A stretch of DNA of 64,000 bases from a virus: positions 1-64,000 of IMG/VR virus record IMGVR_UViG_3300044859_002168; one strand, given 5' to 3'. Every line of letters begins with the position of its first letter. Position 1 is the first letter of the stretch. The translations under genes and the position numbers were made by a program. The notes beneath the pieces were generated by a model, which made no database searches, was not told the origin of the DNA, and saw nothing but the letters and a program-made list of their open reading frames with translations. Shown here piece by piece: positions 1-64,000 of the stretch.

Positions 1-105
1 GGCAATGTGATATCCACTTTTTGAAACAGAATCAATACACCTCTCAAGAGCTCTTTCTTGTTCTTCCGATGGACAATGAGCCGTTATAAAAATCAAATCT
101 TTCAT
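1..105 (-). CDS. Partial CDS (N-terminus MKDLIFITAHCPSEEQERALERCIDSV...), possibly glycosyltransferase-like
   Basis: Manual translation from ATG at 105; open to the window edge. Confidence 0.55.
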   Translation of the reverse strand, partial: MKDLIFITAHCPSEEQERALERCIDSVSKSGYHIA

Positions 106-141
106 TCAATAAAAAATAACAAAATAAAAAATTCTGTAAAT

Positions 142-167
142 AAAAAACCCCCACTTTATGTGAGGGT
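142..167 (-). terminator. Intrinsic terminator, CCCTCAC...GTGGGGG-T6 family, copy 1
   Basis: Hairpin plus T-run on minus strand right after the 174..1736 stop. Confidence 0.75.
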
Positions 168-173
168 CTTTTT

Positions 174-1736
174 TTAGATGGTGTATTCATCAACTAACTC
201 AACAATAGAACGTAAGGTTGGTTTAACCAAAACATGGTCTTTTTGAGAGTGACCACCTAAACGAATCAGGTTGTCAAAAAGTTTTTGGTTAGTCTCATAC
301 ATACCCATCAAACCATACTTCTTGAGGGGTTTATCAACATTACCGTAATCTTCTTTCTCCATAGTTCTCATAGTTACTGTTGAGATAACTTTAGACAACA
401 ACTCCATGTAATTATACATACTATCGTAAATAGTCTCGCCACTCATGTACTTGGACGATTTGTTGTTTTCTTTAAGATACATCCAAAATTCCATAAGTGA
501 AAGAATAAACAAACGTTGCATCACAGCTTTTTGACCTACACCAACCATCTCACGAGCCAGTTCCACTTTACGAACATTATTGTTTTTATCACCAAACTTA
601 CCACTAAAAACCTTACCCAAACGGGTTCTCATAAAGTCGATGAAACCGAAAGCATTTGGTTGAACAGGAATCTCATCATCATAAACAGCATCGAGTAAGT
701 TTTCAGCCACTTTTTGGATACCAAGACCCCACTTAACTTTTTCATCAAAACCTAACATGGAACGTACCAACAGGTCGTTAAAGGTTCGTGTCACTTCTTC
801 GTCATTGGTTGAACCATCCTCTTCCAAGTTGTATCCAAATGCACTCATGATAGCTGGGTAAGTCTCAACATATCCACGGGACTTGATGTTATACTCATCT
901 CGAGAACCCCAAATCTGATGGATGGGTTGTACAGGTTTTTGTTGTAAGTTCAACTTGTTAAATTTACTCCTAACCATCTCAATAACTTTAGTCTCATCGT
1001 AGTCTTCAGAGTTGTAAGTCAACGTAATATCGTCTTCGATACACTTGAACACTATCTTACTAATTACTTTGAGGTCAAAGGTTAGTTTTTTTATCTCTTT
1101 TCTTACATTATGCGGTAAGTTTTCAAATTTTACCACCGGTACGTTTTTGTTGGTTCCAATCGCTTTCAAGAGTTTATTACATTCAAGTTGTAAACTCTCA
1201 TCGACTTTTTGTTGGTGCCCTCGGATAATTTCGGGAAGATAGTAAGCCCAAAATTTAGCCGCTTGTTGACCAGAAAGTGTCAATTTACTATTTATAAACT
1301 TACGGATAATATCAACTCGTTGACCACCATCTACAAGCTCTTGTTGATAACGGTTTTCAGGTTGATAAAGTACGATAGTTCCAACTCGTTCTCCACACAA
1401 AAAGTCAAGAAGAATTCCTTTTTGAACTTTAGGCGAGTGTTGGCCCGCAGGACGTTGATATGCAGGTTTCGGATTTACAAGACCATCTGACTTATAGTCA
1501 TCAATGATAGTAGTCACTGATACTTCTTTACCAGCATCTTCTTTGATATACACAAGATAGTGTTTACCAGTCACCTCACCTTTAAACAAAGGTTGAGTAG
1601 TAGAGTCGACTAAACGTCTTTTAGCGTCAGCGACTAATTGGTTGTCTTGGTTCTTTTGACCGTGACCTTCACTTCCTGTGAGGGTGGGTGCTCCCGATGA
1701 TACCATATCGGTTTCATGTAATGAATTTTGGTTCAT
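174..1736 (-). CDS. DUF262 (GmrS/ParB-like) domain protein
   Basis: PAYQR and ELVDGGQR resemble the DUF262 (P)xYQR and DGQQR signatures. Confidence 0.65.
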   Translation of the reverse strand: MNQNSLHETDMVSSGAPTLTGSEGHGQKNQDNQLVADAKRRLVDSTTQPLFKGEVTGKHYLVYIKEDAGKEVSVTTIIDDYKSDGLVNPKPAYQRPAGQHSPKVQKGILLDFLCGERVGTIVLYQPENRYQQELVDGGQRVDIIRKFINSKLTLSGQQAAKFWAYYLPEIIRGHQQKVDESLQLECNKLLKAIGTNKNVPVVKFENLPHNVRKEIKKLTFDLKVISKIVFKCIEDDITLTYNSEDYDETKVIEMVRSKFNKLNLQQKPVQPIHQIWGSRDEYNIKSRGYVETYPAIMSAFGYNLEEDGSTNDEEVTRTFNDLLVRSMLGFDEKVKWGLGIQKVAENLLDAVYDDEIPVQPNAFGFIDFMRTRLGKVFSGKFGDKNNNVRKVELAREMVGVGQKAVMQRLFILSLMEFWMYLKENNKSSKYMSGETIYDSMYNYMELLSKVISTVTMRTMEKEDYGNVDKPLKKYGLMGMYETNQKLFDNLIRLGGHSQKDHVLVKPTLRSIVELVDEYTI

Positions 1737-1817
1737 TGTAAAAAAAGTGTCGTCCGAATTGTGATTAATAGAGTGTCTGTGATAGAAGCTCGGACATTTA
1801 CTCCCACATCGACACTA

Positions 1818-1848
1818 CAAATATAAAACAGATTTTTGAATTACCAAA
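1818..1848 (-). promoter_or_regulatory. Bacteroidota sigmaA-type promoter
   Basis: Minus strand TTTG-N19-TATATTTG. Confidence 0.8.
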
Positions 1849-1872
1849 CGATTTTAAAACTTTTTTTAAAAT

Positions 1873-1900
1873 AAAAAACCCCCACTTAATTAGTGAGGGT
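1873..1900 (-). terminator. Intrinsic terminator, repeated family, copy 2
   Basis: ACCCTCACTAATTAAGTGGGGGTTTTTT on minus strand. Confidence 0.75.
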
Positions 1901-1905
1901 CTATT

Positions 1906-2733
1906 TTACAGATTCATTTCCGTTTGAATCGTTCCTAACCTTCGGTCACAAATATCTACATACTCTTCATTTATCTCAGAACCAATCCATAGTCTATTCA
2001 ACAACATCGCACCTTTTGCGGTGGTTCCACTTCCCATAAATGGGTCGTAAATAATATCCCCCTCGTTTGTCCAAGATGTAATATGGTCCTTAACCAAATC
2101 AATCGGGAAGATAGCGGGGTGTTCATATGCAACCTCATCTTCTTGTCCATTCTTAGAAGTTTTATACGTCCAAACATTATATCTTTGTCCATACTCCTCA
2201 ATCATCTTCTTGGTATTCTCCTTCATGGAACCATCTTTTTGTCTGACAGTGTTTTTACCCCACGAACCTACCTGTCCACCATATACATTCTTCCTGTCTT
2301 TGATTGGATTGAATACCTCAGGTTTACCTTTAGATAAAACAAACATATACTCAAATATCTGATGATATCTTGTGTTTGATGGATTGGCAAAGTTGTTCTT
2401 CATATAAATCATTGTGTCGTGAATATTGAACCCAATTTCTTTAAAGAATAACGCCTGTCTGAATGATGTTCCTGTTTCAGAACCATTGTGTGTTGCATCT
2501 CCTACAACCCATACAACAACCCCACCTTTTTTGGTTACTCTGTATAACTCACGAGCAATGTTCTCAAAGTCAAATGAGTATCCATTGTAATCAGTGGTTA
2601 AACCTTTTATCTTATTGTTATACGTTCTAAGGTCATCATACGGAGGTGATGTGACAGTCAGAGAAACAAAATTGTCTGGCATTCTTTTCATCGTGTCCAA
2701 ACAATCTTCCAAATAAATTCTATTAACTTCCAT
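1906..2733 (-). CDS. DNA methyltransferase, N4C/N6A beta class
   Basis: Motif IV TSPPY near N-terminus; HPAIFP; motif I DPFMGSGTT near C-terminus. Confidence 0.92.
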   Translation of the reverse strand: MEVNRIYLEDCLDTMKRMPDNFVSLTVTSPPYDDLRTYNNKIKGLTTDYNGYSFDFENIARELYRVTKKGGVVVWVVGDATHNGSETGTSFRQALFFKEIGFNIHDTMIYMKNNFANPSNTRYHQIFEYMFVLSKGKPEVFNPIKDRKNVYGGQVGSWGKNTVRQKDGSMKENTKKMIEEYGQRYNVWTYKTSKNGQEDEVAYEHPAIFPIDLVKDHITSWTNEGDIIYDPFMGSGTTAKGAMLLNRLWIGSEINEEYVDICDRRLGTIQTEMNL

Positions 2734-2768
2734 ACAGTAAATATAAGATTTTTTAAATACAAAGTATA

Positions 2769-3242
2769 TTATTTATTACGCCTGTTTAAAAATTCATAAA
2801 TTTTTTCCGCACTCATTTTTTTATTCTTACCTAATTTTCCATTTTTTTCTAACAAGACAATTTCATCTTTAGTTATTTCATGAAAAATTAGGTTTTCAAT
2901 ATCTCTAAAATCGACAGCAACATAAATGTCTAAACTATTTAATTTTTCTTTAAACCCTTCTTCAGTAACCACCCTACCATATCCAACCTCCTTAGATGAT
3001 GCAAAAGAAATACCATTTTTACTTATGGACCTAACTTCTTCTCTACCATTCATAACATCACTAACATCATATGGACTCGACTCAGATGACGCTCGAGTGG
3101 AACCTCTTACTTCTTCTCGAATAAATTCCGAAAGTCTACCAATGATTCTACCATCATTTAAAAATTTTTTTACCGCATCAACACTGATGTTGAAACCTTC
3201 AGCAATTTTTTCAAGGTTAATTTGGTGTTCCATATTACTCAT
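2769..3242 (-). CDS. Putative PD-(D/E)xK restriction endonuclease, PvuII-like
   Basis: 157 aa; D-x9-EVRS spacing like PvuII D-x9-ELKS; directly upstream of a beta-class MTase. Confidence 0.45.
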   Translation of the reverse strand: MSNMEHQINLEKIAEGFNISVDAVKKFLNDGRIIGRLSEFIREEVRGSTRASSESSPYDVSDVMNGREEVRSISKNGISFASSKEVGYGRVVTEEGFKEKLNSLDIYVAVDFRDIENLIFHEITKDEIVLLEKNGKLGKNKKMSAEKIYEFLNRRNK

Positions 3243-3279
3243 AATGCAAAGTAAAACAAAAAATTTGACACTACCAAAT

Positions 3280-3305
3280 AAAAAACCCCCACTTTTGGTG
3301 GAGGG
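3280..3305 (-). terminator. Intrinsic terminator, repeated family, copy 3
   Basis: CCCTCCACCAAAAGTGGGGGTTTTTT on minus strand. Confidence 0.7.
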
Positions 3306-3331
3306 CTTTATGATTTTGATTTAAATGGGAA

Positions 3332-3763
3332 TTACATCATCCCGATTGAGTTAATCACATCTCCCTGTCTGATTTGGTCAAGGACATCAAGACCTTCCAC
3401 CACTTTACCAAAACAAGTGTGGTTATTATCCAAATGCTGTGTACCTTGTCGGTTGTGACAGATAAAGAACTGTGAACCACCTGTGTTACGTCCCGCATGT
3501 GCCATAGACAATACACCTCTGTCGTGGTATTGTTTTGGTGCGGTTACCTCACACTGAATGGTGTAGCCAGGACCACCGTTACCCATACCGTTAGGACATC
3601 CACCCTGAACAACAAAGTTTGGAATTACTCTGTGGAAGTTTAATCCATCATAAAACTTCTTCTCAATTAAACTTTTGAAGTTACCTGTGGTAATTGGCGT
3701 TTCATCGTCATACAATTCTGCAATCATATCACCCTTGCTTGTTGAAATTTTTACTCTACTCAT
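3332..3763 (-). CDS. Cyclophilin-type peptidyl-prolyl isomerase
   Basis: FYDGLNFHRVIPNFVVQGG, LSMAHAGRNTGGSQFFI, FGKVVEG. Confidence 0.95.
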   Translation of the reverse strand: MSRVKISTSKGDMIAELYDDETPITTGNFKSLIEKKFYDGLNFHRVIPNFVVQGGCPNGMGNGGPGYTIQCEVTAPKQYHDRGVLSMAHAGRNTGGSQFFICHNRQGTQHLDNNHTCFGKVVEGLDVLDQIRQGDVINSIGMM

Positions 3764-3863
3764 GTGTTATATTTTTGATAAACATAAACAATCTGTGGTG
3801 ATGTATCAACACATTATTAATGGGTATGTCAAACAAATTGTGATTTTTACGGTATTTATTTAC

Positions 3864-4424
3864 ATGGGTAAATTTATATTACAAGAATCCGAAAAAGAAC
3901 AAATCAGAAGAATGTATGGGTTGGTTAATGAACAAACACAATCTCCTGAAGATAACCAAGAATTTCTTGATTGGGCTAAAAATGCTACAGTAATGCCATT
4001 TATAGCACCAAACCCATATAGTAATGGGGATTTAAAACTTGGTGTTCAAATCAAAGGTAATGATGGAGAAACCATATCTTCAATGGATTTAAGAAATCCA
4101 AATCAATCACAAGTTATTAATCTCATTGAAAGATTGGATGTAACAACTGAAGATGGTAAACTTGTTTATCGTTTTGGTACAGATAATGGTCAACTTTTTA
4201 ACGCCTCAACATTTAAAGCAAACTATGAGGTTATTGATAATTCATATGTTGTATATTCTATAGTTGATGAAAATTCTGATATGATTCAAAAACTAAAACA
4301 ATTTACCAAACCAGGTAAAATAAATAAATTTATTGTTACTGTTACACCAAGACTATCAAGTGATTTATTAAAAACAGGTTCAAAATTATTTACAACCAAA
4401 CCCAACATATTAATTGTACAATAA
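3864..4424 (+). CDS. Hypothetical protein with phage leader (MGKFILQESEKEQIRRMYGLVNE)
   Basis: Start moved to ATG 3864, downstream of TATTTAT at 3853. Confidence 0.75.
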   Translation: MGKFILQESEKEQIRRMYGLVNEQTQSPEDNQEFLDWAKNATVMPFIAPNPYSNGDLKLGVQIKGNDGETISSMDLRNPNQSQVINLIERLDVTTEDGKLVYRFGTDNGQLFNASTFKANYEVIDNSYVVYSIVDENSDMIQKLKQFTKPGKINKFIVTVTPRLSSDLLKTGSKLFTTKPNILIVQ

Positions 4425-4489
4425 AAAATCCCATCATTGATTACATTCTAAATATGTGTTCTTTGAACTTTTCATAATGGATAAATATA

Positions 4490-5011
4490 TTAATTTATTT
4501 CAAAATTGTTTGTCCCATCAGGTTTAACAAAATATTTATCTATCACCTTTTTATTATCTAAGACATCGGATAAACTTACATAGTCTTTATTTTTATCACC
4601 CCATGTTGTTTTCATTAAAACCACATCTGAGTGGGGTATAACAATTGCACCAACATCATCCATATCTGACTTAAGAAATGCGTATCTTCTGTGATTTCCA
4701 TCAACCACAATATACTTAGTCCTGTCATATGGATGTTGTATTACTTTGATTGGTGGTAACTCTTCACCATCATTGATGGATTTAACCATATTTTTAATAT
4801 TATCACTTGTTTCCATGTATGATATATCTTTGAATGGCTCGTTTGGTAATGTGTCACTTACTCGTATCTTCTGAATTGCTCCAACATATTTGTCTGCATA
4901 TTCACTTCCCCCACCATCAGAGAATATTTCTACAGGTTGATTGGTGATTACCTCTTCATTGATAACTCCCATCATTTCTTTGATTCTATGTATATTTTCT
5001 TGTAAGTTCAT
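4490..5011 (-). CDS. ParB/sulfiredoxin-like domain protein with leader MNLQENIHRIKEMM
   Basis: LPPIKV...YIVVDGNHRRYA motif. Confidence 0.75.
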   Translation of the reverse strand: MNLQENIHRIKEMMGVINEEVITNQPVEIFSDGGGSEYADKYVGAIQKIRVSDTLPNEPFKDISYMETSDNIKNMVKSINDGEELPPIKVIQHPYDRTKYIVVDGNHRRYAFLKSDMDDVGAIVIPHSDVVLMKTTWGDKNKDYVSLSDVLDNKKVIDKYFVKPDGTNNFEIN

Positions 5012-5535
5012 CGTCTCAAATAATTGTTGATTTTATCTTGAACTTCAGGGTCATCACCCGTGTAAATGATGTCTATAAGATAACGATGTAATGGATATAT
5101 TTCATTAGTCATCACACGTTCTTCCAATTCATTATTCTTTTTATGATATTCGTAGTCAGGTTCAATCCCTGCATAGTTGAACGATTCAACTTTATATTTT
5201 GTTCTTAATTTGTTTCTATCTACAACAAATGTCATATTTGAATCTTCCAATGGTGATTCCAATCCTATACCTATTGTGTGACCTGGGTCCCAATTCTTAT
5301 CTCTTGTAAATGAAATGGCGTTTTGATGTTTTGTTTTGGCCATTCTTTTATCATATTGAAGGTAATCTCCTGATGGTATTGAACCCGCCCTTAACGCATC
5401 ACTATTGATTATATCTAATCCCCTGTTTGTTGAAGTCTTGTGATATAACGGAACTCCTTTGATGTCATCAAACACTTCGTTTAATCCCATCACCTCCTTA
5501 ATCCTATTTATGTTTTCAAACAAATTCATAAACAA
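5008..5535 (-). CDS. Hypothetical protein, possible ADP-ribosyltransferase fold, leader MNLFENINRIKEVM
   Basis: LYHKT...ISFTRD...ELEER pattern. Confidence 0.45.
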   Translation of the reverse strand: MFMNLFENINRIKEVMGLNEVFDDIKGVPLYHKTSTNRGLDIINSDALRAGSIPSGDYLQYDKRMAKTKHQNAISFTRDKNWDPGHTIGIGLESPLEDSNMTFVVDRNKLRTKYKVESFNYAGIEPDYEYHKKNNELEERVMTNEIYPLHRYLIDIIYTGDDPEVQDKINNYLRR

Positions 5536-5543
5536 TAAATATT

Positions 5544-5720
5544 TTAATCTTTTGTAATTAGTTCAGATATCTCCTTTAACACAACGTTCATTTGTGAAAT
5601 ACCATCAAATAAAGCAACATAGATGTTTGGATTATTTGGAACATAATAAAACTTTTTTATAGTCCACATTTTGTTGTTGTAAGTAATCTCTTTACCTATG
5701 ATTGGGAATGCATCTCTCAT
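5544..5720 (-). CDS. Small hypothetical protein, 58 aa (MRDAFPIIGKEITYNNKMW...)
   Basis: Manual translation; fills the gap; not in the ORF track. Confidence 0.65.
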   Translation of the reverse strand: MRDAFPIIGKEITYNNKMWTIKKFYYVPNNPNIYVALFDGISQMNVVLKEISELITKD

Positions 5721-5774
5721 AAAAGGTAAATACTATCATCACAAATAATAATTTGAAGATATTTATAAATAAAA

Positions 5775-5856
5775 CAAGCCCCCTGTTTCAGGGCATTTAG
5801 GACCGTTACCGTTTCGGTAACAAAAAAAAGGGGAATTCGCTACTCCCCTTTTATTT
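5775..5856 (+). ncRNA. Candidate small structured RNA (three hairpins)
   Basis: TATTTATA at 5760, then GCCC..GGGC, GTTACCG/CGGTAAC and AAAAGGGGA/TCCCCTTTT hairpins; no ORF. Confidence 0.4.
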
Positions 5857-6594
5857 TTACCAATAACCCACGTCTTGTCTAAAAAAGTTTGGATTCCGTC
5901 TGTTAACATATGATTTGATTAACAACCGAATCATACCTGTATAACCCATCTTCCTGAATCTTCTATCGTCCTGACCAACGTAGTGATTTAAAATTTTAAA
6001 TTCTCTTACTCTGTATTTTTTTGACAAACAATAATCTTCAGAGTGTTGAAGGGTTTCATCAAATTGTCCGTAATGCATAAATGATTTCTTTGTAGTTAAA
6101 AAGAATGTACCAACCGCGAATGGTGTCTTCTTACTCACAAAGTGATTTACCACATTGAAGAGTTTAAATGCAAGTTTGCTTCTAAGTGATTTACTAACCG
6201 ATTTTACCTTACAAGTTACAAGTTGTACCTTACTGTCTTTCAGTGTTAAAAGTGCATCAGATATTTGAGTATCACTTAAAAGTATTGAGTCAGCATCCAA
6301 GAATAAAATGTAAGGTGTTTTACTCAGATTGGCACCTACGTTCCTACCAAGAGCAACCTTCCCCCCATTTTGTATCTCAATCTTTAACACATCCTTTAAC
6401 TCCTCTTTACATCTTTTGATAACCTCTTGTGTTCCGTCAGTTGATTTACCATCACTGACAATAACTCTTGTTCCTTTGATACCCACTTGTTTACCAATGT
6501 TCATCAAAGTTTTTCCTATGTAATTCACCTCGTTGTAACACGGAATTACAATTGTCAATTCATCACTAATATTTGTGTACTTCATATTGCCCAT
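5857..6594 (-). CDS. Glycosyltransferase family 2
   Basis: IVIPCYNE, SDGKSTDGT, ILFLDAD, ED motifs. Confidence 0.9.
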   Translation of the reverse strand: MGNMKYTNISDELTIVIPCYNEVNYIGKTLMNIGKQVGIKGTRVIVSDGKSTDGTQEVIKRCKEELKDVLKIEIQNGGKVALGRNVGANLSKTPYILFLDADSILLSDTQISDALLTLKDSKVQLVTCKVKSVSKSLRSKLAFKLFNVVNHFVSKKTPFAVGTFFLTTKKSFMHYGQFDETLQHSEDYCLSKKYRVREFKILNHYVGQDDRRFRKMGYTGMIRLLIKSYVNRRNPNFFRQDVGYW

Positions 6595-7255
6595 CTTTTA
6601 ATGTAATATATGATTTGTTCTCAATCCAATCACCACAATTTAAATATCTAACCCCATCAACCATCTTGTCTTCAGGTGTGTGGATGTGCCCACATATAAC
6701 CGTATGACAGTATCTTCTTTTAGCTTGGAACACAAGTTGATTCTCAAATGATGTGATAAACTTTACCGCCTCTTTAACTCTGTCTTTTAAGAATTTGGAC
6801 AAAGACCTTTTAACCCCCAAAGACTTTAGTTTTCTGTCAATGTAAATCGCCGAGTCATATCCAATTGAACCTAACATAGCCAACCACTTTAATTTAACCA
6901 CACCGTCATATAAGTCACCGTGTGTAATCCAAGTACCTTTATATTCATATTCATTATGAATTTCAATGTTACCCAACTCCAAGAATGGGAACTCCCTCAA
7001 AAACTCATCATGGTTTCCCGTAATGTAAATTACCTTGGTACCGTTCTTTGAGTAAGATAGAATCTTTCTAATTACATTGGTGTATGATTGTGTCCAATAA
7101 AATCTTTTCTTGAGTAACCAACCATCTATTATATCACCAACTAAAAACAAATGCTCAGGGTTGTACATCTTCAATACTTCTAACAGTTTTTCGGACTCAA
7201 CCCCACGGGCACCTAAGTGAACGTCCGAAATAAATAATGCTTCTATTTTCATCAC
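6566..7255 (-). CDS. LpxH-like metallophosphoesterase (UDP-2,3-diacylglucosamine hydrolase family)
   Basis: SDVHLG, GDIIDGW, GNHD, HGD, GHIH, NCGDW. Confidence 0.85.
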   Translation of the reverse strand: MMKIEALFISDVHLGARGVESEKLLEVLKMYNPEHLFLVGDIIDGWLLKKRFYWTQSYTNVIRKILSYSKNGTKVIYITGNHDEFLREFPFLELGNIEIHNEYEYKGTWITHGDLYDGVVKLKWLAMLGSIGYDSAIYIDRKLKSLGVKRSLSKFLKDRVKEAVKFITSFENQLVFQAKRRYCHTVICGHIHTPEDKMVDGVRYLNCGDWIENKSYITLKDGQYEVHKY

Positions 7256-7340
7256 CTATAATTAGGTTAAATTATGTTGTTATGATGGTTTTATGTATTA
7301 TCAAAACTTTAATATTAACTATAGGAAAGTATTTATAATC

Positions 7341-7727
7341 ATGAAGTATATTATCTCAGAATCACAATATAAAAGATTCAATGAAAATATTGATATTGAA
7401 TCTAATATTATTGGCCAGCCAACAGAGGAAGTTTTAACCGTTGCCGATTTTCTGAATCGTTACGATATTGTTGAGCCAGGAAGAATGTTAATTGAAGACC
7501 AAGCAATTCAAGTCTTTGGATTTGAAGGAAAAGATTTCAAATTCTTTGATGATGAATTCTTAATCTTTATTGTCTACCCAAGTAAAGGTGACATTTGGAT
7601 TAACGTTGAATGGGTTGAAGATGATACCATTAATCCCGAACAATTAAGTGAAGTCATTGATTATGTGAAACAACTCGCAGGTAATTATTCCATGTTTTAT
7701 TGGGCAATTGAAGGGGAACCCATCTAA
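7341..7727 (+). CDS. Hypothetical protein with leader MKYIISESQ
   Basis: Start moved to ATG 7341 after TATTTATA at 7330. Confidence 0.75.
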   Translation: MKYIISESQYKRFNENIDIESNIIGQPTEEVLTVADFLNRYDIVEPGRMLIEDQAIQVFGFEGKDFKFFDDEFLIFIVYPSKGDIWINVEWVEDDTINPEQLSEVIDYVKQLAGNYSMFYWAIEGEPI

Positions 7728-7744
7728 CAGATATTTATTAGAAT

Positions 7745-8290
7745 ATGAAAATTATTATCACGGAGTCTCAACGTAAGATTTTAACCGAAGGGTTAGATTT
7801 TACGGAAGTTTATAAAAAAAATTACAATCCAATATTTTCTCAGGTTTGTATGAAGTACGCCAAAGGTGATATTGATTTAGCCAAAGAGTTTTGTCAGATT
7901 GGATTTCTTAAAGTTCATAAAAACTTAGACAAATACTCAGGTCAAGGTAGTTTACAAGGATGGGTAAGAAGAGTTGTCACCAACGAAATTATCAATGAGT
8001 TTAGAAAAAAACAGTTGGATACCACAACTGATTTAGATATCTCAAAAATGGATGTTGGAGTAGAACCTACGGAAACCGATTTCATGGGTGGTAGAATAAC
8101 CAAAGAACAGTTAAGAAAAGCGGTTGATGGTTTAGCCGAAGGTTACAAAACAATATTGATGTTATATTATTTTGGTAACCTAAAACACAATGAGATTGCG
8201 GAGGTCTTGGGTATTGACCCAGGAACCTCTCGTTCACAACTCAGTAAGGCAAAAATAAGTTTAAGAAACGTTTTAGCGAAATACCTTTAA
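7745..8290 (+). CDS. ECF-type sigma-70 factor with leader MKIIITESQ
   Basis: Region 2 (GFLKVHKNLDKY..GSLQGWVRRVVTN) and region 4 HTH (HNEIAEVLGIDPGTSRSQLSKAK). Confidence 0.9.
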   Translation: MKIIITESQRKILTEGLDFTEVYKKNYNPIFSQVCMKYAKGDIDLAKEFCQIGFLKVHKNLDKYSGQGSLQGWVRRVVTNEIINEFRKKQLDTTTDLDISKMDVGVEPTETDFMGGRITKEQLRKAVDGLAEGYKTILMLYYFGNLKHNEIAEVLGIDPGTSRSQLSKAKISLRNVLAKYL

Positions 8291-8541
8291 TATCTATTAA
8301 GGATTTGTAACCTAATCTTTTTTTGGTCTTCCTCAGGATTTGATTTTAATCCCCCCAAACTTATAGACTCACCATAACAATGTGGTTCAACAACATCAAA
8401 GTCATCCACATCTTTGATTACTCGGAATGAGACAAACCCAGCACTTGTTGCATCTTGCCCACCAACTATGTCAGAGTGATTTATCGCAGCACTAAAAACA
8501 ATCACACTACCATTGATAACAACATATTTTGCGACAAACAT
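8287..8541 (-). CDS. Hypothetical phage protein
   Basis: ORF in minus-strand run; HSD and CYGESISL motifs. Confidence 0.7.
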   Translation of the reverse strand: MFVAKYVVINGSVIVFSAAINHSDIVGGQDATSAGFVSFRVIKDVDDFDVVEPHCYGESISLGGLKSNPEEDQKKIRLQILNRY

Positions 8542-8543
8542 AA

Positions 8544-8762
8544 TTATGAATTTAATTGTTTCCCAATCATTTTACATTTGTGTCTCATATCACAAATGAT
8601 TTCAAAATACAAATGTGTATCTAATTGTTTGATTTGTGGTTGTTCAGAAAAGTTATCAATCAATCGTTCGGCAGTTCTAATTTGCTCAGATGTCTGACAA
8701 CTATCAATTACTTTATGGACCCATTTAATCAGGTCTCCGTAGTGAACTTCGTTTTTACTCAT
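8544..8762 (-). CDS. Hypothetical protein
   Basis: ORF with TATATTTG promoter element just upstream. Confidence 0.7.
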   Translation of the reverse strand: MSKNEVHYGDLIKWVHKVIDSCQTSEQIRTAERLIDNFSEQPQIKQLDTHLYFEIICDMRHKCKMIGKQLNS

Positions 8763-8810
8763 AGAGCAAATATAATATAAAAAACTTCACTCACAAGTTA
8801 GGGTGTTAAA

Positions 8811-9038
8811 TTATTCTTCATCTTTAAATGGAAACCCACCCCAAAGGATTCTAATCAATCCCAAAGAGAGAGCATGATGTTGCCCATCATAATAAAAATG
8901 GTCGTAATGAAACCTCCACAAACCAAATTCAAATGTAAGATAATCTAATTTTGTAAATTTGGATAACCATTGTGAGTGTCCACCACTTTTTGTTGGTTTA
9001 CCATCAAATACTTTAATTTTTTTTCGGAGAACTTTCAT
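8811..9038 (-). CDS. Hypothetical protein
   Basis: ORF in minus-strand run. Confidence 0.6.
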   Translation of the reverse strand: MKVLRKKIKVFDGKPTKSGGHSQWLSKFTKLDYLTFEFGLWRFHYDHFYYDGQHHALSLGLIRILWGGFPFKDEE

Positions 9039-9066
9039 TTGTTATATTTTTAAAAAATATAGTAAA

Positions 9067-9327
9067 CTATTCCTCTCCGCCCAACTCTGAACTCAAAATT
9101 TCATATACTCTGTCAAGAACTTCTAAGGTAAAGTCCTCACCGTACACACCATTAATCTCTCTGAACTTAGAAATCATTCTATCTGAGATGTAATTTACTT
9201 TGTTTTGTTTGTTTGGTTTTTTGTCAATATCCATATTAAAATCAAATGATTGTGGGAGTTCAGGGTATTTTACCGCAATCTCCTTAATTAAATCAATAAG
9301 TTGTGATTCCGTTAACCGAACTTTCAT
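9067..9327 (-). CDS. Hypothetical protein with leader MKVRLTESQL
   Basis: ORF; shared leader motif. Confidence 0.75.
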   Translation of the reverse strand: MKVRLTESQLIDLIKEIAVKYPELPQSFDFNMDIDKKPNKQNKVNYISDRMISKFREINGVYGEDFTLEVLDRVYEILSSELGGEE

Positions 9328-9338
9328 ACTATTAAATA

Positions 9339-18584: not shown

Positions 18585-19028
18585 TTATTCGTAGAAAAAA
18601 ATCTCAACTCCCGCCTCTTTAAACATAACCAAACTTCGTTTAGCATGTTCATCCCAATATTCACGGTTTTTGGTTGTGTCTTCTGTCTTACAATAAATTT
18701 CCTTTACACCAGCAGAAATAATGCCCTTGGCACAATCCGTACAAGGAATACCACAGGTGAGATACATTGATGTTCCCTTTGTAGATACTCCAATACGTGC
18801 AGCATTGTAAAGAGCATTTCTTTCCGCATGTTCCATCCAAAAGTATTTCTCAGGTCTTTGTTGCCTTTCCTCAACAAAGTCATTGATACCCCTTGGAAAT
18901 GAATTAAACCCAGTGCTTACGATTTCCTTATCCTGACCAACAATAACCGCACCGATTTGAGTTCGTTGGTCTTTACTCTTGAGTTTTACAGCCTCCGCTA
19001 TGTTGAGAAAATATTCCTTCCAAGTCAT
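18585..19028 (-). CDS. dCMP deaminase family protein
   Basis: HAERNA and PCTDC zinc motifs; STGFN. Confidence 0.92.
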   Translation of the reverse strand: MTWKEYFLNIAEAVKLKSKDQRTQIGAVIVGQDKEIVSTGFNSFPRGINDFVEERQQRPEKYFWMEHAERNALYNAARIGVSTKGTSMYLTCGIPCTDCAKGIISAGVKEIYCKTEDTTKNREYWDEHAKRSLVMFKEAGVEIFFYE

Positions 19029-19429
19029 AGTTTGATTTCAAAACGATTTCTCATTTGTTCAATTTTCTCTTCAGGACATTCGTGTATGTTAATACCCCCA
19101 TGTCGGTTTTCAACAATAATTGAGAACACTTTGTAACCATATTCTTTAGCCAACTCATAATAATCCTCCATCTCCCACTCTTGAGTGAAGGTGTTTGAAA
19201 CCACAATGTTTTCATATTCCAAACCGTAAGTGTTAAAGTTGATTTCCATCCACTCACGAACAGTTGCCTTACACCACGCATGAGCGTCTTTGATTTTGGA
19301 ACCATCAAATTTATATTCACCGTCTGAGTTGAAGAACATATCGGCTTCAACAAAGGCATCCCCAATCTCACGGGCTAATGTAGACTTACCCGAACCAGGT
19401 AATCCACGAAGAAGGTATAGATTTTTCAT
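19025..19429 (-). CDS. AAA_33/PNK-like P-loop kinase
   Basis: RGLPGSGKST; VVSNTF; NIHECP. Confidence 0.85.
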   Translation of the reverse strand: MKNLYLLRGLPGSGKSTLAREIGDAFVEADMFFNSDGEYKFDGSKIKDAHAWCKATVREWMEINFNTYGLEYENIVVSNTFTQEWEMEDYYELAKEYGYKVFSIIVENRHGGINIHECPEEKIEQMRNRFEIKL

Positions 19430-19455
19430 TTTGTAAAGATATATTATTTATTGAT

Positions 19456-19644
19456 ATGAAACAAGATAAGTCAATTATTAATCCTGAACTTTGGGACTTA
19501 ATTAAAAAGAAACAGAACATAAAGATAGAAAAAGAAATTATTGATTTCAATAGTAGAAAATGGAGATGGAAAATTTTCAAACAATACTTGAAGTCATTTT
19601 TCCAATCTCCATTCTCAAGAAAACAAAAGTATACTAACTATTGA
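19456..19644 (+). CDS. Small hypothetical protein
   Basis: TATTTATT upstream; convergent overlap with the next gene. Confidence 0.5.
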   Translation: MKQDKSIINPELWDLIKKKQNIKIEKEIIDFNSRKWRWKIFKQYLKSFFQSPFSRKQKYTNY

Positions 19645-20287
19645 TTCGTTTCTCGTGATGGTCTTGAGGTAGTGACAACTTAACGTGTGGTCTCCCTTTC
19701 ATAATACTTCTGATTTCCTCCAAAGAAATTGGATATAACTCATTACCATCAACACCAACGTCCATAGCCTTACCCTCATGTAACCTCAGTTGTTGTGGTA
19801 AGTGAACGTGACCGTGTAAGTGAATCACACCGTCGTTCATACCGTTCCATGAAGCAATCGGGTAGTGCATACACACCAAAGAAAACTTATCAACTTCTTT
19901 ACCATTGGGTTTCCTCACATCCAAGTGCAAGTAATCATGACAAGAAGAGAATATATCTTGGATTCCACCTTTATTCCTACGGATGTGTTGGTCGTGGTTA
20001 CCATATACCAAGTGAACGTTCTTACAAACAATTCGGTCCCTGAAGTCTTGAATGGATTCAAATCCACCAAAAGACCAATCACCCAAGTGAATTAGAATAT
20101 CATTCTCACCAACAAGTTCATTGATTCTATTAACCAACGTACTGTTCATATGTTCAAGTGATTTATAATCTCTTGTTAAATTATCCTGCCCACCCCAATT
20201 TGTGGTTGCACGACAGATATTTGCGTGGTTGTAGTGAGTGTCTGAAGTAAAAAACAACCCTTGACCTTTTTCTAATATTATTTTCAT
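19634..20287 (-). CDS. Calcineurin-like metallophosphoesterase
   Basis: TSDTHYNH, HLGD, GNHD, HYP, HGHVH, DVGVD; start moved to MKIILEKG. Confidence 0.9.
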   Translation of the reverse strand: MKIILEKGQGLFFTSDTHYNHANICRATTNWGGQDNLTRDYKSLEHMNSTLVNRINELVGENDILIHLGDWSFGGFESIQDFRDRIVCKNVHLVYGNHDQHIRRNKGGIQDIFSSCHDYLHLDVRKPNGKEVDKFSLVCMHYPIASWNGMNDGVIHLHGHVHLPQQLRLHEGKAMDVGVDGNELYPISLEEIRSIMKGRPHVKLSLPQDHHEKRINS

Positions 20288-20373
20288 GAGTGAACTATTA
20301 ATGATACGATGAGTACAAAGAAAAATAAGACACACCATCCGATGAGACCCCAATACTTTTTGCGAATTTTCAT
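20284..20373 (-). CDS. 29-aa membrane peptide (MKIRKKYWGLIGWCVLFFFVLIVSLIVHS)
   Basis: Manual translation; ATGA coupling to the phosphoesterase start. Confidence 0.5.
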   Translation of the reverse strand: MKIRKKYWGLIGWCVLFFFVLIVSLIVHS

Positions 20374-20530
20374 ACCACAAAAGTAACTTCAATATTTCAC
20401 ATTACAAAGACTTGATAAAAATATTTCTACCCTTATGATTGTATAATAACTTGAGGGTTGGCTGGTTGTCCAAGAGTGTTGATTAGTGTTAGACCAGACT
20501 TTTAGGAGGGGACTTGTTCTCCTCCTTTTT

Positions 20531-21241
20531 TTAGGCTACGTTGGTACCTAATATATTGTCAATCTTTTTACCACCTTGAGCAATAATACTATTACCCGAA
20601 TCTATTCTTGAACGTATTGCAATTTCAATTAGCTTGTTTGGGTCGGTAATACCTTTCTTAACTGCATCATTTATCTTTGTTGCAAACTTTCTAAACCAAC
20701 CTGGTCCGTTCCATGTACTGTAGACAAAGTGAAACATTAAATTAGGATTTGACTCAACTATCTTTCTCGCTTCAGGTGAAAGATAATTATTCATATTCTT
20801 CAAAAAGAATGGTTTCATCATCTTAGCAACCAAACTTCTCAATTTTGGTTCTAAATTACCACCCATGTAATTGTGTTTCCAATTTGAGCTAGCTTCGGCA
20901 TTATCAATAATTTTCCAAAATTCTATTCCATCAGGTGAAGTGTTAATATCACCACCATGTCTTCTATCAATACCCATCATAGTTTCACCTGAGTTGCCCA
21001 TCGCACCTTTATTCATATTAGGATGGTAATAACCACCCTCTAAAGCACTAATAACTTTATTTGTAATTTCTTCAAAAGAACCTGGAGATACTTGAGGAAT
21101 TTTGGTATCTACACTAACAAATGTCGCATCTTGTGGTGTAGAACTACCTTGCATGAATTTCGCAACATCAAAAAATGATTGTTCTTCAATATTCATTAAT
21201 TTCTGTTGTCTCTTAATATCTTCTACTAATCGTCTTTTCAT
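20531..21241 (-). CDS. GH108-like lysozyme with leader (LVEDIKRQQKLMNIEE)
   Basis: LEGGYYHP...GETMMGI resembles the GH108 EGGY..GET.yGI motif. Confidence 0.6.
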   Translation of the reverse strand: MKRRLVEDIKRQQKLMNIEEQSFFDVAKFMQGSSTPQDATFVSVDTKIPQVSPGSFEEITNKVISALEGGYYHPNMNKGAMGNSGETMMGIDRRHGGDINTSPDGIEFWKIIDNAEASSNWKHNYMGGNLEPKLRSLVAKMMKPFFLKNMNNYLSPEARKIVESNPNLMFHFVYSTWNGPGWFRKFATKINDAVKKGITDPNKLIEIAIRSRIDSGNSIIAQGGKKIDNILGTNVA

Positions 21242-21343
21242 TGAATGACCTTTAAAAAATAAATACCTATAATATAAGAAATACCTCGTTTATTAAAACA
21301 TAAATGAGGACATTTAAGTATTTATGTTTATACTAACCAAAAC

Positions 21344-21631
21344 ATGCCAGATAAAAATCTCATATTAAAAAGGTCTCTACAAAAGATTGTCAAGTCGGCA
21401 ATCAAGAAAGACCCTATTTTATCTGATGTATACCGTGTTGATATAACATTTTTATTTAAGTCACCTGTCATGTCAGCCATGTGTGATTGGGTTTATGGAT
21501 TAAAAATCTATACAGATTCTGAGTTTGTTGATAGAATCGCCATCGCTAATAGACTCAAGTCAAAAATCACCAACATCATTTCACAAATATCTAACGATTC
21601 ATTCTGTTGTACAGATGTTTCATTTGAGTAA
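21344..21631 (+). CDS. Hypothetical protein
   Basis: ORF with TATTTATG upstream. Confidence 0.65.
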   Translation: MPDKNLILKRSLQKIVKSAIKKDPILSDVYRVDITFLFKSPVMSAMCDWVYGLKIYTDSEFVDRIAIANRLKSKITNIISQISNDSFCCTDVSFE

Positions 21632-21634
21632 AAC

Positions 21635-22747
21635 CTAACCCATTTTTATTTTCTGATAAAGATGAAGTGCCTGAGCAATCACTTGGTGCATATCATAGTA
21701 TTGATAGGTTCCTAACCTACCACCAAACATATACTTCTCAAGTTTATCACCTTGTATTTTGTATTTGGTGTAAATCTCACTATTTGTATCATCCTTGATT
21801 GGATAATAAGGCTCGTTATCACCTGTGTAGTCACAGGGATATTCTTTACTAACATAACTTGTTTTTTGATTTTGATAGTCAAAGAACTTATGTTCTAAAA
21901 TCCTTGTAAATGGTGTATCACTGTCTGTGTAATTAACCACAGGATGTCCTTGGAAACTGTGAGAGGTAATGTGGACGTTCTCCCATGTCAAACTACGGTA
22001 TTCCAATCTACCATGTTCGTAATTAAAAAATTTATCAATCGGACCTGTGTAGATTATCTTATCAGCAACTTCTTCCCACATTCCTTTGTTTTCAAAGAAG
22101 TCTTGGTTCAAGAACACATCAACATTATCCAATAACTTTTCAAATATTTGTGTATACCCACCAACAGGAATACCTTGGTATCTATCGTTGAAGTAATTAT
22201 TGTCCCACGTAAACCTTACAGGTATTCTCTTAATGATTGACGCAGGTAGTTCCGTACATTTCTTCCCCCACTGTTTCTCAGTATATCCCTTAATAAACTT
22301 TTCATATATGTCGGTACCGACCATAGACAAGGCTTGTTGCTCTAAGTTAGTTACAGGACCCTTGTATCTTTGTTCCTCTATCTTCGCTCTTGCCTGTTCT
22401 TCTGTCTTCACACCCCACAGTTGGTAAAACGTCCACATATTAAATGGAAGGGTGTATAGTTCTTCTTTGTAGTTTGCTATGGGTGAATTAACAAACTGTT
22501 TAAAATCTGCAAATTGGTTTACCCAATCCCATATCTTTTTACTATCTGTATGAAAGATGTGAGCACCGTATCGGTGAACATGAATTCCGTCAACATCTTC
22601 GGTGTAACAGTTACCCCCAATGTGACTTCTTTTATCTATTACAAGTACTCTATGATTTTTACCCAACTCGTAGGCACAGGTTGCTCCAAAGAGTCCTGCA
22701 CCTACGATTAGATAATCATATTTCTTATTCGAAATCAAATTCAACAC
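21635..22747 (-). CDS. glf: UDP-galactopyranose mutase
   Basis: IVGAGLFG, HIGGNCY, YGAHIFHT, GYTEKQWG, EPYYP, GRLGTYQYYDMHQ. Confidence 0.96.
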   Translation of the reverse strand: MLNLISNKKYDYLIVGAGLFGATCAYELGKNHRVLVIDKRSHIGGNCYTEDVDGIHVHRYGAHIFHTDSKKIWDWVNQFADFKQFVNSPIANYKEELYTLPFNMWTFYQLWGVKTEEQARAKIEEQRYKGPVTNLEQQALSMVGTDIYEKFIKGYTEKQWGKKCTELPASIIKRIPVRFTWDNNYFNDRYQGIPVGGYTQIFEKLLDNVDVFLNQDFFENKGMWEEVADKIIYTGPIDKFFNYEHGRLEYRSLTWENVHITSHSFQGHPVVNYTDSDTPFTRILEHKFFDYQNQKTSYVSKEYPCDYTGDNEPYYPIKDDTNSEIYTKYKIQGDKLEKYMFGGRLGTYQYYDMHQVIAQALHLYQKIKMG

Positions 22748-23888
22748 CGTCAGAACTTAATACAGGTTCCTCAATTCTACGTTTGAGTTTATCTGACCAC
22801 TCTTGTAAGAAATTTGATGTGTTATGGTAACAACGGTCTTCAATCAAGAAACACATCTGAGGGAATGGATTCACTCTTTCTTGTCCCATCATAATTTGTA
22901 AGTGTCCATAGATTTCATCGTATCTTCTTTGAGTCTCCAAGAAGAAACACAGGTAGAGTAAGTGTTCGTTTCTTGTTGGTGCGAACGCCTCTGCCTGATG
23001 AAAACACTTTTCAGCCTTCTCCAAGTCACCAATTACTTCCCAAGCCTGACCCATCAAGATAAATGCGAAGTAAGCCATCTCATCAATTCTTGCAGGTCTA
23101 CCAGTTACATAATAGTTATGAGAATACTCCATGAACTTTTCATAGTAGAAAATACATCTTCTAGCAAATTCTTTTGAGTGGTCTAATCCAAATGGAAGTT
23201 CATCAGACTTACCCCAACAGTCAGAGTATGATTTTGCAACGTACCAAAGGTGATATAAATCTTCTCTAACGGTATTACCAACCACTTTGTCAATTTCAAG
23301 TTCCAAAGCGTCTTTCAAGAACTTCCTTGGAACATGCCAAGTCTGTCCGTCACTGTGAACCACGTGTCTAAATCCTTCAGGGAGAGTAACTCTAACAAAC
23401 CCTTCACCGATTTCAGGTAAGTGGATTGTTTCGTGTCTTTTATCGTGTTGGAAGAACCATGGTCGGTCAGCATTCCACAACCAAGTTCGGTAGTATCTCA
23501 TACCGTTTGCATGTGCAATTACATTATAAGAATCCACACTCAAGTCATCCAATACGGACCAATCAAAATCTTCATCAACCTCAAGAATCTCATCAGCATC
23601 CATCCTCAAAATCCATTGACATCCGTGGTCTGTTTGGAGACATGTCTTCAAGGTATGGTCTCGGTTCCAACCTGGATATTGCCATTCAATCTCATAGAGT
23701 AAACCAGGGATTCCTTTTTCCGCAAAGAAGTCACGGATAATGTCCTGAGTTCCGTCTTTTGAACCGTTATCTTGGATAACCCAATAGTCAATGTGTTTCC
23801 ACACTGTTTCTAACATTCGGGTTATTGTTGGCGCCTCGTTGGCAACCATTGCGTTTAAACACAATTTAATTTTCTTGTTATTATTCAT
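22725..23888 (-). CDS. GT2-like glycosyltransferase with C-terminal TPR region
   Basis: MVANEA, DNGSKDGT, MDADE, HE motif; helical TPR-like C-terminus. Confidence 0.8.
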   Translation of the reverse strand: MNNNKKIKLCLNAMVANEAPTITRMLETVWKHIDYWVIQDNGSKDGTQDIIRDFFAEKGIPGLLYEIEWQYPGWNRDHTLKTCLQTDHGCQWILRMDADEILEVDEDFDWSVLDDLSVDSYNVIAHANGMRYYRTWLWNADRPWFFQHDKRHETIHLPEIGEGFVRVTLPEGFRHVVHSDGQTWHVPRKFLKDALELEIDKVVGNTVREDLYHLWYVAKSYSDCWGKSDELPFGLDHSKEFARRCIFYYEKFMEYSHNYYVTGRPARIDEMAYFAFILMGQAWEVIGDLEKAEKCFHQAEAFAPTRNEHLLYLCFFLETQRRYDEIYGHLQIMMGQERVNPFPQMCFLIEDRCYHNTSNFLQEWSDKLKRRIEEPVLSSDGVEFDFE

Positions 23889-25128
23889 AGATGTAATTCA
23901 TTATTTGTTCTTCATTATGATACTTTCTCACTCCCCCACGGTTTTGAAACTTCTGAGAGTGACCCAGTTCTTCATCCCAATTCCAATCTTCAAAACCTAA
24001 CTCAATGATTCTCTCATGAATTCGTTTGTCGTAATGGTCTCGGATTAATCTTGCTCTACGATTGATGTCTGTCGCGTTGTTATCAACCGTTGAGTTTTTG
24101 TTGTTATATTGGATGTATAACATTTTTTTGACGTGAATCATTCGTGTATGTAGAAATGTATGAACAATAAGTTCAAAGTCATCAGCAACAGGTGTCAACT
24201 TATTGTGTCCACCAATCTCATGATATAGTTTTCTTTCCCACATTCTAACGTGGTTTGGCATTGATATGTTAAACCGTATAGACAATGGGTTGATATCAGG
24301 GTACCAATGTGCCAGTCTCTCAACACCATCAACCATAACTTTGGTATGACCAGCATATCCAAAGTCAAAGTAATTGTCGTGTCTTGCATACCAATCACCT
24401 GACCAATCGTGGTCATAGTATTTGAACTCACCATCCTCGTAACACTCGGTAACGTCTGTGTATAGGAAACCAGCATCGGGATATTGAAGGATTGCATCGT
24501 GAGAGATTTGTAAACACTCTGAAGTTAATGCATCATCATGGTCCAACTCAACCAACCAATCCCCATCACCAAGTGTTGCTGCTCTGTGTTTTGCCAAACC
24601 AACGTTACCACCTGTAATTGGATACAATTTATGTGGTTTTACTCTATAGTCATTCTCAGCGATTTTCTTGAGGATATTCCACGTAATCTCATCAGGTGAA
24701 TCATCCAACACAATCCATTCCCAATTGGTAAATGTTTGTTTTTTCAGACTCTCATAGGTTCTGTAAATCCTTTCGTTTGTCTTATACGTTGGAGTGAATA
24801 CTGAGAACCGTGGACGTATGTAGTCGGTGTTTCTGAAAACAGACTGACATACAATTACGTTTGCCAAGACCATATCAGGTAACGGTTCATCATAGTGAAT
24901 ATGAAATCTCGTTAAATGGAAATGTGGTATTTCAATGTTCTCATCAAAAGAAATGATTAGGTCGGGCTTATACTGTGTGTAATCTTCAATGACTCTATTC
25001 TCATAGGGTAAAGAATAAATCACAACCTCATCATGAAGGTGTTCCTCCCAATAAATGTCTGAATGTAATATAATCTCCCCCAAAGTGTGCCAACCGTAAA
25101 CGATTGCCGATGGTTTTTTTGTCTGCAT
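23881..25128 (-). CDS. Glycosyltransferase family 2
   Basis: SVFTPTY, WEWIVLDDS, ELDHDD, ADDFEL. Confidence 0.88.
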   Translation of the reverse strand: MQTKKPSAIVYGWHTLGEIILHSDIYWEEHLHDEVVIYSLPYENRVIEDYTQYKPDLIISFDENIEIPHFHLTRFHIHYDEPLPDMVLANVIVCQSVFRNTDYIRPRFSVFTPTYKTNERIYRTYESLKKQTFTNWEWIVLDDSPDEITWNILKKIAENDYRVKPHKLYPITGGNVGLAKHRAATLGDGDWLVELDHDDALTSECLQISHDAILQYPDAGFLYTDVTECYEDGEFKYYDHDWSGDWYARHDNYFDFGYAGHTKVMVDGVERLAHWYPDINPLSIRFNISMPNHVRMWERKLYHEIGGHNKLTPVADDFELIVHTFLHTRMIHVKKMLYIQYNNKNSTVDNNATDINRRARLIRDHYDKRIHERIIELGFEDWNWDEELGHSQKFQNRGGVRKYHNEEQIMNYIYE

Positions 25129-25193
25129 ACAAACAAATTATAGGTAAATAACTCTATGTGTCAAGGGTCTCCTTTTACAGAGACCCTCACACT

Positions 25194-25949
25194 TTAGGAC
25201 AACATTTCCAACATGATACTCCTGTCACCATCCCACTTTTTGATTTGTGACCTTGGAATCCAAAACTCCATCAAACCAATCTCTTCCACTCGTTTGAGGT
25301 AGTCCTCACGGTATTGGGTCGCCTGAGACCTGTCGGTGATGTATGGGACCCTCATGTGTTTAGAACAAATCTTACCCATACCAGTCAACATTGAGAACTC
25401 ATCAGTCAAGGTCTTGGCACAACACATACAAACCTTACTACGTTTTACCGTCATCTTACCTTGGAACTTCACAGCCTTTGGTGATATACCCAACATCTTG
25501 GTGATGTCAATTAAGGTTGGATTAAACTCAAGACCGTAAGTTTCTTTGAGTTGTTGGCCAATCTTACGACCAATCAAGACAGTCTCGCCAGGAGTCGGAA
25601 TACGTAGTTTAAGAACCTTGTCTTTGTATTCCTCCTTGTCAATCTGAGCGATTGCCACTGTGATTTGTTTGTCAGTCAAAGTTCCCCACTTTTGGAACTT
25701 CTCGGCGATGTCCTTTACGAACTTACTCTCCCCTGTGTATTCTACGATACGTTTGAGCTCGGGACGCTCATCTACAGTTACCTTGGTTGGTTGACTGTTA
25801 AGACATTTCTCTGCGGTTTCCATTTGTTTTGGTGTTAAACGTCCCCACTGATTAAGGGAATCTTTCATTTTGTTGATAAAACTGTTGTTTCCTTGGTAGT
25901 TACGAACTTTCTCGGTGATTTTGATGGTGTCAGTCATGGTTGTTGTCAT
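25194..25949 (-). CDS. Hypothetical protein with duplicated N-terminal repeat and DUF6011-like zinc finger
   Basis: Two F..k..qWG.LT.KQ repeats; CMCCAKTLTDEFS..GMGKIC. Confidence 0.6.
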   Translation of the reverse strand: MTTTMTDTIKITEKVRNYQGNNSFINKMKDSLNQWGRLTPKQMETAEKCLNSQPTKVTVDERPELKRIVEYTGESKFVKDIAEKFQKWGTLTDKQITVAIAQIDKEEYKDKVLKLRIPTPGETVLIGRKIGQQLKETYGLEFNPTLIDITKMLGISPKAVKFQGKMTVKRSKVCMCCAKTLTDEFSMLTGMGKICSKHMRVPYITDRSQATQYREDYLKRVEEIGLMEFWIPRSQIKKWDGDRSIMLEMLS

Positions 25950-26035
25950 TTGTTATACAAAGATACAAATAAACTTCATTCCCACAAGCAAAAAGAAAAA
26001 AAATCCCCTCTTTTTTTCAGAGGGGATTCTCACTC

Positions 26036-26515
26036 TTAGTTTTGAGTGAAGGCTTTGTCAGCCCAAGTTTTAGCTCCCATGAAGTCCCAAATATTCATGT
26101 CACACATGTTGGGGAAACTACTTCTCATGTCACCAACGGTCAACACATCCAAGAAACCTTTATCGATTCCGTGCCACTTGTTTCCTTTAGTTGTGAAAAC
26201 ATTGTGCCATAATTCCATTCCATTGTCGTAAGTCACCTTAACTTGAACGTTTACCAAAGAGTTTTTCTTGTACCCTGCGATAACAGACTGAGCGGTACCT
26301 TTGGTGTCGTGGATGACGAGGAAACCCGCTCTACACTTAACAACGATACGGAATTCATATTCAGCGTTCACGTCTTTGATATGGTTAGAGACAGTAACAG
26401 ACAGACGTTTGCCGTTGGTGGTGGTGTCAAAGGAGCCGTAGAATACGTCTCCTGCCATTGTTCCTTCAGTAACTTTGATGATTGATTGGGTCGGGGTAGA
26501 GATTGTGTTTGTCAT
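26036..26515 (-). CDS. Hypothetical early protein
   Basis: TTTG-N19-TATCTTTG promoter upstream; terminator near 25995-26028. Confidence 0.7.
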   Translation of the reverse strand: MTNTISTPTQSIIKVTEGTMAGDVFYGSFDTTTNGKRLSVTVSNHIKDVNAEYEFRIVVKCRAGFLVIHDTKGTAQSVIAGYKKNSLVNVQVKVTYDNGMELWHNVFTTKGNKWHGIDKGFLDVLTVGDMRSSFPNMCDMNIWDFMGAKTWADKAFTQN

Positions 26516-26576
26516 AGTAGTGGTTTTTTTTAACACTACAAAGATACGCGCAAAATCCGAACTGCCAAACTTTTTT

Positions 26577-27305
26577 TTATTTTAATCTTGACATCTTAAA
26601 AATGTAATCGTCATCAATAAAATGTACGGTCTTTGGATTTTCAGGTATCTCATCAGTAAAATAATATAACGCCAAAGAATATCTTGAGATGTTATCGGGT
26701 GTGTTCAAAGGAACAGGGTGCCCGTGAGGAGCATTTTCAATATCAAATATAACCGCTCTATTAAAAATTGGTGAAATCTTAACACACTCCCTTGAAAAGT
26801 CTTTTTCCCACAATTCTAAATCTCCCCCCCATTCTTTTTCCCAATTTTTATTTAAGTATATTAACAAATTGAGTTTTCTACGATGATTGGTTTCAGGATG
26901 TCTATTATAATCAGTATGAATTGATAACTTACCACCTCTATTGATTTTATGAACACCACCACCCATTAAAATATCATCACAATATAAATTTGAGTGACCT
27001 GTCAATTCTTTAAGAAAATTTAAAAATTCAGGCGTGTTTAAATAATCAATAACTAAAGAAGTGTGTGGTATTTGTTTTTTTAATTGTATTATATCAGTAT
27101 CATGATTTGGTGTGTAGAATTTATTTACCTCATACTTTTCAACCCATTCTTGATTATTGTGATACCAATAATCGTGTTGTTTTAATTCCGAAAGAACTCT
27201 CTTCAAAAGATAATCAGGTAAAAAATTATCAATTACCGTATAGGGGAATGGGTGCGCATTTTGATACACACAACTTAATTTTTTAGATAAACTATAATCA
27301 ATCAT
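26577..27305 (-). CDS. 2OG-Fe(II) oxygenase (prolyl-hydroxylase-like)
   Basis: HTD, LLIYLN..W..EWGGDLELW, PIFNRAVIF, HGH, RYSLALYY. Confidence 0.88.
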   Translation of the reverse strand: MIDYSLSKKLSCVYQNAHPFPYTVIDNFLPDYLLKRVLSELKQHDYWYHNNQEWVEKYEVNKFYTPNHDTDIIQLKKQIPHTSLVIDYLNTPEFLNFLKELTGHSNLYCDDILMGGGVHKINRGGKLSIHTDYNRHPETNHRRKLNLLIYLNKNWEKEWGGDLELWEKDFSRECVKISPIFNRAVIFDIENAPHGHPVPLNTPDNISRYSLALYYFTDEIPENPKTVHFIDDDYIFKMSRLK

Positions 27306-27310
27306 ATTTT

Positions 27311-27616
27311 TTAAATTCTACAAGAACCGTCACAAGTTTGTCCAACACCATCAACATAACCTCTTCTTATATCAACGTGTGTGTTTTTGGTATAACTTGT
27401 TTTTCCACCACAAATAACACAACTATCATACTCATCGTCAGAACGTTCTTCAATACCAACGACATGTCCGTAATCGTCAACAACTAACTTGACATGTTCA
27501 TCAGAATTTTTTACAAGGTTATTAATCTCATTCCAATACTTTTCTCTAACGTATTTTCCGAGTTCCAAATCATTTGGTCTTTCCAAAATTTCACGGGTTG
27601 CGATTTTTATTTCCAT
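27311..27616 (-). CDS. Small zinc-finger protein
   Basis: CVIC...YVDGVGQTCDGSC; start moved to MEIKI. Confidence 0.65.
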   Translation of the reverse strand: MEIKIATREILERPNDLELGKYVREKYWNEINNLVKNSDEHVKLVVDDYGHVVGIEERSDDEYDSCVICGGKTSYTKNTHVDIRRGYVDGVGQTCDGSCRI

Positions 27617-27698
27617 TTTTATTTTAATAATACATACCAAATGTTGAAAAAAAATACTATCAATTCAATTTTACGGTATTTATATTAAAAGTCATACT

Positions 27699-28475
27699 GT
27701 GACCAACGAGAAAATTTATCAATTAGTTTTAAAATACTCTTACTTGTTTGACCAAACGCCAAACATACTTGACCTTATTACCGTACAAATTAATAAATTG
27801 TGGGATTGGGAGTATGGCGGAAGATTTAGGAGATTTACAAATGATGATGATTCCATATTTGCAATTATGTTATATCTACATAGAAAAGGATATTCCTATG
27901 ACCAAATTATAAATAAAATTAAAAACAGTACCGCAATAGTTCTTGGTTACGACAACGAAGAACGTGTTTTAGAAACGTGTGGTGATTGTGAGGGAAGTGG
28001 TCGTGAAGAATGTACAATTTGTGGTGGTAGTGGAACAGTTGAATGTAATGATTGTGATGGAACAGGAGAAGTGTCGGGTGAGCCTTGCGACTCGTGTCAA
28101 GGCGGAGGTGAATTTGATTGTGACGAATGTGATGGAGACGGTTATATTGAATGTCGTGAATGTGAGGGTGGTGGTGATGTCGAAAACCCCGACAAAACTA
28201 AATTTACAACAGTTACTTATCTAACCTTTAATCCTGTGGTTGCCAATTATTTTAGAGAAAATTTAAATGGTAGCGTTCCCGAAATTTCAAACTCAACTTT
28301 TGATAAATTACATAAATTGGATGAAAGTGATTTTGAAGTTGAATTACAAAGTAATTATAAAAGGGTGTCCAATTATGTTATTGAGGTAACTTCAGACCCT
28401 GAGGAATTAATTGAATTTATTTCGGACGCAAAAAACCAAATTGAAAATAACTACTTATGGACTTTAACGGTATAG
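27699..28475 (+). CDS. Protein with tandem DnaJ-type CxxCxGxG zinc-finger repeats
   Basis: Six CxxCxGxG repeats; no J domain; TATTTATA at 27677. Confidence 0.8.
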   Translation: MTNEKIYQLVLKYSYLFDQTPNILDLITVQINKLWDWEYGGRFRRFTNDDDSIFAIMLYLHRKGYSYDQIINKIKNSTAIVLGYDNEERVLETCGDCEGSGREECTICGGSGTVECNDCDGTGEVSGEPCDSCQGGGEFDCDECDGDGYIECRECEGGGDVENPDKTKFTTVTYLTFNPVVANYFRENLNGSVPEISNSTFDKLHKLDESDFEVELQSNYKRVSNYVIEVTSDPEELIEFISDAKNQIENNYLWTLTV

Positions 28476-28996
28476 TAAAATTTTTAAAATCCCGAGGTGG
28501 ATACCCTAACCCAAATATGAATTTATATTTGGAGATGTTTGACATGACTCAATCAGAGTTTCTCATGTCCATGCACAAATCTTTAGGTGAAGAAGGTACC
28601 AAAACATTATTAACTAAATCAATCAAAAAATTAACTAAAGATGGACCATTTAAAATTGAAATAGACAGTTTAGAGGTTGGGTCATACGTTGAGTTAGATT
28701 TTAAAAATTCATCTGTTTATGTTGAAGAAATTAATGATGAAAGATATGCCACAGTATTAATAGAAAATTGGGACATACCAAATTCAAGTATAATTTACTT
28801 ACATATAAATGACGATGGTGAAGAAGAGATGAAATATTTTGACATTGATGGTTTATTAGATTTTTTATGGGATGAAAACCCGTACGACTACTCCGACGCA
28901 TTAAATGAATGGGTATCATTTATTGCAAAACAAATTAGTTCATATATGGGAACCCCAATAGGATTGGCTGATAGAGCAAATAGAGCAAAAGAATAA
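28457..28996 (+). CDS. Hypothetical acidic protein
   Basis: ORF overlapping the upstream gene; terminator follows. Confidence 0.75.
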   Translation: MDFNGIVKFLKSRGGYPNPNMNLYLEMFDMTQSEFLMSMHKSLGEEGTKTLLTKSIKKLTKDGPFKIEIDSLEVGSYVELDFKNSSVYVEEINDERYATVLIENWDIPNSSIIYLHINDDGEEEMKYFDIDGLLDFLWDENPYDYSDALNEWVSFIAKQISSYMGTPIGLADRANRAKE

Positions 28997-29081
28997 AAAA
29001 GGTCAGCCGAAACTGACCTTTTCTTTTGGGACTGACCGAATGACAGTCAATCACTCCACCACCTGACATTATGTCAGGAAA

Positions 29082-29375
29082 TTATTTGGTAACTAAAGCT
29101 TCCACCTTAGATTTCATATGTTCTGACAAACTAAGTTCACCAACTGTTGGTGTAACCAAGGAAGTCAAAACAATAGAATCAACCAAATACTTGTAAGGAA
29201 TGTGAACCAAGAAGTCGGTACCATTGAAGAAATCTAAATCTCCTTTGAGTTCCAAACAACCGTGAACCATCTTCAAAAACAACTTAAACTGAACACCATC
29301 AACAAAGGTTTCATTCAAGAGGGTTCCGAACTTCTCGTTCTCAATCCGAATATTGTATGTAAAATTTATTTTCAT
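29082..29375 (-). CDS. Hypothetical protein
   Basis: ORF with TTTG...TATATTTG promoter upstream. Confidence 0.75.
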   Translation of the reverse strand: MKINFTYNIRIENEKFGTLLNETFVDGVQFKLFLKMVHGCLELKGDLDFFNGTDFLVHIPYKYLVDSIVLTSLVTPTVGELSLSEHMKSKVEALVTK

Positions 29376-29422
29376 ATCTGTTGTTTAACACTACAAATAT
29401 AAAAAGAACTTTCCATATAAAC

Positions 29423-29455
29423 AAAAAAACCCGAAGATTTTTTTCTTCGGGTTTT
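29423..29455 (-). terminator. Intrinsic terminator closing the large ncRNA
   Basis: AAAACCCGAAGA-loop-TCTTCGGGTTTTTTT. Confidence 0.85.
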
Positions 29456-30376
29456 GGCACTTAGGTTGAGAATACACCTTTGATTGAGAATCTTTAGGAA
29501 CATTATTGTTTCTTTCCGTTTCCACTATCTTTTGAATAGTAATTCTCAGTGACGGTTCCTTAGGGGTACCACTCCTTGAGTTGTAGCTTACTCTCTTTTT
29601 ACTTATTACTCTCCGAGGTTGCCACCCCAGTGAATCCTTGCGGGATTAGAGAACGTTCTCAAGAATCGTGTGGGTCTTGGAAACCCACAACGGCAATGAA
29701 CATCTCATTACTATGTAGTCACCTTTCACCTACAACTGACGGACACTTTTCCTTTGTCTTTTAGTATTTGCATACCTATAAAATGCAAAGTTTGTTGTTT
29801 GTGGATGGATGAAAGTAGTGGTCCGCCGACCAGCCAAGCCATCTTTTGAACGACTCGATACTATACTACTCTCTGAGATATCCCTACCTCAACACTTCAA
29901 GACTACTTCGTGACTTATGTCTTGGTAGACAATGGTCAAGGATGATTTCGGCACCACCCGTTTGTCATCATACCTTTCGGTTTTAAGTATCCTTTGATAT
30001 TGAATCCCGCAGTTATAAGGTTGGATTACCCTATTTCCCACAACAATTCTACGAGTTATTCTTATTGTTCTTCCGAACTCAACCCAACGACCCACATCGC
30101 TGAGTCATATTTCCATTTCATCTACAGTGTCACCCTCGATTACTTAGGACTTATGATATCCCGCTTGCCTACTCGAGTTAATAAAACCGAAGTTTTAAAA
30201 ACCGCAATCTCTTTTAAACTTGAGAGACCACTTTATCCCACTTTCGTGGTTTATTTATCGACCATAGGCGGCCGATTATCTTTTCTCAGTATTTTCTCAA
30301 AATCAACCCAAGGGTCTCATCATCAACATACTGATGGAATAATCAATAATTTAAAGAACGTTTCAGTTTCCTGATT
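29456..30376 (-). ncRNA. Large (~0.9 kb) structured ncRNA, GOLLD-like
   Basis: No credible ORF; own promoter and terminator; GAAA, GCAA and UUCG hairpins; directly downstream of a tRNA; size and context fit GOLLD. Confidence 0.7.
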
Positions 30377-30383
30377 TGTTATA

Positions 30384-30413
30384 CAAAGATACAACAGTTT
30401 TTCATTCTGTCAA
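30384..30413 (-). promoter_or_regulatory. sigmaA-type promoter of the large ncRNA, with boxA-like CGTTCTTTAAA at 30350-30360
   Basis: TTG-N19-TATCTTTG on minus strand. Confidence 0.75.
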
Positions 30414-30433
30414 GCACCTTCGTGTTTTTTTTG

Positions 30434-30506
30434 TAGCGGGAGAGGGAATCGAACCCCCGACCTCAAGGTTATGAGCCTTGCGAGCTACCGCTGCTACTAT
30501 CCCGCG
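30434..30506 (-). tRNA. tRNA-Met(CAT), initiator type; CCA not encoded
   Basis: CGCGGGA/TCCCGCT acceptor with C1:U72 mismatch; CAAGG-CTCATAA-CCTTG anticodon arm; GGTTCGATT T-loop. Confidence 0.95.
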
Positions 30507-30530
30507 ATTTATTTTTAAGAACGTTCCCCG

Positions 30531-30618
30531 AAAAAAAGTCCCACAACTTATTGTATTCTCTCGAACACTCGTTGTAGGACTGTGAATTGAGGATTTAACT
30601 CCTCTTCTTCCGAGTGTC
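30531..30618 (-). ncRNA. Structured leader or small RNA upstream of the tRNA (pseudoknot or switch)
   Basis: 30611-18 pairs with 30564-71; 30571-81 pairs with 30537-47, followed by a U-run; promoter TTGACA..TATCTTTG at 30622-30652. Confidence 0.5.
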
Positions 30619-30731
30619 TCACAAAGATAAAACAATTTTTTCAAATTGTCAAAAGGGCTAAGTGAAACTTTTTTGTGGGGTGTTTCTACCTTTCGGTGGA
30701 GATTATAAATATAGACATACTATTGAAAAGT

Positions 30732-31160
30732 TCAATCTTTTTCAAAAATATTTTGTAAAATTGTTTTCAAATATACTCCTGTATCCATATTATTGACTTT
30801 ATCCAAACCAAAATACCCACATTCAGTGTGTTCATGTCCATCTTGAGCGGTTTCAAGGTTAGGGTACATATACTCATGGGTATTCAACAAATAAACATAC
30901 ATCATACCTTTTATACTACCGTCAGTCTTTTTCTTTTTTGGTAGTATACCCACAAAATCTAAATCGTAGTTATCTATGTTAATATCGGTCTCTTCGTAAA
31001 ACTCTCTGTACGCAGCTTCTTTAGTTGATTCATCTTTTTCAACGTGTCCTGAAGGAATAGACCACATATTAGGGTAAGATGACTTACCGTTTCTTTTACA
31101 CAATAAGCATTCACCGTTAACTTTAACGACCACACCACTCAACCTTTTATACTTTTCCAT
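30732..31160 (-). CDS. NUDIX hydrolase
   Basis: GHVEKDESTKEAAYREFYEETDI Nudix box. Confidence 0.92.
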   Translation of the reverse strand: MEKYKRLSGVVVKVNGECLLCKRNGKSSYPNMWSIPSGHVEKDESTKEAAYREFYEETDINIDNYDLDFVGILPKKKKTDGSIKGMMYVYLLNTHEYMYPNLETAQDGHEHTECGYFGLDKVNNMDTGVYLKTILQNIFEKD

Positions 31161-31174
31161 ATTTATAAATAATC

Positions 31175-31525
31175 ATGAAAGTTAAAATAGGCGATAACAC
31201 CTTTACTGTAAAGGTTATGGACGATTACCGTAAACGTGCTGAAGGTATGATGAACAAAACTTTTAACGAATATTTTAACGGTATGTTGTTTCTGATGACC
31301 GACCACACCAATTGTTTTTGGATGAAAAATTGTATAATACCTTTAGATATTATCTACATTGACAACCAAATCATATCAAAGGTTCACCACAATTGCCCAC
31401 CATGTGTTGATGAAGACTGTGAGAACTACTGTGGTAGAGGTTATCTTATATTAGAAGTTGAAGGGGGTACTTGTAAGAATCTTGGTATCAAAAAAGGGGA
31501 CTCTGTTAAGTTTCTTATTAATTAA
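31175..31525 (+). CDS. DUF192 family protein
   Basis: GMLF..FWMKNCIIPLDIIY..ILEVEGG..GIKKGD. Confidence 0.88.
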   Translation: MKVKIGDNTFTVKVMDDYRKRAEGMMNKTFNEYFNGMLFLMTDHTNCFWMKNCIIPLDIIYIDNQIISKVHHNCPPCVDEDCENYCGRGYLILEVEGGTCKNLGIKKGDSVKFLIN

Positions 31526-32934
31526 CCTTCCTTTTTACTTTCCTGAATTTTTTCCTTTAAGACTTTAAAGAACTCTTGTCCAATCATCTTGACAAATTTG
31601 ATGTACGGTGCATCATCTCTTTCAGGGTCATATCTATATGGTCCTGATGGTGGTCTTTTGGCCCTACCCAAATAATTAAGTCCTGAAATGTTGGTAATAC
31701 ATTTGTGTCCACCTGAATTGGCTTGAATCAAATCCCAAGCATTTACACCAATCTTATCCAACAATTCCATTTCAGGTTCACTTAACTCTGAGAATGGTTT
31801 GTCAATGATTGTTTTTAAATTATCTAATATTTGTTCTCCATTATCCATCATCATAATATTACCACCATAAATGGCGTCAAAATCTTTGAATGTGAATCCA
31901 ACCGATTCCGCACCCATACCTGATTCTGCAATATACTTGATTGTTGATAATGGAATTGTTCTATCTTGAAGTTGTGCTTTCCACTTATTCAAAACCTCGT
32001 CTTTAACTTCTCCAAGATTTACACCTTTGAGCTCTCTATCTTTTTTAAATGGATTACAAGACGCTTGTACCAAACCTAAAGGCCACATGATAATTAAAAA
32101 GTCCGCATCAGGATTGTTTCTAAAAGGCGTATATCTATCGTAAGAACCAGTACCTTTCAAAGTTCCCATACCATACTGAAGAATGATTCCATCTTCAACT
32201 TTCACATTTCGGTGATTCGCCATTGAGTCCATATAATCTTTGGCATTTCTTTGGAGTCTTTCAGGAGTCTCACGAGTGTTTTCACTCATCCAAGTTTTAA
32301 TATTATTAAGGATTGAATAAAGTGACGGCTCAGAGTCCATCACCAAACTCTCTAAGAAACCTTTTTTGTTTTTAAACGCCAAGAGTAATTTGTTAGTTAC
32401 TAAACCTAATAACATTTTATTTTTTGCCAGACCTTTCTCTTTATCTAATCTAAAAAGAAAATTAACAACTTCTTTTGTTGTTAAATCATGTTTTGCAAAG
32501 TCAGCCGAGTCAACTGTAGAAATCAAAAGAATGTCTGAACTTGGGAACAATTCTTTTGGTGAGATAATCTGAGAAATTGTTTCAACATTTGAACGAGCTT
32601 GTCTGAATGATTTTGAAGCATCCTTTTCAGCACCAACTTGAGTATCGTGGTGGTCTGTGTGAATGACAAACATCGGTTTACCGTGAGCAAAGTCTACTAA
32701 CACAGGCATCACATCACCACTAGCATCAGGTTTCTTTACCGCAAACTCTTTCTCACCATATTGGATAACCTCAGAATCCACAACATCAATACCATTGTCT
32801 TCAAGGTATTTCTTCATCGCAATTGCTGTGGTAACACCATCTAAATCTTGGTGAAAATATATTTTAGCCTTTGGGTATCTTTTCGCCAAAGCTTTAATAT
32901 CACGTAAACCTGATTCTTTGATAATCTTTTTCAT
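31522..32934 (-). CDS. DHH-family phosphoesterase with leader MKKIIKESG
   Basis: HQDLDG, LVDF, TDHH, GGHK motifs. Confidence 0.75.
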   Translation of the reverse strand: MKKIIKESGLRDIKALAKRYPKAKIYFHQDLDGVTTAIAMKKYLEDNGIDVVDSEVIQYGEKEFAVKKPDASGDVMPVLVDFAHGKPMFVIHTDHHDTQVGAEKDASKSFRQARSNVETISQIISPKELFPSSDILLISTVDSADFAKHDLTTKEVVNFLFRLDKEKGLAKNKMLLGLVTNKLLLAFKNKKGFLESLVMDSEPSLYSILNNIKTWMSENTRETPERLQRNAKDYMDSMANHRNVKVEDGIILQYGMGTLKGTGSYDRYTPFRNNPDADFLIIMWPLGLVQASCNPFKKDRELKGVNLGEVKDEVLNKWKAQLQDRTIPLSTIKYIAESGMGAESVGFTFKDFDAIYGGNIMMMDNGEQILDNLKTIIDKPFSELSEPEMELLDKIGVNAWDLIQANSGGHKCITNISGLNYLGRAKRPPSGPYRYDPERDDAPYIKFVKMIGQEFFKVLKEKIQESKKEG

Positions 32935-33341
32935 TAGTCCCAACCAAAGTAATGTACAATTTTATCAAATAAATCGCCATAATCAGAAACACATTGTTTA
33001 AATATTAATTTATCCTTATCAGGCATCGCATCCATGGTATCTTCTCCCCAAACACCATCAACAGGATAAACATTAATCATTGATTGGTATTTGGCAACTG
33101 CCTGAGCACTTTTTGATTTTGGATAGTTACCGATTGAACCGTCAATTTTTAATGGTTGACCGGCATCATCTTTAACACCTTTTTTATTTAAGAAACATTG
33201 GATTGCACTATTGTAGTTGTATCTGTCAATAGTAGTCATACCACTATTCAAATCTTCTTTTAAATACTGTCTTGAAGTCGCACCAATGTGCATTCCAAGA
33301 ATTCTATTTTTTTCTTCTTCAGTTATTACAAACTTTTTCAT
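32934..33341 (-). CDS. Peptidoglycan-binding-like domain protein with leader MKKFVITEEEKNRIL
   Basis: IQCFLN..LKIDG..AVAKYQ..VDGVWGEDT. Confidence 0.7.
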   Translation of the reverse strand: MKKFVITEEEKNRILGMHIGATSRQYLKEDLNSGMTTIDRYNYNSAIQCFLNKKGVKDDAGQPLKIDGSIGNYPKSKSAQAVAKYQSMINVYPVDGVWGEDTMDAMPDKDKLIFKQCVSDYGDLFDKIVHYFGWD

Positions 33342-33342
33342 A

Positions 33343-33714
33343 TTAATATTTGAGAGTTAATAAATATTTTAATTTGTTAATTGATAACAACATTTCATCT
33401 CTAATATTCAATAAATCAGTATCCACTTTTGAATCTAAACCTTCAGTCATAGATAATAAAAATTCACAGATACCATCAATGAAATTTTGCATTGATAGTT
33501 TATCAATGTCTTGAAACATGATAGAAAATTCTTCAGGGAATTTTGGTCTTCCGTACTTTCCCATCATACCTTCAACGAAGTCGTCAATTAAATCACCTAA
33601 TCTATCATATACCTTACCATATGCTTTATGTTTAGCGTCAAACGTAGTTTGCCAATGTAAAAATCTAAATTGATTTTGAACTTGGACTAATTTTAAAATA
33701 TATTCTTCTTTCAT
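33343..33714 (-). CDS. Ferritin/Dps-like four-helix protein (DUF5856-like)
   Basis: LHWQT..AKHKAYG..DDFVE..GKYGR; LLNIRDEML..KYLLTL. Confidence 0.75.
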   Translation of the reverse strand: MKEEYILKLVQVQNQFRFLHWQTTFDAKHKAYGKVYDRLGDLIDDFVEGMMGKYGRPKFPEEFSIMFQDIDKLSMQNFIDGICEFLLSMTEGLDSKVDTDLLNIRDEMLLSINKLKYLLTLKY

Positions 33715-34706
33715 TATACTGGACTCATTAATTTTGTTAATGCTGACGTAATCGGCGACATGGATATTTTTTCACCCACAGCAACTAAACTCTGTGGTGA
33801 TACTTGAGTTGTTGTAGTTCCACCCAACTCAGTTTTTAAGGCTTCTTGACCCTCAGGAGTTGATTCATACTGTTTCATTGCCGCTAACATCTGTTCCTCA
33901 CCCATCATACCTGAAAGTTCTTCAGGTCCAACAAAATTTCCAACACCCAATTTATCTAAAAACCCAAGATAGAATTTTGTTTGACCCATTAGTACTCTTG
34001 TTCTTAAAGAACTTTTCCCAAACAGGTCAGAAAATCTACCTAAACCAAGACCACCCCCATAAAGGAATCTTTGGAGGATATTTGGTTTACCTAATATTGC
34101 TGGGTCCATAAACTTTTCTCTTTTCAAAGCTGTTTCCAAACCTTGAACCAATTTCATTTGTTCTTGTGGTGTTTTATTTACCATTAAACGTCTAACACCC
34201 ATGGACCTTCTTGACGCACTACTGAATAAGTTTACCCAACTTTGTAGAGTCTTTTTAAACCCTGATAATAATCCTCCCATATTTGGAATTTTATCAATTA
34301 CTGTGTCAACTCTTGAAGTCCAATTTTGAGCGGTTTTAAATAATATGTTTGCAGGTCCTTCAACTTTTTCTAACATCTTAAGATTCTTGAGAGCCAATTC
34401 AGTATTACCAGCATTAATGGCTTTTTCAGCATTTCTAAGGTACTTAGTCCCTTGACTTCCGGCTTTCATGGTTCCTATAGCAGTTTTACCAACCACATCA
34501 CCAATATATGGTACTGCGGATATTAAAGACAAAAACGCAAATAGGGTGTCACCTTGTTTATAATAAGAAATGGCATTTACAAAGTCAGTAATTCCTGTTG
34601 GGTCAACAATACCAACAACATCCAAAACAGTATTCAACCAATAAGCTTCATTAAGGTTTTGTTTCAACCCTTCAAGTTGATTTTCAGTTATCAAAATTTG
34701 ACTCAT
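33714..34706 (-). CDS. Protein with pre-toxin TG-like segment and leader MSQILITENQL
   Basis: LDVVGIVDPTGITDFVNAISY..GD..AFLSLISAVPYIGD. Confidence 0.55.
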   Translation of the reverse strand: MSQILITENQLEGLKQNLNEAYWLNTVLDVVGIVDPTGITDFVNAISYYKQGDTLFAFLSLISAVPYIGDVVGKTAIGTMKAGSQGTKYLRNAEKAINAGNTELALKNLKMLEKVEGPANILFKTAQNWTSRVDTVIDKIPNMGGLLSGFKKTLQSWVNLFSSASRRSMGVRRLMVNKTPQEQMKLVQGLETALKREKFMDPAILGKPNILQRFLYGGGLGLGRFSDLFGKSSLRTRVLMGQTKFYLGFLDKLGVGNFVGPEELSGMMGEEQMLAAMKQYESTPEGQEALKTELGGTTTTQVSPQSLVAVGEKISMSPITSALTKLMSPV

Positions 34707-34741
34707 GATTTTTTAAATAAAAATATCTACTTATAAATACT

Positions 34742-34894
34742 ATGATACAACTTAATATAAAGGTTGGTGACACAATTTTGATAGGTAGATTCAAAAATAA
34801 AAAGGTGATAGTAAAAACTATCACCCTTGACCAACATGGTTTACCATTGGTAAACGGAAAACCAATTTGTAATTTTCGTTACTCAAAAGAGTAG
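34742..34894 (+). CDS. Small protein, 50 aa (MIQLNIKVGDTILIGRFKNKKVIVK...)
   Basis: Manual translation; fills the gap. Confidence 0.65.
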   Translation: MIQLNIKVGDTILIGRFKNKKVIVKTITLDQHGLPLVNGKPICNFRYSKE

Positions 34895-34904
34895 AACAGT
34901 TGGA

Positions 34905-35783
34905 TTAAACCACCTCAATTGGTTTTTCAGGAAATTCTATAACCTGTTGTCTTTTTTGTTGAACAAAAAACCCAACCCTTTCATTAGCCACTTTGGAGTA
35001 GTTAGAACTGATTTCAATACCAATCCAACGACGGTCTAAAGTCTCGGCAGCAACCATACTTGTACCTGAACCAGCAAACGGGTCAAGGACAATATCATTC
35101 TTATATGTGAGAATCTTAATTGCCTTGGTTGGGATATCCATTGAGAAGGTCGCCTTTGTCAATGAACGAGTATCGGCAAAATAATTCCACTGTCCAAATA
35201 CCAAATCAATAAACTCACGTTTCTGTTGTTCGGTATACATCATCTTGGGTCTCATGTTACCGTCTTTACCTTCAACCTCACCCATCTCACCAACCCATTC
35301 AGGTTGTCCTTTAACAATCTTAATATGTTTCTTCTTATACGCCAAGATAACACATTCCTTTGGATTGTAGATGTAAGGTGCCGAGGGACTCATCCATGAC
35401 CCCCAAGCTGTGGTACGACTTCTGTGTGGTGATTCTTCTTCAAGGTCCACAACTCCGAAGAACTTGTAACCAATCTGTTTCATAATTTGCCATACCTCAC
35501 TCAACATGAAGATTCTTCCACCCTTGGCTTGTCGGTTAATCTCATACGGGATATTCAAAGCAATCCTGCCGTCATCTTTCAACACACGGTATGCTTGTTC
35601 CATCCAGGAATATGTAAATTTAACATATTCCTCCCAAACCATATCATCATCGTGAACATCATATTCAATCCCGACACCATATGGTGGTGATGTCACAATC
35701 AAATCTACAGACCCTTCTTCCATGGTCTTCATCACTTCAATACAATCTCCGTTTACTATTTTTCCTAAATAATTTTCTGTCAT
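34905..35783 (-). CDS. DNA methyltransferase, beta class
   Basis: TSPPY; DPFAGSGTS; GIEIS. Confidence 0.92.
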   Translation of the reverse strand: MTENYLGKIVNGDCIEVMKTMEEGSVDLIVTSPPYGVGIEYDVHDDDMVWEEYVKFTYSWMEQAYRVLKDDGRIALNIPYEINRQAKGGRIFMLSEVWQIMKQIGYKFFGVVDLEEESPHRSRTTAWGSWMSPSAPYIYNPKECVILAYKKKHIKIVKGQPEWVGEMGEVEGKDGNMRPKMMYTEQQKREFIDLVFGQWNYFADTRSLTKATFSMDIPTKAIKILTYKNDIVLDPFAGSGTSMVAAETLDRRWIGIEISSNYSKVANERVGFFVQQKRQQVIEFPEKPIEVV

Positions 35784-35784
35784 T

Positions 35785-35988
35785 TTAATATATTGTTACT
35801 TTGTGGTCTCTTACAATAATAGGATTTTCTGTTTCAAATTCCAACCATGCTTGACCACCGTCTAAGAATGTTTTTGTTTTAACCGATACCTGAAATTCAA
35901 GACACCTGATTGTAAGTTTTTTATCCTCGGATTGTATTACCCAACCGACTTCCATGGAACCTGTCGCAGCCAATCTGTACTTCATCAC
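35785..35988 (-). CDS. Hypothetical protein
   Basis: Coupled ORF in operon. Confidence 0.65.
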   Translation of the reverse strand: MMKYRLAATGSMEVGWVIQSEDKKLTIRCLEFQVSVKTKTFLDGGQAWLEFETENPIIVRDHKVTIY

Positions 35989-36200
35989 TCAATAACCAAA
36001 CAACAATCTTCAATGGTAATTTTTTTAGCATTACAAGTAATATGACCTGTTTCTCTACCATCATCTCTATACCCGCTAGAAGAGTTTATCTGACACAGAA
36101 ATTCTATTGAATCAACTTTTAAAAGTTGTTTATCAATAAACACTTTCCATGGTCTGTCTCCGTTTTTGTGGTTTGAATTATATCGTACCTCAACCAACAT
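35985..36200 (-). CDS. Hypothetical protein
   Basis: Coupled ORF in operon. Confidence 0.65.
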   Translation of the reverse strand: MLVEVRYNSNHKNGDRPWKVFIDKQLLKVDSIEFLCQINSSSGYRDDGRETGHITCNAKKITIEDCCLVIE

Positions 36201-36417
36201 TTTCTAAATTATCAATCTTCCTTTGAAGATACCAAAGAGCTTTTTTTAAGTCTTGTAATTCTTTATCACTACCTTTCTTACCAGCCCTTGAGATATACTT
36301 CACCGTATTCCCAAGATGGAAGTCAAGTTCCCAAGCCTCAATTACTTTGATGGCCTCATACATATTATCCTCACCCCCATAATGAACCGGGTGGTTTACC
36401 ATTTCATTTAATGACAT
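36190..36417 (-). CDS. DUF3310 family protein
   Basis: VNHPVHY..EAIKVI..GNTVKYISRAGKK..DLKKALWYL. Confidence 0.9.
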   Translation of the reverse strand: MSLNEMVNHPVHYGGEDNMYEAIKVIEAWELDFHLGNTVKYISRAGKKGSDKELQDLKKALWYLQRKIDNLENVG

Positions 36418-36418
36418 A

Positions 36419-36637
36419 TTATCTTAAAGTAATGTAATAATTTTTTAGTTTAATTGATTTTTTGTATCCGTTCCTAACAGAAAACAAAGGGTTTTTAGTC
36501 CAACATATTTTGTATGAAAAGATTCCTATCCACCCATTTTCTTCTGACCTAACCAAAGAAAAGATATATTTCTTTCCCCAAGTCAAATGAATCTCATTGA
36601 TAAATTTATTCTTGAGTCGATATAGTTTTAATGACAT
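36419..36637 (-). CDS. Hypothetical protein
   Basis: ORF in operon. Confidence 0.55.
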   Translation of the reverse strand: MSLKLYRLKNKFINEIHLTWGKKYIFSLVRSEENGWIGIFSYKICWTKNPLFSVRNGYKKSIKLKNYYITLR

Positions 36638-36806
36638 AATATTTTGAAGCTAATGGAGTTTCAATTATTAGACCCTGTGATACAAGGTCTTCCAAATACT
36701 TTTCTGTAGTCTCCAAGTCCTCCTTCAAAATATATCGTGAGATGTACGATATGTGAAGGGGTCTCCGTAGTTTTAAAAGGAGACTATTTAGTTTTTTTTC
36801 GTCCAT
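36606..36806 (-). CDS. Small winged-helix-like protein
   Basis: PLHISYIS..LEDLVSQGLIIE pattern. Confidence 0.6.
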   Translation of the reverse strand: MDEKKLNSLLLKLRRPLHISYISRYILKEDLETTEKYLEDLVSQGLIIETPLASKYYVIKTISTQE

Positions 36807-37014
36807 AAGATTTCTTCTCTACTTCTTTTGATTTCTTTTTCTTTGGCTCCTCCATCACAACCTCTTTCTCACCTGTTGAACCTTTAAACTCAGACTTGGA
36901 GATGTAATTCCAATATCCTGTTGATACTCTACGCTCAGCGTCTTTGTCTACAACACGCAGCATGTGACCCTCTTTGTAAGGTCCTGTTGATTTTATCGCT
37001 TTAATACATTTCAT
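36784..37014 (-). CDS. Hypothetical basic protein
   Basis: ORF in operon. Confidence 0.7.
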   Translation of the reverse strand: MKCIKAIKSTGPYKEGHMLRVVDKDAERRVSTGYWNYISKSEFKGSTGEKEVVMEEPKKKKSKEVEKKSYGRKKTK

Positions 37015-37220
37015 AAAAATAAATTTTGGTTTTGTTTTTTAAGTGTGGAAAAGATTTGAGATTCATCGTGACCCTGTTGAAATAAATTAAAAACATCAGA
37101 TGATATGGTATCCATAAAAATAAAAGCATCCACCCTCGGAGAGAACAGAGTCTTTAAATCGGAATTTTCCAAATGAACTTTTACCGTCTTTTGGTCTACG
37201 AATCGTTTTGTGAATCCCAT
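37011..37220 (-). CDS. Hypothetical protein (MGFTKRF...)
   Basis: ORF in operon. Confidence 0.65.
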   Translation of the reverse strand: MGFTKRFVDQKTVKVHLENSDLKTLFSPRVDAFIFMDTISSDVFNLFQQGHDESQIFSTLKKQNQNLFL

Positions 37221-37229
37221 GAGACAATA

Positions 37230-38015
37230 TTAGGAAATAATTTTTAGACTGTCAAACGATTCCCAATCTTCTTTTGGAACACTTTGAAGGATATATGCCA
37301 ATAGTTTTCTCTTTAACATCGGAACCAAAGTCTGTTCAAATGGGAAGTTTTCATTGGTCTCTACCTCAAATATCGGTAACTTGGTGAAATCTACCAAGTC
37401 CTTCCACGATGTCGCATCTTTTACTAACGTGGTAACTCGTTGACCTTGGGGGTCACCACTCCATACCATATCAAAATAAATCTTGGCGTCTGATTTGGTT
37501 CTCTTCATCTTTCTAATTGAATACTCCCACAAAAATACTTGTTTCTTACTTTTGTTGGGGTAATAGATGTATCCGTGACCAAACCCCATATTGTCTTTGT
37601 TTTTCTTTAGATTGATTGCTGTTGATTCATATACTATGGACCAAATGGACTTTCCAATATTAAAAGTGTCCATCAATCTGTTACCAGAAAAAACCAATGT
37701 CTTTTCTAACTCACTGAAATCACTGTCTTGTAGTTCGGGTAACTTAAGTGGTTGAAGTTCTTTCAAGAGAATCTCATCATCACAAGATTCAAATTTCTTT
37801 TTTGTTTGTAGTAACCTTTTTTCTTTAACTAAAGATTGAACATTCGCTAAGTGAAGTGCCAACTCAACAAAATCAGGATAAATTTTAAACTCGTCAAAAT
37901 TTTCCTCACATTTTTGAATGTAATTAAGTAAGGTATATTTGTTATACTCAAAATCTATTGGTTGCGAGAGCATCCAATCAGGATTTAATTTAAATGATTT
38001 TTTCTTCCTCGCCAT
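37230..38015 (-). CDS. Hypothetical protein (PIDFEYNKYTLLNY motif)
   Basis: Long ORF. Confidence 0.8.
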   Translation of the reverse strand: MARKKKSFKLNPDWMLSQPIDFEYNKYTLLNYIQKCEENFDEFKIYPDFVELALHLANVQSLVKEKRLLQTKKKFESCDDEILLKELQPLKLPELQDSDFSELEKTLVFSGNRLMDTFNIGKSIWSIVYESTAINLKKNKDNMGFGHGYIYYPNKSKKQVFLWEYSIRKMKRTKSDAKIYFDMVWSGDPQGQRVTTLVKDATSWKDLVDFTKLPIFEVETNENFPFEQTLVPMLKRKLLAYILQSVPKEDWESFDSLKIIS

Positions 38016-38042
38016 TTACATAAGAATAAAACACCATTTTAT

Positions 38043-39071
38043 TTATTCAACTCTTATGATAAAATAAAGAACACCCTCTACTTTTTGTTCATCAACTTTG
38101 CCATCATAATGAGACATTATCTCATAACCATCACTATCAATCCACCCTTCAATTAACTCATCTTCATTAATAAAGTTTGAAAGTTCTAAATCCCATTCCC
38201 TAATAAAACTTAAACTATCGTCCATAACATCATTTACCCTCTCCTCAATTATTTGGTTAATTAAATCATCAGGAAAATCACCTTCAGGACTTTCTTCTAT
38301 TTCTTCTATCTTTTGCTCAAACTCATAGATGGCATTATCTTCCAATTGGGATATTTTATTTTCAAATACCCCACGTAATTCTCTTGGCGACTTTTCCATT
38401 AATTGTTGCAAATTAACAATCTCACCCTTAACTTTTTCAATCTGATAATTTAAATACTTTATTTCATTATCTTGAACATATGAAGTTTCTCTCTGTGACT
38501 CGTCCAACCAACTTTCAGGGTCTTGGTAAATCAAATCATTGTACATGTCCTCAGCATATCTTTGAACACTATCATCATCAATATAATTTTCAAGAAAACT
38601 TTTTGAGAAAAAATTTATACCCTCACTTTCAATAATTTGTTTGGCGTATTCCTCAGCAGACCACTTTAATTCTCTTTCATTACCTATTGCATATTGGCTA
38701 TTGTCCCATGAAGTTTCAAAAATTTCCATATTACTATAGAATTCTTCATTTTTTGGGGTAATATCGTACACATCGTAATAATCATCAAACTCAGATAACT
38801 CTTCATCAATTTGTTCTAACTGTTGTTGTAAACTAGTCTTTAACCCTTGAGTGTCATTCTGTATTTCATCCTCAATTTGACTTTTTCTTAACTCAAGTTG
38901 TTTTTTTCTTTCTTTACCTTCTTCATCCAATGCATTTATCTCATTACTATACACCAAATGGTCAAATAAAGCATGTGCCATTAATCCTTCTTTGGGACAA
39001 TCAGGTCCTAATTTCCACAGGTCCTTCTCTCTTCTTAATTCTGCACTGATATTATTTACTTCTGAACTCAT
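38043..39071 (-). CDS. Acidic coiled-coil hypothetical protein
   Basis: Long ORF; TATTTAT upstream. Confidence 0.8.
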   Translation of the reverse strand: MSSEVNNISAELRREKDLWKLGPDCPKEGLMAHALFDHLVYSNEINALDEEGKERKKQLELRKSQIEDEIQNDTQGLKTSLQQQLEQIDEELSEFDDYYDVYDITPKNEEFYSNMEIFETSWDNSQYAIGNERELKWSAEEYAKQIIESEGINFFSKSFLENYIDDDSVQRYAEDMYNDLIYQDPESWLDESQRETSYVQDNEIKYLNYQIEKVKGEIVNLQQLMEKSPRELRGVFENKISQLEDNAIYEFEQKIEEIEESPEGDFPDDLINQIIEERVNDVMDDSLSFIREWDLELSNFINEDELIEGWIDSDGYEIMSHYDGKVDEQKVEGVLYFIIRVE

Positions 39072-39137
39072 TACAATTGATAAATATTAGGATATGTTTA
39101 TATTTATAATCAATAAACCTTTAATTTAAATAAAGTC

Positions 39138-39281
39138 ATGGGATGCGGTTGTAAAAACAAAAACAACACTAACACAAATCAGATTCAAGCGCCAGTGGTT
39201 AAACCCCAGGCTCAACCTGTTAATGAAAACATCAAAGATGCCATTAAAAGAACAGTAGAAAAGTATTACGTAAAGAAATAA
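39138..39281 (+). CDS. 47-aa protein starting MGCGCK
   Basis: Manual translation; TATTTATA upstream, terminator at 39306-39332. Confidence 0.75.
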   Translation: MGCGCKNKNNTNTNQIQAPVVKPQAQPVNENIKDAIKRTVEKYYVKK

Positions 39282-39346
39282 ACTAATCTGAGATGTTTTT
39301 TAGTGAAGGGTGGAGAAATCTACCCTTTTTTTGTATTTATAAAAAT

Positions 39347-40336
39347 ATGGCACTTATTGATTTAGCAATTAAAGATTTCAACGAGGGTGATTACGACCTA
39401 ATTGAAACAGCATTTAATGGCGATATATTCTCATTCTTTAATTATGCTGATAAAAGAGGTAAATTTGATGAAATTATTGCCGATGATTATAATCACAACG
39501 ATTATGAAAACGATTACACTCTGTGGGTTTCTAATAACAAACCAGAAATTTTCCGTAAACTTATTGAAGACAAATTATCCGATGTGAAATACATTGATGG
39601 TAAATGGTATTTTATAACATCTGATAGGGGAGATTTATCCAAACTTTATTGTGACAGTAGAGATATTAGTCGTGAAACAATAGAATCTATATTGTCAGGA
39701 GAATATGATAGTTCTGATTATTGGGATTCAGGAATAGATGTCTATGACAACGTAATTGATGATTTAAATGACCAAAACAAACAAACTTTAATTGAAAAAT
39801 TATTAGAGGAATTGAAAGATGAAAGAATTACACCGTCAACAGATTTATTAGAAGAAATTGCATCGTCACAAGGTCATGATGAATATGTATCTTTAGATAC
39901 TGAAACATTAAATAGAATAATAGATGATAAAGATTCTATAAAAGAAATCCTACCCGATGATTTAGACAGTGAGTTAATAAGTTTATATTGGAGTGCATAT
40001 AATGCCGCATATGAAGATGAACTCTACAAATCTATTTGGGGTGAACTTGATTCTATATTTGAAGGTAATGGTGAATGGACTCAAACACCATCCCCTTTTG
40101 ATAAAAATAAATTTATCCAAGCATTTAAAATACCTTTTATTAATTTGGAATCAATTGTAAAAGATTATCTTGAGGATAATCTTAGATATAGAGATAGAAC
40201 CTTGGAGTATTGGGGTAACATCATTAATATAATAGATGATACTCACGATTGTTTAAGAGTTAGAGTCCCTGAATAGGCAGATTGGACTGATACTAAAGAA
40301 AATATTAATTCTCTTTACAACGATTACATTTCTTAA
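39347..40336 (+). CDS. Acidic hypothetical protein, probably interrupted by an in-frame TAG at 40274-40276
   Basis: Start MALIDL after TATTTATA; frame stays open 19 codons past the TAG to a TAA overlapping the convergent gene stop. Confidence 0.65.
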
Positions 40337-43300
40337 AGTAATCTTTTTTCTTTCGCCTTTACTACAAGTTTTTGAGCTCTGTCTTCAATTGAGTTAATAA
40401 TAACTTCTTGCTCTTTTAAAGCTTCAATACACACGGCAATCATCTCTTTGTATTTCATGGTGTAGTGTTTTTCTTCACTACCAGATACAAGTTCAGGGAA
40501 ATATGGTAAAACTTCTTGAGCAATAAAACCAATGTTTTTATGTCCAAGTTTTTCTTTATCATCCCAATTATAATAGAATTCAACACCACGAATTTTAATT
40601 AAATTTTCAAGTGCAGATTCAATAGGTTCAATGTTTGTCTTTAATCTAATGTCGGATGGTCCTGTAGGTCCTGTAGCACCTTGTGCACCCGTATTACCCG
40701 TGGCTCCTTGTGCTCCTGTAGCACCTTGAGCACCAAAAGTAGAACCTGCCTTTCCTTGAGCACCTGTAGGTCCTTGAGCACCACCTGCACCAGGTCCTTG
40801 AGCACCTGTTGCACCTTGGGAACCTGTAGGTGCGGTACCTGGAAAACCTTGAGCACCTTGAGCACCCGCACCTTCAGAAGGAAAACCTTGAGCACCTTGT
40901 GTACCAACCGCACCTTGAGCACCTTGTCCTCCTTGTGGTCCTTGAGCACCTTGTGGTCCTTGAGTTCCTTGTCCACCCGCAGCACCTGTTGAGCCACCTC
41001 CACCCTGAGAACCTTGTCCTCCTTGAGTACCCTGAGCACCTTGTCCTCCCTGAGCTCCTTGTGAACCTTGTCCTCCTTGAGTACCTTGAGCACCTTGACC
41101 TCCTTGAGAACCTTGTGAACCTTGAGCACCTGTAGAGCCACCTCCACCTTGCGAACCTTGTCCTCCCTGAGCTCCTTGTGAACCTGTAGCACCTCCACCA
41201 CCAGCACCACCTTGCGAACCTTGTCCTCCTTGAGCTCCTTGTGAACCTGTTGCACCTCCACCGCCAGTTCCTCCTTGAGCACCTTGTCCTCCTGTTGGTC
41301 CTGTGGCACCTTTACCTCCTTGTGAACCTTGTCCTCCTTGTGAACCTTGTCCTCCTGTTGGTCCTGTGTCACCTTTACCTCCTTGTGAACCTTGTCCTCC
41401 TTGTGAACCTTGTCCTCCTGTAGACCCCTGAGCACCTTGAGCACCTTGTCCTCCTTGTGAACCTTGAGCACCTTTACCACCTTGAGAACCTTGAGAACCT
41501 GTAGCACCTCCACCACCAGTCCCACCTTGAGAACCTTGACCTCCTTGTGAACCTTGTGAACCTTGAGCACCTGTGGAACCACCTCCACCTTGAGAACCTT
41601 GACCTCCTTGTGAACCTTGAGCACCACCTCCACCTTGAGAACCTTGACCTCCTTGAGTTCCTTGTCCTCCTTGAGAACCTTGTCCTCCTTGTCCTCCTTG
41701 AGTACCTTGTGAACCTTGAGCACCCTGACTACCAACACCACCTATCGAACCTTGAGCTCCCTGACCACCTTGAGTACCTTGGAAACCTTGTCCTCCTTGA
41801 GCCCCTTGATTACCTGTTGCTCCTTGTGAACCGGTCGCTCCTTGGAAACCTTGTCCACCCTGAGCTCCTTGGGAACCAACCGCACCTTGAGAACCTTGTC
41901 CTCCTTGAGAACCTTGTCCTCCTTGTGAACCGACCGCTCCTTGCGAACCTTGCCCTCCTTGAACACCCTGAGCACCTTGTCCTCCTTGAGAACCTGTAGC
42001 ACCTTGAGAACCCTGTCCTCCTTGAGTACCCTGAGCACCTTGTCCTCCTTGAGAACCTTGTGAACCAACCGCACCTTGTGAACCTTGAGCTCCCTGTACT
42101 CCTTGACCTCCTTGAGCACCTTGACCTCCTTGAGCACCTTGACCTCCTTGAGAACCTTGAACTCCTTGACCCCCTTGAGCTCCTTGTGAACCTATATTAC
42201 CTTGAGTTCCTTGAGTTCCTTGAGCTCCTTGTCCTCCTTGAGAACCTACAGGACCTTGAGCACCTTGTCCTCCCTGAGTTCCCTGAACACCTTGACCTCC
42301 TTGAGAACCTTGTGAACCTATATTACCTTGAGCACCCTGTCCTCCTTGAGCACCCTGTCCTCCTTGAGAACCTTGTCCTCCTTGTCCTCCTTGAGTACCT
42401 TGTGAACCTTGAGCCCCTTGACCTCCTTGAGCCCCAAGTGAACCAAGACTACCTTGTGAACCTTGACCTCCTTGAGTACCCTGTCCTCCTTGAGCGCCAA
42501 CAGCTCCTTGTGAACCTTGACCTCCTTGAGTACCTTGAGCACCTTGTCCTCCTTGAGCACCTTGAGCTCCAATAGAACCTTGAGCTCCAATAGCACCTTG
42601 CGAACCTTGTCCCCCTTGAGCACCTTGATTACCTGTTGCTCCTTGTGAACCAACCGCACCTTGAGCACCTTGTCCCCCTTGAGCACCTTGATTACCTGTT
42701 GCTCCTTGTGAACCAACCGCACCTTGTGAACCTTGTCCTCCCTGAGTACCTTGTGAACCTGTATTACCTTGAGCTCCAATAGGACCTTGAACACCCTGAG
42801 CGCCTTTAGCTCCTACATTACCTTGACTTCCTTGGCTTCCTTGACCTCCTTGAGCACCTTGACCTCCTTGAGCACCTTGCGAACCTACAGGACCTAAAAA
42901 TCCTTGAGAACCTTGAGCGCCATCCGCACCTACCGAACCTTGAGCACCTATACTACCTTGAGAACCTTGAGCACCCTGAGCTCCTTGTCCTCCTTGAGAA
43001 CCTTGTGAACCTATATTACCCTGAGAACCTTGAGCACCCTGAGCTCCTTGTCCCCCTTGTGAACCCTGTCCTCCCTGAGTACCTTGTGCTCCTTGAGTAC
43101 CTTGTGAACCCTGTCCTCCCTGAGTACCTTGTGAACCTACACTACCAACAGCACCTTGTGAACCTTGTCCCCCTTGAGAACCCTGTCCTCCTTGAGTACC
43201 TTGTGAACCTTGAGGTCCTTTTCCACCTTGAGCACCTTGTCCTCCTTGAGAACCAACATTACCTGTTGCACCTTGTGAACCAACATTACCTTGAGCACCT

Positions 43301-43632
43301 TTACCACCTTGAGAACCCTGAGCTCCCGCAGCACCTTGAGAACCCTGAGCTCCCGCAGCACCCTGAGCTCCTGTTGGTCCGGTATTTGCTGTACCCGTCC
43401 AAAGAGCATTATTAACTACCGTACCTGCAGTTGTTGCAATAGTACTAAAAACATAAAGATTGTTAAAAAACAACCTAAATTTAGGTGAGGTATTAATAAC
43501 TTTAAAATAAACAGTAGTACTGACTTTCCAATCAAGTACAGCACTGGAGTAAACCCAAGTTGCCTTAGTATTATTTGTATCATACAACTCAACAGTTGCA
43601 CTACCTGGTAATATAATGATATCCTTAGCCAC
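40333..43632 (-). CDS. Collagen-like fibre protein with C-terminal Peptidase S74 intramolecular chaperone
   Basis: ~900 aa of G-X-Q triplets (GAQ/GSQ/GGQ); [23 protein letters not shown]. Confidence 0.9.
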
Positions 43633-46600
43633 CTATTTTTGTACTTAAATCTTTAAGAAAATTATTCAACACTTCAACTCTTTTTTGGTTTTCAATTAAT
43701 GCTGATACACCAACCGAAACCAATAGTTCATATTGTAAATTCTTATAACCATATTTATCTGTCCAAACTAAATCTGGATATTTTTCTTCAATTTCTTGAG
43801 CAATAAATCCAAGATTCGTACCTGTAATTAGATATCTGTACTCTGGTAAATAATCTGATAATTGAGGAATGTCCTCAACCCAATCAAATTTAACACCTCT
43901 CATGCTAACAATGTTTTGTCTAACGTTTGTGAGAGGTTTAATATTTGTTTTATATCTGGCATCTGACGGTGGTCCTTGAGCACCTGTGGCACCTTGAGCA
44001 CCTTGTGGTCCTTTACCACCTTGAGCACCTGTACCTCCACTCGGTCCTTTTGCACCTTGAGAACCCTCAGCACCTTGAGCTCCGTTACCACTCGGTCCTT
44101 TTGTACCTTGAGCACCTTGTGAACCTTGTCCTCCTCCAGGTCCTTTTGGTCCTTGAGCACCTTGTGGGCCTGGCGTTGGTGGACCAATTGACCCTGCAGC
44201 ACCTATAGTTCCTTGAGCTCCTGTATTTCCCGTGGAACCTGTATTTCCCGCAGCACCTTGAGCACCCTGAGTAGAACTCGCGCTACCTTGAGCACCTTGG
44301 GCTCCTTGAGCTCCTGTATTAGCACCCTGAGCACCTTGTGCTCCTTGAGTTGTACTATTAGCTCCCTGAGCACCTGTATTACCTTGAGCACCTGTTGCAC
44401 CTTGAGTAGAACCTTGAGCTCCTTGAGCTCCTGTGGAACCTCCACCACCTTGTGAACCCTGAGCACCTGTAACACTACTTTGAGCTCCTTGAGCACCTTG
44501 TCCTCCTTGAGAACCTTGACCTCCTTGTGCACCTTGTACAGAACTTTGAGCTCCTTGAGCACCTTGTCCTCCTTGAGAACCTTGACCTCCTTGTGCACCT
44601 GTACTAGCCCCTTGAGCTCCTTGTGAACCCTGAGCACCTTGGGCACCTGTAGCACCTTGAGCTCCTGTACTAGCCCCTTGAGCTCCTTGTGAACCCTGAG
44701 CACCTTGTTTACCCGTAGCTCCTTGGTCACCTTGAACCGAACTTTGAGCACCCTGAGCACCTTGTCCACCTTGAGCACCTTGACCACCTTGAGCACCTGT
44801 ATTAGCACCTTGAGCTCCTTGTGCACCTGTTGAACCTCCACCACCTTGGGAACCCTGAGCACCTGTCACACTACTTTGAGCACCAGTACTTCCTTGTGAA
44901 CCCTGAGCACCTGTACTTCCTTGAGCACCTGTAGGTCCTCCTTGAGCACCTTGTGCTCCTTGAGAACCTTGTTTACCAACAGCACCTTGAGCACCTGTAA
45001 CTCCTCCTTGAGGACCTTGAGTACCTTGAGCACCTGTATTACCTGTAGCTCCTTGAGCGCCCGTATTACCTCCTTGAGCACCTGTACTACCTTGAGTACC
45101 TTGGGCTCCTTGAGCACCTTGGGCTCCTGTGTTAGCTCCTTGTGCCCCTTGTGCTCCTTGAGCTCCTTGAGCTCCTGTACTACCTTGAGCTCCTGTAACA
45201 CCACCTTGAGCTCCTTGAGCACCTTGAGCTCCCGTATTACCTGTGGCACCTTGAGCTCCCGTGGTTCCACCTTGAGCTCCTTGAGCACCTTGAGCTCCCG
45301 TATTACCTGTGGCACCTTGAGCTCCCGTGGTTCCACCTTGAGCTCCTTGAGCTCCTTGTCCTCCTTGAGCACCTGTAACTCCCGTAGCACCCGCAGTACC
45401 TCCTTGAGCACCTATATTACCTTGGGCACCTGTATTACCTGTCGCACCTTGGGCACCCTGTACAGAACTTTGTGCACCTTGAGCTCCTTGAGCTCCTTGT
45501 GAACCTGTATTACCTTGAGCACCTTGAGAAGCTCCTTGAGCTCCTTGAGCTCCTTGAGCACCTGTATTACCTGTAGCACCTTGAGCACCTTGGACGGAAC
45601 TTTGAGCTCCTTGAGCTCCTTGAGCTCCTTGAGCACCCGTACTACCTTGAGCACCTGTAACACCACCTTGAGCTCCTTGAGCACCTTGGGCACCTTGTTT
45701 ACCTATAGCTCCTTGAGCACCTGTACTAGCACCTTGAGCTCCTTGGAATCCTTGAGCACCTTGAGCACCCGTACTACCTTGAGCACCTGTAACACCACCT
45801 TGAGCTCCTTGAGCACCTTGAGCACCCGTGTTTCCTGTAGCACCTTGAGCACCTGTGACACTACTTTGAGCACCCACAGAACCTTGAGCACCTTGGGCTC
45901 CTTGAGCCCCTTGAGCTCCTGTGTTAGCTCCCTGAGCACCTTGAGCTCCTTTAGGTCCTTGAGCACCTTGAGCACCTTGAGCACCTGTATTAGCACCCTG
46001 AGCACCTTGGGAACCTGTTGGTCCTTGAGCTCCCTGAGCTCCTTGAGCTCCCGTACTAGCACCTTGAGCTCCTTGAGCTCCTTGTCCACCTTGTGAACCT
46101 TGCCCACCTTGAGCACCAGGAGTATCATCCGTACTACCCTGAGTACCTTGGGCTCCTTGTGCACCTGTACTACCTTGAGCTCCTGTACTCGCACCTTGAG
46201 CTCCCTGAGCACCTGTTGGTCCTTGAGAACCTTGTGCACCTGTTGGTCCGATTACAATACTCGCAGTTCCTTGACTACCTTGGGCACCTTGGGCACCTGT
46301 ATTACCTTGAGCACCCGTGCTAGCACCTTGAGCACCTTGGGCACCCTGAGCACCTTGGGCACCTGTATTACCTTGAGCACCTTGTGTGGAACTGTTAGCA
46401 CCTTGAGTTCCTTGAGCACCTTGGGCACCCGTTTTTCCTTGAGCACCTTGGACTGAACTTTGAGCACCTTGAGTACCTTGTGCACCTTGAGCTCCCTGAG
46501 CACCTGTATTACCTTGAGCTCCCGTACTAGCGCCCTGTGCACCTTGAGCACCTTGTGTACCCTGAGCTCCTTGAGCACCTGTGTTAGCCCCTTGGGCTCC

Positions 46601-47032
46601 CTGTCCACCTTGTGTACCTTGAGCACCTTGTCCTCCCTGAGAACCTTGAGCCCCTTGTGCTCCTTGGGGTCCTTGTGTACCTTGAGCTCCTGTTGGTCCT
46701 TGTGTACCTTGAGCTCCTTGAGCTCCTTTAATATTGGCTTGTGAACCTATCCATTCTCCAAGGTAGTTAATAATCTGAACATATGTAGAACTACCATCCC
46801 ACGCGTAAATACCTTCACCACTACTTAGGTCATTAACAGAAAAACCTTTAGAAGTGACTGCTTGAGTACCAATACTACCTACAGAAGAATCTGTGGATGA
46901 TGAAAATGTTAAATCACCATTAGCATTAACTTTTTGAACCAACTGATTACCAGTGGCATCCTCATAAATAATAAAAGGTACACCACCTGAAAAGGTGTTA
47001 CCTGAAGGGTATATTATAATATCATTAGCCAT
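43625..47032 (-). CDS. Collagen-like fibre protein (interrupted triplets) with S74 chaperone
   Basis: GAQ repeats with GANT/GAST/SSV interruptions; [26 protein letters not shown]. Confidence 0.9.
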
Positions 47033-50000
47033 TAGTAATTCTCAATATATTCCTCTAACATAGTTAATCTTTCATCAACAGATGCAATGTTATTTTGATG
47101 TTCTTTAATACCTTCCACTAAATATGCATTAAGTTGCGGATAAAGGATATAGTAATATCCATTTTCTCTCATTCTTACCACTTCAGGGATGTGTTCTCTA
47201 ACTTGTTGAGCAACAAATCCTAAAGAGTGTGTTTTGTTATTTTGAAGGTAATAATCATATTCAGGAGTATTTTCTGTCCAATCAAACTCAACAGGTTGTA
47301 ACATCATCAATTTTGTTAATGAGCCCTCTAAAGTTATAACTTCATTTTTAAGTCTTAAATCTGAGAAACAACATACCAACGTACAAGTTACATCTACAGT
47401 GGCTTGATACTCCGCTATTACCAAATTAATAAGACTATCACAACCAGAACAGTCATCTATATCATAAACTTTATCATTTGAGGTACAGTTAGGCATCATC
47501 ACATTCGAGTAAACATTTGGCATTCCCATCGGCGCTAGAAAATCACAATCTGGAAATAATCCAACAAAACCAACATCATAACACGCAGGTGCTGCTGGAG
47601 GCCCTGTCGCTCCTTGAGCACCTTGAGCTCCTTGAGGACCTTGTGTACCTGTTGCACCTTGGGCTCCTTGAAGACCTTGACCTCCTGTTTGTCCTTGAGC
47701 CCCTTGTGCACCAGGTGAACCAGGAATACCCGTACCACCTTGAGCCCCTTGAGCTCCTGTATTACCAACACTACCATTCACACCTTGAGCCCCTTGAGAA
47801 CCTTGCGACGGCAATCCGTCAGGACCTTGAGCGCCTTGTCCTCCGGTAGCACCTTGAGCACCAGGACTAATTCCTGTACCTCCTTGAGAACCTTGTCCTC
47901 CTGTTGGTCCAAAACCTCCTTGAGCACCTTGAGCACCTGTACTACCTTGAGGTCCAAGATTACCAGTATTACCTGTAGGTCCTTTACCACCTTGAGCACC
48001 TTGTGAACCTGTGTCACCTCCACCACCTGTGGGACCAACCGCACCTACAGAACCTACACCACCTTGAGAACCCTGAGCACCCGTGGAACCTTGAGGTCCT
48101 ATATTACCCGTAGCACCTGCATTACCTTGTGCTCCGGTATTACCTGTATTACCTTGAGGTCCTATATTACCCGTAGCACCTTGAGGTCCTTGTGCCCCGG
48201 TATTACCTGTATTACCTTGAGCTCCTGAATGACCTGTAGCGCCCTGAGCTCCTGTGGAACCTCCTCCACCAATAGCACCTTGTGCACCTGAATGACCTGT
48301 AGCACCCTGAGCTCCTGTGGAACCTCCTCCACCAATAGCACCTTGTGCACCGGTGTGTCCTTGAGCACCTGTGTTACCTTGTGAACCTACAGGTCCTGTA
48401 GCACCTGTCGGACCTATATTACCTTGAGCTCCCGTATTACCTTGAGCTCCCGTATTTCCTGTGGCACCTTGAGCACCTGTATGTCCTGTTGCACCGGCAC
48501 CACCTTGAGAACCTTGAGCTCCTGTAGAACCCTGTGGTCCTATGGCACCTGTATTACCTTGAGCACCCGTGGAACCTTGAAGTCCTGTTGCACCTTGTGG
48601 TCCTACCGCTCCTTGAGCTCCTTCATTACCAAATACACCTGTAGGTCCTGTAGCACCTTGTGGTCCTATTGGTCCTTGAGCACCTGTTGAACCTTGAGAA
48701 CCTTGTGGTCCCGTGGCTCCTTGAGGTCCAATAGACCCCGTACCACCCTGAGCACCTTGTGCACCTGTGTTTCCTGTTGCACCTTGAGCACCCGTGTTTC
48801 CTGTTGCACCCGTGTTTCCTGTTGCACCTTGTGGTCCCGTAGCACCTTGTGGTCCAATATTACCTTGAGCACCTGTTGAACCTTGAGAACCTGTTGGTCC
48901 TGTTGCACCTTGTGGTCCAATATTACCTTGAGCACCCGTTGAACCTTGAGAACCTTGTGGTCCGATGGCACCTTGTGGTCCGATATTACCTTGAGCACCC
49001 GTTGGTCCTTGAGCTCCTTGTGGACCTTTAGGTCCTTGTGGGCCAATTGACCCTTGGCTTCCTGTATTACCTTGAGAACCTGTTGGCCCTATATTTCCTG
49101 TCGGTCCAAGGTTACCTTGAGCACCGGTATTACCTTGAGCACCTTGTGGTCCTATATTACCTTGTGCACCTGTATTACCTTGAGCACCCGTTGAACCTTG
49201 AGAACCTGTTGGCCCTATATTCCCTGTGGGTCCAAGATTACCTTGAGCACCTATATTACCTTGAGCACCAACGTTACCTACATTACCTTGAAGTCCCACC
49301 GCTCCTTGAGCACCTTCATTACCAAATACACCGGTGTTACCAGTCGCTCCTTGAGCTCCTGTATTACCTTGAGCCCCTTGTGGTCCTTGAGCACCTTGTG
49401 GCCCCGTATTTCCTTGTGGTCCTAAAGCACCTTGAGCACCTGTATTACCTTGTGAACCCGTTGGTCCTGTAGCACCTGTTGGTCCTACAGCACCTTGTGC
49501 ACCTATATTACCTTGTGCACCCGTATTACCCGTGGCTCCTTGTGCTCCTGTATGTCCCGTGTTACCTTGAGCCCCTTGTGCACCAGTATTACCCGTAGCT
49601 CCCTGAGCACCTGTATGTCCTGTATTACCTTGAGCCCCTTGAGCACCGGTATTACCCGTGGCTCCTTGAGCACCTGTATTACCCTGAGCACCTGTATTAC
49701 CCTGAGCACCTGTATTACCCTGAGCACCTGGAGGACCAATAGGTCCTTGTGCACCTGTATTACCTTGTGCACCCGTATTACCCGTAGAACCTTGAGCTCC
49801 TGTATTGCCCGTAGAACCTTGTTTACCTTGAGCCCCTTGGTCTCCTTGAGCACCTTGGTTACCAATTTTACCTTGAGCACCTATAGCTCCTTGAGCACCT
49901 GTATTACCTGCAGCTCCTTGAGCACCTGTGTTACCTTGAGCACCTATGTTACCCTGTGCACCCGTTGGTCCTTGAGCTCCTGTAAGTCCTTGAGCTCCTT

Positions 50001-50595
50001 GAGCCCCGATATTACCCTGTGCACCCGTTGGTCCTACCGCACCTGTTGGCCCAATATTACCTGTTGCACCCTGTGCTCCGGTATTACCTTGAGCACCTGT
50101 ATTTCCTACGGCTCCTTGAGCACCTGTATTACCAATGTTACCTTGAGCACCTGTATTACCCGTAGCTCCTTGAGCACCTGTGTGTCCTGTATTGCCTTGA
50201 GCACCTTGAGCACCAACGTTTCCTTGAGCACCTGTATTACCCACATTACCCTGAGCACCAATATTACCTGTATTACCCTGAGCACCAGTATTACCCGTAG
50301 CGCCTTGAGCTCCAACAATATTTGTAGTTGGACCTACCCATCCTTTAGTACCATTTAAAACTTGAACACCATTAACAGATAAATTATCCGTAACGTTAAG
50401 ATTTCTAATAGTAAATTCGGTATCAGATAATTTGAATATTGTGTTAACTCCGACAATCCATTGGAAACTTGTTGTTGAACCACCTGTGGCAACCACACGA
50501 CCTGTCATTGATGCTGTTCCACCATCAAAATAAAAATAAGGAACTGTTATACTTGAACCATCCCCCTCGGGATAAATAGTAATATTTTTAGGCAT
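47032..50595 (-). CDS. Collagen-like fibre protein with Cys-rich domain and S74 chaperone
   Basis: GAQ/GNT/GPQ triplets; Cys-rich segment; [20 protein letters not shown]; TATTTATA at 50615. Confidence 0.9.
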
Positions 50596-50689
50596 ATTTG
50601 GATTTTATACTCTCTATAAATACAAGGAGTTTTAAAACAAATCAAGAAAAAACCATTAAAATAAAAAAGGATGGTCACCCATCCTTCAA

Positions 50690-50971
50690 TTATTTTATTA
50701 AATGTTTTTTTACTATGTCTAATGCCTCGGTGAGCTCATTATAATCTCTTTCGGGAGCATATAAAAATGATTTACGTTTTTCACCACCATCTTTAATAAT
50801 CATAAGTGCGGGTATGTAATCATTTTCAGTCGCTTCAACAAACAAATTATATTCATCAGAGTATTTGTCAATGTCTCGGTCAATGAATCTAATTTTGTTT
50901 TCTTTGAGCATGTCCTTAAACTCCGTGCAGAAAGGACATCCCTTCATAGTATAAACAACAACCGTGGTCAT
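50690..50971 (-). CDS. Glutaredoxin-like protein
   Basis: YTMKGCPFC; IPAL. Confidence 0.88.
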   Translation of the reverse strand: MTTVVVYTMKGCPFCTEFKDMLKENKIRFIDRDIDKYSDEYNLFVEATENDYIPALMIIKDGGEKRKSFLYAPERDYNELTEALDIVKKHLIK

Positions 50972-51282
50972 TAATACTGTTCCATAAGTTCCATTATCTG
51001 TTGTTGTGTCAAAACTCCTGAATTGGTTTTAACTACTTCACCATCTTTGAAAATTTTTACTGTAGGTACAGAACGGATTCCCATCTCTGATGTTAGTTCA
51101 CGGTCTGAATCCACATCATATTTGAACATCTCCATTGGGAGTTCTTGACCACTGTCTGCAAGTTTTTGCATATTTCCCATTAATACTTTACACGGCCCAC
51201 ACCAAGTGGCATACATGTCCAAAAAGAAAGTCTCTTTGTTTGAAATCTTTTCTCTAATCTCTTCTGCTGTAAGTTGTTTCAT
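50971..51282 (-). CDS. trxA: Thioredoxin
   Basis: ATWCGPCK; GIRSVPT. Confidence 0.92.
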   Translation of the reverse strand: MKQLTAEEIREKISNKETFFLDMYATWCGPCKVLMGNMQKLADSGQELPMEMFKYDVDSDRELTSEMGIRSVPTVKIFKDGEVVKTNSGVLTQQQIMELMEQY

Positions 51283-51286
51283 AATT

Positions 51287-51601
51287 TTAAATATTTGTAT
51301 TTTTTTTAGTTGTTAGACTTTTAATAAAGAAGTTTACGTCTGTTGTTTGTTCAGGATAAAAATAAATATCCATAGTATATGTTGGACCCCCACCTCTTTC
51401 GTAATGTAATATAAATCCGTTGATGGTCTTGTAAACAATCTCACGATATTCCTCTGAAGTGTGAACCTTATCAAAATAAAGACAGGTAATTTTACCACTG
51501 TCTGTATTTGGTAAACCACAATCTATACTTCTTATTACCGAAAATATTTTACCGGTAGACTCTTCAATTTTTCGTACAACGAAATGGTGTTTTGGAAACA
51601 T
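51287..51601 (-). CDS. Hypothetical protein
   Basis: ORF in operon. Confidence 0.65.
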   Translation of the reverse strand: MFPKHHFVVRKIEESTGKIFSVIRSIDCGLPNTDSGKITCLYFDKVHTSEEYREIVYKTINGFILHYERGGGPTYTMDIYFYPEQTTDVNFFIKSLTTKKNTNI

Positions 51602-51611
51602 AGTTTTAAAG

Positions 51612-53255
51612 TTAAATTAAAAAATCAAAAAATGAAGATGAATTTCTATCCATTTCAAAACCATTATCATCTACCCACTTAAACCCAAAACCATTCTCAT
51701 TTGGTTTTAATTTATACTGATATGTTTTTGATTTGGTTTCTTTTTTCAAACCCATAATAAAAACAAATTTACGGAGGTTTTTGTTTACCATGTCATCCAC
51801 AAAGTTTAAGGCTTCGTTCCAACACTCATCCAAGTTCTTATTGTATTTTGCCAAGTATTGAACTCTTTTCATAAGATATTTTCCATGAGTTATTGAAACT
51901 TCGTATTCTACCGTAGCCCTTTCATCACCTTTTCTTAATGATAATACAAAAGAAGATGTTTTATCAACATACCCTCTGACGCAGTTATATTGATGAGAAC
52001 TCTCCTCATTGAAATCGTCAGTAGTTAATAATACTTTAGGGTGATACTTCTCACCGTTAATTTCAAACGATTTGAATTCATTTAAAAATCCATCAGAATA
52101 GATTCGTGTGAATTTACCAATAACATAAGATTGTTTCAGTTCAGACAAAAATTGATGTTCTTGTGAAAAGTCAACAATGTTTTTACTTTCCCATTTTACA
52201 TCTTCACCAACTTCTTTGAGGTAGTTCAATAATTTGATATGGTCAACAAAGGTACTGAAAGATGTCTTACTCCATATAAATTTTTTAAACATATCAAAAC
52301 ACCTTTTCTTTTCACCAATTGACCAGTTAGAAATACTGATATTTGTTTCACTACTGCTAATCTGGTGTTGATTATTAAATAATTCCGTTAATAATTCATC
52401 GTCCTGATGAATCCATTCGGTACCAAATAAATTTATAGCAATTCTATACCAACCCAAATTTACAAATGATATTTTATGTAGAACTTTTTTAACTTTATCA
52501 CCTTTAAGATTATTACGGAGCATAAAGGCATCCACATACTTCATCTTTGTTTTCTTAAACTCCTTCATCGTTGGTAGGAAATCAAGTTTTCCGTGACCCG
52601 AGGTAAACAAATTTACATTGTTAGGGTATTTTATACCCTTTTTTGTCAGATAAAAAATATACAACAAATGAATGGGACTGGATGGTAAGAAAGTTCTACT
52701 TTCCATATGGGTAATCATTTCATACTTGAATATGTTTAACAAGTAATCAATATATTCATTTCTTTCATCTTTATCTTTAATATAAGGAAAAAAGAAATCC
52801 GAAAGAATACCAGGTAAAAAAGAGACTGTTGCATCGTAAAAACAATTTCTTCTTATATGTTTAGTTCGTTTTATTTTGTTTTGGTAGTTCAATAACTTTC
52901 CTTGGTAGAAATCACCTGTAACCAAATTTACAGTAATAAACCACATGTGTTTCTTTTCCTTAAAATAAGATGTACCCCTTGTTCGGGTTTTGAATTTTTC
53001 ATACATCTTAATGGATAACTTATCACCCACTCTTTCAATATAAAAAGTCTTCGTATGACAACTCACACTCGCCATAGGGTCGGCAAAGTGTTTTACATAC
53101 ATCTCCTCGTCGTCATTATATTCTTGAGCCGTTCTGAATAACAGCTTTCCATCCTTACCATAACGTTTTGACGATATCGGATATGTATTGGATTCTTGGT
53201 GTAACCCAACCCAATATGTTTTACGTAAATCTGAAAAAATAACTTTTCTATCCAT
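51612..53255 (-). CDS. PcfJ-like domain protein
   Basis: C-terminal EESSHQYNCVRGY..SLR..RATVE..Q..KYN. Confidence 0.7.
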   Translation of the reverse strand: MDRKVIFSDLRKTYWVGLHQESNTYPISSKRYGKDGKLLFRTAQEYNDDEEMYVKHFADPMASVSCHTKTFYIERVGDKLSIKMYEKFKTRTRGTSYFKEKKHMWFITVNLVTGDFYQGKLLNYQNKIKRTKHIRRNCFYDATVSFLPGILSDFFFPYIKDKDERNEYIDYLLNIFKYEMITHMESRTFLPSSPIHLLYIFYLTKKGIKYPNNVNLFTSGHGKLDFLPTMKEFKKTKMKYVDAFMLRNNLKGDKVKKVLHKISFVNLGWYRIAINLFGTEWIHQDDELLTELFNNQHQISSSETNISISNWSIGEKKRCFDMFKKFIWSKTSFSTFVDHIKLLNYLKEVGEDVKWESKNIVDFSQEHQFLSELKQSYVIGKFTRIYSDGFLNEFKSFEINGEKYHPKVLLTTDDFNEESSHQYNCVRGYVDKTSSFVLSLRKGDERATVEYEVSITHGKYLMKRVQYLAKYNKNLDECWNEALNFVDDMVNKNLRKFVFIMGLKKETKSKTYQYKLKPNENGFGFKWVDDNGFEMDRNSSSFFDFLI

Positions 53256-53315
53256 CTTAAAAAAGTGCCATATCCAACACCTAACAAAGATAATGAAAAA
53301 AATTAAATGAAAAAC

Positions 53316-53594
53316 TTAGTTTAGAAAAATATTTCCGAATTTTGTTTCAAGTATGAATGACTCAATTTTTGATTTCTTCTTAGAACCACCATTAATCATC
53401 ACACAAATGTCAATAAGTTGTTTTTGAGTAAGGGATATTTCTTTACCTTCTTCAGCGTTGGAATCTGCAACCTCCCTAACCTTTTCATAAAAATCATCCT
53501 TTAGATTCAAAGGAATAAGATTTGCCAAGTCATCAGGGTTCTGATTGAAGAACCTTTTGAATTCTGATAAATAGATTTGAACATCGACGTTCAT
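53316..53594 (-). CDS. Hypothetical protein
   Basis: ORF. Confidence 0.75.
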   Translation of the reverse strand: MNVDVQIYLSEFKRFFNQNPDDLANLIPLNLKDDFYEKVREVADSNAEEGKEISLTQKQLIDICVMINGGSKKKSKIESFILETKFGNIFLN

Positions 53595-53607
53595 AGTAAA
53601 AAATCAA

Positions 53608-54996
53608 TTATAAAGTTTCATCATCTTGTGAGAACTTGTCCCACATACCCGTTTCCATTTCAGACCAACCATTAGCTTCCAATGACTTAGGAGCCGATGA
53701 TACCCCAGTATTCTTAAAGTTGATAAATTCCAAACTTTCCATAGTCGCCAAACATTCAGGTAAACTTGTCAATTTAGGGTTATCCATAACACCCAAAATG
53801 TTTAACTTACTTAACTGACAAACATAATCGGGTATAGAATCAACACAATTTACTAACACTAAATGTTTAAGGTTTTGAAATCTTGTAATTGAAGATGGAA
53901 TGTTAATGATAGCGTCACTGTCTCTATTTTTAATTTTAATTTGTTCCAAAGTTTCAGGTAAAGAATTAAATAGTTCTTCTAATCCAAAAATACTCACAAA
54001 TTTACCAACTATACCGGAATTAAAACCGTCAATCTTTAGGTCCCTACCCGAACCAACAACTAAAGATTTTGCAAATTCAGGCTTAAAAAATTCTTTAAGT
54101 TCAGGATTTTCTTTGAAGAAAGAATGTAAATTAATTTGGTCATCATCAGCATCCATAAATTGTTGGTCAGGAAAATGGAATTGGTATCTTTCCCCTGAAA
54201 GTCCACTTACTCTACCAACTTCATCTCCGAAACCACCAAAAATTCTTGGTTGGTTAGGAATAATAACAAAAAGTGGACCTTTACTAATATAATATTTAAA
54301 ATTTCTATCATAACCCGGAGATGATGTGCACCAATCTGTTTCACCCTGACCAGGTCCTAACATATTTCCGCCATAATAACATGCGGCATCTCGACCTAAT
54401 TCATCACCACGTGAAATTTTAACGATAGTCCACTTCGGTCCTCTATAAACAACATCAGCACCAGGATGTTCATATGTTCTTGAGGCGACTTTCTTTTCAT
54501 CTCTTGTGGCTTTTTCTTTCTCTAAAGAAAAACTTGAGACTAAGTTTTCTAATGTATCTATAGATAACTTATCAATATTCCTAAATTCAACATCTAATCT
54601 ATTTTTGAACCTATCAAACTTCCTCAAATTTTGTGTAACCTTTATTAAGTCCTCCCAAAATAATCGTTTAGTCTTTTTTAATTGTTCTTTATACAATTTA
54701 CTATTTGGTTCAATAATTTGACCATCTTCATCTGTAGGTTTAAGGTTAAGATATTGTTTAATAATCCATTGAACATACGGACCCGTTTTTTTAAAACTTG
54801 ACCAATCACCATCAAAATTGTCAATGTCAACACCTTCTTCAACTTTAGTCAAGGGGTCTGCCACGGCAAGTGCAAAAAGTTCTTCCGCTGTTAATAAAGA
54901 TTCCTTTCCTTTTATGGGTTTCAAAAATTTATTAGATAAAACGTCTATTCTTGCATCTTCAAGAATAACGTTTTTTAAAATTTCATAGAATTTCAT
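53608..54996 (-). CDS. LRR-containing protein, paralog 1 (leader MKFYEILKNVILE)
   Basis: TDWCTS, RYQFHF..QFMD, C-terminal IPxSI..LxxLxL repeats. Confidence 0.8.
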   Translation of the reverse strand: MKFYEILKNVILEDARIDVLSNKFLKPIKGKESLLTAEELFALAVADPLTKVEEGVDIDNFDGDWSSFKKTGPYVQWIIKQYLNLKPTDEDGQIIEPNSKLYKEQLKKTKRLFWEDLIKVTQNLRKFDRFKNRLDVEFRNIDKLSIDTLENLVSSFSLEKEKATRDEKKVASRTYEHPGADVVYRGPKWTIVKISRGDELGRDAACYYGGNMLGPGQGETDWCTSSPGYDRNFKYYISKGPLFVIIPNQPRIFGGFGDEVGRVSGLSGERYQFHFPDQQFMDADDDQINLHSFFKENPELKEFFKPEFAKSLVVGSGRDLKIDGFNSGIVGKFVSIFGLEELFNSLPETLEQIKIKNRDSDAIINIPSSITRFQNLKHLVLVNCVDSIPDYVCQLSKLNILGVMDNPKLTSLPECLATMESLEFINFKNTGVSSAPKSLEANGWSEMETGMWDKFSQDDETL

Positions 54997-55046
54997 AAAA
55001 TTGAAAGTTTACATTAATAAATAGTCAGATAAAACTAATCTAATTA

Positions 55047-56378
55047 TTATACTTCATCATCTTGTGAGAACTTATCCCACATACCAGTTTCCATTTCAGA
55101 CCAACCATTAGATTCTAATGACTTTGGTGCGGATGCTCCTGTGTCCTTGAAGTTAATGAATTCCAAGTTTTCCATTGTTCCTAAACATTCAGGTAAACTT
55201 GTTAGTTGAGGGTTACTCATAACACCTAAAATATTCAAGTTGTTCAACTGACAAATATAATCAGGTACATTATTAATACAATTTACCAACACCAAGTGTT
55301 TAAGATTTTTGAACCTTGTAATTGAAGGTGGAATATTAATGATTGTACCAGCGTTGTCTCTATTTTTAATTTTGATTTGTTCCAAACTATCAGGTAATGA
55401 ATTAAACAATTCTTCTAACCCATAAAGACCAACAAATTTACCAACAGAACCTGAACCAAAACCATCAATCTTCAAATCTTTACCAGAACCTGCCGTCAAA
55501 CCTTTTGCAAATTCAGGTTTGAAGTATTGTTTAAGTTCCGCCATAGGACCGTTCAATAAGTCCACCAAATTAACACTTCTATCATCTTTATCCATGAATT
55601 GATTAGAAGGGAAGTGGAATTGATACCTTTCAATAGGTAATCCTGTTTGTGGTGATATCTTAGGGTCGTTTGGATTATACACAACATATAAAGGTCCATC
55701 CTTGATGTAGTTGTTAAACCAACTCAAACCAGGTGCGGAAGTACACCATCTTGTCTCTTGTTGATTACCACCATAGAAACATGCAGCTTCTTTACCTCTT
55801 TCACCTTTATCTTCAATTTTTACGACTTTCCATGTCTCACCATCATAACTTGAGTCAGCACCAGGGTGAACAGGAAGACTCTTTCTCTCAGCCTTTGTTG
55901 TTGTCGCCAACGTTAAATCAAAGTCCTTAACTGCATCATATAATGCATCTGTACTTAATTTATTAATATCTCTCTGTTCAACAGGAAGTCTACCCTTGAA
56001 TCTATTAAACTTTTTCAAGTCATCCGTAACCTTATAAAGGTCTTCCATGAAACGGTCTTTCATGACCTTCACTTCTTGGTCATATCCATAATCACCAAAT
56101 GCACGTTCTGTTGTTGGATTTAAATATTGTTTGATTAACCATGGTGTGTATTCACCAACTTTAACCTTTTCCAAGTCTTCTTTAGTTGCATTGTCCAAAT
56201 CAACATTATTCAACCTTGATGTTGGGTCGGCATTAATAAGTTTGTAAAGCTCCTCTTTTTTCATTTTTGGAGCAATAACCTTTTCCCCTTTTTTCTTTGG
56301 TTTTACAAATTTGTCCATCAAGACTTCAAATCTTGATTGTTCTAAAATAATCTCCTTTAATACAGACGTGAATTTCAT
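55047..56378 (-). CDS. LRR-containing protein, paralog 2 (leader MKFTSVLKEIILE)
   Basis: Same architecture; very similar C-terminus to 53608..54996; start moved. Confidence 0.8.
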   Translation of the reverse strand: MKFTSVLKEIILEQSRFEVLMDKFVKPKKKGEKVIAPKMKKEELYKLINADPTSRLNNVDLDNATKEDLEKVKVGEYTPWLIKQYLNPTTERAFGDYGYDQEVKVMKDRFMEDLYKVTDDLKKFNRFKGRLPVEQRDINKLSTDALYDAVKDFDLTLATTTKAERKSLPVHPGADSSYDGETWKVVKIEDKGERGKEAACFYGGNQQETRWCTSAPGLSWFNNYIKDGPLYVVYNPNDPKISPQTGLPIERYQFHFPSNQFMDKDDRSVNLVDLLNGPMAELKQYFKPEFAKGLTAGSGKDLKIDGFGSGSVGKFVGLYGLEELFNSLPDSLEQIKIKNRDNAGTIINIPPSITRFKNLKHLVLVNCINNVPDYICQLNNLNILGVMSNPQLTSLPECLGTMENLEFINFKDTGASAPKSLESNGWSEMETGMWDKFSQDDEV

Positions 56379-56420
56379 CTTTATATGTTTATCTATAAAT
56401 ACACAATAACTCAAGAAATA

Positions 56421-57260
56421 TTAATAATTCATTATCAATAACTCTTCCCCCATGTTTTGGGTCTTACCTTTCTTAGCGGCAGCTGCTTTAACAAACTCTT
56501 TTTTAACCCATCTATATTGGTCTTCAGGAAACCACTGATGTAGTAATTCAAAATCATAATACGATAACGAAAACTTACCCGTCACATTATGTAATACGTT
56601 TGCAAGTCGTTCATGGTCCTCACGGTCAAAGTCATGATTTGAATAATAGTTCTCAGTCTTCCAATATGGTGGGTCCAAATAAATGTAGGTAGTTGGTGAA
56701 TCATACTTAGTAATCACATCTGCAAAGTCCATGTTTTCAAAGTTAGTTATTCTAATAAACTTATCCAACCATTTTGGGTTGATTAGTTTGTCACGGAAGG
56801 TAAGATATTTGGACTTGTATTTACCCTTTAGGTCAATATAAGAACTTGATTCAGGTTTGGAACCACTAAAGACCTGAGTTAGAATATATGCATACTGTGC
56901 CGCTATCATATAATCAGGTGTCTTCAATTTTAAATCACTACTAAAAAGTGTTTGTTGGTAGTTCTTGAATAAAATTGGGTATAATTCAGGTGTTTTTTCA
57001 ATACCAAATTCCTGACAGGGTATTGAGTTTATTGCCTTGAGTAGTTCTGTTGGGTTTTGAAGACAGTTAAATAGATTATGATTTAGTGGATTAAAATCAT
57101 TATACACCACTGTCTTAAGATTTGGAAACTTACTCAAATCCATATTATAAAAACACCAAAACATTCCTCCGAATGTTTCTACATAGGTTTCCATGTCCTG
57201 TGGGTACTCCCCAACAATCCATTTACCTATCTTACTTTTTCCACCAATATATGATAACAT
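56421..57260 (-). CDS. DNA adenine methyltransferase (Dam/D12 family)
   Basis: YIGGKS, YVETFGG, YNDFN, YLDPPY, LSYY. Confidence 0.9.
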   Translation of the reverse strand: MLSYIGGKSKIGKWIVGEYPQDMETYVETFGGMFWCFYNMDLSKFPNLKTVVYNDFNPLNHNLFNCLQNPTELLKAINSIPCQEFGIEKTPELYPILFKNYQQTLFSSDLKLKTPDYMIAAQYAYILTQVFSGSKPESSSYIDLKGKYKSKYLTFRDKLINPKWLDKFIRITNFENMDFADVITKYDSPTTYIYLDPPYWKTENYYSNHDFDREDHERLANVLHNVTGKFSLSYYDFELLHQWFPEDQYRWVKKEFVKAAAAKKGKTQNMGEELLIMNY

Positions 57261-57430
57261 ATTTTAAAATATAAGAGATTTATTACTTTAATACAAATGT
57301 AGGTCATAATCACAACAAAGCAAGTTTCCAATGTTAAATTTTTCATCTGACTTGTCTTATGTGTGGTAAATGTTATATTTATGTTAAGAGAGTGTTAACA
57401 CTTTCCATAAACCACAAACAATATTTACAT

Positions 57431-57664
57431 ATGAAAAAGTTATTTTTGGTTTTGATGATGGGATTAATTATGTTACCATCATTCGCTCAGGACGGGAAAG
57501 GAAAGAAGAAACACAGAAGAAACAACAATACAGAAGTTGTATCAGAAGTGCGACCAATTCACAGAGAACGTTGGGTTGAAAAAGATGGTGATAATTACGT
57601 GATAGTTTCACGAACAACCATTACTAAATCGGATTATTTAAAGATAAGAAACGCTCCAAGGTAA
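57431..57664 (+). CDS. Small secreted protein
   Basis: Start moved to MKKLFLVLMMGLIMLPSFA then Q. Confidence 0.7.
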   Translation: MKKLFLVLMMGLIMLPSFAQDGKGKKKHRRNNNTEVVSEVRPIHRERWVEKDGDNYVIVSRTTITKSDYLKIRNAPR

Positions 57665-58552
57665 TTACTTGTAGCAATTCTTGTAGGGTCTACAAGAAGC
57701 TTTTTGACTAAACCCCATGGAACCACATGGGGTTTTTTCACAATATGACTTATCATACTTTCTTGGTTTCTTGAACTTACTTTCTTCTTTAAGTTCATCA
57801 CCAGACTTATAATTTTTAATATCTGTAGCAATTTCAATTACGGTTGAATATAACATCTTAAGGAATTCCCCCCACATTTCAGGGTTATTTGCCTTGAGAA
57901 GCATTAAAACTTGAATTACATGTGGTAACTCCTCACCTAAAGATTCTGATGAAATATCTAACAGAACATTTTTAGCAGTCTCGTCAGCTTCACCTTCAAC
58001 AGCAAAATATTTCACTAAAGATTTTAAACTGTTCAATATTTCTTCCTTTGTTTTAACACCTAAAAGACTTTTATACTCATTGACAATCCCTTCTAAAATT
58101 TCGTTGGTGTATGCCCTGAATTCAAAGTCGTGCCCCCAATATTCATCACTACCAGCACTTTTATATTTCTCTATTTGTTTAGGGTTTAAATAAAGAGTTG
58201 TGTTCAAATCAATCATGTGTTGAATTTCGTGATAGATTACATTGTATAGGGACTTCTTATTTGGTATTAAAACTTTATCAGGATTGACAATCATAAAAAG
58301 ATTATCCAAAGAACGTGGTTTGGTTTGGTCTTGTTGGAAAACAGCACCCTGTTCACTAAAGTCACTTAAATAATATACCGGTATATCAAACTCAGCACCT
58401 GATGGGTCATTGACATAAATCGTACCTTTCAACGGATTTTCATCATCCAAGTCTTCATAGTCTTTCCAAATAACATCAATAACATTTTTGATGTCGGATA
58501 TGGTTCTTTGATTTAACTTAACTCTTTTGGAACCCTCGTTGATTGTTTTCAT
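57665..58552 (-). CDS. HExxH metallopeptidase-like protein with C-terminal Cys motif
   Basis: IYHEIQHMID..EFRAY; CEKTPC..KASC..NC tail; leader MKTINEG. Confidence 0.6.
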   Translation of the reverse strand: MKTINEGSKRVKLNQRTISDIKNVIDVIWKDYEDLDDENPLKGTIYVNDPSGAEFDIPVYYLSDFSEQGAVFQQDQTKPRSLDNLFMIVNPDKVLIPNKKSLYNVIYHEIQHMIDLNTTLYLNPKQIEKYKSAGSDEYWGHDFEFRAYTNEILEGIVNEYKSLLGVKTKEEILNSLKSLVKYFAVEGEADETAKNVLLDISSESLGEELPHVIQVLMLLKANNPEMWGEFLKMLYSTVIEIATDIKNYKSGDELKEESKFKKPRKYDKSYCEKTPCGSMGFSQKASCRPYKNCYK

Positions 58553-58568
58553 ACAATCATAAATACCC

Positions 58569-59495
58569 TCAATTAGATTTCAAATCAGATTTGTTGAACT
58601 TAACTCTTAATTTAACATACATATCCCCTGTTGGATAACCTTTCCCTTTAAGTCTTAAAGGTTTGTTTGTATCAAATTCATTTGGTGACGGAATTTTAAT
58701 ATCACCATCAGGGTGTGGGATATGATATACATCATTTTTAAGCTCATCATAATTGAACTCTAAATTATAAATCAAATCATTACCCATCTTTTGAAACTCT
58801 TTTGTATTGTCCATAACCACTTGAATTATCAAATCACCATAGAAACCATATGAGAAATCACCCTTTTGAGAAATGCGTAGGAACTGCCCATCATCAACAT
58901 TCTTTGGGATAGTAATTTTTATGGTTTCAAATTTTGGTTTGGTACCTACACCACTACATGAATTACAATATTTTGTTAGAATTGAACCTGTTGCGCCACA
59001 GTGTCCACATCCACGTCTAACAACTTGTTGTAAGAATCCTGAACCCATGACTTGAGTAGTGAATCCTTGACCTTGACAGTGATGACAAGTGACTCTATCA
59101 CCACCATTACCCCCACAATCACCACACGGATGGTTTCGTTGGAAGTTTAAGTCTTTATCCATACCCTTATATGAATCTATCGGTGTGACGTTTAGTTTGA
59201 CAATCTTATCGGCATTTTTTCTCGGACCTTGTGGTCTTTGACCCCCACTAAACATGTTTTTAAAGAAATCCTCAAATTCAGTTCCATTAAATGGGTTGTT
59301 TTTTTGGCTTAAGTAGTTATTCTTTTTAGTGGGGTCTGAAAGAACGTCGTAGGCTTCGGCTATTTCACGAAATTTTTCACCACCCTCAGGATTAACATCA
59401 GGATGGTATTGTTTAGACAATTTTCTATAAGCACGTTTAAGTTCTTCATCAGTGGCATTTTCCTGTACGCCTAATATTTCATAGTAATCTTTCAT
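58569..59495 (-). CDS. dnaJ: DnaJ chaperone
   Basis: J domain with HPD; CxxCxGxG repeats; C-terminal LRLKGKG. Confidence 0.93.
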
Positions 59496-60141
59496 GTTAG
59501 TAAATCCAAAGTATCAAATAGTTCTTTTCAAAGATAAGGTTAAAAAAAAGATAATAAAGAAGTTTAACAATTTCAAAAATTGTGAAAACTTTTTTAATTT
59601 ATTAATGGAAGAATCTGACAAAGTTATCTTCCCAAAACAAATTGAAGGTACTGTTGAATGTAAATTTGAATTGGGTATCCTACAAGATGGTTACAAGTCT
59701 GATATTCCACAATACACCACCGATGAATTTGGTAGAAATGTTAAAATACAATTGATTGATAATAAATGGGGACTAATTAAGGTGTCCGTATACAATCAAG
59801 AAGAAACGATTTACGACATTAAAAACAAAAAGAAGGTTACAGTAGCTCAATTAATTTCAAAACATCTAAATGGTGACGGTCTAAAAATGATTAACTCACT
59901 ACACAATAAAGTTATCATACAAAAAGATGATAATTTTTCAGTATTCACAACTAAGTCACCATCTGAGACATCAAGATTACTTGATTGTCTTACCGAACAC
60001 TTTATAAATTCGCAAAAGAAAGACTGTCTTATTGTAAAAGACACATCAACGGCTCAGAAAAAATACTTAATAGATTTTTTAAATAGTAATGGGTTTGATA
60101 AAAAACTACTTTACAGACAATACACTACTTTTCCTCGGTAG
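59494..60141 (+). CDS. Hypothetical protein
   Basis: 215-aa ORF; start overlaps the dnaJ start. Confidence 0.75.
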
Positions 60142-60412
60142 GTTCCTCAGGAGCTTCTTCAGAAACTTCCTTAGGAGTTTCCTCAACCTCTTTTTTCAAC
60201 ATGAAGTAAAACTCAACACCTGAGATATCAATCAAGAACTGTTTGTGATGTCTATCAATCTCCCTGAAATGACCTATGATTTTGTCGTATTCAGGTTTAT
60301 CTAATTCAAAAACCATCATCCTATCATAATTTGGGAATAGGTCATTGATTGCGTCAGATAACAACGCTAATTTTTCTAATTCCCCCAAAGGAGCTTCTGT
60401 ATTCTTTTCCAT
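60125..60412 (-). CDS. Hypothetical protein
   Basis: ORF in operon. Confidence 0.7.
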   Translation of the reverse strand: MEKNTEAPLGELEKLALLSDAINDLFPNYDRMMVFELDKPEYDKIIGHFREIDRHHKQFLIDISGVEFYFMLKKEVEETPKEVSEEAPEEPTEEK

Positions 60413-60570
60413 ATTGAATTTTTCGGTTTTTGAAATAAATCAGTTTTTTTCATTTGAATGAGTTGTTGAGTAAATCTTTCCTTTTCCCTCATCAACTCAG
60501 CTTGGTCTTTTTGTTTTTCCTTATTCAGCCAGTCCAATAGTCTCTCCCTGTGGTTCATCTGTCTCAACAT
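60376..60570 (-). CDS. Hypothetical protein
   Basis: ORF in operon (start probably MNHRE). Confidence 0.6.
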   Translation of the reverse strand: MLRQMNHRERLLDWLNKEKQKDQAELMREKERFTQQLIQMKKTDLFQKPKNSIWKRIQKLLWGN

Positions 60571-60949
60571 TTAAATTCGCAGTTTCATCAAAACCAATTG
60601 AAAGATTTTGTAAATGTTTTAAATCAGTTTTTTCAAACGTCTTTTTTAACTCTGCAACTACATTATGAAATAGTCTTTCTTTTTCTTCCCTTTCTCGGTT
60701 CAACTTAATCACCTTGAGAATCATCTCAACGTTTTTCTGAACAGTCTTTTCATCAAACTCACAAACAAAACTCATTCCTCTCCAACCTTCTTCCTTATAA
60801 TCAAAAGGAACTACTTGAAATTCTGTTGTAGTACTCTTTGGCATTGACCAGTTAGCAGGAAATTTAACATCCAAACTAATATGGGTCTCAAGTCGTCTTA
60901 TTGCGACGAAAAAATTTTCAAACTGATTTAATACTGTATAAAGTGTCAT
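60521..60949 (-). CDS. Hypothetical protein
   Basis: ORF in operon. Confidence 0.75.
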   Translation of the reverse strand: MTLYTVLNQFENFFVAIRRLETHISLDVKFPANWSMPKSTTTEFQVVPFDYKEEGWRGMSFVCEFDEKTVQKNVEMILKVIKLNREREEKERLFHNVVAELKKTFEKTDLKHLQNLSIGFDETANLNVETDEPQGETIGLAE

Positions 60950-61125
60950 GTCCTAATAATATAAGTGATAATATAACTCAAGGAAAGTCCAAAAAACAAA
61001 AGGTCCCTACTGGAGAAATCAATTTCTTTCCCCAATAGGGTACCTATGAGTTTAATGAAATTTTTGAATAGGACCAACAAAGAAAAAATAAAAATAAATA
61101 AGAACAGTGTGTCCGTATTAAACAT
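60946..61125 (-). CDS. Two-TM small membrane protein, 59 aa
   Basis: Manual translation MFNTDTLFLFIFIFSLLVLF...; ATGA coupling. Confidence 0.65.
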   Translation of the reverse strand: MFNTDTLFLFIFIFSLLVLFKNFIKLIGTLLGKEIDFSSRDLLFFGLSLSYIITYIIRT

Positions 61126-61126
61126 A

Positions 61127-61300
61127 TTAGTCTTTTTTTGAATGTTCCAAAATTTCAGCTCTCAATTGTTGCAGTAAACTCTTAAGTTCTTGAGCAGATT
61201 TACGAGCTCTTGTACCAGCGCTCTTGTTACCTTTGTAGAACTTTTCTGAATCAACAGATAGAGTTTCACAAGCTTCCTTAATTTTTTGTAATGTTTCCAT
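61127..61300 (-). CDS. Histone H1-like (Hc1 family) nucleoid protein, 57 aa
   Basis: Manual translation; KFYKGNKSAGTRARKSAQELK matches the GNKAAGTRARK family motif. Confidence 0.8.
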   Translation of the reverse strand: METLQKIKEACETLSVDSEKFYKGNKSAGTRARKSAQELKSLLQQLRAEILEHSKKD

Positions 61301-61358
61301 AAATTATTTTAAATTATTTTAAATTAAAAATAGTGGATTATGTTCTCTCGTCAATAGA

Positions 61359-61826
61359 TTAACCAACATGAATTACTTTATTTTGTAATGTTTTGTATAA
61401 TTCGGTTAAAATATCTAAATCAGATTTTGCGAACGGTTTATTTAAATCAAACAACTCCTCAATAAATTCAGGAATTGCCTCCCGATAATCAATTTGAGAT
61501 TGTGAGTAAAAACTATCGTGAAAGAAATTCCACAAATATTCTTTGTGTTCACCATCGGAGTCAATTAATATATTTTCTTTTTCATAATCTTTTATCATTT
61601 TACTCCAACACCAATCAAAATGGTTCTTCTTATCGTGGCTGGATAATATTACTTTAGTTTCGTGACTTTCCTCACCAAAATAAGTATCAATTATTAAAAT
61701 CGCCAAAGAATTGAATATATCACCAAAGAGTTCAACTCTTTCTGGTATGATGTTATGCACACTGAACCATATATCAACTTCACTGAATGGGAGTGGCTTG
61801 GACATCCAATTATAAAAATTCTCCAT
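61359..61826 (-). CDS. Hypothetical protein
   Basis: ORF. Confidence 0.75.
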   Translation of the reverse strand: MENFYNWMSKPLPFSEVDIWFSVHNIIPERVELFGDIFNSLAILIIDTYFGEESHETKVILSSHDKKNHFDWCWSKMIKDYEKENILIDSDGEHKEYLWNFFHDSFYSQSQIDYREAIPEFIEELFDLNKPFAKSDLDILTELYKTLQNKVIHVG

Positions 61827-61871
61827 AGGGTCTCTATGGAGAATTTAATATAAAATTAAAATTATTAAAGA

Positions 61872-63686
61872 TTATTGAGTTTTTTGGTTGTATCCAACGA
61901 TATTCATCATTCTTGAAATCTGCTCATTCATAAGATTTGTTTTCTTATCTTCTTTAGATTCCAATTGTTTGAAAATCTTTTCGGATTTTTGAGAACCCTT
62001 TTTCAACTTCAAATCACCATCTTCAGTTGCTTCACCAGCTTGGTCTACAGGTTGAGGATATCTCTTATAAGATGCGTTCATTTGTTCTGCGCCATATACG
62101 TTATCCTTGAAGTTTTTATACATTTTTTCACCAAGTTCAGATGATACAACATTACCTAAGTCGTTACCGTCTTTATCTTTTGTTGCGTTTCCTGTTTTTG
62201 AAGAACCTTTCAAGTTAGCTTCAATCCACTCATCATTTGGTTTGATTTCATCATAAACCAAATTTGTTTGACCAGGGTAAGCAAACGCATCAATATACTC
62301 TTCAACAGCATCTGAAGGTTTGTAAGCCTTCTTGTCCATCTCTTTCATTTCACCGTTACCTTTTGGGAAATGTTTAGGTTCTGTGGTGTATCCTTCAACA
62401 TTACTATCTTTAGACCATTTTTCAAGTTTTTCCTTAGTCGCCTTTAAACTCTCTTGGTTTGTATTTTTGTTTTGTTTAGATACTTTCTTTAAGTCAGTTT
62501 GAGCAGCAATTTTGTTTTGTTCCATAACAAGTCTTTCAATTAATTCAATAACTTCAGATTCTGTCATTTGAACACTCTCGTGTTTAGCTCCCTTGAATCC
62601 TCCGATGTTTTTAGCAAAATTAGCCATCTTAACAACTTTACTGTCATCTGACTTCATTGCTTTATCAATACATTTTTTAGTAACTTCACCATCTTTATCC
62701 AAACCTTCTTTTTTACACCAATCACCGAATTTACCTGAAGTACCTTTCTTTTCCATTTTCTTGGTTGCTTTTTGAATGAACTTTTCTTCTTTCTTTTCTT
62801 CACCAATCCACATGTGTGACGCATACTCATCATCCTCAAATTCGTCAAAGTCATCATGTTTCTTCATATCAACCTTCATTTCTTCTTTATCTTTCTTTGG
62901 GAATAATCTCGTATTTCTTTTTAGAGCATCTTTAACAAATTTAGATAAGAAATCGTGGTCATCACTTTTCTCAGGGAAAACCTGACCTTCTTTAACTTCA
63001 TAAGTTTTACCGTCAACTTCAAAAGAGGATTTACCTTCTTCTTTAGCTTTTGCTAACGCTCCTGAAAATGCGTTACCTTCTTCAGTTTCTCCTTGTTCTT
63101 CCATTCTTTTTTTACGTAATTTCAATGGTCCCCATTTGTCACGATATGCGTTAAATATTCTTCTACCACTATCACTTTGGTCTCCACTTTGAAACCACCT
63201 TTGATTGCCAGCCTTTTCAGTAAATGAATCATAATCATCAAACTCTTCCTCGTCATAATCAAAATCAAAACCACCAGTGTACTCTCTATCCCTTTCATCA
63301 GTCCAATACTCTTTATCACCTCTGTTTTGACCTAAAAATTTACTTTCATTGAATTCTTTAGCAACTTTCTTTTCGTAATTGTATCCTACATTTTTAACCT
63401 TACCTACTTTTTTAGGACTGTCTGTTGAGAAATCTCCATAAGGTTCAACTTTTTCAATTTGGTCGTCACCCATAGTGTATTCTTTCATGTCTTTTTTAGT
63501 TCTTAATTTTTTGAAGTCAGCGGCGGTAATTTTACCTTTTGGCTCTGCAACATCAATTTTGTGTTGTTTACCATGTAACTTAGATTTTTTTTCAATCTCA
63601 GATACAAGATTGTCAACTTTTTTATTTAAAGTTTCATCAAGGACTTGTTTTACAACTTTATCCAAATATTTTTCAAATCTATCCAT
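61872..63686 (-). CDS. Charged modular protein, candidate prohead core/internal protein
   Basis: LHGKQHKIDV..GKITAADFKKLR; EEGNAFSGAL..FEVDGKTYEVKE; internal QMTESEVIELIE and terminal LMNEQISRMM leader-like motifs; TATTTATA at 63703. Confidence 0.55.
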   Translation of the reverse strand: MDRFEKYLDKVVKQVLDETLNKKVDNLVSEIEKKSKLHGKQHKIDVAEPKGKITAADFKKLRTKKDMKEYTMGDDQIEKVEPYGDFSTDSPKKVGKVKNVGYNYEKKVAKEFNESKFLGQNRGDKEYWTDERDREYTGGFDFDYDEEEFDDYDSFTEKAGNQRWFQSGDQSDSGRRIFNAYRDKWGPLKLRKKRMEEQGETEEGNAFSGALAKAKEEGKSSFEVDGKTYEVKEGQVFPEKSDDHDFLSKFVKDALKRNTRLFPKKDKEEMKVDMKKHDDFDEFEDDEYASHMWIGEEKKEEKFIQKATKKMEKKGTSGKFGDWCKKEGLDKDGEVTKKCIDKAMKSDDSKVVKMANFAKNIGGFKGAKHESVQMTESEVIELIERLVMEQNKIAAQTDLKKVSKQNKNTNQESLKATKEKLEKWSKDSNVEGYTTEPKHFPKGNGEMKEMDKKAYKPSDAVEEYIDAFAYPGQTNLVYDEIKPNDEWIEANLKGSSKTGNATKDKDGNDLGNVVSSELGEKMYKNFKDNVYGAEQMNASYKRYPQPVDQAGEATEDGDLKLKKGSQKSEKIFKQLESKEDKKTNLMNEQISRMMNIVGYNQKTQ

Positions 63687-63728
63687 AACGGTCGTTTTAA
63701 TCTATAAATATCTAAACTTATAGAATGA

Positions 63729-64000
63729 TTACTTTTTCTTCTTTTTAAAATGATTATAAAGAATCCTTTTTATTATTTGTTCTTCAACACCCAATCTTGT
63801 ACTCACATTTTTAATTGCCTCATCTAAAGATGACTTATTTTTGTAAACAACAGCACCAGCCCCTTGATTACAATATGGGAATGTTAAACACTTCTTTTTA
63901 ACTTGAGCGAACTTGCCACCTTTGTAAATTGGTTTTTTACCACCTCTCCAATTCTTATCGTTTTTAGCAACAAATGCCGGTGTGGAATATTGACCTGAAG
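63729..64000 (-). CDS. Partial CDS, C-terminus (..KKKCLTFPYCNQG..HFKKKKK)
   Basis: Manual translation; open from the window edge to TAA at 63729. Confidence 0.7.
   Translation of the reverse strand, partial: SGQYSTPAFVAKNDKNWRGGKKPIYKGGKFAQVKKKCLTFPYCNQGAGAVVYKNKSSLDEAIKNVSTRLGVEEQIIKRILYNHFKKKKK

Follow-up and report, generated by a model that had tools for sequence, protein, structure and literature searches.

GOLLD RNAs are among the largest bacterial and phage non-coding RNAs and form RNA-only cages bigger than the ribosome; the family was reportedly first described by Weinberg et al. in 2009. The env-38 GOLLD is described as an 833-nt RNA that lies downstream of a Met-tRNA and assembles into a D7 14-mer cage (PMC12286853; PDB 9MEE). 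The GOLLD of Streptococcus agalactiae, at ~700 nt and without P9, P11a-c, and P21b, is reported to form 12-mers, and its 3' domain alone 10-mers (PMC12990946; PDB 9L0R, 9LMF). ROOL is another large ornate phage and prophage RNA that is often found near tRNAs and forms RNA-only cages (PMC12286853; PMC5737381). As for function, phage production by a Lactobacillus brevis prophage is reported to go on without its GOLLD (PMC7567579).

The second system to which we compare this locus is the rRNA (rrn) operon leader, in which promoters, boxB, boxA, and boxC follow in that order and the antitermination complex consists of NusA, NusB, NusE, NusG, S4, and SuhB (PMC10250234, PMC6614801). According to PMC10250234, boxA lies just past the promoter, behind boxB, and is both necessary and sufficient for formation of this complex. 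Here, we analyze a 64,000-nt stretch of DNA (the window), positions 1 to 64,000 of the IMG/VR virus record IMGVR_UViG_3300044859_002168, and find that one interval within it is very likely a GOLLD RNA with a host-type promoter and an rRNA-style hairpin and boxA leader in front.

Identity and setting of the RNA

The Rfam model for GOLLD (RF02032) matched the minus strand at 29463-29873 with 318.8 bits (gathering score 150), and the match runs over the full length of the model (positions 1-416 of 416). Since the E-value is 1.8e-90, a chance match is ruled out; the alignment contains a few non-standard pairs. ROOL stayed below its gathering score everywhere in the window, where GOLLD and tRNA were the sole families listed by the Rfam scan. 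An E-value-mode scan of 29380-30720 found, besides GOLLD and tRNA, just a chance snoRNA match (E 0.48), and the remaining 25.8 kb of the virus record gave no Rfam matches. The 89,853-bp record holds one GOLLD copy. A reading of the DNA from the sequence only had proposed GOLLD or a relative and a covariance-model search with GOLLD and ROOL as a check; the match over the whole model bears this out, and the window copy is a new member of an already known RNA family. The features of the locus, all on the minus strand and in upstream-to-downstream order, are as follows:

30622..30652, minus: distal promoter TTGACA-N-TATCTTTG (TTG-N20-TAnnTTTG), a near-copy of the proximal one, kept in relatives L007, L112, and L085
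30527..30614, minus: 88-nt Y-shaped structured leader RNA, between the distal promoter and the tRNA (folding)
30512..30522, minus: degenerate second boxA-like word GTTCTTAAAAA, separated from the downstream tRNA by 5 nt (sequence, alignment)
30433..30506, minus: tRNA-Met, anticodon CAT (covariance model, 50.5 bits)
30384..30413, minus: proximal promoter TTG-N19-TATCTTTG, Bacteroidota -33/-7 type (motif and relatives)
30363..30374, minus: leader hairpin UCAG-GAAA-CUGA, in the position of boxB in rRNA leaders (covariation, helix 1)
30351..30359, minus: boxA word GTTCTTTAA (conservation; relatives' consensus GTTCTTTGAAA)
29874..30340, minus: GOLLD 5' domain, ~470 nt (homology and covariation)
29463..29873, minus: GOLLD 3' domain, the RF02032 match, with an A-rich linker and a pseudoknot inside (Rfam covariance model)
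29419..29455, minus: intrinsic terminator, 12-pair stem AAAACCCGAAGA...TCTTCGGGTTTT (29455..29426) plus a T run (sequence)

Within the 3' domain, three segments that had been noted as GOLLD-like fall on positions that are highly conserved in the model, and 9/10 pairs of the pseudoknot AGUUGUAGGU / AGCUACAACU are standard. Two hairpins noted earlier are also present here, TGTGGGT..ACCCACA inside the Rfam match and TTTGCAT..ATGCAAA at 29789-29767 in the A-rich linker. The linker around the latter is unpaired in the Rfam model.

The description of the interval as the largest ORF-free stretch of the genome holds with a caveat, since at ≥90 aa there are two further gaps (8290-9339 and 35783-37230). 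Each of these is filled end to end with minus-strand ORFs of 66-86 aa, and the GOLLD interval contains no more than scattered short ORFs and a 126-aa plus-strand ORF with a TTG start (29994-30374). Three collagen-like proteins with an S74 chaperone domain in this IMG/VR virus record point to a phage, and PHROGs searches with ten large proteins returned weak matches only, to families of unknown function. The host phylum is likely Bacteroidota, because TAnnTTTG promoter sites are enriched in the window (10 host-type sites vs 1.88 expected; 0/100 shuffles reach 10) and one window protein carries a T9SS sorting domain (Por_Secre_tail).

Relatives of the window RNA are common among viral sequences. 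A conserved 3'-domain pattern occurs at at least 115 loci in IMG/VR, and among the matches listed, the window 3' domain is matched by 81/117 loci and the 5' domain plus leader by 75/117. Two huge uncultured phages (LR745206 and LR756502), both of which carry GOLLD, partially match the 5' domain. A blastn search of 50,697 phage records gave no match spanning ≥80% of the query, most matches being to the tRNA-Met alone. The 3'-domain pattern was also found at at least 120 loci on bacterial genome contigs, which we rejected as chance matches, as nhmmer aligned none of the 120 listed with either domain of the window RNA. One of these loci served solely as an entry point to Bacteroidota genomes.

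Covariation in the 5' domain

The first hairpin of the 5' domain (CAGTAT...ATACTG, ~30333-30287) is variable, and it is followed from 30269 on by 18 covarying helices. For the 106 pairs of this domain, 97.4% of alignment cells are paired, compared to 85.7% after shuffling and 36-39% when the partners are slid, and compensatory changes on both sides occur in 66 of the pairs, a number that 0/500 shuffles equaled. Covariation among homologs is strong in the 5' half as well. Three hairpins picked out from the sequence find their places in this fold: CCAC-GAAA-GTGG (30249-30238) is helix 3, with both-side changes in 3/4 pairs and 100% of cells paired; TAAAAC-TTCG-GTTTTA (30197-30182) forms a tip on helix 5 that is specific to the window, and 3/6 pairs of this helix changed on both sides; and ACC-GAAA-GGT (29981-29972) is helix 16, which is almost invariant and 99.2% paired.

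Promoters, leader, and terminator

The proximal promoter can be written as TTGACA-16-TATCTT (30413..30386), which is the same site as the TTG-N19-TATCTTTG noted at 30384-30413, and transcription is predicted to start near 30379. The consensus for Bacteroidota promoters is quoted in PMC2483708, and TTG-N17-21-TAnnTTTG occurs in 50/56 non-redundant GOLLD units among the loci listed. An additional TTG-N20-TAnnTTTG site (29394-29424) lies between the GOLLD terminator and the next gene. The strong terminator predicted for the end of the RNA is present as a 12-pair stem followed by a T run; it is identical in L007 and L067, and in L085 its place is taken by another hairpin with T-rich sequence behind it. 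No terminator was found by a scan between tRNA-Met and GOLLD.

Downstream of the proximal promoter, the leader hairpin shows both-side changes in 5/6 pairs, with 86.9% of cells paired. The boxA word of the window, GTTCTTTAA, differs by one letter from the relatives' consensus, with A in place of G. Among the loci listed, the exact word GTTCTTT[GA]A is present in 52/56 non-redundant GOLLD units and missing in 4/56, and 54/56 have it with at most one mismatch. Promoter and boxA are both present, in that order and with a foldable hairpin between them, in 47/56 units among these loci. Since the word is kept in 52/56 diverged units while the preceding hairpin covaries freely, these findings suggest selection on the boxA word itself. 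Over the whole virus record, the word occurs 4 times vs 3 for a backwards control, and because it is not enriched record-wide, the copy before GOLLD is set apart by its context only. The word is unpaired in the consensus fold, and its best partner in the RNA body (-9.9 kcal/mol vs -9.2 for shuffled words) was equaled by 66/200 shuffled words. We found no boxC for the GOLLD unit, and the best leader-trailer duplex (-9.3 kcal/mol vs a shuffle mean of -10.7) was matched by 324/500 shuffles.

An adjacent tRNA had also been noted, and we found tRNA-Met (CAT) upstream of the proximal promoter, at a distance of 20 nt. With its C1.U72 mismatch and A11:U24, we take this tRNA to be initiator-like, going by general identity rules, although just two G:C pairs lie beside the anticodon loop. 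Among the loci listed, 13/58 non-redundant relatives have a same-strand tRNA-Met at most 1 kb away. Further upstream, the Y-shaped leader contains the stem GTCCTACAAC (30580-30571) / GTTGTGGGAC (30547-30538) with a U run behind it, and folds at -37.8 kcal/mol (z -5.38; 0/200 shuffles equal). Its stem shows both-side changes in L007/L085 and in L004, and this leader is homologous in just 6/117 loci among the matches listed. At the site of the degenerate second boxA-like word, relative L112 has the full GTTCTTTAA.

Comparison with rRNA leaders of the likely host phylum

For the rRNA leaders, we searched 61 Bacteroidota genomes, chosen by sharing the phylum of a Saprospiraceae genome; 34 of them had a 16S match, and we examined 31 Bacteroidota 16S leaders of up to 600 nt each. 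The word GTTCTTTGA is present in 13/31 leaders (antisense 0; shuffle mean 0.05), and the relaxed form GTTC[ATC]TTGA in 20/31 (antisense 0; shuffle mean 0.155). Moreover, the Bacteroidota 16S leaders and GOLLD share a layout in which TAnnTTTG is followed by a hairpin and then by the boxA word. The "boxA-like element" of the sequence-only reading is thus confirmed, as GTTCTTT(G/A)A is the word of the Bacteroidota rRNA-leader boxA. A published link of GOLLD to boxA or antitermination was not found in the literature searched, the 2009 description and the supplements of PMC12286853 lying outside that search, and the text of PMC12286853, the env-38 paper, makes no mention of a promoter/hairpin/boxA leader.

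Coverage in RNA libraries

Six metatranscriptome runs from five studies contain a fraction of 0.42-0.50 of the sampled words. In four runs from four studies, contigs of 403-723 nt span the RNA body and bridge the junction of the 5' and 3' domains, which agrees with the proposed transcription of the interval, contigs being no proof of an RNA molecule. Identities of the contigs in X15 were ≥99% for 17, 95-99% for 6, and 90-95% for 18; because many are just 90-95% alike, the RNA-library contigs come partly from related phages. None of the contigs in the four RNA libraries runs across 30326-30421, the stretch with promoter, hairpin, and boxA. On one side, contigs stop at 30316 (X17) and 30325 (X20), and on the other at 29456 (X20), 29460 (X18), and 29474 (X17). 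A stable RNA of ~870 nt stripped of leader and terminator was considered and rejected, since contigs cannot show ends and the stops are scattered. Contig depths were unable to rank the GOLLD RNA against its neighbors.

Together, the three outcomes that had been named as speaking against GOLLD (no covariance-model match, no covariation, and no transcription) did not come about, and every feature described from the sequence was located where it had been placed or at most 1 nt away.

Discussion

Since the boxA word and the layout around it match the rRNA leaders of the host phylum, the GOLLD RNA is probably made by a Nus-modified, termination-resistant polymerase. Host RNA polymerase would start at the TAnnTTTG promoters, one ahead of the tRNA and one ahead of GOLLD, and the nascent leader hairpin and boxA GTTCTTTAA would recruit NusB/NusE and other rRNA antitermination factors. 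The polymerase so modified would be Rho-resistant over ~0.95 kb of untranslated RNA, and it may also aid the folding of this long RNA during synthesis, as proposed for rRNA. We lean towards this joint mechanism of host-polymerase start, boxA/Nus recruitment, and Rho resistance, to which the leader comparison points. A closed homo-oligomeric cage that assembles without protein is also somewhat favored, by homology to the solved relatives. The full account, in which lake-phage GOLLD is made in the style of rRNA (host-sigma promoters, boxB-like hairpin, boxA, and Nus, aiding folding and the cage) with tRNA-Met in the same stable-RNA cassette, seems to us evenly balanced between right and wrong. 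That the cage sequesters or scaffolds a translation component, e.g., the neighboring tRNA-Met, is a guess and an improbable one.

It is possible, though we consider it doubtful, that the RNA is a genuine GOLLD whose hairpin and GTTCTTT(G/A)A serve not in antitermination but as a processing site, a binding site for a phage or host protein, a promoter-proximal element inherited along with a copied strong rRNA promoter, or a piece of the RNA's tertiary structure. The failure to find a boxC or leader-trailer helix would fit this, as would the failure to find a phage Nus factor, a search for a NusG gene having found none in the virus record, which is just ~30% complete. Covariation is silent on the pairing of a word that does not vary, and copying a whole rRNA promoter region would bring boxA along, used or unused. 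On the other hand, retention of the word in 52/56 units among the loci listed, next to a hairpin that covaries, argues for selection on the word, and a structural role finds no match in a word that is unpaired in the consensus fold and pairs with the RNA body no better than shuffled words do. Both the word and the order of elements are those of host-phylum rRNA leaders, and boxA alone suffices for complex formation according to PMC10250234.

Two other readings concern the nature of the interval. The next minus-strand gene (29082-29375) is on the same strand and starts ~45 nt past the T run, as would be expected if the interval were its long 5' leader or a regulatory RNA, but this is very unlikely: the strong intrinsic terminator (29455-29419) ends the RNA before the gene, a separate promoter-type site (29394-29424) lies between the two, and the DNA after GOLLD differs among relatives, with 7/58 units among the loci listed having a tRNA-Met there, 6-20 nt past the RNA. 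The family is, moreover, known as a free-standing RNA (PMC12286853). The idea that the stretch codes for protein, with the open frame at 29994-30374 and its TTG start as the candidate, has a negligible chance of being right, as this ORF matches none of the Pfam families at E ≤ 0.01, runs antisense to helices with compensatory base-pair changes, and corresponds to a region where relatives carry indels of many lengths.

The window copy adds little to the family; its value is a cleanly delimited unit of two promoters, leader, tRNA-Met, and terminator. Dozens of relatives with the same leader, together with the presence in freshwater metatranscriptomes, point to stable-RNA synthesis of the rRNA type. 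If true, this would give GOLLD its first biogenesis rule and offer a way to produce the RNA or shut it off in a host, and if the leader works as proposed, it shows which promoter, leader, and host phylum suit the study of GOLLD in cells.

Comparison with known systems

ROOL differs from GOLLD in that its sequence and fold are unrelated. The S. agalactiae GOLLD belongs to the same family as the window RNA and has the same conserved 3' domain; it forms a closed RNA-only oligomer, which homology suggests for the window RNA, but it sits on a Firmicutes chromosome, whereas the window GOLLD belongs to a Bacteroidota-type phage. Closer in setting is env-38, which like the window RNA consists of two domains, the 3' one conserved and the 5' one more variable, has a length of roughly 0.85-0.95 kb and conserved GAAA loops, and lies directly downstream of tRNA-Met; both are phage-associated and of aquatic metagenome origin. 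The two differ in being from marine and lake water, respectively, and the likeness is drawn via the Rfam model and the published description.

With the rrn operon leader, the differences are that its product is rRNA, whereas GOLLD is a phage RNA, and that its boxC and leader-trailer helix have no counterpart found in the GOLLD unit. In common are a host-type promoter, a hairpin, and boxA in the same order; a tandem arrangement of promoter and boxA, present twice, in a cassette that includes a tRNA; and a product that is a long untranslated structured RNA.

The ORF-poor interval carries a two-domain GOLLD RNA

The interval that the sequence-only reading had assigned to GOLLD or a relative matched RF02032 (Rfam GOLLD) at 29463-29873 on the minus strand, from the first to the last model position, with 318.8 bits against a gathering score of 150 (E 1.8e-90), and the three 3' segments named in that reading as GOLLD-like aligned to conserved model positions. 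Within the 64-kb window, the tRNA at 30434-30506 was the sole other Rfam family to pass its threshold, and no Rfam family was found in the remaining 25.8 kb of the virus record, which has 89,853 bases (the window being the first 64,000) and a single copy of GOLLD. Since CheckV estimates this record to be about 30% complete, we infer a phage genome of a few hundred kilobases. The interval is also, as had been noticed, the largest ORF-poor stretch: at a cut-off of at least 90 aa, the two other gaps in the window are tiled by back-to-back small minus-strand ORFs, whereas here we found only scattered short frames and a single antisense frame of 126 aa, with a TTG start, that matched no Pfam family.

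The Rfam GOLLD model spans the 3' domain only, and a two-domain architecture is described for GOLLD (PMC12286853, in part). An IMG/VR search with a conserved 3'-domain pattern gave at least 115 loci. Two huge phages from GenBank, LR745206 (635 kb) and LR756502 (642 kb), brought the set to 117; each had a match to the 5' part of the interval and carries GOLLD, at 287 and 275 bits, respectively. Among the loci listed, nhmmer matched the 3' domain of the window in 81/117 and its 5' domain plus leader in 75/117, and removal of duplicates left 58 units. The RNAalifold consensus of the window and 39 units contained 100 pairs, 61 with compensatory changes. With the leader hairpin included (106 pairs), standard pairing was seen in 97.4% of cells; shuffles gave 85.7%, and sliding the partners by 1-3 columns gave 36-39%. 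The check for covariation across homologs thus came out positive, with 66/106 pairs changing on both sides, a number reached by 0/500 shuffles. All five hairpins named from sequence are present where they had been placed; CCAC-GAAA-GTGG covaries (UA 25 / CG 15, AU 34 / GC 5, CG 34 / GC 5), and ACC-GAAA-GGT is nearly invariant. The RNA belongs to the GOLLD family, and structural selection acts on both of its domains. Homology and covariation in the 5' half, alongside the 3' Rfam match, indicate that the whole of ~30340 to 29463 is, as judged from sequence, a single conserved, structured RNA with a two-domain layout.

The GOLLD leader resembles Bacteroidota 16S rRNA leaders

Predicted signals of the GOLLD unit
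30413..30386, minus strand: proximal promoter-like site, before GOLLD, TTGACA-16-TATCTT
30391-30384, minus strand: proximal TAnnTTTG element, TATCTTTG
30374-30363, minus strand: leader hairpin UCAG-GAAA-CUGA (helix 1), covarying
30359-30351, minus strand: boxA word, GTTCTTTAA
29455..29426, minus strand: stem of intrinsic terminator, 12 pairs, then T run (terminator scan)

Both signals proposed to bound the unit were recovered: TTG-N19-TATCTTTG (30384-30413) is the same site as the proximal promoter, and the terminator has the stem and T run listed. A further promoter-like site, TTG-N20-TAnnTTTG (29394-29424, minus strand), lies right after this terminator and before a 97-aa ORF (29082-29375). 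Housekeeping promoters of Bacteroides and Flavobacterium have the consensus TAnnTTTG at -7 and TTTG at -33 (PMC2483708, in part), and the window holds 10 copies of TTG-N19-TAnnTTTG against 1.88 expected, with 10 reached in 0/100 shuffles.

In the 56-row whole-unit alignment, conservation upstream of the 5' domain is highest in sequence that lies outside any helix. The leader runs across units from a TTGACA...TAacTTTG promoter through a short hairpin to the word GTTCTTTGAAA. TTG-N17-21-TAnnTTTG is found in 50/56 units, and GTTCTTT[GA]A is exact in 52/56 and within one mismatch in 54/56; promoter and then word occur in that order in 47/56, separated by 24-94 nt that fold into a hairpin, whose stem (helix 1) covaries, with 5/6 pairs changing on both sides. 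The word GTTCTTTGA is kept in LR745206 (L002) and missing in LR756502 (L003).

We searched 61 genomes of the phylum of a Saprospiraceae genome (Bacteroidota) for 16S rRNA; 34 matched and 31 loci were taken. In the stretch of up to 600 nt that precedes the 16S gene, GTTCTTTGA was present in 13/31 leaders and the relaxed GTTC[ATC]TTGA in 20/31, both lower bounds because 8/31 leaders are shorter than 250 nt. Shuffle averages were 0.05 and 0.155, respectively, and the antisense strand of the 31 leaders held 0 of either. GTTCTTTGA also occurs elsewhere in the rRNA loci (39 copies in all, on both strands, i.e. 26 beyond the 13 leader ones). Leaders with a visible promoter have the layout seen before GOLLD, namely TAnnTTTG, hairpin and word, which bears out the remark that the word is boxA-like. 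This shared word and layout indicate that the GOLLD leader, by its sequence, is a copy of the rRNA leader of the host phylum.

In E. coli, boxB, boxA and boxC directly follow promoter P2 in this order, and 23S is preceded by another such set; according to published descriptions, boxA is both necessary and sufficient for the antitermination complex to form, and this complex is Rho-resistant and is proposed to chaperone rRNA folding (PMC10250234; PMC6614801, both in part). A GOLLD leader with a boxA word would thus probably recruit Nus factors. Several points fit a word that does not: no boxC or leader-trailer helix was found for the GOLLD unit, the NusG gene is absent from the record fragment, and the word is not commoner in the whole record than a backwards control (4 vs 3). 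In addition, its best partner in the RNA body is no better than the partners of shuffled words, and its invariance leaves no covariation signal for or against pairing. Nus recruitment is still the reading towards which we lean.

An initiator-like tRNA-Met lies upstream

Predicted elements of the tRNA cassette
30652-30622, minus strand: distal promoter, near-identical to the proximal one (promoter scan)
30614-30527, minus strand: 88-nt Y-shaped structure (-37.8 kcal/mol, z -5.4)
30522-30512, minus strand: degenerate copy of the boxA word, GTTCTTAAAAA (intact GTTCTTTAA in relative L112)
30434-30506, minus strand: tRNA-Met, anticodon CAT

The tRNA reported beside GOLLD was found by both Rfam and ARAGORN, and its C1.U72 mismatch and A11:U24, which we take to be as in initiator tRNAs, make it initiator-like. 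It closes a minus-strand cassette that begins with the distal promoter, followed by the 88-nt structure and the degenerate word. The terminator scan found none in the stretch from the tRNA to the proximal promoter, so transcription from either promoter should run into GOLLD. The 88-nt structure has no Rfam match; one of its stems, in which both strands vary among close relatives, precedes a U run that is paired with a purine-rich 5' strand in the predicted fold. The structure may act as a small RNA, an attenuator or a processing element.

Any tRNA within 1 kb was seen in 14/58 non-redundant relatives, and in 13 of those 14 it was tRNA-Met (CAT) on the same strand; no other tRNA type recurs next to this GOLLD clade. 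It lies upstream in 6 and starts 6-20 nt past the GOLLD 3' end in 7 (L012, L058, L117, L033, L068, L029 and L064). LR745206 (418436-422656) and LR756502 (432265-436502), both published huge uncultured phages, each carry an unannotated full-length GOLLD flanked by tRNAs.

Phage, host and expression context

Neighbouring genes encode a NUDIX hydrolase (30732-31160), a DUF192 protein, a weak DHH-like protein, a DNA methylase and a 2OG-Fe(II) oxygenase. Three consecutive genes (40333-50595, minus strand; 1,099, 1,135 and 1,187 aa) encode collagen-repeat proteins that each end in an S74 (endosialidase chaperone) domain and mark a phage; they also explain a G+C jump to 46-54%, against 30-40% elsewhere in the genome. 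A 631-aa protein (14534-16429, minus strand) has a T9SS C-terminal sorting domain (Por_Secre_tail, E 2e-07), a signal typical of Bacteroidota, which fits a host in this phylum. The window also encodes an ECF-type sigma factor with sigma-70 regions 2 and 4 (7745-8290, plus strand) and, among sugar-modifying genes, a UDP-galactopyranose mutase (E 5e-76) beside a family-2 glycosyltransferase (21635-23888, minus strand).

TATTTATA occurs at 16 sites in the window against 5.17 expected (16 reached in 0/100 shuffles), often a short distance before an ORF start, as would fit a predicted phage-specific promoter class. One copy lies ~50 nt upstream of the distal promoter.

Examples of the 16 TATTTATA sites (motif count)
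16451-16458, minus strand
50615-50622, minus strand
63703-63710, minus strand
30704-30711, minus strand

Fourteen DNA runs with lake water or metagenome labels contained 0.93-0.97 of the sampled words of 29300-30800, and six metatranscriptome runs from five studies contained 0.42-0.50. Metatranscriptome coverage, suggested earlier as a check, was found as contigs of 403-723 nt over the RNA body, bridging the 5'/3' domain junction, in four of these six runs, from four studies; these are no proof of an RNA template and no evidence on RNA ends or levels, and relatives contribute to them, since many are only 90-95% alike to the window.

Comparison with known GOLLD RNAs

Already known for GOLLD are the family as such, its setting in phages and near tRNAs, and the structure of its cage. 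The publications examined, a set outside which the founding 2009 description and supplements fall, gave no link of GOLLD with boxA or antitermination, and "antiterminat", "Nus" and "Bacteroid" have 0 occurrences in PMC12286853. Published ideas on the role of GOLLD include encapsulating tRNAs, ribosomes or other cargo (PMC12286853, in part), and in one prophage, GOLLD is stated not to be required for phage production (PMC7567579, in part). A role tied to translation through the recurrent initiator-like tRNA-Met is a guess, and an unlikely one.

Env-38, an environmental GOLLD, assembles into a D7 14-mer cage that measures 380 A across and has caps made of the 5' domains and rings made of the 3' domains (PMC12286853, in part), and S. 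agalactiae GOLLD RNA forms 12-mers (PMC12990946, in part). By analogy with these solved relatives, the GOLLD RNA of the window would probably form a similar protein-free cage. Env-38 GOLLD likewise lies downstream of a Met-tRNA (PMC12286853, in part).
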